Assembly (NCBI GenBank): GCA_964016885.1
Contig: OZ024742.1
Location: 289,478,001-289,542,000, forward strand
Direction of reading: 5' to 3'
DNA: 64,000 nt
From: Eledone cirrhosa
Taxonomy: Eukaryota
The notes beneath the pieces are model-generated. The model saw only the letters and a program-made list of their open reading frames with translations, was not told where the DNA came from and made no database searches. The translations under genes were made by a program, and so were the position numbers. Shown here one piece after another: positions 1 through 64,000 of the stretch. Every line of letters begins with the position of its first letter. Positions within the stretch are counted from its first letter, which is position 1.

Positions 1-92
1 CGGCCTGGATGTTGTGGGACCAACATAACTGTACATTGAAAGGGGCGGTGTGGATGGGGTGGAGGTGGTGGGACAATACATGTTCAACTTAC

Positions 93-143
93 TTTTTCTA
101 GCTGTGATTTCATAATTTTTCTTTCTTGCTCCAAACGTGTATT
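93..143 (-). CDS. Exon I, coiled-coil gene (gene continues left of the window)
   Basis: tttattgtAG|AAT ACA...GAA AAA|GTaagt; 51 bp; NTRLEQERKIMKSQLEK. Confidence 0.82.
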
Positions 144-522
144 CTACAATAAAAAAAATATTTTTGTTTAAGTTTGTTCTCTTTTAATTAGTTAGCTACT
201 TTAATTAATAAAATAATTTTATGGAAGAACCATTGTAAAGTTATATTCCAAACACCAGATTAATAATAATAAACTTAGTTGTATTACTAAATCTCTCCAA
301 ATTCTTTATTATTTTCAAGAGGAAGTTGGAGAAATACTTTAATTTTTATAAACTGGGTGTGTTTATTAAGTAGATCACCAACACTAGGGAGGTTATGATG
401 TCCTTGACACAACCGAAGGGTCCTCCCAACCCTTTGTTTGGCAAAAATATACATATATATTAGTGTTGTTGTGTGAATAAAATGTTTAAGAAAGGCTTGA
501 AAATACATTGAGGAAAACATAC

Positions 523-592
523 CCAATATTCTTTTTCTTTTCTCAGTTGAAATCTCAATTCTTTGACTTCTTCTTCAAGTACAATATCTCTG
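523..592 (-). CDS. Exon H, coiled-coil gene
   Basis: tctattAG|C AGA GAT...TAT TGG|GTatgt; 70 bp, phase 2->0 (tandem TAG/CAG acceptor possible); RDIVLEEEVKELRFQLRKEKEYW. Confidence 0.82.
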
Positions 593-1213
593 CTAATAGA
601 ACAGAACAATATTACTTCAATATCTCTGATATTAATAAAAGAACAATATTATCAGGACCATCATCATAGTTTTATGTCTGTTTTCCATGCTAGCATGAAC
701 TGGATGTGTCTTTTACAGTCATGCATCCTTCCACATATTGTAGTTCTTCATTATCTCAACTGTGAGCTTAAGTGTTTTGAGACCAGCTCTCATATCTTCC
801 CAGGTCTTTCTTAATCTTTTACTGTGGCTTTCTTCCACTGGGATTTCTTGGCACTTCTTCACCCAACGATCATCATCCATACACATCACATGTCTCGACT
901 AGCACAGTCTTCTCTCCTGCACACTATATCTGATTCCTCTTATATTCAGTTTTTTTCTCAGCTCATCCATGCTTTATTGTCTACGCATATTAGAATTACA
1001 CATCCAAAGAGGCATGCTTTCGCATATCCTCTGCATTCAATGCCCATATTTCACTACCATCATGCATTGCACACAGGCATCATACAGCTGACCTTTCATT
1101 CATTGAGAGAAAACTTTTGTTATCAACAGAGGTATTAGCTCCCTGGATTTTTTTCCATTCTGTTTTTATTCTAGCTACTATGCTCTCACAGCCCCCTCCT
1201 CCACTACTAATTA

Positions 1214-1958
1214 TTAGGTTGTTCCGAAAATAATGGCCGATTCCAGAAACAATTTTATTCTTGAAAAATTAACAACAGAAATTATTTTTGATTAGTCAAA
1301 GTATGAGCCGTGAACATCTATGCCTATTGACTATTCGGTCAAGAAAAGGATCATTGGGGTTTCGCAGAAAGAGCATTGAGCACACTTCAAAATACCAAAC
1401 TTTATGATTTTCATTGAGCTTATGCGGTACCCATTTATCAAGCTTTTTCACCTTACCAATCTTCTGCAGATGGCGTGAGACCGTTGCAATACCGACACCA
1501 AGTGCCTGAGACATTTTTCTGACACTTTGACGTGGGTTTTGTTCAACAATTACTTTCAATTGTTCATTGTCAAGACTACATGACCGTCCACTACTTTCTT
1601 TATCTTCAAGGCTCTCATCACCACTACGAAATTTTTGAAACCACCTTCGTACTGTGCGATCACTTGTGGACCCTTTTCCCCATGCCCTGTTAATATTGGC
1701 AGCTGTTTGGGAGGCATTGTGCCCAAGCTTGAACTCATGCAAGAAAAGTAAGCGAAGGTCCTTTTTTGTCATGTTCATAATTAAGGGCGCCTATGCTTCA
1801 AGAATGTTTTCTGTCTGAAATAAGTATAAAATTATTAAAGAGCATACATCAATTATTAAGTATGTCGAAATTCACCTAAAATATAATTAAAATACTATGA
1901 TAAAATTGCGTTTCAAAACACAACACTTAGAGCGGCCATTATTTTCGGAACAACTTAA
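1214..1958 (-). mobile_element. Internally deleted mariner DNA transposon
   Basis: 26-bp TIRs TTAGGTTGTTCCGAAAATAATGGCCG / CGGCCATTATTTTCGGAACAACTTAA; TA target duplication at 1212-13 and 1959-60. Confidence 0.93.
1296..1778 (-). pseudogene. Truncated mariner transposase (HTH domains and WVPH(K)L linker; catalytic DDD domain missing)
   Basis: 160-aa ORF: HEFKLGHNASQTAANIN...TVRRWFQKFRSGD...KWVPHKL...DPFLDRIV, diverging just before the first catalytic Asp. Confidence 0.88.
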
Positions 1959-2807
1959 TAGATCACCTAGGTAGCAGAAGCTATCAACCACTTCTATGAA
2001 TCCTTCCTGGGTTTGGAAAAAGTTTACTTACTTTCCTGATGCTCTTACTGCTAACTATCCCTGTGCATCTGTTACATACAAAGTCTACTTTTTATATTAG
2101 CCTGCCTGCTATCCCACTCCATCTCTTGTGCTCCATTGATTTTCATTGTGTACATTGTATAGAGTTTCTGTTTACTCCTTTTCTACATACTGAGCTTGGC
2201 TTCAATCAGGGTCCTATCTTCTTTCTCACTAAAACTTTTGTCAACTGGTATATCAGATAAGATCTTACATCACTAATGTTTATGCAAGTAAAAAACTATT
2301 TGATGAGATTGTGTCTGAATATTACTTAACAGATGCCATCAAAATACATATAACAGTGATTAAGTAATAAATAGAATGTGGTGAAATTCAAACATACTGT
2401 CTTCTAATTCGTTATTATATAGTGTTGTTATTTCTGTTTACCTTTTACATACATATATATATATATGTGATATATATGTTGTTGTTGTTAGAATTCAACC
2501 TATATAGCTTTAGTTGGCCTCCTATGAGGTTACAATACAAGAGTTTTCTTGTTTTAAAGATTGGGGGGGGGGGGGGCCTCCAGTTTTATCACATACATGT
2601 TGCTGTTGTTAGAATTCCCACCTATGTAGGTTTAGCTGGTCTTCTATGAAATTTCATCTCAGGAGGTTTCTTGGGTATTTCAATGATAGGTGCCCTTGTA
2701 TCATGTAAAGCCAAAGCCTACCTCTTCATTTCCAGGCACCAGTATTATTATGACTCAATGATGAATGTGAAAGCAATGAAGCAAGAATGTTAAAAAGAAA
2801 TACTCAC

Positions 2808-2860
2808 TGCTTAGGATCCATATCCTTCGTTGGAGGCTCAAATGTTTGTGATTGTGTGAA
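2808..2860 (-). CDS. Exon G, coiled-coil gene
   Basis: acaaaAG|TTC ACA...AAG CA|GTgagt; 53 bp, phase 0->2; FTQSQTFEPPTKDMDPK. Supplies the phase shift required by exon H; the AAG acceptor is weak. Confidence 0.7.
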
Positions 2861-2983
2861 CTTTTGTAGCAGATGTGGTTTGTATGAAATAAAAACAATA
2901 CTATATCAACCAGATACATTTACAGGGATTCATATAGATGTTATATAACAATATGAATGCATATAAATATAGCATAAGATGTA

Positions 2984-5900
2984 CTCATATAGAAATAGTA
3001 TAACATGAAGTCATATAGATATAGTATAACATGGAGTCATATAGATATAGTATAACATGGAGTCATATAGATATAGTATAACATGGAGTCATGTAGATAT
3101 AGTATAACATGGAGTCATGTACATATAGTATAACATGGAGTCATGTACATATAGTATAACATGGAGTCATGTAGGTATAGTATAACATGGAGTCATGTAG
3201 GTATAGTATAACATGGAGTCATGTACATATAGTATAACATGGAGTCATGTAGATATAGTATAACATGGAGTCATGTAGGTATAGTATAACATGGAGTCAT
3301 GTACATATAGTATAACATGGAGTCATGTACATATAGTATAACATGGAGTCATGTAGGTATAGTATAACATGGAGTCATGTAGATATAGTATAACATGGAG
3401 TCATGTAGGTATAGTATAACATGGAGTCATGTAGATATAGTATAACATGGAGTCATGTAGGTATAGTATAACATGGAGTCATGTAGGTATAGTATAACAT
3501 GGAGTCATGTACATATAGTATAACATGGAGTCATGTAGATATAGTATAACATGGAGTCATGTAGATATAGTATAACATGGAGTCATGTAGATATAGTATA
3601 ACATGGAGTCATGTAGGTATAGTATAACATGGAGTCATGTAGGTATAGTATAACATATAATCATATAGATATAGTATAACATGGAGTCATGTAGATATAG
3701 TATAACATGGAGTCATGTAGGTATAGTATAACATGGAGTCATGTAGATATAGTATAACATGGAGTCATGTAGATATAGTATAACATGGAGTCATGTAGGT
3801 ATAGTATAACATGGAGTCATGTAGGTATAGTATAACATGGAGTCATGTAGATATAGTATAACATGGAGTCATGTAGATATAGTATAACATGGATTCATGC
3901 AGATATAGTATAACATAGTCATGTAGATATAGTATAACATGGAGTCATGTAGATATAGTATAACATGGAGTCATGTAGGTATAGTATAACATGGAGTCAT
4001 GTAGGTATAGTATAACATGGAGTCATGTAGGTATAGTATAACATGGAGTCATGTAGATATAGTATAACATGGAGTCATGTAGGTATAGTATAACATGGAG
4101 TCATGTAGATATAGTATAACATGGAGTCATGTAGGTATAGTATAACATGGAGTCATGTAGATATAGTATAACATGGAGTCATGTAGGTATAGTATAACAT
4201 GGAGTCATGTAGATATAGTATAACATGGAGTCATGTAGATATAGTATAACATGGAGTCATGTAGGTATAGTATAACATGGAGTCATGTAGATATAGTATA
4301 ACATGGAGTCATGTAGGTATAGTATAACATGGAGTCATGTAGGTATAGTATAACATGGAGTCATGCAGATATAGTATAACACATAGTCATGTAGATATAG
4401 TATAACATGGAGTCATGTAGATATAGTATAACATTGAGTCATGTAGGTATAGTATAACATGGAGTCATGTAGATATAGTATAACATGGAGTCATGTAGGT
4501 ATAGTATAACATGGAGTCATGTAGATATAGTATAACATGGAGTCATGTAGGTATAGTATAACATGGAGTCATGTAGGTATAGTATAACATGGAGTCATGT
4601 AGGTATAGTATAACATGGAGTCATGTAGGTATAGTATAACATGGAGTCATGTACATATAGTATAACATGGAGTCAAGTAGATATAGTATAACATGGAGTC
4701 ATGTAGATATAGTATAACATGGAGTCATGTACATATAGTATAACATGGAGTCATGTACATATAGTATAACATGGAGTCATGTAGGTATAGTATAACATGG
4801 AGTCATGTAGGTATAGTATAACATGGAGTCATGTACATATAGTATAACATGGAGTCATGTACATATAGTATAACATGGAGTCATGTAGGTATAGTATAAC
4901 ATGGAGTCATGTAGATATAGTATAACATGGAGTCATGTAGGTATAGTATAACATGGAGTCATGTAGATATAGTATAACATGGAGTCATGTAGGTATAGTA
5001 TAACATGGAGTCATGTAGGTATAGTATAACATGGAGTCATGTACATATAGTATAACATGGAGTCATGTAGATATAGTATAACATGGAGTCATGTAGATAT
5101 AGTATAACATGGAGTCATGTAGATATAGTATAACATGGAGTCATGTAGGTATAGTATAACATGGAGTCATGTAGGTATAGTATAACATATAATCATATAG
5201 ATATAGTATAACATGGAGTCATGTAGATATAGTATAACATGGAGTCATGTAGGTATAGTATAACATGGAGTCATGTAGATATAGTATAACATGGAGTCAT
5301 GTAGATATAGTATAACATGGAGTCATGTAGGTATAGTATAACATGGAGTCATGTAGGTATAGTATAACATGGAGTCATGTAGATATAGTATAACATGGAG
5401 TCATGTAGATATAGTATAACATGGAGTCATGTAGATATAGTATAACATGGATTCATGCAGATATAGTATAACATAGTCATGTAGATATAGTATAACATGG
5501 AGTCATGTAGATATAGTATAACATGGAGTCATGTAGGTATAGTATAACATGGAGTCATGTAGGTATAGTATAACATGGAGTCATGTAGGTATAGTATAAC
5601 ATGGAGTCATGTAGATATAGTATAACATGGAGTCATGTAGGTATAGTATAACATGGAGTCATGTAGATATAGTATAACATGGAGTCATGTAGGTATAGTA
5701 TAACATGGAGTCATGTAGATATAGTATAACATGGAGTCATGTAGATATAGTATAACATGGAGTCATGTAGGTATAGTATAACATGGAGTCATGTAGATAT
5801 AGTATAACATGGAGTCATGTAGGTATAGTATAACATGGAGTCATGTAGATATAGTATAACATGGAGTCATGTAGGAATAGTATAACATGGAGTCATGTAG

Positions 5901-6898
5901 GTATAGTATAACATGGAGTCATGCAGATATAGTATAACATATAGTCATGTAGATATAGTATAACATGGAGTCATGTAGATATAGTATAACATTGAGTCAT
6001 GTAGGTATAGTATAACATGGAGTCATGTAGATATAGTATAACATAGAGTCATGTAGGTATAGTATAACATGGAGTCATGTAGATATAGTATAACATGGAG
6101 TCATGTAGGTATAGTATAACATGGAGTCATGTAGGTATAGTATAACATATAGTCATATAGATATAGTATAACATGGAGTCATGTAGGTATAGTATAACAT
6201 AGTCATATAGATATAGTATAACATGGAGTCATGTAGATATAGTATAACATGGAGTCACATAGGTATAGTATAACATGGAGTCATGTAGATATAGTATAAC
6301 ATGGAGTCATGTAGGTATAGTATAACATGGAGTCATGTAGGTATAGTATAACATGGAGTCATGTAGATATAGTATAACATGGAGTCATGTAGGTATAGTA
6401 TAACATGGAGTCATGTAGATATAATATAACATGGAGTCATGTAGGTATAGTATAACATGGAGTCATGTAGATATAGTATAACATGGAGTCATGTAGGTAT
6501 AGTATAACATGGAGTCGTGTAGATATAGTATAACATGGAGTCATGTAGGTATAGTATAACATGGAGTTATGTAGATATAGTATAACATGGAGTCATGTAG
6601 GTATAGTATAACATGGAGTCATGTAGGTATAGTATAACATGGAGTCATGTAGGTATAGTATAACATATAGTCATATAGATATAGTATAACATGGAGTCAT
6701 GTAGATATAGTATAACATGGAGTCATGTAGATATAGTATAACATGGAGTCATGTAGGTATAGTATAACATGGAGTCGTGTAGATATAGTATAACATGGAG
6801 TCATGTAGGTATAGTATAACATGGAGTCATGTAGATATAGTATAACATGGAGTCATGTAGGTATAGTATAACATGGAGTCATGTAGATATAGTATAAC
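2984..6898. repeat. 26-bp minisatellite, about 150 units (GATATAGTATAACATGGAGTCATGTA)
   Basis: Direct tandem repeat with GA/GG/CA variant units. Confidence 0.97.
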
Positions 6899-6941
6899 AA
6901 TATGATTAAAGACAAAAATAGATATAAAAAACACAGTTAGA

Positions 6942-7122
6942 CACCATCATCATCATCTTCATCACCACTACTGCCAAAACCATCATCATCATTATCACCA
7001 CTACCCCCGTTACCACTGCCACCACCATCATCACTACCATTACCCCCATTACCACCACCACCATTATCATCATCCTTATAATCATCATTGACAACACTAC
7101 CACCACCATAACCCCCCACCAC
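6942..7122. repeat. Degenerate (ACC)/(ATC) trinucleotide repeat
   Basis: Low-complexity run. Confidence 0.85.
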
Positions 7123-7920
7123 TCTAGTGGTGGTGTGACAATAAAATGCAACCAATATACTCTGTAAAGTGGTTGCCAATGAAACAGAAATTGCATTGGA
7201 GAGAGGGGACTGACCAGTTTTGCTGAATACATAACAAGCTCTCTAGTGTTGGTGCCATGATGAAATCTACTCAATACATGCTGCAAAATGGTGGATGTTA
7301 GGAAGGGTGTCCTGTCATAGAAACCAAACTGAAAAGTGTTGAGAAGACTCTTCTGTTATGTGATGGGGTACAACAACCTCTAGTGCTGGTGCTACAATAA
7401 AATACACCCAGTACACTCTGTAAAGTGGTTAGTGTAAGAAAGAATATCAAGTTATAAAAACCATATCAAATAAAGGGTTGAGAGGACTTTCCAGTTGTGT
7501 CAAGGACATGACAATCTCCCCAGTGCTGGTGCCACAATAAAATGCACCCAGTACACTCTGTAAAGTGGTTGGTATTAGGAAATGTATTCAATTGTAAAAA
7601 CCATGCTAAAGAAAGGATTGGGAAGAATCTTCAGTTTTGTCAAAGACATGACAACATCCTCCATGTTTGTGCTGATGCAACAATAAAATGCACCCAGTGT
7701 GCTCTGTAAAGGAATTGGTGATAGGAAGAGCATCCAGCTGTAGAAACCATGCCAAAACTAGATCGTATGTTAATGAGACTTGGCCTCCAGCCTGTCTGAG
7801 ATGAGAGTAACTCCAGTTAAGAACTGACTTTGTCTGTGATGACATATCCAACCCATGTCAGCATGGAAAGACAGACAAATAATAATGATGATGATGAGAC
7901 AGACATTAAATAATAATGAT
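7123..7920 (+). mobile_element. Tandem degenerate copies of an RTE 3'-UTR/SINE-like segment ending in (ATG)n
   Basis: Recurrent aaatgcacccagtacactctgtaaagtggttgg...ttaggaagggcatccagctgtagaaacc. Related pieces lie at about 8870-9305, 10100-10390 and 11450-11630. Confidence 0.65.
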
Positions 7921-8006
7921 GATGGTGGTGGTGGTGGTGATGATGAGTATTAATTAGGCAATTTTAGTATATAATGAAGTTATCTGTAAACATATATTTA
8001 GTTTAC

Positions 8007-8039
8007 CTGAATGTTCTCTTCATCTGGAGTAGGATGAAT
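8007..8039 (-). CDS. Exon F (33-bp small exon), coiled-coil gene
   Basis: cttttacAG|ATT CAT...ATT CAG|GTaaac; phase 0->0; IHPTPDEENIQ. Confidence 0.7.
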
Positions 8040-8127
8040 CTGTAAAAGATGAAGTACAGAATTTGGCAGAAATTAAGAAAATTTTTATTCAATTCCAACA
8101 AAAGACAGTAAATTAAAATATTTTGGA

Positions 8128-8497
8128 CATTTACAGTCAGTAGGCACCTCTTAATCAAATATACATCCCCATCCCACTACCCCAACTCCTCCACTCCCAC
8201 CAACACCACCTTTTCTTAGTAAAGTTATGTTGGTACCACAACATCCAGTCCAAAATAAATGAGGTTGTGTAGGTGTCACGACAAAAAAAGACACAGTCCA
8301 CGCTGTAATGTGGACATGTAGGTAACACGGTAAAAACCTCCCAGTTCACACTGTAAACGTGGTTGGTGTTAGGAAGACAATTCTATACGAGCGAGACACG
8401 GTCTCCCGACCAATCTTGCCTCAAGTGGGACAATTCCCGTCTAAACCCATGCTAGCGTGGAAGATAGACGTTAAACGATGATGATGATGATGATGAT
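8128..8497 (+). mobile_element. RTE 3' UTR fragment with (ATG)n tail
   Basis: Collinear with 42355-42732; ends gttaaacgatgatgatgatgat. Confidence 0.85.
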
Positions 8498-8498
8498 T

Positions 8499-8829
8499 TA
8501 CTCTTGGCTCCCAAATAATAGGGTGGTGGTGGAATAATCGGTAATTTTTCTAGGTTGTCTGTTGATTTTTTTAAAAAACCAGAATTAGTCATATTGAGAC
8601 CCCAACCCATCTTATTTACTTTATAACATATGGGATTTCTGGTAATGTATCTTTTTTTTGTCATGTATAATGTTTTTTTCATGTATAATGTTTTTTTGTC
8701 GCAGGAATGATACCACTTAAAATAAAACTTTACCAGAGATAGATTAACAAAATTTAATAAACAGTGGGCGTTGGAAAAAAATCTGAAAAATTAATGTGGG
8801 GGGGGGGGGGTATTCAAGACCCGAGAATA
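8499..8829. mobile_element. Possible degenerate MITE
   Basis: Imperfect terminal inverted repeats tactcttggctcccaaata / tattcaagacccgagaata. Confidence 0.35.
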
Positions 8830-9422
8830 ATTAGAAAAAATGGTTTACAATTCAAACAGAGACAATATAGGATAGAAAGGACTCTTCAGTCTGACTGAGT
8901 ATATGACAACCGCTCTAGTGTTGATGACATAATAAAATACACCCAGTACATTATGTAAAGTGGTAGTGTTATGATACAATGCACCCAGTACTCTCTATAA
9001 AGTGGTAGTGCTAGTGCCAAGATAAAATACACCCAGTACAATCTATAAAGTAGCAGTACTGATGACACAAGTAGTAATGCTGATGACACAATAATGAGTA
9101 CCATGTAATTTTGTAAAGTGTTAGTGCTGGTCCCATGATAAAATGTATCTAGTAGACTGAAGTGGTTGGTGTCAAGAAGGACATCCAGCTGCAGAAACCA
9201 AGCCAAAATATGGAACACATGCATAAGACATGGTCACCCAAGTAATCTTGTCTCAAACCATTATGATCCATCCAGCCCACGCCAACATGAAATGATGATG
9301 ATGATGCCGGTGATAATGGTAATGGCAATGATGATGATGATGATTATTGTGATGATGATGACGATGACGATGACAATGACGATGGCGATGACAATGACTA
9401 TATAAAACTATGAAAACCTTAC

Positions 9423-9539
9423 TATGTGTTCATCTAACAGTTGTTGCATGACAGCAGTTTTGTGTTTTTCATGTTGTAACTTTCCTTGTAGTTGAGCATC
9501 TTTCAGTTGTAGGTCGTGGATAAGGGAGTCTTTTTCATC
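9423..9539 (-). CDS. Exon E, coiled-coil gene
   Basis: aaaccAG|GAT GAA...CAC ATA|GTaagg; 117 bp; DEKDSLIHDLQLKDAQLQGKLQHEKHKTAVMQQLLDEHI. Confidence 0.88.
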
Positions 9540-9617
9540 CTGGTTTATATAACAATATATAAATAACAGACTAAATCGGTAATATGGTCAAGTCAATGTA
9601 ACTTAGTGCAATATAGA

Positions 9618-9962
9618 AGGGTTAGGGTTGATAGTAGGATTAGGGTTAACAGTAGGTTTAGATTAAATTAATAGTAGGGTTATGGTTAATAGCAAGATTA
9701 AGGTTGATAGTAGGTTTAGATTTAATAAGAGGGTTAGAATTAATAGTAGGATTATGGTTAATAGCAATATTAGGAATAATAGTAGGTTTAGATTTAATAG
9801 GAGGGTTAGGGTTAATAGCAGGTTAAGATTTAATAGGAGGGTTAGAATTAATAGTAGGGTTAGGGTTGATAGCAAGATTAGGGTTGATAGTAGGTTTAGA
9901 TTTAATAGGAGAGTAAAAATTAATAGTAGGGTTAGGGTTAATAGAAAAGTTAGTATTAATAA
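9618..9962. repeat. 18-bp minisatellite containing TTAGGG-like subunits
   Basis: Units such as agggttagggttgatagt, aggtttagatttaatagg, aagattagggttgatagt. Confidence 0.85.
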
Positions 9963-9967
9963 CAGGG

Positions 9968-10098
9968 CTCTCCAAAACCTTACAATCTTCTCCAACACCT
10001 CCTTATAGTCAGCAGCATTGACCCTTAAACTCTGAGGAAAGAAGTGAGAAGGCATGACATCTCCCTTGTTGCTCATGACTCCCAGAAAGAACCATTAC
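9968..10098 (-). pseudogene. Tc1/mariner-superfamily transposase fragment (maT/DD37D-like)
   Basis: VMVLSG(fs)VMSNKGDVMPSHFFPQSLRVNAADYKEVLEKIV resembles the VMV.G...G..MP.HFF..GL.VN...Y..VL...V segment of these transposases. Confidence 0.65.
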
Positions 10099-10464
10099 AG
10101 TTGCCAGAAATTCACCAATACACTCTGTAAAGTGGTAGTGCTGGTGCCATGATAAAATGCCCTCAGTACACTTTCGTAAAATAGTAGTGCTGATGCCTCA
10201 ATAATATATACCCAATACACTCTGGTAGTGCTAGTGCCACAACAAAATACACACATATGCTGTAAAGTGGTTGGCATTAGGAAGGGCATCCTGCTGTAGA
10301 AACCATGCCAAAATCAAATCTACAAGCAACACATAGGCATCAACCTGCCTAGCCTAAGACTATACCAACATATGCCAGCATGGAAAATAGATGTGTGATA
10401 GTGATAATGAGTTATTTTAATCCAAAATTTATACAATTGGCACTAAATTAGCATACTGACTTAC

Positions 10465-10584
10465 ATTTTGGGGGTTGTCAAAATTTCTCTGGAATATCTT
10501 TACTTTATCTTTCTCTCGACGAAGTTCAATCTCTAGGTCACTTTTTTGCAGCTGTAATGTCTTCAGATCACTTTCTCGACGTTC
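10465..10584 (-). CDS. Exon D, coiled-coil gene
   Basis: ttgtAG|GAA CGT...CAA AAT|GTaagt; 120 bp; ERRESDLKTLQLQKSDLEIELRREKDKVKIFQRNFDNPQN. Confidence 0.9.
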
Positions 10585-11123
10585 CTACAATATGCATGAA
10601 AAAATACATTTAACAAAAAAATTTCATTTTGAACCCTTTTGATAGTGACCCAGCCAAAACTAGCCCTAGTTCTGTTAAGTTACTATCTTAGTAATGAAAT
10701 CAACCATAATATTTGTATGTGTATATTTATATATTTATCTGTCTGTAACTCTTTAAAATTTTAAAGGGTTCCATATAAATTAAAACCCAATATAATTTGA
10801 TACAAGAACCTTTTAAGTTGTATTACAAATGCCACCTTAATAATTTTAGTAAATCCATCCAAATTGTTATAAATAAATTTAGATAGAGTATATTTTATTA
10901 GAAATATAGCAATCTGATGGGTTGTTTTTGTTTCTTTTGAATGGGAGATAGCTTATTGAGTAGTTTATTTTCTCATTTATAATTCAAAAAATGCAACAAC
11001 AAGCATTTTAAAGAGTCAGTTGAAAAATTCTTAATTTCGTTTTATACTCCAGTTACCCCACAGAAGACAAGAGGTCATAGGCACTGCCCCTCCTCTACTA
11101 ATTACATAAACTGTTTTTCTTAC

Positions 11124-11243
11124 CTTAGCATGTTGCACTGACAGAAGTTGTTCATTAATTTCCTGCTGTAAATTGTCTTTTTTATATTTAGTTTCTCGTA
11201 GAAGATGTTCCTGCTCAGCCAAGCGAACATTCATTTCTTCTTC
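11124..11243 (-). CDS. Exon C, coiled-coil gene
   Basis: cccctAG|GAA GAA...GCT AAG|GTaaga; 120 bp; EEEMNVRLAEQEHLLRETKYKKDNLQQEINEQLLSVQHAK (overlaps ORF 11031..11234). Confidence 0.9.
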
Positions 11244-11654
11244 CTAGGGGCACAAAAACAGAAACATATATACATATATGATGATTCCCGGTGGAAGATA
11301 ATATTAGAAACTGTGAGCTATGTAAACTGCTAAATGGTAAATTTTCATAAAAGACATGGAATATTTCAAGAGCTCATATGAGTTATTGTTTTATATCACG
11401 GGACAAACAAGCTAATACAAGAAAAGCAGGGATGACCAAACCAAGACAATATAAAGTAGGGAGGACTCTTTAGTCTTGTCGAGATATGACAACCTCTCTA
11501 GTGTTGATGACATAATAAAATACACCCAGTACACTCTGTATAGGGGTAGTGCAAGTGCCACAATGAAATACACCTAGCATACTCTGTAAAGTGGTTGGCA
11601 TTAGAAAAGGCATCTAACTGTAGAAACCCCTAGCTGCTACAGCTGGTGCTCATT

Positions 11655-11772
11655 TTTAGTTGAGTTGACTGGAGCAACATAAGATAAAGTACCTTGCTGA
11701 CAGATACATCTGGGAATTGAATTATTGACCTTATAATCGTGGAGCCCATGACCCTAACTACTAGGTCACACA
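11655..11772 (-). mobile_element. Degenerate tRNA-headed SINE
   Basis: Reverse complement reads gtgtgacctagtagttagggtcatgggc...caaggtactttatcttatgttgctccagtcaactcaac, the same core as 11831-12070; a similar remnant lies at about 12650-12760. Confidence 0.6.
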
Positions 11773-11830
11773 CCTTTTATATAATCTCACAATTAATTTT
11801 TTTTATATAATACCATAATTAATCCATAGT

Positions 11831-12070
11831 GGAGGTGCATAGTCTAATGGTAAGGGTGTTGGACTTATGATCATAATGTTGTGGGCTCAATTCTTGGGAT
11901 GAGTTGTATGTTGTGTTCATGAACGAAACACTTCATTTCATGTTGCTCCAGTATACCCAGCTGAAAATGAGTACCAGCAATAACTGAGGGATTTAACCCT
12001 GCAATGGATTGACATCCTGACCAGGAGTCTTGTACTCTCAGTTGCTTCACACCACAATACCAGGATAAAC
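11831..12070 (+). mobile_element. tRNA-derived SINE
   Basis: A-box-like tagtctaatgg and B-box-like ggctcaattc, followed by the core acacttcatttcatgttgctccagtatacccagctg. Confidence 0.72.
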
Positions 12071-13355
12071 ACCTCCAGCCTCAAGATAGACTGTGGAACT
12101 CTCTCCTTGCTAATGTCTTTCCAACACAAGTTGACTGTAACAATTTAAGTGGAACATCTACAGCATCATGGAGTTGGACATAATTAATCCAAACAGTAAA
12201 CAGTTTGATGTAGGACTGTTTTCAATTTAGAGATTTAACAGCTTCAAAGTTCTCACCACTGAGAATCAGTTACACCAATGTATTGAACCTCCATCAGTTC
12301 CAACATTGAGTGTCCCAGGTGTTCAGACAGGACAACTTACTCATGAAATTAACATGCAAAAGGCTGAGCATATCACAGGCATATAACTCTCAACATTTTG
12401 TAATGATTTAACATAACAGAAAATATCTAAAAACAGGTTTGTTAATTCAAATGTTTATAGTATTTTTACTAAGGTACAGATCATTGTGAAAATTTGCAGT
12501 AATTTAAAGACTTTAATTTTTAATGCAATCATATTGCTGTTTTGTACTTCACAAGAATTTCTTGTTAATGTGGTTTCATGACATTAAGAGTTAACATAGT
12601 TCTCAGGCAAATTCAACATTACAAACAGTATGTCACAAACCTAACTTTTCCAGCTAAGTGAACTGGAGCAATGTGAAATAGACACATCATGTTGCTGAAA
12701 ATCATACTCACAACGTTATGATTGTAAGCTGAACAGCTTAACCACTAAACCACACATTGTCATAGGTTGTATCAATATTAAAAATAGGAAGCACATGTCT
12801 ATATTTCACTTCACTTAATAAATAATGTCATTAAGAGTGTATGTGTGATAATGTTGGGGTTGTTAATGCTTTTGTTACTCTACTTCTAATGAAAGACACA
12901 GTCTATAATTTTCAAATAATTCTGAAAATAATTAATGTATAACGTTCTCAGATACCAGTAATGTACTAGGATCAATGTAATCAACTTTCCCCTCCTGCCA
13001 AAATTGTTGGCCTTGTGCCTAAATCTGAAACTATTATTAAGCTGGTGTTTCAAACATAAAGATTCTTAAATAAAATTATAATGGAAGGTATTTTTAGATG
13101 AATACTTTAACTCTTTTGTTACCATATTGGTAATGACAGATACTGCTTATAATTTTCAAATATGCTTATATGCTTGAAAATAATCAATTTTTGGGAGGAA
13201 TCTATCAAAATAACTTTCTCATTATTAAGTTTGGAATATAACTTAACATGATGATGGTTTCTTATGTAAAATTATGTTGGAATGTTTTTAGATAAATATA
13301 AACCCTTTCGTAAACATATTTGAAAACAATAACAATAATAAAAATAATAATTTAC

Positions 13356-13412
13356 CTCTTTTTCTAATCTTGAAATTTGTTTTTTAGCCGAAGATAAACA
13401 ATCTTGAAGTTC
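13356..13412 (-). CDS. Exon B, coiled-coil gene
   Basis: caattAG|GAA CTT...AAA GAG|GTaaat; 57 bp, phase 0->0; ELQDCLSSAKKQISRLEKE. Confidence 0.85.
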
Positions 13413-13719
13413 CTAATTGAAATTAACAAGAACATCATCATTATAATCATTACTATTAATATCATCATTTCAACTGTCGACATAATGATAATTATCAAGA
13501 TTTCTTACAGCTATCTCACCTATAAACACCCTCTTACTATGTCTTTTCCATAAAGACTTGCTGCCTACCTCTCACATTAGAGAGTTGTCATCAGAAAAAA
13601 AAAAAGTTGATCTCCCATCATTGTTGTTGTAAAGTAAATAAAAGTGTGAATATACCCTAACAGAGCCAACAAGTAACAAACAACAACATTAGAGACACAA
13701 AGGCACAAGGAAAGGGAAC

Positions 13720-15110
13720 CTTTCTAGCACACCCATGGCCACCATGAGGTTCCCCTGTTTAGCTGATGTAGCTGCTATTTCTAGCTCAACTAATGACCAC
13801 CATGAGGATCTCTATTTAGCTGTTACTTCTAGCACACCTATGGACCACCATGAGGTGCCCTCTATTCAGCTAATATTTCTAGCACACCAATGGACCATAA
13901 AGTGGTTCCCCTGTTTAGCTGATGTAGCTGCTATTTCTAGCACACCTATGAACCACCATGAGGTACCCCCTATTTAGCTGCTTTCTTTAGCACACCTATG
14001 GGCCCCCACAACGTTCCCTATTTTAAGCTGGTATTTCTAGCACACCTATAGACCACTATGAGATTCACCCTGTTTAGCTGATAAAGTTGCTAATTCTAGT
14101 ACACCTATTGACCAAAATGTGATTCCCCTTATTTCGCTGCTATTTCTAGCACACCTATGGACCACCATGAGATTCCCCCTATTTAGCTGTTATTTCTCGC
14201 ACACCTATGGAACACTGAGTTTCCCTCTGTTTAGCTGATGTAGCTGCTACTTCTAGCACACCCATAGACCACTATGAGGTTCCCTTATTTAGCTGCTATT
14301 TCTAGCACACCCATAGGCCAATATGACGTTCCTCTATTTAGCTGCTATTTCTAGCACACCTATGGACCACCAAGAGGTTCTATCTCTAGCATACAATTGG
14401 ATCACTATTAGCTTCCCCTATTTAGCTGCTATTTCTCGCCCATCTATGGGACACTATGAGTTTCCCCCTGTTAAGCTGATGTAGCTGCTATTTCTAGCAC
14501 ACCCATGGGCCAATATGACGTTCCTTATTTAGCTGCTATTTCTAGCACACCTAAGAACCACCAAAAGGTTCCCCAGTTTAACTGATGTAGCTGCTATTTC
14601 TAGCACACCTATGGACAACCATGAGGTTGCTCCTACTTAGCTGCTATTTCTAGCACATCTATGGCCACCATGAGGTTCCTCTGTTTAGCTGCTATTTATA
14701 ACACACCTATTGACCACCGTGAGGTTCCCCTATTTAGCTACTATTTCTCGCACACCTATGGACTACCATGAGGTTCCCCCTGATTAGCTGATGTAGCTGT
14801 TATTTCTAACACACTTACAGACCACCATACATTTCCCCTATTTAGCTACTATTTCTAGCACACCTATGGACAACCACAAGGTTCCCCCTATTTAACTGCT
14901 ACTTCTAGCACACCTATGGACCACCATGAGGTGCCCTCCATTTAGTTAATATTTCTAGCACACCTATGAACCTCTATTTCTAGCATACCTTTGGACCACC
15001 ATTAGGTTCCCCCTATTTAGCTACTATTTCTAGCACACCTATGGACTATCATGAGATTCCTCCTATTTAGCCGCTATTTCTAGCACACCTATGTACCACC
15101 ATGAGGTTGC
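13720..15110. repeat. About 50/59-bp degenerate minisatellite (TTTCTAGCACACCTATGGACCACCATGAGGTTCCCCCTATTTAGCTGCTA)
   Basis: More than 25 tandem units; the long variant adds GATGTAGCT. Confidence 0.92.
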
Positions 15111-16430
15111 TCTTGAGTGCTACTGGTAACATGTAACTCAGTACAACCTGTTAGTCAGCGACTAAACCAGCTACCCCACCAAGAGTCAATGGCCATCCAA
15201 TAGTGTATAAATGTGTGTATTCTGTGTGGGTGTGGGTATGTATGGGACTGATTGCACATGTGTATATGTGTACATATATGTGAAGGCTCAAATACCATTT
15301 TGAGCCTGAGCAAAGTTAGATCATGCAGGTGCTCCCAAGCCACCAGTCTGGAGATGGAGTCCCAAAGAAAAATGTCAGGAAGCATGGGAAAACCAACTAG
15401 AGGGCACTTAGAAGTCCTATCAACAATGCCTCCACCTATGGGCTAAATAGGAACTATCAGTAGCTGTAAAATGGCCTGTGCAGTTCTGGTAATGCGCACT
15501 TGTATCCAGTTATCAAAAAATTGAATATTCATTGATTTGCACGAGGGTTCAAGCCTATGCCTTAGCTGATTATCCTGAAACTCACACCTCATCCACTGAA
15601 ACTAATAACAGATCAGTTTTCAACCTGGACTCATCTAGGCAGACTGTTCTTAATAGAGCAGAAGGCAGATCAAAACCTCTCCTAAAGTGTAGACATCCCG
15701 CTCATTTTAGCACATTCAATGTCAACACCCTCGGTCCTGTTGGCAGACTTGATGAGCTAGTAACCAGCGCTAAACCCAATGCTATTGACATCATCAGTCT
15801 TCAAGAGCATAGACATTTCCATCCAGATCCAGACCTAAAATGTACAAAATCTGACAATTTCCAGCTTGTCACTGCCTCTGCATACAAAAATTCCAATAAC
15901 GCCACCATTGTTGGAATTGGTATGCTTCTCTAATCAAAGGCATGCGAGAACTCATCATCATCGAAAAGATAGACGATAGAGTTTAATTCAAATCCAAAAC
16001 TCACATTTGTATCTTACGATAGCCCAACAAATAGCAGTGATGAAGAAACTGCTGCCAGTTTCTATCAGTCTCTGAAATCGGTCATTGAAGACGTCCTTGC
16101 CCATAAATTCCTTACTATTGCAAGTGACTTCAATGCCAAACTAGGCCCTGACAATGTAAAATTCACCTTCAACACCGAAACAAACTGAAATGGTGAAATG
16201 TTTCTCCAGCACCTTGATGAATTTGAACTCTTCTCGTCTACAAATAGCTTCATGGAAAAACAATCCAAGCTCTGGTCATTCAGCTATCCTAACGGTAGTA
16301 GAGCTCAATTGTATTATATCCTATTTCAGATCTGGGATCTGGGATCTGATCTAAGGATTGTCATTTCCAAAGTTACTCTTACCCTTCGTGCTCTTAAGAA
16401 AGTTCCTGCTGAGCCTATGAAACAAATTTC
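15111..16430 (+). mobile_element. Decayed LINE 5' region with AP-endonuclease remnant (RTE-group)
   Basis: STFNVNTL...IDIISLQEHR, IA(S)DFNAKLG and YPNGSRAQL(Y)YIL motifs, broken by stops and frameshifts. Confidence 0.8.
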
Positions 16431-16605
16431 ATTGCCATATTTACCCATCTGCATTGTAGAGGTTTCCAAACACAATGTTTCAAGCAAACCTAAACACTCT
16501 TTTATTTATATATATATGCTCACATTATCTATAGTATGTGATATCGGCAATGATGATGATGATCATCATCATCATCAGTGATAAAAGAAAGGTGTTATGT
16601 CTTAC

Positions 16606-16690
16606 CCTGTTAGTTGACTGTTCTTTCTCCAGTTCTGTCCTCAACTGACTGATTATCTTCTCTAGGTCAGCAATTCTGACTTGGTGTAAG
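16606..16690 (-). CDS. Internal exon A (most 5' found) of a spliced coiled-coil protein gene
   Basis: Minus strand tttatgtatAG|C TTA CAC...AAC AGG|GTaaga; 85 bp, phase 2->0; xLHQVRIADLEKIISQLRTELEKEQSTNR. Confidence 0.85.
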
Positions 16691-16805
16691 CTATACATAA
16701 AATATAGAGTACATATATATATATAACATAGGAAATGTGGTAAGGAACCAGGTGGACCATAACGCACCAAAGTACTCAATACTTAGGGTAGTAGAGTGGG
16801 TAATA

Positions 16806-16914
16806 GGAACGAGTAGGACCCCGACGGCTGAGCTCAAGCCGTTTCGATGGCTAATGAGTCCAGAATTAGCCGTCAAAACGGCTTGAGCTCAGCCGTCGGG
16901 GTCCTACTCGTTCC
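16806..16914. mobile_element. 109-bp palindromic MITE with TA target duplication
   Basis: About 39-bp perfect inverted repeat GGAACGAGTAGGACCCCGACGGCTGAGCTCAAGCCGTTT plus an inner imperfect arm; TA on both sides. Confidence 0.85.
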
Positions 16915-18523
<1,609 letters not shown>

Positions 18524-18526
<3 letters not shown>

Positions 18527-21076
18527 CTATATATATAAAACTGTGGTTGTCTGTCTGTCTATCGATTTTTGGCACACATCTCCTCTTAGAATCTCTCACG
18601 GAATTGCACCGAAATTGCTATACTTGTACATTGAGCCCTAGCGAAGACATCGGAAAAAAAAATATTTCAAATTGACCCACCCTATGTGAGGAAATCGAAT
18701 ATGATGTATCGATTTTTGAGCGTAAGTTATCAGTTATTTCCCTTTGTTCTGTTTACATTGAGCATCTTACGTAAAAAATTACGCTGGCTTTAACAGTTGT
18801 CGAGCCAGCAAAATATTGACCTGCAAAATTCATCAGTTCGAACACTAAGGTTCCGTTTTGCTTCATTTCGATTTAAAAGCATTTTAAAACAATATTTTTA
18901 GTTGAAAACAAGTCTATTTAAAGACTACGTAAAACAAGCAAATATTTCGTCATTAGGCGTGCAGACAGACAGTCGTGCAGACACACAGTCGTGCAGAGAG
19001 GTGATATACGCGTGCAGACAGACAGTCGTGCAGAGAGGTGATATAGGCGTGCAGACAGACAGTCGTGCAGAGAGGTGATATAGGCGTGCAGACAGACAGT
19101 CGTGCAGAGAGGTGATATAGGCGTGCAGACAGACAGTTGTGCAGAGAGATGATATAGGCGTGCAGACAGACATAACTGATAATTTGGTTACGCTAATGTT
19201 TTTCTCTGCGTTGCAGTGTTTACATTTTCGATCTTTGTTAATAAATAACCAGTGCAGTTTTTATCCCCAGCATCCTCTTTTGTTATAACATTCGGGTTAT
19301 CGTTATGTTTTCTTAACTTCATAAGGCATATTGTTGGTTGAGGGAATATTAATCAAAAACACCACATGCAAGTCTGCACAGTAGACACTACAGTTTTTAA
19401 GCCAAAAAAGAAACTTAACATTGTAACTTTAACACAGCTACTGAGCGACCCCGAGCAACGCCGGGTTTTACTGCTAGTCTATATATATAAAATGTGGTTG
19501 TCTGTCTGTCTATCGATTTTTGGCACACATCTCCTCTTAGAATCTCTCACGGAATTGCACCGAAATTGCTATACTTGTACATTGAGCCCTAGCGAAGACA
19601 TCGGAAAAAAAATATTTCAAATTGACCCACCCTATGTGACGAAATCGAATATAATGTATCGATTTTTGAGCGTAAGTTATCAGTTATTTCCCTTTGTTCT
19701 GTTTACATTGAGCGTCTTACGTAAAAAATTACGCTGGCTTTCTCAGCGTTTAAAAAATATTGACCTGCAAAATTCATCAGTTCGAACACTAAGGTTCCGT
19801 TTTGCTTCATTTCCATTTAAAAGCATTTTAAAACAATATTTTTACTTGAAAACAAGTTTATTTAAAGACTACGTAAAACAAGCAAATATTTCGTCGTTAG
19901 GCGTGCAGACAGACAGTCGTGCAGACAGACAGTCGTGCAGACAGACAGTCGTGCAGAGAGGTGATATAGGCGTGCAGACAGACAGTCGTGCAGAGAGGTG
20001 ATATAGGCGTGCAGACAGACAGTCGTGCAGAGCGGTGATATAGGCGTGCAGACAGACATAACTGATAATTTGGTTACGCTAATGTTTTTCTCTGCGTTGC
20101 AGTGTTTACATTTTCGATCTTTGTTAATAAATAACCAGTGCAGTTTTTATCCCCAGCATCCTCTTTTGTTATAACATTCGGGTTATCGTTATGTTTTCTT
20201 AACTTCATAAGGCATATTGTTGGTTGAGGGAATATTAATCAAAAACAGCACATGCAAGTCTGCACAGTAGACACTACAGTTTTTAAGCCAAAAAAGAAAC
20301 TTAACATTGTAACTTTAACACAGCTACTGAGCGACCCCGAGCAACGCCGGGCTTTACTGCTAGTAACTGATAATTTGGTTACGCTAATGTTTTTCTCTGC
20401 GTTGCAGTGTTTACATTTTCGATCTTTGTTAATAAATAACCAGTGCAGTTTTTATCCCCAACATCCTCTTTTGTTATAACATTCGGGTTATCGTTATGTT
20501 TTCTTAACTTCATAAGGCATATTGTTGGTTGAGGGAATATTAATCAAAAACACCACATGCAAGTCTGCACCGTAGACACTACAGTTTTTAAGCCAAAAAA
20601 GAAACTTAACATTGTAACTTTAACACAGCTACTGAGCGACCCCGAGCAACGCCGGGCTTTACTGCTAGTCTATCTATATAAAACTGAGGTTGTCTGTCTG
20701 TCTATCGATTTTTGGCACACATCTCCTCTTAGAATCTCTCACGGAATTGCACCGAAATTGCTATACTTGTACATTGAGCCCTAGCGAAGACATCGGAAAA
20801 AAAATATTTCAAATTGACCCGCCCTATCTGACGAAATCGAATATAATGTATCGATTTTTGAGCATAAGTGATCAGTTATTTCCCTTTGTTCTGTTTACAT
20901 TGAGCGTCTGCGTGAAAAAATTAAAAAAATTACGCTGGCTTTCTCAGCGTTTAAAATGACAGGTTTTGTTTTTAGTCCTGCATATGTGTATACAATATAT
21001 GTGTATACAATATATATATATATGTATGTATATATGTATATATGTATATATATGTATATATATATATATATGTATA

Positions 21077-21110
<34 letters not shown>

Positions 21111-21138
21111 TTTACAATATATATATATATGTATGTAT

Positions 21139-21172
<34 letters not shown>

Positions 21173-22917
21173 GTATATATGTATATATGTGTATGTATAT
21201 ATGTATATATATATATATGTCAGGTCACCAGTTGGTGCTACTGGTAACATGTATCCCAGTACAACCTGTCTCATGGTCGGGTCGTTGGCAACTAAACTGG
21301 CAACCCCACCAAGGTTTGTTGGTGAGGAGGGTGACTTTGGACATCCTGCAGGACTAAAAACAGTTGTCGAGCCAGCAAAATTTTGACCTGCAAAATTCAT
21401 CAGTTCGAACACTAAGCTTCCGTTTTGCTTCATTTCCATTTAAAAGCCTTTTAAAACAATATTTTTACTTGAAAACAAGTCTATTTAAAGACTACGTAAA
21501 ACAAGCAAATATTTCGTAAAAAAAAAGCAAAAATTATATAAGTTTATTTAAAATATATGTATCTGTAAATTTCGTTAGGCGTGCAGACAGACAGTCATGC
21601 AGAGAGGTGATATACGCGTGCAGACAGACAGTCGTGCAGAGAGGTGATATACGCGTGCAGACAGACAGTCGTGCAGAGAGGTGATATAGGCGTGCAGACA
21701 GACAGTCGTGCAGAGAGGTGATATAGGCATGCAGACAGACATAACTGATAATTTGGTTACGCTAATGTTTTTCTCTGCGTTGCAGTGTTTACATTTTCGA
21801 TCTTTGTTAATAAATAACCAGTGCAGTTTTTATCCCCAGCATCCTCTTTTGTTATAACATTCGGGTTATCGTTATGTTTTCTTAACTTCATAAGGCATAT
21901 TGTTGGTTGAGGGAATATTAATCAAAAACACCACATGCAAGTCTGCACAGTAGACACTACAGTTTTTAAGCCAAAAAAGAAACTTAACATTGTAACTTTA
22001 ACACAGCTACTGAGCGACCCCGAGCAACGCCGGGCTTTACTGCTAGTCTATCTATATAAAACTGAGGTTGTCTGTCTGTCTATCGATTTTTGGCACACAT
22101 CTCCTCTTAGAATCTCTCACGGAATTGCACCGAAATTGCTATACTTGTACATTGAGCCCTAGCGAAGACATCGGAAAAAAATATTTCAAATTGACCCGCC
22201 CTATCTGACGAAATCGAATATAATGTATCGATTTTTGAGCGTAAGTGATCAGTTATTTCCCTTTGTTCTGTTTACATTGAGCGTCTGCGTGCAAAAATTA
22301 AAAAAATTACGCTGGCTTTCTCAGCGTTTAAAATGACAGGTTTTGTTTTTAGTCCTGCATATGTGTATACAATATATGTGTATACAATATATATATATAT
22401 ATATATGTATGTATATATGTATATATGTATATATATGTATATATATATATATATATGTATATATATGTATATATATCATCATCATCATCATCATCAACGT
22501 TTAACGTCCGTGTTCCACGCTTGCATGGGTTTGGACGGGGGTAGTCCCACTTGAGGCAAGAGTGATTGTCTTGCTCGCATAGGACTGTCTGGCAGGTTTT
22601 CTACAGTTGGATGCCCTTCCTAACACCAACCACATTTACAGTGTGGGTCTGGGAAGTTTTTACCGTGTTGCCTTCACGGCCACATTACAGCGTGGACTGT
22701 GTGTTTTTTTGTCGTGACACCTACACGATCTCATTTGTTTCGGCCTGGATGGCGCGGCACCAACATAACTTTACATAGAACGGGGTGGTGTGGATGGGGT
22801 GGGGGTGGTGGCGGGACGGGGTGTATTTTGTTAGAGATGCCTACTGGCAAGGCGGGTCTTCTCTGTTACTGAGTACCGCCAAAGGTCACGGTCCAGTGAC
22901 ATTGTCTTGGAGAGGTG

Positions 22918-22949
<32 letters not shown>

Positions 22950-23008
22950 CAATATATATATATATGTATGTATATATATATATATGTATGTATATATATA
23001 TATGTATG

Positions 23009-23039
<31 letters not shown>

Positions 23040-23931
23040 GTATATATGTATATATATATATGTATGTATATATGTATATATATATATGTATATATATATA
23101 TATGTCAGGTCACCAGTTGGTGCTACTGGTAACATGTATCCCAGTACAACCTGTCTCATCGTCGGGTCGTTGGCGACTAAACTGGCAACCCCACCAAGGT
23201 TTCTTGGTGAGGAGGGTGACTTTGGACATCCTGCAGGACTAAAAACAGTTGTCGAGCCAGCAAAATTTTGACCTGCAAAATTCATCAGTTCGAACACTAA
23301 GCTTCCGTTTTGCTTCATTTCCATTTAAAAGCCTTTTAAAACAATATTTTTACTTGAAAACAAGTCTATTTAAAGACTACGTAAAACAAGCAAATATTTC
23401 GTAAAAAAAAAGCAAAAATTATATAAGTTTATTTAAAATATATGTATCTGTAAATTTCGTTAGGCGTGCAGACAGACAGTCGTGCAGAGGGGTGATATAC
23501 GCGTGCAGACAGACAGTCGTGCAGAGAGGTGATATACGCGTGCAGACAGACAGTCGTGCAGAGAGGTGATATAGGCGTGCAGACAGACAGTCGTGCAGAG
23601 AGGTGATATAGGCGTGCAGACAGACATAACTGATAATTTGGTTACGCTAATGTTTTTCTCTGCGTTGCAGTGTTTACATTTTCGATCTTTGTTAATAAAT
23701 AACCAGTGCAGTTTTTATCCCCAGCATCCTCTTTTGTTATAACATTCGGGTTATCGTTATGTTTTCTTAACTTCATAAGGCATATTGTTGGTTGAGGGAA
23801 TATTAATCAAAAACAGCACATGCAAGTCTGCACAGTAGACACTACAGTTTTTAAGCCAAAAAAGAAACTTAACATTGTAACTTTAACACAGCTACTGAGC
23901 GACCCCGAGCAATGCCGGGCTTTACTGCTAG
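18524..23931 (+). mobile_element. Head-to-tail array of five non-autonomous Helitron units
   Basis: 5' TC(TA)nAAAA, (GTCT)n, internal 37-bp minisatellite, subterminal hairpin CCCGAGCAACGCCGGG 8 nt before CTAG. Units 18524-19477, 19478-20363, 20364-20668 (3' part only), 20669-22046, 22047-23931; outer A|T target. Confidence 0.9.
22475..22919 (-). mobile_element. 5'-truncated RTE inserted in the TA tract of Helitron unit 5
   Basis: (CAT)n tail, 3' UTR and the last codons of the ORF; absent from the otherwise near-identical unit 4. Confidence 0.92.
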
Positions 23932-23933
23932 TA

Positions 23934-24103
<170 letters not shown>

Positions 24104-24106
24104 TAC

Positions 24107-24480
<374 letters not shown>

Positions 24481-24619
24481 AGCACTCACTGTAAATGGGG
24501 TTGGTGTTAGGAAGGGCATCCAGCTGTAGAAATCAAGCCAGAATCAGTTCCCGTCCCACCCTTGCAAGCAGGGAAAAGCGGACGTAAAATGATGATGATG
24601 ATGATGATGATGATATACA

Positions 24620-24689
<70 letters not shown>

Positions 24690-24692
24690 CAT

Positions 24693-25527
24693 ATCATCAT
24701 CATCATCATCAACGTTTAACGTCCGTGTTCCACGCTTGCATGGGTTTGGACGGGGGTAGTCCCACTTGAGGCAAGAGTGATTGTCTTGCTCGCATAGGAC
24801 TGTCTGGCAGGTTTTCTACAGTTGGATGCCCTTCCTAACACCAACCACATTTACAGTGTGGGTCTGGGAGGTTTTTACCGTGTTGCCTACACGGCCACAT
24901 TACAGCGTGGACTGTGTGTTTTTTTGTCGTGACACCTACACGATCTCATTTGTTTCGGCCTGGATGGCGCGGCACCAACATAACTTTACATAGAACGGGG
25001 TGGTGTGGATGGGGTGGGGGTGGTGGCGGGACGGGGTGTATTTTGTTAGAGATGCCTACTGGCAAGGCGGGTCTTCTCTGTTACTGAGTACCGCCAAAGG
25101 TCACGGTCCAGTGACATTGTCTTGGAGAGGTGTAAGTGTGTGAGGTCGGAGTTTATCAGCTCATCCCATGTTTTTCTAGGTCTGTCTATTCCGTGGCTAC
25201 CGTCTATCTTTATTGCCCTGCACTTTGTAATACAGCTATCGACTTTCATGCGCATCACGTGTCCATACCAACGCAGCCTTCTCTCGAGTAAACAGCATCT
25301 GATCCCTCTTATCTCTAATTTTTTCCTTAGTTCGTTTATGCTTTGCCGTTCACGTATATTACTGTTACACATCCAGCGGAGCATGCAAGCTTCGTTCCTC
25401 TCTAGTCTGCGTATATCCTCTGCACACAATGCCCAGGTCACACTACCATGCAACATTGCTGTTCGTATGCAGGCATCGTACAACCTGCCTTTCATTTTTA
25501 GGGAGAACCCTTTAGCAGCTAATAGTG
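24693..25527 (-). mobile_element. 5'-truncated RTE LINE
   Basis: C-terminal ORF LLAAKG...[11 protein letters not shown]...TRLASRHL, 3' UTR, (CAT)n tail. Confidence 0.93.
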
Positions 25528-25531
25528 ATAC

Positions 25532-25620
<89 letters not shown>

Positions 25621-25633
25621 CATATATATATAC

Positions 25634-25884
<251 letters not shown>

Positions 25885-25927
25885 CATATATATATACATA
25901 TATATATACATATATATACATATATAC

Positions 25928-25979
<52 letters not shown>

Positions 25980-25988
25980 TTATACATA

Positions 25989-26038
<50 letters not shown>

Positions 26039-26141
26039 GCGGCGATGAATTAGTTTTGCGAGGTTTTTTATAAACATCACCAACACGAGCGAAGTTGCAC
26101 AACTAACACACGATGGGAGAGAAAAAATCCTCAACGCTCAC

Positions 26142-28133
26142 ATGATGATGTGGACTGACATCCTAAAGCCAAGCAGACGCACTGCCAACAACTTCCAGGC
26201 GTCTAACAATGGCATGCCACCCTTGTATGGGCTCCGCAAAGACCACAAGACAGTCGACGACCCGACAACAGGACCACCAACAAGACCCGTATGCGGAGCT
26301 AATATAGCTAGCAACTACAGGATCTCCTACTTCCTCTCAATGGTTATACGCCCCATAATCAAGATGTCCCCAGATGTATGTGAAAGTACAGAGGACCTCC
26401 TCAGCAGAATCAGTGAGTGCAACAAAAACAGGAGCCTATCCAACTGCATAATAGGCAGCATGGATGTGGTGTCACTGTACCCATCCATTAACATTGATTT
26501 TGCTGTGAAAAGATGTGTGGAGATGATCATTGAGAGTGAGGTGGAGTTCTGCGACGTCGACACAGACGAACTGGGCCTCCTACTTAGACTTACCTACGAC
26601 ACTGACTACCTAGACAGCCATGACCTTAGATGTTTCTGCCCTAGTAGACCTATAAGAGGTAGACCCCCCACCATAACCTCAATGGCTAAAAAGACTCCCA
26701 TAGGAAGGTGGATTGGGTGGACCAAAGCTATACGGACCCCCCAAAACACTGATCAGGTAAGAAAAATGGTCGCACATGCAATAGGGGCTAGTATCAAAAC
26801 TACCCTAAAGGGCCACATATTTAAGTTCAATGAGAAAATCTACACCCAAAATGAGGGAGCAGCCATCGGCGTCAGCATAGCTGGTGATGTTGCCAACCTT
26901 TTCATGGTATGGTGGGAAAGGAGACTTAAAGATCTCCTTAATGAAAGCTCCATAGACCTCATCATGTACTCTCGTTATGTAGACGATATCAATATAGTTA
27001 TAAGAACACCCCCACTAGAGAGCACTAACAAGTTTGATTTAGAACGTAGCACGATGGAAAGCATCCAGCAGATAGCTAATTCCATACACCAGAGTATAAC
27101 TGTAACTATAGACTTCCCTTCCAAACACCCTAACAATAGACTACCTGTATTAGACACAGAACTCTGGATTAACACTATAGACGAGAGAGCCCAAATTCTC
27201 CACTCACACTATGCTAAACCCATGGCCTCCAAATACCTGATACTCAAAAACTCAGCAATGTCCAGTAGTGCTAAGTTTAATATTCTGATCGCAGATTTGG
27301 TACGAGTGATGAAGAATGTGTCCAGCATGTGCGACCCAACAGAAATGGAAGGACACATCCAACACTTCATCAACCGCATGCAGTTCTCTGGCTACAACCA
27401 AAGAGACAGAGTCAGAGTATACGAAGGAGCCATGGAAAAGTATAAGACCCTCATAGAACTGGACATGAAAGGAATTTGCCCACTATACAGGAGCAAATCA
27501 TGGAATAGCTTAGATAGGGCTAGACATAAGATAGGGAAGGCCACATCATGGTACGACAACCAGAGATATCAGAGTGTCATGTTTGTGGACGCCACCCCTG
27601 GAGGGAAATTAGCTAACCAGTGTAGAAAGGCCCTGAGAAAGACCCACTTAAAAATAAAGGTGGTAGAAAAGCCAGGAACCACCATAAAATCCCTGATCAG
27701 CAAAACCTACCCTTTTAAGAAAACCCACTGTACCAATAGGAAATGTATCATATGTAAGGTGAACCCCCGGATAAACTGTAAAACTAGAAACGTAGTCTAT
27801 AGCATAAGATGTACAGAGGGTACTTGCAGAAACACGACAACAACATACATAGGTGAGACAGCTCGTAGCATAGGTGAAAGGATAGACCAACACTGGGGGG
27901 AACTAAAAGGACGAAAAAACGGGTCAGTACTATACGAACATGCTAGACAACAACATGACGGTAACATAGACGACATAGAAATTAGAATAATATCTAAACA
28001 TAGGAATGACCCAGCAGATAGGCAAATCAGAGAGGCCAGTGAAATAGAAATTAGAAGACCAAAGCTAAACAGAAAGAATGAGTGGCACAACAACAACACC
28101 CAAACAAACAACACTGACCTAAGAGAAGTATAA
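26142..28133 (+). CDS. PLE reverse transcriptase + Cys-rich linker + GIY-YIG endonuclease (intact frame, N-terminus truncated)
   Basis: PPLYGLRKDHK, PTRPV, SMDVVSLYPSI, GAAIG, RYVDD, LPVLD, VVYSIRC...YIGETAR...H...H...R..EA..I.....LN. Confidence 0.92.
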   Translation: MMMWTDILKPSRRTANNFQASNNGMPPLYGLRKDHKTVDDPTTGPPTRPVCGANIASNYRISYFLSMVIRPIIKMSPDVCESTEDLLSRISECNKNRSLSNCIIGSMDVVSLYPSINIDFAVKRCVEMIIESEVEFCDVDTDELGLLLRLTYDTDYLDSHDLRCFCPSRPIRGRPPTITSMAKKTPIGRWIGWTKAIRTPQNTDQVRKMVAHAIGASIKTTLKGHIFKFNEKIYTQNEGAAIGVSIAGDVANLFMVWWERRLKDLLNESSIDLIMYSRYVDDINIVIRTPPLESTNKFDLERSTMESIQQIANSIHQSITVTIDFPSKHPNNRLPVLDTELWINTIDERAQILHSHYAKPMASKYLILKNSAMSSSAKFNILIADLVRVMKNVSSMCDPTEMEGHIQHFINRMQFSGYNQRDRVRVYEGAMEKYKTLIELDMKGICPLYRSKSWNSLDRARHKIGKATSWYDNQRYQSVMFVDATPGGKLANQCRKALRKTHLKIKVVEKPGTTIKSLISKTYPFKKTHCTNRKCIICKVNPRINCKTRNVVYSIRCTEGTCRNTTTTYIGETARSIGERIDQHWGELKGRKNGSVLYEHARQQHDGNIDDIEIRIISKHRNDPADRQIREASEIEIRRPKLNRKNEWHNNNTQTNNTDLREV

Positions 28134-28401
28134 ATAAATAAGTAAATTAAATAAAATAAAATAAGATAAATAAATACATACACAAGCACATAAACACACA
28201 CTAGTCACCCAGCAGACACAACACTATACACACTAGTCACACATCACACATAACACTATACACACACGCAAACGCATGCGCAAAGAAGACAAAATAAAAT
28301 AAGATAAACAAACAAGCAAATAAATAAATAAATATATAGACAGACTGAACAAAAAAAAATGGCGTAGACATACAACACAACAGGAGGAACAATGAATATA
28401 A

Positions 28402-28445
28402 CACCACTGACGATGTTGCAGATGTGCAACGAAAGATTTATGTAA
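28402..28445 (+). ncRNA. Hammerhead-ribozyme-like motif in the PLE 3' region (copies at 33867-33910 and 60131-60176)
   Basis: CTGACGA-T-GTTGCA-gatg-TGCAAC-GAAA-GATT-TA; stem I is only 2 bp, so activity is uncertain. Confidence 0.6.
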
Positions 28446-28656
28446 ATTATGTAAACTATATATATATGTGTTTGTCTATATTGTATCTGTATTATTTTTG
28501 ACCGCCGGTCAGTCAATGGCAACATTGAGGACCGAGTAAGTTAGATCGCAGATATATATATATAAAAGACAGCGAGAAGCGAAAACCAACCAAACAGTGA
28601 GTGTGTTCTGTTATTAATTCTGGCAATATTACGCAAATATGACCCTCCCCAAATAT

Positions 28657-28706
<50 letters not shown>

Positions 28707-28754
28707 ATATATATACACACACATATATATATATACACATATATATATATACAC

Positions 28755-28791
<37 letters not shown>

Positions 28792-28801
28792 ACATAAGAT
28801 A

Positions 28802-28925
28802 ATTATTTCATTTACCAGTGGTTTCTTGAAAGCAAATAAATCTGCTTTCAGTCGTCAGAATGAAAAAATCGTGGTGTTTTTATTGAATGTGGATTATTTG
28901 CTTTCAAGAAGCCACTGGTAAATGA

Positions 28926-28931
<6 letters not shown>
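28802..28931. mobile_element. 130-bp MITE-like foldback
   Basis: 38-bp inverted repeats ATTATTTCATTTACCAGTGG(T/C)TTCTTGAAAGCAAATAA with one mismatch, between TA arrays. Confidence 0.75.
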
Positions 28932-29022
<91 letters not shown>

Positions 29023-29179
29023 TATATATATACATATATAAGTAGAAGGGGTATTTAATTTGTTGGAAGTCCGACAAATATAAATGTTTCTAACTGATTT
29101 AAAGCACTCAACAGTTTCCTGGAGTAAATATACAATGATATTAAATAAATGGAAACTATATTTCTAAAACCATATTTAT

Positions 29180-29838
29180 TTTTATACTCTGGGAGGGTCA
29201 TGTTGCCAATAAGAAACACACGCACCAGTTGCTTTCACTCCAATTTATTATAAATTAAATTATAAATTTAAAAATTTATAAATTTCCAGTTGGTTGGTTG
29301 GTTGGTTGGTTGGTTCCACAACCGGACGGTTGTTCATATATTGTCAAAGTTCTTTCGTCACACATTCTGTGACCTCTTCAGTGACTGGGGATTCCTTTCT
29401 TTGTTTTGTGCCTCTCCTTTGTTCTGTCCTATGCCATCTTGTTTTCGTGTGTGTTGTGTGCTTAGTTTGCACATGTGTTACATCTGGGTGTCTGTGTGTG
29501 TTTTTATTTGTTTATTTATTTGTTTATTTATATGTTACTGGTTGGTTGTTTGTTCTATGTGTGTGTATTTTCATTTTGTCCTTAATTGTAAGTTGTGATG
29601 TTGCTATTCCATTCATGTTTTCTATTTAATTTTGGTTGGAGTTCATTTATGTTTATTGCCTCTGTGATTTGTCTAAACATTGCGTCTTTTCTGTGTGTAG
29701 ATTTTATTTTTATTTCTATGTTCTCTAATTTGCCCTTATGTTCTATTTTAGCATGTTGGTGGAGTACAGATGATTCTTGACTATTTTGAAGCTCTCGCCA
29801 GTGTTCATTTAATCGTTTTCCTATACTACGAGCTGTCT
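29180..29838 (-). mobile_element. Second PLE family, 3' fragment (GIY-YIG C-terminus + 3' region)
   Basis: TARSIGKRLNEHW...HQHA...FRQITEAININELQPKLNRKHEW aligns with the end of the 26142 ORF; terminus catgaccctcccagagtataa. Confidence 0.88.
29343..29385 (-). ncRNA. Minimal type-I hammerhead ribozyme motif
   Basis: GTCA-CTGAAGA-G-GTCACA-gaatg-TGTGAC-GAAA-GAAC-TT-TGAC: 4-bp stem I, intact core, 6-bp stem II, vestigial stem III. Confidence 0.72.
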
Positions 29839-29897
29839 TCATATCTTTGATTGCCTTACTTATTATACTACTATATATATATATATACATATATATA

Positions 29898-30409
29898 CAT
29901 CATCATCATCATCATCATCACCGTTTTACGTCCGTTCTTCCACGCTAGCATGGGTTAGACGGGTTGTCCTGTTGTGTGCAGTGTCTGGTCGGCTGACCAT
30001 GCCTTGCTCATACAGGAACTGATCTGGCTTGATTTCTACAGCTGGATGCCCTTCCTAACACCAACCTCATTTACAGTGAGTGCTGGGTGCTTTTTCGTGG
30101 CGCCTACACGTCCACTTTACAGTGTGGGCTGGGTGCTTTTTTGCCGTGGCACCTCCACGACCACCTTGCGGTGGGGGGTGTGGGGGCATATTGTTTATAT
30201 GCTTCAGCATGTACCCATGGGAGGTCGGGTACTCTGTATTACTGCGTGACGCCAGAAGTCACGGTCATGTGTCATTGTCTTTGAGAGGTGTAATTGGGTA
30301 AGGTCGGCTTTTATCACCTCATCCCAGGTCATCTTGGGTCTCCCCACTCCGCGGTTTCCATCAACTTCTAGTGCTCTGCACCTTTTTATGCAGCTGTCAT
30401 CCTTCTGTC
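29898..30409 (-). mobile_element. 5'-truncated RTE of a related family
   Basis: (CAT)n tail, UTR resembling 17226-17413, and C-terminal codons (…[15 protein letters not shown]…). Confidence 0.8.
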
Positions 30410-30460
30410 ATACATATATATATATATACATACATACATATATATATATATATACATACA

Positions 30461-30496
<36 letters not shown>

Positions 30497-30538
30497 TATA
30501 CATACATACATACATACATACATACATACATACATACA

Positions 30539-30574
<36 letters not shown>

Positions 30575-30583
30575 TATATATAC

Positions 30584-30626
<43 letters not shown>

Positions 30627-30627
30627 C

Positions 30628-30662
<35 letters not shown>

Positions 30663-30685
30663 CATACATATATTTATACATACAT

Positions 30686-30729
<44 letters not shown>

Positions 30730-30731
<2 letters not shown>

Positions 30732-31046
30732 AAGGCGGGTAAAATTCCCGAGATCCATGGACGAGTTCTCTCCAGCGGTCTCTGTCCCTCATTATCGCTG
30801 CCATATCCTGCATCTCCAACAGACCAGTGTCTGTCCTTAGGGCATCAACATATGTTAACCTTGGTCTTCCTCTTCTAGTGTGGATGGGTGCTACACGAGA
30901 ATGCTGAGGATGGCTCTGAACATTAATCAGTATACACTGAGGATGAAAAACTCAGAGCTGTATGGGAGCATCCCAAAAGTCAGCTCAAAAGTGACACAGA
31001 GGAGACTGAGGTTAGCTGGACATGCTCACCGACATCCAGAGTTGAC
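30730..31046 (-). mobile_element. Short LINE 3' end with a 5' inversion
   Basis: 30730-30878(-) encodes [19 protein letters not shown]...RDRDRWRE...*; 30879-31046(+) encodes the upstream [13 protein letters not shown]...[15 protein letters not shown]. Confidence 0.85.
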
Positions 31047-31176
31047 ATATATATATATATACATATATATACATACATATATATATATATACATACATAT
31101 ATACATACATATACATACATATATATATACATATATATACATACATATATATATACATACATATACATATACATAC

Positions 31177-31217
<41 letters not shown>

Positions 31218-31226
31218 TATACATAC

Positions 31227-31271
<45 letters not shown>

Positions 31272-31322
31272 TATACATACATCATTCATCATTATATATA
31301 TATATACATATATATACATACA

Positions 31323-31379
<57 letters not shown>

Positions 31380-31390
31380 CATACATATAC

Positions 31391-31421
<31 letters not shown>

Positions 31422-31577
31422 CATACATATACATATATATATATATACATACATATCATACATATATAAATATACATACATACATATACATATATAAATA
31501 TACATACATACATATACATATATATATATACATACATATACATATATAAATATACATACATATACACATATATATAT

Positions 31578-31608
<31 letters not shown>

Positions 31609-31679
31609 CATACATATATATATATATATACATATATATGTATATATATATATATACATACATATATATATATAAATAT

Positions 31680-31746
<67 letters not shown>

Positions 31747-31758
31747 CATATACATACA

Positions 31759-34109
31759 TGACGACCCGACAACAGGACCACCAATAAGACCCGTATGCGG
31801 AGCTAATATAGCTAGCAACTACAGGATCTCTTACTTCCTCTCAATGGTTATACGCCCCATAATCAAGATGTCCCCAGATGTATGTGACAGTACAGAGGAC
31901 CTCCTCAGCAGAATCAGTGAGTGCAACAAAAACAGGAGCCTATCCAACTGCATAATAGGCAGCATGGATGTGGTGTCACTGTACCCATCCATTAACATTG
32001 ATTTTGCTGTGAAAAGATGTGTGGAGATGATCATTGAGAGTGAGGTGGAGTTCTGCGACGTCGACACAGACGAACTGGGCCTCCTACTTAGACTTACCTA
32101 CGACACTGACTACCTAGACAGGCATGACCTTAGATGTTTCTGCCCTAGTAGACCTATAAGAGGTAGACCCCCCACCATAACCTCAATGGCAAAAAAGACT
32201 CCCATGGGAAGGTGGATTGGGTGGACCAAAGCTATACGAACCCCCCAAAACAATGATCAGGTAAGAAAAATGGTTGCACATGCAATAGGGGTTAGTATCA
32301 AAACTACCCTAAAGGGCCACATATTTAAGTTCAACGAGAAAATCTACACCCAAAATGAGGGAGCAGCCATCGGCGTCAGCATAGCTGGTGATGTTGCCAA
32401 CCTTTTCATGGTATGGTGGGAAAGGAGACTTAAAGATCTCCTTAATGAAAGCTCCATAGACCTCATCATGTACTCTCGTTATGTAGACGATATCAATATA
32501 GTTATAAGAACACCCCCACTAGAGAGCACTAACAAGTTTGATTTAGAACGTAGCACGATGGAAAGCATCCAGCAGATAGCTAATTCCATACACCAGAGTA
32601 TAACTGTAACTATAGACTTCCCTTCCAAACACCCTAACAATAGACTACCTGTATTAGACACAGAACTCTGGATTAACACTATAGACGAGAGAGCCCAAAT
32701 TCTCCACTCACACTATGCTAAACCCATGGCCTCCAAATACCTGATACTCAAAAACTCAGCAATGTCCAGTAGTGCTAAGTTTAATATTCTGATCGCAGAT
32801 TTGGTACGAGTGATGAAGAATGTGTCCAGCATGTGCGACCAAACAGAAATGGAAAGACACACCCAACACTTCATCAACCGCATGCAGTTCTCTGGCTACA
32901 ACCAAAGAGACAGAGTCAGAGTATACGAAGGAGCCATGGAAAAGTCTAAGACCCTCATAGAACTGGACATGAAAGGAATTTGCCCACTATACAGGAGCAA
33001 ATCATGGAATAGCTTAGATAGGGCTAGACATAAGATAGGGAAAGCCACCTCATGGTACGACAACCAGAGATATCAGAGTGTCATGTTTGTGGATGCCACC
33101 CCTGGAGGGAAATTAGCTAACCAGTGTAGAAAGGCCCTGAGAAAGACCCACTTAAAAATAAAGGTGGTAGAAAAGCCAGGAACCACCATAAAATCCCTGA
33201 TAAGCAAAACCTACCCTTTTAAGAAAACCCACTGTACCAATAGGAAATGTATCATATGTAAGGTGAACCCCCGGATAAACTGTAAAACTAGAAACGTAGT
33301 CTATAGTATAAGATGTACAGAGGGTACTTGCAGAAACATGACAACAACATACATAGGTGAGACAGCTCGTAGCATAGGTGAAAGGATAGACCAACACTGG
33401 GGGAAACTAAAAGACGAAAAAACGGGTCAGTACTATACGAACATGTTATACAACAACATGACGGTAACATAGACAACATAGAAATTAGAATAATATCTAA
33501 ACATAGAAATGACCCAGCAGATAGGCAAATCAGAGAGGCCACTGAAATAGAAATTAGAAGACCAAAGCTAAACAGAAAGAATGAATGGAATAACAACAAC
33601 ACCTAAACAAACAACACTGACATAAGAGAAGTATAAATAAGTAAATAAAATAAGATAAATAAATACATACACAAGCACAATAACAACAAGCACATAAACA
33701 CACACTAGTCACCCATCACACAGCAAACATAACACTATACACACACGCAAACGCATGTGCAAAGAAGACAAAATAAAATAAACAAACAAGCAAATAAATA
33801 AATAAATATATAGACAGACTGAATAAAAATGGCGTAGACATACAACACAACAGGAGGAAAATATAACACCACTGACGATGTTGCAGATGTGCAACGAAAG
33901 ATTTATGATAAACTATATATATGTGTTTGTGTCTATATTGTATCTGTATTATTTTTGACCGTCGGTCAGTCAATGGCAACATTGAGGACCGAGTAAGTTA
34001 GATTACCGATATAAAAGACAGCGAGAAGCGAAAACCAACCAAACAGTGAGTGTGTTCTGTTATTAATTCTGGCAATATTACACAAATATGACCCTCCCCA
34101 AGTATAACA
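31759..34109 (+). mobile_element. Second copy of PLE family 1, 5'-truncated, frameshifted in the endonuclease near 33410
   Basis: ORF 31844..33472 is nearly identical to 26142..28133; same 3' terminus. Confidence 0.93.
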
Positions 34110-34118
34110 ACATACATA

Positions 34119-34152
<34 letters not shown>

Positions 34153-34160
34153 CATACATA

Positions 34161-34264
<104 letters not shown>

Positions 34265-34269
34265 CATAC

Positions 34270-34354
<85 letters not shown>

Positions 34355-35126
34355 CATACATATATATACATATACATATACATACATATATATATATATA
34401 TATATAGACGCGATCTCACCCTGCCTCGTTAATGTCCTATCGACACCAAAGTTCAACGTTCGGGCGAATAGAATTGAATCCAACCACCAACAACATAGCT
34501 GGATGACCGATAATCACACCAAACCGGAGTACTGTGATCCTTGTGATTTCCAGATATACAACCACTGACACTGTTACGAAGACCAGAAAACCATACTCCA
34601 TAATATTGAACCAAGTGATTGATTTCTGCGACCAAAATAACACCACACACTTATTGAACTAGGAATATTGGATCCTCCGTCAATGTCTGGGTGAGCAAAA
34701 ATAGATTTCTATCTGCATTGGAATTTACCAACTTGTGCATCTGCTGTGGTGTCAAAAACAAACGCGCATGACCGCACAGATAAACAATGGACCACGCCAC
34801 GTGGCTTGAACCCGTAAGTGAATTGAAGGTTCTGCAACTCTGATACACAGATTATTTATTATTAAGATGTATAAACTTGACATAACTATTATCATCTTAT
34901 ATTCTCTCAACTAATCACACTTGATCATATTTCTCTATCCCGTTTTCTCCTCCCATAATTATTATATTTTTATTATTATTTGAAAAAAAATCGGCTTTTT
35001 TACATTGTTTTCCCCTCCAAATATTCGCTTATATTTCTTTATATATTCTCTATATATTTTTTTATCTTTATTATTTCCACTTTTATCCTCCTTTATATTT
35101 TACCTTATTCTTACTTTTATACCTTA

Positions 35127-36704
35127 CTAGCAGTAAAGCCCGGCGTTGCTCGGGGTCGCTCAGTAGCTGTGTTAAAGTTACAATGTTAAGTTTCTTTTTT
35201 GGCTTAAAAACTGTAGTGTCTACTGTGCAGACTTGCATGTGGTGTTTTTGATTAATATTCCCTCAACCAACAATATGCCTTATGAAGTTAAGAAAACATA
35301 ACGATAACCCGAATGTTATAACAAAAGAGGATGCTGGGGATAAAAACTGCACTGGTTATTTATTAACAAAGATCGAAAATGTAAACACTGCAACGCAGAG
35401 AAAAACAACGTAAGACGCTCAATGTAAACAGAAAAAAGGGAAATAACTCGTCACTTACGCTCAAAAATCGATACATTAGATTCGATTTCGTCACATAGGG
35501 TGGGTCAATTTGAAATATTTTTTTTCCGATGTCTTCGCTAGGGCTCAATGTACAAGTATAGCAATTTCGGTGCAATTCCGTCAGAGATTCTAAGAGGAGA
35601 GGTGTGCCAAAAATCGATAGACAGACAGACAACCACAGCTTTATATATATACTAGCAGTAAAGCCCGGCGTTGCTCGGGGTCGCTCATTAGCTGTGTTAA
35701 AGTTACAATGTTAAGTTTCTTTTTTGGCTTAAAAACTGTAGTGTCTACTGTGCAGACTTGCATGTGGTGTTTTTGATTAATATTCCCTCAACCAACAATA
35801 TACCTTATGAAGTTAAGAAAACATAACGATAACCCGAATGTTATAACAAAAGAGGATGCTGGGGATAAAAACTGCACTGGTTATTTATTAACAAAGATCG
35901 AAAATGTAAACACTGCAACGCAGAGAAAAACATTAGCGTAACCAAGTTATCAGTTATGTCTGTCTGCACGCCTATATCACCTCTCTGCACGACTGTCTGT
36001 CTGCACGCCTATATCACCTCTCTGCACGACTGTCTGTCTGCACGCCTATGTCACCACTCTGCACGACTGTCTGTCTGCACGACCGTCTGTCTGCACGCCT
36101 AACGAAATTTACAGATACATATATTTTAAATAAACTTATATAATTTTTGCTTTTTTTTACGAAATATTTGCTTGTTTTACGTAGTCTTTAAATAGACTTG
36201 TTTTCAAGTAAAAATATTGTTTTAAAAGGCTTTTAAATGGAAATGAAGCAAAACGGAAGCTTAGTGTTCGAACATGTATTGTGTTAATGTCATTTTAAAC
36301 GCTGAGAAAGCCAGCGTAATTTTTTACGTAAGACGCTCAATGTAAACAGAACAAAGGGAAATAACTGATCACTTACGCTCAAAAATCGATACATTATATT
36401 CGATTTCGTCAGATAGGGCGGGTCAATTTGAAATATTTTTTTTCCGATGTCTTCGCTAGGGCTCAATGTACAAGTATAGCAATTTCGGTGCAATTCCGTG
36501 AGAGATTCTAAGAGGAGATGTGTGCCAAAAATCGATAGACAGACAGACAACCTCAGTTTTATATATATAGATAGATGTAAACACTGCAACGCAGAGAAAA
36601 ACAACGTAAGACGCTCAATGTAAACAGAACAAAGGGAAATAACTCGTCACTTACGCTCAAAAATCGATACATTAGATTCGATTTCATCACATAGGGTGGG
36701 TCAA
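35127..36704 (-). mobile_element. Minus-strand tandem of the same non-autonomous Helitron (two units plus a fragment)
   Basis: CTAG+hairpin ends at 35127 and 35652; TC start near 36575. Fragment 36576-36704 repeats the deletion junction seen in unit 35127-35651. Confidence 0.88.
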
Positions 36705-36860
36705 TCTATATATATAAAACTGAGGTTGTCTGTCTGTCTACTAAAACCTTCGGCACACATCTCCTCTTAAACCGTACGTTCAAATTTCGGTGAAATTGCT
36801 ACACTTATAGATGAAGGTCCGGTGGAACCATCGGTCAAATAAATTTTCAAATAAGTTCTT
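36705..36860 (+). mobile_element. 5' end of a diverged Helitron subfamily
   Basis: A|TCTATATATATAAAACTGAGGTTGTCTGTCTGTCTA...GGCACACATCTCCTCTTA, then diverges. Confidence 0.65.
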
Positions 36861-36970
36861 GTTTTTGATTATATAGATTATGGTGTAATCTTGTTTTTGA
36901 TTATATAGATTATAGTGTAATCTTCCCCATGCCTTATTATACACTATTAATTATAGAATTATTATTATTA

Positions 36971-37088
36971 TCTGAGTTCAAATCCCGCCGAGGTTAACTT
37001 TGCCTTTCATCCTTACGGGGTCGATACAATAAAGTACCAGTAATGTACTGGGTATTTGCTGGCCTTGTGCCTAAAGTAGAAACAATTA
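36971..37088 (+). mobile_element. SINE fragment (B box + central domain)
   Basis: gagttcaaatccc...aactttgcctttcatccttacggggtcgata...ggccttgtgcctaaa; a related 3' piece lies at about 12952-13040. Confidence 0.65.
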
Positions 37089-37649
37089 ATTATAGATTAT
37101 TATTATTATTACTCTTTTTCCATTTCTAATTACCTCATGTACTTTCTCCTCCGCTATATATATATATATATTGTATGCCCTTTGTGTTTGTGTAGCCTAT
37201 GCACACCCTCTGCACCCTACTATCGACGCCACCCCATCTATGGTTCAGCTAACCACCCGACTCCCGGGAATGAATATGACCGCAGCTAGTAAACAAGGGC
37301 CCACACCCCACCCTCCCGCACCAAAATTAGACTTATCGTCCCCTACTTTTGCTCTTTACTCTCTTTACTCTTTGTTCTTGAATGTTTGGTCGGTAGAGTC
37401 CATAACACCAATCAAACCCCTTTTATAGCTGTGACGAATCCTACGGTTACGTAAGGAAGAAACTGTAAGCCAATAAAAATCTTTTGATGTTGTAGACGCT
37501 CTTGTGTTCTTTTTCATATATGTATATACATATACATACATATATATATACATGTATATACATATATATATATATATATATACATATATATCATCATATA
37601 TATATATATACATATACATACATATATATATATATATACATATATATAT

Positions 37650-40525
37650 ATCATCATCATCATCATCATCAACGTTTAACGTCCGTGTTCCACGCTTGCA
37701 TGGGTTTGGACGGGGGTAGTCCCACTTGAGGCAAGAGTGATTGTCTTGCTCGCATAGGACTGTCTGGCAGGTTTTCTACAGTTGGATGCCCTTCCTAACA
37801 CCAACCACATTTACAGTGTGGGTCTGGGAGGTTTTTACCGTGTTGCCTACACGGCCACATTACAGCGTGGACTGTGTGTTTTTTTGTCGTGACACCTACA
37901 CGATCTCGTTTGTTTCGGCCTGGATGGCGCGGCACCAACATAACTTTACATGGAACGGGGTGGTGTGGATGGGGTGGGGGTGGTGGCGGGACGGGGTGTA
38001 GTTTGTTAGAGATGCCTACTGGCAAGGCGGGTCTTCTCTGTTACTGAGTACCGCCAAAGGTCACGGTCCAGTGACATTGTCTTGGAGAGGTGTAAGTGTA
38101 TGAGGTCGGAGTTTATCAGCTCATCCCATGTTTTTCTAGGTCTGCCTATTCCGTGGCTACCGTCTATCTTTATTGCCCTGCACTTTGTAATACAGCTATC
38201 GACTTTCATGCGCATCACGTGTCCATACCAACGCAGCCTTCTCTCGAGTAAACAACATCTGATCCCTCTTATCTCTAATTTTTTCCTTAGTTCGTTTATG
38301 CTTTGCCGTTCACGTATATTACTGTTACACATCCAGCGGAGCATGCAAGCTTCGTTCCTCTCTAGTCTGCGTATATCCTCTGCACACAATGCCCAGGTCT
38401 CACTACCATGCAACATTGCTGTTCGTATGCAGGCATCGTACAACCTGCCTTTCATTTTTAGGGAGAACCCTTTAGCAGCTAATAGTGGTATAAGCTCTCT
38501 GAACTTTTTCCAACCAGTTCTGACTCTAGCTACAGTACTTTCAGAGCACCCTCCCCCACTGCTGATTTTATCGCCCAGGTAACGGAAGCTGTCCACTATT
38601 TCTATAGAACCCTCTGCGCAATTGAAAGAGCTAGTATTTTGTGGGCACTTGCTGCTACTTATTGCACCAGAACATCGGCCACATGTAAAGTCTATGTTCT
38701 TAGTTAGCTTACCTGTGATCCCACTACATCTTTTATGCACCCATACTTTGCATTTAGGACATAAGATGGAGTTTCTACCTACGCCTTTCCTACATACCGA
38801 GCACGACCATTTCCCAGAAGGGACCGCCGCCTTGTTTTCTTTCCTACAAACTAGAACTTTGGTCTTAGCCAGGTTAATTTTAAGTCCTTTTGACTCTAGG
38901 CCGTGCTTCCATGTTTGGAATTTCTTCTCTAGCTCGGCCATTGATTCCGCTATGAGTGTCAGGTCGTCTGCGTATAGGAGTTCCCATGGGCAGCCTGTCT
39001 TGAACTCCTCTGTTATAGCCTGAAGGGCAATAATAAATAGTAGGGGGCTGAGAACAGAGCCCTGATGGACGCCAACTTTTACGATAAACTCTTCACTATA
39101 TTCGTTGTTAATTCTAACCTTGCTGACTGTTTCTTTATACATGGCTTGTATAGCCCTCACAAGCCATTCGTCAACGCCTAGTTTTCTAAGAGCCCACCAG
39201 ATAATGGAGCGGGGGACTCTGTCGAAGGCTTTCTCCAGGTCGACAAAAGCTAAGTAGAGGGGTTTACCTTTAGCTAGGTACTTCTCCTGTAGTTGTCGTA
39301 CTATGAAAAGAGCGTCTGTGGTACTTTTGCCTGACACAAACCCGAACTGCATTTCATCTAGATCAATTCTCTCTCTGATTAGTTGCGCTATTACTTTTTC
39401 CGTGACCTTCATGACCTGGTCGATTAATTTAATGCCTCTATAGTTACTCCTATCTAGGGCGTCTCCTTTACCCTTATAACAGTTAACGATGATGCTGCTA
39501 TGCCAGTCCTTCGGAACAACCCCATTCTGTACGACTTGGTTAACTATGCGGGTGACCATGGTGTGTCCCACCGTGCCAGATGCCTTCAGCATCTCAGCAA
39601 CTATTTCCGAAGGCCCAGCCGCCTTACCAGTCTTCATATCCTTGATTGCCTTACTTATTATACTCCCCTCGACTAACACTGCTGGTCCCTCTATCGGGTC
39701 GATATGGGGGAGACTGTCTTTCTCCCATTTATTCTCCTCATTTAGTAGCCTTTCATAGTGACACTTCCAAGCTACCTTCTTATCAGTGTCGGTGATGGCA
39801 AGTATGCCATCATCGTTAAGTACACACTTCTCCCCGACAATATCACGGTTTTCCTTGACGCATTGCCTGGCAATCCTGAACACCTCACGTTTTTGGTCAT
39901 CGCGTTGTAGAACATGCTTGAACTTTCTTTCCTCCGCTTCCCTTCTTGCTAAGTACACTTCTCTCCTAGCTTCCCTCCTGGCCACTTGATAGTCTACTCT
40001 ACTTCCCCCATCCCGCCATACTTTCCAAGCCTGCTTTTTGGCCTTAATTGACCCCTCCACCCTATTGTTCCACCACCATGTTACTCTCCTCCTGCCTACA
40101 GGCCTGCTCCAGCCACAGACCTCGTCTGTCGCCAACAGCAGGTTTGCTTTCAGAAATTTCCACTGTCCCTCTATATTGTCCGATTTTAGATGCTCTTCCT
40201 TACTGTCGAAAGCATCAAGTAATATGCTTTGAAATTTATTTCTGGCTGTGGGGTCCTTTAGTTTCCATATTTTCCTCCTGAGGATAGTCCTCTTCTGCTG
40301 TCGGGTACGTCTCGTCCTGACTATGAGGTCGCTAATTATCAGTCTATGTTGGGAGGTGCATTCTTCATGGGGGAGGGATTTAGTGTTTACAACAGACACT
40401 CTGTCACGTCTTCTGGTAAGGATATAATCTACCTGGCTTGTGTGTTCCCCGGATCTATAGGTAATCAGGTGATTGTCACGTTTTTTGAAGTTAGTGTTAC
40501 AGATAGTTAGGTTATTTGCATCACA
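37650..40525 (-). mobile_element. RTE LINE, 5'-truncated within the endonuclease, remaining ORF open
   Basis: [45 protein letters not shown]-like finger, WYGHV; (CAT)n tail. Confidence 0.95.
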
Positions 40526-40630
40526 TATATATATGTATGTATATGTATATATATATGTATGTGTATATATATATATGTATGTGTATATATATATGTGTAT
40601 ATATGTGTATATATATATATGTATGTGTAT

Positions 40631-40680
<50 letters not shown>

Positions 40681-40852
40681 ATGTATATATATACGTATGT
40701 GTATATATATATATGTATGTATATGTATATATATATGTATATATATATATGTATGTATATGTATATATTTTAGTCTTTAATTTATTATTATTACTATATA
40801 TATATATATATGTATGTATATGTATATATTTTAGTCTTTGATTTATTATTAT

Positions 40853-40903
<51 letters not shown>

Positions 40904-40964
40904 CATACATATATATATATATATATACATATACATACATATATATATATATACATATACATAC

Positions 40965-40995
<31 letters not shown>

Positions 40996-41042
40996 CATAT
41001 ACATACATATACATACATATATATATATACATATACATACAT

Positions 41043-41089
<47 letters not shown>

Positions 41090-41176
41090 CATATATATAT
41101 ATATACATATATATATATACATACATATATATATATATACATATATATACATATACATATATATATATATATACAT

Positions 41177-41207
<31 letters not shown>

Positions 41208-41234
41208 CATATACATACATATATATATATACAT

Positions 41235-41287
<53 letters not shown>

Positions 41288-42732
41288 CATCAGGGCTCTG
41301 TTCTCAGCCCCCTACTATTTATGATTGCCCTTCAGGCTATAACAGAGGAGTTCAAGACCGGCTGCCCATGGGAACTCCTATACGCAGATGACCTAACACT
41401 CATAGCTGAATCAATGGCCGAGCTAGAAAAGAAATTCCAAACATGGAAGCACGGCCTAGAATCAAAAGGCCTTAAAATTAACCTGGCTAAGACTAAAGTT
41501 CTAGTTTGTAAGAAAGAAAATAAGGCGGCGGTCCCCTCCGGGAAATGGCCATGCTCAGTGTGTAGGAAAGGGGTAGGTAGAAACTCCATTTTGTGTCCCA
41601 AATGCAAAGTATGGGTGCATAAAAGATGTAGTGGGATCACAGGTAAGCTAACTAAGAACATAGATTTTACATGTGGCCGGTGCTCTGGTTCAATAAGTAG
41701 CAGCAAGTGCCCACAAAATACTAGCTCTTTCAACTGCGCAGAGGGTTCTATAGAAATAGTGGACAGCTTCCGTTACCTGGGTGACAAAATCAGCAGTGGG
41801 GGAGGGTGCTCTGAAAGTACAGTAGCTAGAGTCAGAACTGGATGGAAAAAGTTCAGAGAGCTTATACCACTATTAGCCGCTAAAGGGTTCTCCCTAAAAA
41901 TGAAAGGCAGGTTGTATGATGCCTGCATACGAACAGCAATGTTGCATGGCAGTGAGACCTGGGCATTGTGTGCAGAGGATATACGCAGACTAGTGAGGAA
42001 CGAAGCTTGCATGCTCTGCTGGATGTGTAATAGTAATATACGTGAACGGCAAAGCATAAACGAACTAAGGAAAAAATTAGAAATAAGAGGGATCAGATGT
42101 TGTTTACTCGAGAGAAGGCTATGTTGGTATGGTCACGTGATGCGCATGAAAGTCGATAGCTGTATAACAAAGTGCAGGGCAATAAAGATAGACAGTAGCC
42201 ACGGAATAGGCAGACCCAGAAAAACCTGGGACGAGCTGATAAATTCCGACCTCACACACTTACACCTCTCCAAGATAATGTCACTGGACCGAGACCTTTG
42301 GCAGTACTCAGTAATAGAGAAGACCCGCCTTACCTAAATACAAAGTAACATCTACTACAGTCAGTAGGCATCTCTAACAAAATACACCCCCATCCCACCA
42401 CCCCCACCCCATCCACACCGCCCCTTTCAATGTAAAGTTATGTTGGTGCCACAACATCCAGGCCGAAACAAATGAGATCGTGTAGGTGTCACGACAAAAA
42501 AAAAACACACAGTCCACGCTGTAATGTGGCCGTGTAGGCAACACGGTAAAAACCTCCCAGCCCCACACTGTAAATGTGGTTGGTGTTAGGAAGGGCATCC
42601 AGCTGTAGAAAACCCGCCAGACAGTCCTATGCGAGCAAAACAATCACTCTTGCCTCAAGTGGGAAAACCCCCGTCCAAACCCATGCAAGCGTGGAACACG
42701 GACGTTAAACGTTGAAGATGATGATGATGATA
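41288..42732 (+). mobile_element. 5'-truncated RTE LINE
   Basis: Starts at HQGSVLSP; ORF ends TRLT*; (ATG)n tail. Confidence 0.95.
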
Positions 42733-42738
42733 ATACAT

Positions 42739-42813
<75 letters not shown>

Positions 42814-42824
42814 CATACACATAT

Positions 42825-44719
42825 ATCATCATCATCATCATAATCAACGTTTAACGTCCGTGTTCCACGCTTGCATGGGTTTGGACGGGGGTTTTCCCAC
42901 TTGAGGCAAGAGTGATTGTCTTGCTCGCATAGGACTATCTGGCGGGTTTTCTACAGCTAGATGCCCTTCCTAACACCAACCACATTTACAGTGTGGGGCT
43001 GGGAGGTTTTTACCGTGTTGCCTACACGGCCACATTACAGCGTTGACTGTCTGGCAGCGTGGGCTGTAGTAGGTTTTACTTTGTATTTAGGTAAGGCGGG
43101 TCTTCTCTATTACTGAGTACCGCCAAAGGTCTCGGTCCAGTGACATTGTCTTGGAGAGGTGTAAGTGTGTGAGGTCGGAATTTATCAGCTCGTCCCAGGT
43201 TTTTCTGGGTCTGCCTACTCCGTGGCTACCGTGTATCTTTATTGCCCTGCACTTTGCTATACAGCTGTCGTCTTTCATGCGCATCACGTGACCATACCAA
43301 CGTAGCCTTCTCTCGAGTAAACAACATCTGATCCCTCTTATTTCTAATTTTTTCCTTAGTTCGTTTATGCTTTGCTGTTCGCGTATATTACTATTACACA
43401 TCCAGCGGAGCATGCAAGCTTCGTTCCTCTCTAGTCTGCGTATATCCTCTGCACACAATGCCCAGGTCTCACTGCCATGCAACGTTGCTGTTCGTATGCA
43501 GGCATCATACAACCTGCCTTTCATTCTTAGGGAGAACCCTTTAGCGGCTAATAGTGGTATAAGCTCTCTGAACTTTTTCCAACCAGTACTGACTCTAGCT
43601 ACTGTATTTTCAGAGCACCCTCCTCCACTGCTGATTTTGTCGCCCAGGTAATGGAAGCTGTCCACTATTTCTATAGAACCCTCTGCGCAATTGAAAGAGC
43701 TAGTATTTTGTGGGCACTTGCTGCTACTTATTGCACCAGAGCACCGGCCACATGTAAAATCTATGTTCTTAGTTAGCTTACCTGTGATCCCACTACATCT
43801 TTTATGCACCCATACTTTGCATTTGGGACATAAAATGGAGTTTCTACCTATGCCTTTCCTACACACTGAGCATGGCCATTTCTCGGAAGGGACCGGCGCC
43901 TTATTTTCTTTCCTACAAACTAGAACTTTAGTCTTAGCCAGGTTAATTTTAAGGCCTTTTGATTCTAGGCCGTGCTTCCATGTTTGGAATTTCTTCTCTA
44001 GCTCGGCCATTGATTCAGCTATGAGCATTAGATCATCTGCGTATAGGAGTTCCCATGGTCAGCCGGTCTTGAACTCCTCTGTTATAGCCTGAAGGGCAAT
44101 AATAAAAAGGAGGGGGCTAAGAACAGAGCCCTGATGGACACCAACTTTTACGCTAAACTCTTCACTATATTCGTTGTTAATTCTAACCTTGCTGACTGTT
44201 TCTTTATACATGGCTTGTATAGCTCTCACAAGCCATTCGTCAACACCTAGTTTTCTAAGAGCCCACCAGATAATGGAACGGGGGACTCTGTCGAAGGCTT
44301 TCTCCAAGTCAACAAAAGCTAAGTATAGGGGTTTACTTTTAGCTAGGCACTTCTGTAGTTGTCGTACAATGAAAAGAGCGTCTGTGGTACTTTTGCCTGA
44401 CGCAAACCCGAACTGCATTTCATCTAGATCAATTCTCTCTCTGATTAGTTGCGCTATTACTTTTTCCGTGACCTTCATGACCTGGTCGATTAATTTAATG
44501 CCTCTATAGTTACACCTATCTAGGGCATCTCCTTTACCCTTGTAACAGTTAATGATGATGCTGCTACGCCAGTCCTTCGGAACAACCCCATTATGTATGA
44601 CTTGGTTTACTATCCAGGAGACCATGGTGTGTCCCACCATTCCAGAGGCTTTCAGCATCTCAGCAACTATTTCCGAAGGCCCAGCCGCCTTACCCGCCTT
44701 CATAACTTTGATTGCCTTA
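42825..44719 (-). mobile_element. 5'-truncated RTE LINE with an internal stop near 44059 and a shortened 3' UTR
   Basis: ORFs 44059..44775 and 43087..44028. Confidence 0.93.
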
Positions 44720-44724
44720 TACAT

Positions 44725-44755
<31 letters not shown>

Positions 44756-44759
44756 CATA

Positions 44760-47700
44760 ACGAGAATGCGAGCACTCCTCATTGTTTCGACCGCGGACGG
44801 CTAACATAACCCCATCGCACCCCGCCCCCCACCACCCCCAACCCCCAAACGCAATCCAAAACTTCAGAGTTGGTACCATAAATGTAGGCACCCTAAAGGG
44901 TCGCGCTAACGAGGTTGTAGAAATGCTTGAACGTAAGGAGGTCGATGTTTGTTGTATTCAAGAGACCAGGTGGAGGGGTGGGTCTGCTAGATTCATTGAG
45001 GGTAAAAAACGATGTTATAAGCTTTTCTGGGTGGGAAACGACGATGGGCTGGGTGGAGGAGGAATCATGGTAGCAGAAAAGTGGGCAGATAAGATAATAG
45101 ACGTAAATAGAGTGAATGACAGAATAATTAAAATACGACTTGTCCTCAATAGAACTACGGTGACAGTAATATCTGCGTACGCACCCCAATCCGGACAGCC
45201 CGGCACTATAAAAGACAGATTCTATGAGACACTGATGCTAACTACCTCCCAAATATCCGACAGTGACTATATAATTATTGCAGGCGACCTAAATGGTCAC
45301 GTTGGACAACATTGTGACGGCTACGACGAAATCCATGGAGGCTATGGGTTTGGTACTAGAAATGAGGAAGGCTCCAGAATCCTGGAATTCTGTGATGCAA
45401 ATAACCTAACTATCTGTAACACTAACTTCAAAAAACGTGACAATCACCTCATCACCTATAGATCCGGGGAACACACAAGCCAGGTAGATTATATCCTTAC
45501 CAGAAGACGTGACAGAGTGTCTGTTGTAAACACTAAATCCCTCCCCCATGAAGAATGCACCTCCCAACATAGACTGATAATTAGCGACCTCATAGTCAGG
45601 ACGAGACGTACTCGACAGCAGAAGAGGACTATCCTCAGGAGAAAAATATGGAAGCTAAAGGACCCCACAGCCAGGAATAAATTTCAAAGCATATTACTTG
45701 ATGCTTTCGACAGTAAGGAAGAACATTTAGAGTCGGACAATATAGAGGGAGAGTGGGAATTTCTGAAAGCAAACCTGCTGTTGGCGACAGACAAAGTCTG
45801 TGGCTGGAGCAGGCCTGTAGGCAGGAGGAGAGTAACATGGTGGTAACAGTAAGGTGGAGGGGTCAATTAAGGCCAAAAAGCAGGCTTGGAAAGTATGGCG
45901 GGATGGGGGAAGTAGAGAAGACTATCAAGTGGCCAGGAGGGAAGCTAGGAGACAAGTGTACTTAGCAAGAAGGGAAGCTGAGGAAAGAAAGTTCAAGCAT
46001 GTTCTACAACGCGATGACCAAAAACGTGAGGTGTTCAGGATTGCTAGGCAATGCGTCAAGGAAAACCGTGATATTGTCGGGGAGAAGTGTGTACTAAACA
46101 ACGATGGCACACTTGCCATCACCGACGCTGATAAGAAGGTAGCTTTGAAGTGTCACTATGAAAGGCTACTAAATGAGGAGAATAAATGGGAGAAAGACAG
46201 TCTTCCCCATATCGACCCAATAGAGGGACCAGCAGTGTTAGTCGAGGGGAGTATAATAAGTAAGGCAATCAAGGATATGAAGACGGGTAAGGCGGCTGGG
46301 CCTTCGGAAATAGTTGCTGAGATGCTGAAGGCATCTGGCACGGTGGGACACACCATGGTCACCCGCATAGTTAACCAAGTCGTACAGAATGGGGTTGTTC
46401 CGAAGGACTGGCATAGCAGCATCATCGTTAACTGTTATAAGGGTAAAGGAGACGCCCTAGATAGGAGTAACTATAGAGGCATTAAATTAATCGACCAGGT
46501 CATGAAGGTCACGGAAAAAGTAATAGCGCAACTAATCAGAGAGAGAATTGACCTAGATGAAATGCAGTTCGGGTTTGTGTCAGGCAAAAGTACCACAGAC
46601 GCTCTTTTCATAGTACGACAACTACAGGAGAAGTACCTAGCTAAAGGTAAACCCCTCTACTTAGCTTTTGTCGACTTGGAGAAAGCCTTCGACAGAGTCC
46701 CCCGCTCCATTATCTGGTGGGCTCTTAGAAAACTAGGCGTTGACGAATGGCTTGTGAGGGCTATACAAGCCATGTATAAAGAAACAGTCAGCAAGGTTAG
46801 AATTAACAACGAATATAGTGAAGAGTTTAGCGTAAAAGTTGGCGTCCATCAGGGCTCTGTTCTCAGCCCCCTACTATTTATTATTGCCCTTCAGGCTATA
46901 ACAGAGGAGTTCAAGACAGGCTGCCCATGGGAACTCCTATACGCAGACGACCTGACACTCATAGCGGAATCAATGGCCGAGCTAGAGAAGAAATTCCAAA
47001 CATGGAAGCACGGCCTAGAGTCAAAAGGACTTAAAATTAACCTGGCTAAGACAAAGTTCTAGTTTGTAGGAAAGAAAACAAGGCGGCGGTCCCTTCTGGG
47101 AAATGGTCGTGCTCGGTGTGTAGGAAAGGCGTAGGTAGAAACTCCATTTTATGTCCTAAATGCAAAGTATGGGTGCATAAAAGATGTAGTGGGATCACAG
47201 GTAAGCTAACTAAGAACATAGATTTTACATGTGGCCGGTGTTCTGGTGCAATAAGTAGCAGCAAGTGCCCACAAAATACTAGCTCTTTCAATTGCGCAGA
47301 GGGTTCTATAGAAATAGTGGACAGCTTCCGTTACCTGGGCGATAAAATCAGCAGTGGGGGAGGGTGCTCTGAAAGTACAGTAGCTAGAGTCAGAACTGGT
47401 TGGAAAAAGTTCAGAGAGCTTATACCACTATTAGTTGCTGAAGGGTTCTCCCTAAAAATGAAAGGCAGGTTGTACGATGCCTGCATACGAACAGCAATGC
47501 TGCATGGCAGTGAGACCTGGGCATTGTGTGCAGAGGATATACGCAGACTAGAGAGGAACGAAGCTTGCATGCTCCGCTGGATGTGTAACAGTAATATACG
47601 TGAACAGCCAAGCATAAACGAACTAAGGAAAAAATTAGAGATAAGAGGGATCAGATGTTGTTTACTCGAGAGAAGGCTACGTTGGTATGGACACGTGATG

Positions 47701-48283
47701 CGCATGAAAGTCGATAGCTGTATAACAAAGTGCAGGGCAATAAAGATAGACGGTAGTCATGGAATAGGCAGACCTAGAAAAACCTGGGACGAGCTGATAA
47801 ACTCCGACATCACACACTTACACCTCTCCAAGACAATGTCACTGGACCGAGACCTTTGGCGGTACTCAGTAACAGAGAACCTTACCTAAATATATAGTAA
47901 AACCTACTCCAGCCAGTAGGCATCTCTAACAAAATACACCCCGTCCCACCACCACCACCCCCACCCCATCCACACCACCCCGTGTTATGTAAAGTTATGT
48001 TGGTGCCACGCCATCCAGGCCGAAACAAATGAGATCGTGTAGGTGTCACGACAAAAAAAACACACAGTCCACGCTGTAATGTGGCCATGTAAGCAACACG
48101 GTAAAAACCTCCCAGACCTACACTGTAAATGTGGTTGGTGTTAGGAAGGGCATCCAACTGTAGAAAACCTGCCAGACAGTCCTATGCGAGCAAGACAATC
48201 ACTCTTGCCTCAAGTGGGACTACCCCCGTCCAAACCCATGCAAGCGTGGAACACGGACGTTAAACGTTGATGATGATGATGAT
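44760..48283 (+). mobile_element. Near-complete RTE LINE coding region (APE + RT) with two frameshifts (about 45845 and 47050)
   Basis: GTINVGTL, CCIQETRW, SAYAPQ, AGDLNGHVG, VDYIL, then RT motifs across ORFs 44782, 45854 and 47116; (ATG)n tail. Confidence 0.95.
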
Positions 48284-48469
48284 ATATATATATATATATA
48301 CATACATATATATATATACATATACATACATAATATATATATATACATACATAATATATATATATATACATACATATATATATATATATATACATATACA
48401 TACATATTATATATATATACATACATAATATATATATATATACATACATATATATACATATATATACAT

Positions 48470-48512
<43 letters not shown>

Positions 48513-48583
48513 CATACATAATATATATATATATATATACATACATATATATATATATACATACATAATATATATATATATAT

Positions 48584-48614
<31 letters not shown>

Positions 48615-48824
48615 AAAGAGAAAATTGAGAGTGTATAACACTCAACTTATCAGATATATATATATATATATATATACATACATAATATATATATACATAC
48701 ATAATATATATATACATATACATACATAATATATATATACATATACATACATAATATATATATATATACATACATATATATATATATATACATATACATA
48801 CATAATATATATACATATACATAC

Positions 48825-48873
<49 letters not shown>

Positions 48874-48876
48874 TAT

Positions 48877-48921
<45 letters not shown>

Positions 48922-48974
48922 TATATACATACATATATATATATATACACATATATATATACATACATATATAT

Positions 48975-49027
<53 letters not shown>

Positions 49028-49030
49028 CAT

Positions 49031-52000
49031 ATCATCATCATCATCATCATCAACGTTTAACGTCCGTGTTCCACGCTTGCATGGGTTTGGACGGGGGTAG
49101 TCCCACTTGAGGCAAGAGTGATTGTCTTGCTCGCATAGGACTGTCTGGCAGGTTTTCTACAGTTGGATGCCCTTCCTAACACCAACCACATTTACAGTGT
49201 GGGTCTGGGAGGTTTTTACCGTGTTGCCTACACGGCCACATTACAGCGTGGACTGTGTGTTTTATTGTCGTGATACCTACACGATCTCATTTGTTTCGGC
49301 CTGGATGGCGCGGCACCAACATAACTTTACATAGAACGGGGTGGTGTGGATGGGGTGGGGGTGGTGGCGGGACGGGGTGTATTTTGTTAGAGATGCCTAC
49401 TGGCAAGGCAGGTCTTCTCTGTTACTGAGTACCGCCAAAGGTCTCGGTCCAGTGACATTGTCTTGGAGAGGTGTAAGTGTGTGAGGTCGGAGTTTATCAG
49501 CTCATCCCATGTTTTTCTAGGTCTGCCTATTCCGTGGCTACCGTCTATCTTTATTGCCCTGCACTTTGTTATACAGCTATCGACTTTCATGCGCATCACG
49601 TGTCCATACCAACGCAGCCTTCTCTCGAGTAAACAACATCTGATCCCTCTTATCTCTAATTTTTTCCTTAGTTCGTTTATGCTTTGCCGTTCACGTATAT
49701 TACTGTTACACATCCAGCGGAGCATGCAAGCTTCGTTCCTCTCTAGTCTGCGTATATCCTCTGCACACAATGCCCAGGTCTCACTACCATGCAACATTGC
49801 TGTTCGTATGCAGGCATCGTACAACCTGCCTTTCATTTTTAGGGAGAACCCTTTAGCAGCTAATAGTGGTATAAGCTCTCTGAACTTTTTCCAACCAGTT
49901 CTGACTCTAGCTACAGTACTTTCAGAGCACCCTCCCCCACTGCTGATTTTATCGCCCAGGTAACGGAAGCCGTCCACTATTTCTATAGAACCCTCTGCGC
50001 AATTGAAAGAGCTAATATTTTGTGGGCACTTGCTGCTACTTATTGCACCAGAACACCGGCCACATGTAAAATCTATGTTCTTAGTTAGCTTACCTGTGAT
50101 CCCACTACATCTTTTATGCACCCATACTTTGCATTTAGGACATAAAATGGAGTTTCTACCTACGCCTTTCCTACACACCGAGCACGACCATTTCCCAGAA
50201 GGGACCGCCGCCTTGTTTTCTTTCCTACAAACTAGAACTTTGGTCTTAGCCAGGTTAATTTTAAGTCCTTTTGACTCTAGGCCGTGCTTCCATGTTTGGA
50301 ATTTCTTCTCTAGCTCGGCCATTGATTCCGCTATGAGTGTCAGGTCGTCTGCGTATAGGAGTTCCCATGGGCAGCCTGTCTTGAACTCCTCTGTTATAGC
50401 CTGAAGGGCAATAATAAATAGTAGGGGGCTGAGAACAGAGCCCTGATGGACGCCAACTTTTACGCTAAACTCTTCACTATATTCGTTGTTAATTCTAACC
50501 TTGCTGACTGTTTCTTTATACATGGCTTGTATAGCCCTCACAAGCCATTCGTCAACGCCTAGTTTTCTAAGAGCCCACCAGATAATGGAGCGGGGGACTC
50601 TGTCGAAGGCTTTCTCCAGGTCGACAAAAGCTAAGTAGAGGGGTTTACCTTTAGCTAGGTACTTCTCCTGTAGTTGTCGTACTATGAAAAGGGCGTCTGT
50701 GGTGCTTTTGCCTGACACAAACCCGAACTGCATTTCATCTAGGTCAATTCTCTCTCTGATTAGTTGCGCTATTACTTTTTCCGTGACCTTCATGACCTGG
50801 TCGATTAATTTAATGCCTCTATAGTTACTCCTATCTAGGGCGTCTCCTTTACACTTATAACAGTTAACGATGATGCTGCTATGCCAGTCCTTCGGAACAA
50901 CCCCATTCTGTACGACTTGGTTAACTATGCGGGTGACCATGGTGTGTCCCACCATGCCAGATGCCTTCAGCATCTCAGCAACTATTTCCGAAGGCCCAGC
51001 CGCCTTACCCGTCTTCATATCCTTGATTGCCTTACTTATTATACTCCCCTCGACTAACACTGCTGGTCCCTCTATCGGGTCGATATGGGGGAGACTGTCT
51101 TTCTCCCATTTATTCTCCTCATTTAGTAGCCTTTCATAGTGACACTTCCAAGCTACCTTCTTATCAGTGTCGGTGATGGCAAGTATGCCATCATCGTTAA
51201 GTACACACTTCTCCCCGACAATATCACGGTTTTCCTTGACGCATTGCCTAGCAATCCTGAACACCTCACGTTTTTGGTCATCGCGTTGTAGAACATGCTT
51301 GAACTTTCTTTCCTCAGCTTCCCTTCTTGCTAAGTACACTTCTCTCCTAGCTTCCCTCCTGGCCACTTGATAGTCTACTCTACTTCCCCCATCCCGCCAT
51401 ACTTTCCAAGCCTGCTTTTTGGCCTTAATTGACCCCTCCACCCTACTGTTCCACCACCAAGTTTCTCTCCTCCTACCTACAGGCCTGCTCCAGCCACAGA
51501 CTTCGTCTGTCGCCAACAGCAGGTTTGCTTTCAGAAATTCCCACTGTCCCTCTATATTGTCCGATTCTAGATGCTCTTCCTTACTGTCGAAAGCATCAAG
51601 TAATATGCTTTGAAATTTATTTCTGGCTGTGGGGTCCTTTAGTTTCCATATTCTCCTCCTGAGGATAGTCCTCTTCTGCTGTCGAGTACGTCTCGTCCTG
51701 ACTATGAGGTCGCTAATTATCAGTCTATGTTGGGAGGTGCATTCTTCATGGGGGAGGGATTTAGTGTTTACAACAGACACTCTGTCACGTCTTCTGGTAA
51801 GGATATAATCTACCTGGCTTGTGTGTTCCCCTGATCTATAGGTGATCAGGTGATTGTCACGTTTTTTGAAGTTAGTGTTACAGATAGTTAGGTTATTTGC
51901 ATCACAGAATTCCAGGATTCTGAAGTTTTGGGTTGCGTTTGGAGGGTGGGGGTGGTGGGGGGCGGGGGGAGATAGGGTTACGTTAGCCATCCGCGGACGA

Positions 52001-52345
52001 AACAAAGAGGAGTGCTCGCATTGTCGTCCACGAGGTGAATTTGACTTTAACTTTGGCATTTTCGCTCTGAGCGTCCAGATTTTTCTCTCCCTTCCACTCT
52101 CCAGGATTCCGCAGTCCGTCCATCCATCCATCCATCCATCATATATCGAAGGCAACCGGGCAAGCGATAGTATAGGCCTCTGGCTTATGATTGATCCGCG
52201 TAATAATAATAATGGTGATGCGTGGGGGGGGGGGCTCTGGCTTATAATAATAATGGTGATGCGTGGGGGGGGCTCTGGCTTATGATTGGTCCACGTATTA
52301 AGTATGGTGGTGTGTGGCGGCGGGTGGGAGGGGTGTGGGGTAGCT
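49031..52345 (-). mobile_element. RTE LINE retaining its 5' UTR; open ORF with a 510-bp in-frame deletion in the endonuclease
   Basis: ORF 49387..52155 joins QNFR directly to ILEFCDAN. Confidence 0.94.
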
Positions 52346-56494
<4,149 letters not shown>

Positions 56495-56512
56495 ATACAT
56501 ATATATATATAT

Positions 56513-56590
<78 letters not shown>

Positions 56591-56608
56591 ATACATATAT
56601 ATATATAT

Positions 56609-56647
<39 letters not shown>

Positions 56648-56650
56648 TAC

Positions 56651-56780
<130 letters not shown>

Positions 56781-56820
56781 ATACATATATATATATATAC
56801 ACATATATATATATATACAT

Positions 56821-56873
<53 letters not shown>

Positions 56874-56986
56874 CATACATATACATATATATATATATAT
56901 ATATACATATACATACATATACATACATATATATATATATATACATATACATACATATACATACATATATATATATATATACATAC

Positions 56987-57025
<39 letters not shown>

Positions 57026-57062
57026 CATACATATACATACATATATATATATATATACATAC

Positions 57063-57101
<39 letters not shown>

Positions 57102-57190
57102 CATACATATACATATATATATATACATATACATATATATATATATATATACATATACATACATATATATATATATATATATCTATACAT

Positions 57191-57221
<31 letters not shown>

Positions 57222-57260
57222 CATATACATACATATATATATATATATATATCCATACAT

Positions 57261-57291
<31 letters not shown>

Positions 57292-57294
57292 CAT

Positions 57295-57371
<77 letters not shown>

Positions 57372-57407
57372 CATATATATATATATATATATACATATAC
57401 ATACATA

Positions 57408-59586
57408 TACTCTTTTACTCTTTTACCTGTTTCAGCCATCCGGCTGAGGCCATGCTGGGGCACCGCCCTTGTTGCTACACATTTTATCTCCAGCCTGTAT
57501 AAGTTGGCCACTGGTGTAGGAGGGAGTTTGTTGCTGCTGCCCTTAGGTTTCCCTCGTGTCTTGCTGTAGGCTCATCCGGGATCCTGGATAACAAGGTGTC
57601 GAGATGTTTCTTAAAGACATCCACCTCCACGTCATGCAAGTCTCGCAGATGCCTCGGCAGCCTGTTGAAGAGTTGAGGGCCCTTGAATCCCAGGCTATTG
57701 CAATACCTGCTCCTTATTCTAGATGTGGAAGACGGGACCTTTGGCACCACACAGTGACGTCCTGTTCGACGGTTGGTCCAGCTCCCAATGCCAAAGTTTG
57801 GTGCTAGTCCCTCCAGGATTTTCCACATGTAGATCACTGCGTATCTCTCCCGTCTTCTCTCCAAGGAGTAGAGGTTCAGTTCCTTTAGCCTCTCCCAGTA
57901 GCTTGTCTCCCTCATCTTGGCAATCCTCTTGGTGTAGCTTCGCTGGATTGCCTCAAGCTCCGTGGTTAGTTTGACACTATGGGGTGACCACAGCTGGGAG
58001 CAGTAGTCCAGGCGGCTTAGGACAAAAGTCCTCCACAGTGTCAACATGGTGTCTCGATCTCTTGTAAGGAAAGTCCTCAAGATCCAGCCAGCGAATCGTC
58101 TACATGTTGTCGCCACCTTCATGATGTGTGAATAAAAAGATGCATCATCGCTCACGTCTATGCCCAGGTCTCGTATCGATTTTGACACGGGGATATCGGT
58201 CCCTCATGGTCCTGTGTAGCTGTGTTCCGCTATATTTGTGTTTGTGTTTGCAGGTTTGTATTGTAGGGCTTGGAATTTGCCAGCATTAAACTGCATGTTG
58301 TTTTCTTCCGCCCATCTGTATATGGCATCCAGATCCTGCTGTAAGAGGGCAGCGTCAGCCGGGTTTTTGATTGCCTGTGCTACCTTAGTGTCATCAGCAT
58401 AGCTAGTGAGGGATGTTGTTGCATGCACCACAGAGGGCATGTCCGAGAGAGCCACCAAAAACAGTAGTGGTCCCAGGACTGTCCCCTGGGGCACCCCACT
58501 TGTTATCGGTGTTTCCCTCGAGAGGGCCCCATTTGCTGCGACTGCCTGGCTTCTGTCCCTTAGGAAGCCATGCAGCCACTCACCTACTTTTCCAGTTATG
58601 CCGAGTCCGTGTAGTTTGTGACACATCATTCCGTGGTCGACCTTGTCAAAGGCCTTCGCAAAGTCAAGATATATCACGTCTACATGTGAGCTGTCTAGTA
58701 GTTGTCTCAGTACCCAGTCGTAGTGATGTAGCAGCTGTGTAAGGCAGCTTCTTCCTGGGCGGAAGCCATGTTGCGTGCTAGTCAGGCGGTCATTTTCTTC
58801 GAGGAAAGTGATTAGTTTCTTTCTGACGACTCGCTCCATGACCTTACTGATATGCAACGTCAGGGAGACTGGCCTATAGTTCTTGGCCTCCGCTCTACTA
58901 CCTCCTTTATGGATAGGGCATATTGTGCCTTCTTTCAGCTCCCTGGGTAGTACACCGCTAGCCAAGGAGCTTCTGAAGAGCATCTTCAGTGGAGTTGCTA
59001 AGGCCCGCTTACATATTTTTAGGAGAACTGCTGGGAATCCATCAGGTCCAGCAGCCGAGTCTGTTCTAATTTCATCAATGGCGTACACCACATCCTCCTC
59101 CGTTATGTCTATGTGGTTGATGGTTGCCATTTCTTGATGTAGTGTTGTGGCATCAAAGAACTCCTCTGGCTTCGTTATTTGCATGTGCCTCAGTGGACAT
59201 GTGAAGACACTTTTGTACTGTTCGTTCAGTATTTCACATATCTCTTGGGGATTTTCGGTTAATGAACCGTCCGTGTGGAAGAGTGGTCCAATCTTGCAGT
59301 GTACTGAGGCAGTTTCTTTTGCAAATTTAAAGAAGGCCTTAGGGTTTGTTTTAATGTTTTCTATGGCCCTGTTCTCTTTCTTTGCCCTCTCATTCTCATG
59401 TGAAAGTTTGAGTGCAATCTCGGTGTCAAGTAGTGCACGTTTCAAATAGGATTCCTTCTTGTTTTGGTTTTGTTGACTATTCAACTGGTTTGAGAGTTTA
59501 GTTCTACGTCTCATAAGGATTTTCCTATCTCTGGGAATAAGATTTTTGTGTCTGTTTGCCTCTTTCTCCGGGACACACTTTTTTTT
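57408..59586 (-). mobile_element. 5'-truncated CR1-group LINE (RT, one frameshift near 58200)
   Basis: [66 protein letters not shown]; (GTAAAAGA)n tail. Confidence 0.92.
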
Positions 59587-59630
59587 ATATACATACATAT
59601 ATATATATACATATATACATATACATACAT

Positions 59631-59687
<57 letters not shown>

Positions 59688-59695
59688 GATACATA

Positions 59696-59727
<32 letters not shown>

Positions 59728-59792
59728 CATATATATATATACATATATATATATACATATCCATATATATATACATATACATATATATATAC

Positions 59793-59875
<83 letters not shown>

Positions 59876-59918
59876 CATATATATATATACATATATATAT
59901 ATACATATATATATATAC

Positions 59919-60003
<85 letters not shown>

Positions 60004-60008
60004 CATAA

Positions 60009-60376
60009 CGGCGATGAATTAGTTTTGCGAGGTTTTGATATGAAATCGTGTGTCTAAAAAAATATTGTGGTGCTATTATGTTTCTTCCCGTTGGCGTAGG
60101 CATACAATACAACGGGAGGAAACATAATAGCACCACTGACGATGTTGTTGTAGATGTGCAACGAAAGAACTTTGTTAGACTATATATATGTCTTTGTGTC
60201 TATATTGTATCTGTATTTTTGACCGTTGGTCAGTCAATGGTAACATTGAGGATCGAATAAATTAAATTAACTGATATAAAAGACAGAGAAGCGAAAACCA
60301 ACCAAACAGTGAGTGTGTGCTGTTATTAATTCTGGCAATATAATTACACAAATATGACCCTCCCCAAGTATAACAA
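60009..60376 (+). mobile_element. Diverged PLE family 1 3'-terminal fragment with a short 5' inversion
   Basis: Homologous to 28360-28660; 27-bp arm at 60066-60092 is the reverse complement (one mismatch) of 60109-60136. Confidence 0.85.
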
Positions 60377-60921
60377 TATATATACATACATATATATATA
60401 TATACATATATATACAGTTGAAAATTGGAAACTTGACTGTCACCACTGAATATGAACCTGAAGATTGCGAAAGCATGAAAGTACTTGTTCAATTAACATT
60501 TAACATTTAATATTCTACCATACTATTTCATTATAATATCATTATAATTTTAAAGGATTGTAAATAAAACGAGTAAATCAGACAAAGTTGGAATTCCTTT
60601 TATTAATATACATATATATATATATATACATACATATATATATATGCATATATATACATATATATACATACATATACATATATATACATACATATATATA
60701 TGTAAGTATGTATATGTCCATACATATATGTATACAGACGTACAGTAGTATGTATATACATACATACATGCACACACATATATATGTACGTATGGGTTTA
60801 CCGAACATTTATTATAATGCTCGGTTTGTTTGTAAACAAACAGCCCGAATTATAAGCTGTACAGTGTTCGGCAACCATCGTTGCCATTTTGTTCAACACT
60901 GACAAAGGAACGATGAATTAG

Positions 60922-61466
60922 TGTATTTTTGGTTAAGAGGTGCCTATTAACTGTAGGTTTCGCTTTGTACATAGGCAAGGCAGGTCTTCTGTATTACTGC
61001 GTAGTGCCAAAGATCTCGATCCAGTGACATTGTCTTAGAGAAGTGTAAGTGTGTAAGGCCGGAATTTATCAAATCGTCCCAGGTATTTCTGGGTCTACCT
61101 ACTCCATAACTTCCATCAATTTTGATCGCCCTGCACTTTTTTATACAACTGTCGTCTTTCTTGCGCATCACGAGACCATACCTACATAGTTTTCTCTCGA
61201 GTAAACAGCATCTGATCCCTCTCATTCCTAATTTCTCACTTAGTTCATTTATGCTTTGCTGTTGACGTATATTACTATTACACACCCAGCGGAGCATGCA
61301 TGCTTCATTCCTCTCCAGTCTGCGCAGATCCACTGCACACAATGCCCATGTCTCACTGCCATGTAACATTGCTGTTCGTATGCAGGCATCATACAATCTG
61401 CCTTTCATTTTTAAAGAGAAACCTTTAGTGGCCAATAGTGGTATAAGGTCTCTGAACTTTTTCCAG
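60922..61466 (-). mobile_element. Older RTE fragment (separate 3'-UTR pieces at 61509-61678 - and 61699-61767 +)
   Basis: ORF 60947..61480 WKKFRDLIPLL...TMSLDRDLW. Confidence 0.88.
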
Positions 61467-61781
61467 AACTTAAGGACCACCAGATGACAGATCGGGGTAC
61501 TCGATATATCATCATCATCGTTTAACGGTCTATCTTCCAGACTAGCATCAGTTAGACGAGAATTGTCCCACTTGAGGCAAGATTGGTCGGGTGACCATGT
61601 CTCACTCGTATAGGACTATCTGGCAGGTTTTCTTGGTTGGATGCCCTTCCTAACACCAACCACATCTACAGTGTGGACATATATATACATATATATATGG
61701 GACAAAACCGTCCAACACATGCTACCGTGGAAGATGGACATTAAATGATGATGATGATGATGATGATATATATATATATAT

Positions 61782-62329
61782 AATTCTGTTCTGTCTCACC
61801 GTTGTTCTAAAAATAATTCTGCTCCTCGCATCTATATATCTTACAAGCCCCCAAAATCAAAAAATCATGTTCATAATTGTTTGTCTTTCTATGATTCTAA
61901 ATAATATTCCCGCAACCATTTTGGCCGAAAAAAATTATGCCAGGTTAAATTTTGGGATTGGCATCTCTCTCTCTCCCCCTCTCTCTCTCGGCCTGCTGAA
62001 ATCGCCTCTCACCCCCTCACTTTCACTATCATATACGCTGCTCTCACACTCCTCCCTCACTCCTTGCCAACCAAATATAAATAAGTCTTGTTAAAGGGGA
62101 CTAAACCCAGAATTTGTCTCCTATTATTGATGGTCGCTTGTTCAGTTTTCTTCTACGAAATGTAACGTAAATATTTCATTTTCTTCTCAACTCTCCACAT
62201 TCGGTTCATTCATCTATATATCTTACAATCCCCCAGAATAAAAAAATCGTATTCAAAATTGGCTTTCTATAATTCTGTTCTGTCTCACCGTTGTTCTAAA
62301 AATAATTCTGCTCCTCGCAAACTACCCCA
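61782..62329 (+). repeat. About 489-bp monomer-like unit upstream of an RTE 5' UTR
   Basis: aattctgttctgtctcaccgttgttctaaaaataattctgctcctcgca occurs near 61782 and again at 62271. Confidence 0.7.
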
Positions 62330-64000
62330 TACCCCTCCCTCCCGCCCCCACTCTCCACCTTATTATTTGGACCAATCACAAGTAAACGACCTATGCTAGC
62401 ACTTCTGGTTGCTTTTTCAATATGATGGATGAACTAGTGAATTTCTGGAGAGTCAGAAGAATCTGGACACCCGAAGACAATGCAAACGATAACGACAAAT
62501 TCACCTCATGCTGCCGGACGAAAGGGCAAAGCCCCACCCTCTTTGTTGCGGCCGCGGATGGCCAACATAACCCCAACCTCACCCCTCCCTGCACCCCACC
62601 CACCAAACGCAATCCAAAACTTCAGAGTTGGTACCATGAATGTAGGGACCTTAAAAGGCTGCTCAAACGAGGTTGTAGAAATGCTTGAACGTAAGGAGGT
62701 TGATGTCTGCTGCATCCAAGAGACCAGGTGGAGGGGCGGGTCTACTAGATTCATTGTGGGTAAAAAACGATGCTATAAGCTTTTCTGGGTTGGAAATGAC
62801 AATGGGCTGGGTGGGGTAGGAATCATGTTAGCAGAAAAATGGGTGGATAAGATAATAGACGTAAATAGAGTAAACAACAGAATAATTAAAATAAGACTTG
62901 TTCTAAATAGAACTACTGTGACGATAATATCTGCGTACGCGCCCCAATCCGGACTGCCTGGCGCTATAAAAGACACTTTCTATGAGACACTGATGCTCAC
63001 TACCTCCCAAATAACCGACAATGACTATATAATTATTGCTGGCGACCTAAATGGTCACGTTGGACAACATTGTGACGGCTATGATGAAATCCATGGAGGC
63101 TATGGGTTTGGTACTAGAAATGAGGAAGGCTCCAGAATCCTGGAATTCTGTGACGCAAATAACCTAACAATCTGTAACACTAACTTCAAAAAACAAGACA
63201 ATCACTTGATCACCTACAGATCAGGGGAACATACCAGCCAGGTAGATTATATCCTTACCAGAAGACGTGACAGAGTGACTGTTGTAAACACTAAATCCCT
63301 CCCCCATGAAGAATGCACCTCCCAACATAGACTGATAATTAGCGACCTCATAGTCAGGACGAGACGTACTCGACAGCAGAAGAGGACTATCCTCAGGAGA
63401 AAAATATGGAAGCTAAAGGACCCCACAGCCAGAAATAAATTTCAAAGCATATTACTTGATGCTTTCGACAGTAAGGAAGAGCATTTAGAGTCGGACAATA
63501 TAGAGGGACAGTGGGAATTCCTGAAAGCAAACCTGCTGATGGCGGCAGACGAAGTCTGTGGCTGGAGCAGGCCTATAGGCAGGAGGAGAGTAACATGGTG
63601 GTGGAACAGTAAGGTGGAGGAGTCGATTAAGGCCAAAAAGCAGGCTTGGAAAGTATGGCGGGATGGGGGAAGTAGAGAAGACTAATGAGTGGCCAGGAGG
63701 GAAGCTAGGAGACAAGTGTACTTCGCAAGAAGGGAAGCAGAGGAAAGAAAGTTCAAGCATGTTCTACAACGCGAGGACCAAAAACGTGAGGTGTTCAGGA
63801 TTGCGAGGCTATGTGTCAAGGAAAACTGTGATATTGTTGGGGAGAAGTGTGTACTAAATGATGATGGCGTACTCGCCATCACTGACGCTGATAAGAAGGT
63901 CGCTTGGAAGTGTCACTACGAGAGGCTACTAAATGAGGAGAATAAATGGGAGAAGGACAGTGTGTAGGAAAGGCGTAGGTAGAAACTCCATTTTATGTCC
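62330..64000 (+). mobile_element. RTE LINE 5' UTR + endonuclease (diverged subfamily); frameshift near 63684, RT deletion near 63960, runs off the window
   Basis: ORF 62480..63685 has APE motifs; EKDS is joined to the VCRKG segment. Confidence 0.92.

Follow-up and report, generated by a model that had tools for sequence, protein, structure and literature searches.

The 28-nucleotide sequence at Penelope-like element junctions in Eledone cirrhosa is the element's own tail on an inverted arm

Described tails and the insertions in the window

Penelope-like elements (PLEs) are known to carry a short extension at their ends. In the consulted parts of the published descriptions, the PLE tail was reported for Pen2a_Av of Adineta vaga, where it lies on one inverted end and measures 31 bp (PMC3846280), and a tail of 30-40 bp, often at one end only, is given in PMC8557442, which defines the clades by motif and is the source of the CCHH and CX2-5CxxC definitions used below. 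According to the consulted parts of an in vitro study, the tail corresponds to the interval between two start sites of the reverse transcriptase (RT); the study also finds cutting and extension of both strands and predicts a dimer (PMC11167929). Short 3' extensions also appear as a curation feature in the consulted part of PMC8969392.

The window, by which we mean the whole analyzed stretch of 64,000 nucleotides (assembly GCA_964016885.1, contig OZ024742.1, positions 289,478,001 to 289,542,000 of the forward strand), contains exactly two matches with 0 mismatches to a 28-nt sequence, the 28-mer, both on the + strand, at 26040-26067 and 60009-60036. Two matches were obtained in 0 of 100 shuffles of the window. 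Both copies follow (TA)n-rich target arrays (25528-26038 and 59586-60007), as the original prediction had stated, and its description of the surroundings was also accurate. The first 28-mer leads into the middle of a PLE reading frame, in a body 99% identical to the reference unit; the second precedes a short inverted arm and a diverged 3' region, which is an 83%-identical fragment with a short palindrome; and the copy at about 31760 is without the 28-mer, the best match to the tail there having 14 mismatches in 28 positions. From this the prediction derived a constant cap, made by a dedicated 5'-joining module or a small RNA template, for which it knew of no description. A trans-acting cap would have been new, but the 28-mer is not one. 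It is the published Penelope-like "tail" on an inverted arm, an ordinary feature of these elements and no foreign cap; the tail is found in the consulted parts of PMC3846280 and PMC8557442, and the two RT start sites in those of PMC11167929.

Insertion 1 begins with an inverted tail-bearing arm at 26039..26072 (- strand), consisting of the G at 26039, the 28-mer and 5 further nt, and antisense to about codons 17-28 of the element's open reading frame (ORF). Its 33 nt are 100% identical to unit positions 4147>4115, and at most 3 more bases (26036-26038) could be either element or TA target. Since this arm is tail sequence only, the original prediction had found no match for the 28-mer within the window. 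The tail-less forward arm (26074..28664, + strand) is a 5'-truncated PLE that covers unit 1494-4093 at 99% identity, and its frame for the RT plus, at the C-terminus, a GIY-YIG-type endonuclease is open to the stop at 28131-28133. A hammerhead-like core in the pLTR was recognized by eye at 28407..28434 (+ strand): the core letters CUGA-N-GA and GAAA are present and, of the stems, the 6-bp stem II folds. In Rfam, nothing reached the gathering threshold for the window or for locus L007, and the stretch 28300-28700 yielded no hammerhead, only AT-rich chance matches. The first ~8 ORF codons lie inside the pLTR (28639..28664, + strand) and end at the proximal, tail-less 3' end, after which a TA array begins.

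Insertion 2 (31760..34114, + strand) is single-armed, 5'-truncated and tail-less, corresponding to unit 1677-4093 at 95%; a search for a tail arm at this insertion found none. Insertion 3 has an inverted tail-bearing arm at 60008..60068 (- strand), which comprises the tail in full (54 nt) with some 6 nt from the end of the pLTR and belongs to an older lineage (92% to the unit). It is followed by a second short inverted piece at 60069..60093 (- strand), which is palindromic with about 60110-60134 where the arms meet, and by a tail-less forward arm at 60092..60379 (+ strand) that contains pLTR only (unit 3798-4093, 83%) and ends in a TA array. The bodies after the two 28-mers are about 81% alike when the 60009 fragment is compared with the 26040 copy. 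Outside the edges of the 28-mer the two copies differ, each flanking base being typical of its own body's lineage, and the base before the 28-mer is element-derived in both (G at 26039, A at 60008). The shared 28 nt are exact in both copies as claimed, but the module is longer: from the 28-mer onward, antisense element sequence runs for 33 nt at 26040 and for 60 nt at 60009.

Other repeats are present in the window. A second PLE family, ~70% identical and having a conserved tail region, is represented by a fragment at 29448-29838 (- strand), and its fragments recur near first-family copies (L133, L152, L167, L181 and L183). Several LINE copies on both strands, having an AP-type endonuclease, an RT and, behind it, a PHD finger, occupy 38006-52365 and 62441-64000. 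A minisatellite with a 26-bp period and about 152 copies is found at 2960-6899, an array of ~50-bp units at 13721-15108, and a tandem repeat of ~636 bp at 52627-56147, the last deduced from the intervals between recurring TRF rows and ORFs.

The element and the origin of the 28-mer

An intact ORF of 1,208 aa that includes the 28-mer-coding start is present at L112:1469-5095, and three tandem 4,147-nt units stand behind a truncated copy at L128-L129. In unit coordinates the ORF starts at position 4068, the usual 3' end is at 4093, i.e. 26 nt later, and the 28-mer occupies 4120-4147. Read as the reverse complement, codons 18-27 of the element's own ORF give the 28-mer, which ends 54 nt past the usual 3' end. 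The original prediction had proposed to locate it in full-length elements, and it is indeed found in all three tandem units; it is internal there, lying as its in-frame reverse complement on the sense strand at the ORF start, just after the pLTR end. The statement that the 28-mer is not the reverse complement of the 3' terminus is correct for the tail-less 3' end in the window and fails for the extended (tailed) 3' end, where the 28-mer lies 27-54 nt beyond the tail-less one. We take its identity between copies to reflect a conserved coding stretch, which is probably cis-acting as well.

The Atlas neighbours of the element's protein, at 0.96-0.97, have the domains HTH_animal, RVT_1 and GIY-YIG, the latter in 28-47% of members. 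A match of the window protein P0001 to RVT_1 had E=1e-4, which is below Pfam's cut-off, and Pfam gave no match at E 0.1 on the full ORF; a PDB sequence search returned one weak RT match (E=0.045). The VVY...YIG core can be read directly in P0001, and by eye a CCHH motif is seen, with two Cys within the GIY-YIG core and His residues downstream. A CX4CxxC linker upstream of the endonuclease fits the CX2-5CxxC definition. On the motifs of this core and linker, P0001 places the element with the Neptune/Nematis-type EN+ PLEs, a motif assignment that does not tell Neptune and Nematis apart. The other features of EN+ PLEs are also found: a single ORF with RT and C-terminal GIY-YIG, the CCHH motif, tandem pLTRs including the ORF start, an adjacent inverted 5'-truncated copy (a second arm in 66 of 85 tail-anchored insertions), and a short tail at one end only (in 82 of 85 two-armed insertions). 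The ORFs of L112 and L128-L129 also contain a ~170-residue Asn-rich stretch N-terminal to the RT, and one frameshift is common to the three tandem units of L128-L129 and absent in L112 and in the window copy.

In the genome, 2,719 exact copies of the 28-mer were counted, compared with 0 copies of the reversed control; 2,003 of them directly follow TA letters and 308 stand in a read-through context. In the first 30 loci the 28-mer is nearly always continued by the element's 3' end in reverse complement. For a closer tabulation, two samples were taken, both consisting of the first listed places on one contig and not of random draws. The tail-anchored sample comprises 97 of the first 100 listed 28-mer places with long flanks, the other three being the tandem locus. 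The tail-less-anchored sample comprises 60 of the 8,799 tail-less ends in the genome, with one of five tandem repeats taken. The original prediction had asked for a tabulation of what follows the 28-mer; in the tail-anchored sample it is the antisense element in 97/97 places. The 28-mer is terminal on an inverted arm in 86 of these and inside a read-through copy in 11; 83 of the terminal copies come after TA and 3 after other sequence. The terminal arms range from 35 to 5,958 nt (median 358), with 9/86 at <=60 nt, and the two window arms of 33 and 60 nt represent the short end of this continuum. The tail arm is also about equally often the long or the short arm, being shorter than its tail-less partner in 27/56 insertions (p=0.89), and the two lengths are uncorrelated (rho 0.03); a cap specific to the 5' junction does not agree with this.

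Neither is the 28-mer constant as an end. In 80/86 terminal copies the ORF is continued by the 4 letters preceding it, which puts the true boundary 1-4 nt farther outward. When the tailed partners of the 60 tail-less-anchored insertions were examined, 14 end at the 28-mer position, 13 end 9-11 nt inside it and 3 in between, which gives a tail of 43-58 nt. The exact 28-mer is present in 7 of the 14 long-tail ends found in this way, i.e. without using the 28-mer. The shorter end, 9-11 nt inside the 28-mer, has 2,282 exact copies genome-wide and is about as common as the longer one. Tail-only arms go down to 10-14 nt (L160, L176). All mapped ends fall on TA/AT letters of the element RNA, where the boundary is ambiguous through TA slippage, and target duplications are not readable in TA arrays. 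RNA folding of the tail region gave no significant structure (z 0.14 and 0.37). At four loci (L051, L086, L097 and L121), the two arms break off at, or immediately beside, the poly(A) tract in the 3' region (unit ~3760-3790) and form near-perfect palindromes; this tract is a possible hot spot of RT stopping.

Pairing of ends, arm junctions and mechanism

The two arms of an insertion, of any length, stand head to head, and their ends are paired in a strict manner. In the 85 distinct tail-anchored insertions the partner is tail-less in 59, tailed in 2, of another kind in 5 and lacking in 19. In the 60 tail-less-anchored insertions it is tailed in 30, tail-less in 1, mid-tail in 1, of another family in 1 and lacking in 27. 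With the 7 shared insertions counted once, one tailed and one tail-less end are combined in 82 of 85 two-armed insertions; the same-end pairs are three (L039, L048 and L137). An independent choice of priming site is rejected by Fisher's test (p=2e-17, with the 7 shared insertions removed and with labels that are partly hand-curated). L040 (the same insertion as L039), L184 (a 72%-identical related-family partner), L171 (which ends mid-tail) and 5 tail-anchored loci whose second arm ends elsewhere were dropped or relabelled by hand before counting. L036, L044 and L071 were moved to the tail-less partners and L048 to the tailed ones, and L160 and L176 were added as very short tails. L048 and L049, near-duplicates with different far ends, were both kept. 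These two lie 9.5 kb apart (G000:C1:36.13-36.15 Mb) and have the same 148-nt tail arm and junction, whereas the far end is a short tail in L048 and tail-less in L049. In L184 (G000:C1:37336205-37343704), a 3.96-kb tail-less arm, about 90% identical to the unit and with its junction about 3,960 nt from the tail-less end, abuts head to head a related-family arm (72% to the unit) that has its own tail. A single insertion with priming on two different RNAs could explain this locus, as could a nested insertion accompanied by a deletion.

Both arms of one insertion come from the same template lineage. They differ by a median of 1.3%, compared with 5.8% between insertions (57 testable of the 82), and only 1 of the 57 is worse than the median. 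Diagnostic bases present only in the tail arm match the lineage of the body in 67/71 cases, and conversion between the arms cannot explain this agreement. Of 47 simple junctions, 25 show an arm overlap of 1-12 nt, 19 contain filler and 3 are blunt. In 23/47 the start of the tail-less arm lies >40 nt upstream of the point at which the tail arm ends, which excludes a fold-back copy, and the tail arm in turn has letters missing from the tail-less arm. In another 12/47 the arm ends lie within 40 nt of each other, which a fold-back could also give.

With a probability of about 0.93, we read the 28-mer as the outer end of the inverted arm of a two-armed PLE insertion, antisense to codons 18-27, which is likely to arise when the RT primes on the second nicked strand, using a start site that lies 43-58 nt downstream of the first one. 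The predicted fixed second priming site is thereby kept in substance; the site is on the element's own RNA and has already been published as the PLE tail. For the priming steps we infer a course with the Poseidon-clade lizard element of PMC11167929 as the model. The element protein would bind a tandem transcript close to the ORF start, and the GIY-YIG domain would nick both strands of the TA array. The two 3'-OH ends would then serve as primers, with one cDNA beginning at the proximal site and the other within the distal cluster; 2-4 nt of TA pairing may assist. Both cDNAs would stop at random points, and the two truncated products would be joined head to head via short overlaps or filler. A distal cDNA that stops after about 30-60 nt would leave only tail sequence and look like a foreign cap; the very short inverted arm likely arose because copying began a second time on RNA of the element itself. 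Against this reading count the many single-armed insertions (19/85 tail-anchored and 27/60 tail-less-anchored), the three same-end pairs, the 12/47 junctions that a fold-back could also give, a tail longer than the published 30-40 nt, and a tail region that folds into no significant structure, unlike the stem-loop reported for the lizard element.

The mixed pairs in 82/85 two-armed insertions further suggest that priming is coupled on both target strands. A dimer on one template lineage may direct one strand to the proximal site and the other to the distal site 43-58 nt away, with same-end pairs almost excluded (3/85), and the longer spacing may be a clade-specific geometry of this linker-type family. 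We regard this coupled arrangement as an even bet.

On the other hand, the PLE tail could have another origin, with only one RT start site and a tail-less end produced later, when the endonuclease resolves a hairpin or fold-back. Asymmetric resolution would also be expected to give one end of each kind (82/85), and the palindrome at 60069-60134 and the 12/47 near-symmetric junctions fit such a course. In 23/47 junctions, however, each arm has sequence absent from the other and neither is a simple copy, and two start sites were demonstrated in vitro for a relative, according to the consulted parts of PMC11167929. We consider this origin unlikely, at something like one chance in five. Trimming of a second, independently primed arm is possible.

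A small RNA of separate origin, or a constant module dedicated to 5' joining, is very improbable as a source of the 28-mer in trans. What had spoken for it is that the 28-mer is identical in two window copies with bodies about 81% alike, but all 97 sampled copies continue as element sequence, the flanking and internal tail bases follow the body's lineage (67/71), only half of the long-tail ends found independently (7/14) have the exact 28-mer, 2,282 ends stop inside it, and it encodes part of the ORF. Least probable of all is that an unrelated element which targets TA ends in the 28-mer, or that copies have their genuine 5' end there and lost internal parts later: the 28-mer does adjoin TA arrays in 83/97 loci, but it is antisense to the ORF of the same element and in the full-length tandem units it is internal, on the sense strand and not at the 5' end, and a later deletion could have shortened an individual arm without changing its identity.

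Comparison with known systems

The thousands of young insertions of one family are a large natural data set which constrains how PLE integration is completed: two start sites are used once each per insertion, and the arm lengths are mutually independent. For annotators there is also a warning, as the tail-only arms, down to 10-14 nt (L160, L176), resemble foreign caps. The tail itself is already known, and one-sided tails have been described qualitatively in print. In openly accessible literature listings and the consulted parts of the papers cited here, a search for a per-insertion pairing count, for evidence against simple fold-back or for a PLE twin-priming model found none.

In LINE-1 twin priming, both target strands prime cDNA, and head-to-head arms are joined by microhomology; one primer is at the poly(A) end and the other at a variable internal site, and the arms do not overlap. 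The insertions described here are similar in their head-to-head arms, their microhomology joins and, as we infer, the priming by both strands. They differ in that both arms start from fixed sites 43-58 nt apart, such that the same sequence is copied.

A comparison was also made with PLEs, within what the consulted parts of the respective papers describe. When compared to Poseidon_Ac (PAc) of Anolis carolinensis (PMC11167929), our element shares the AT-rich targets and, to judge from the genomic ends, would share two internal RT start sites near the ORF start with both strands cut and extended. PAc has a hammerhead in the pLTR, where our element has a hammerhead-like motif seen by eye, with no Rfam match. 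The differences are that PAc is in the Penelope/Poseidon clade and is without the CX2-5CxxC linker present here, that its start sites lie in a stem-loop whereas the tail region here has no significant fold, and that its sites are reported to have no homology to the target whereas every end here adjoins TA/AT letters.

The similarity to Pen2a_Av (PMC3846280) is close in structure. In both elements the pLTR includes the first ORF codons and the tail adds about ten or more (from 12 to 22 aa in Pen2a_Av and from about 8 to 27 here), and both have the tail on one inverted end, an Asn-rich insert within the ORF, and partial tandems as well as palindromes at the junctions. The tail of Pen2a_Av is 31 bp, compared with 43-58 nt in two main sub-ends here; the targets here are (TA)n arrays without readable duplications, and the Asn-rich stretch here is N-terminal to the RT. 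The tail is also longer than the 30-40 bp stated for Neptune/Nematis-type EN+ PLEs in the consulted part of PMC8557442. The addition to what is in print is modest: a strict pairing of one end of each kind (82/85) and a longer tail (43-58 vs 30-40).
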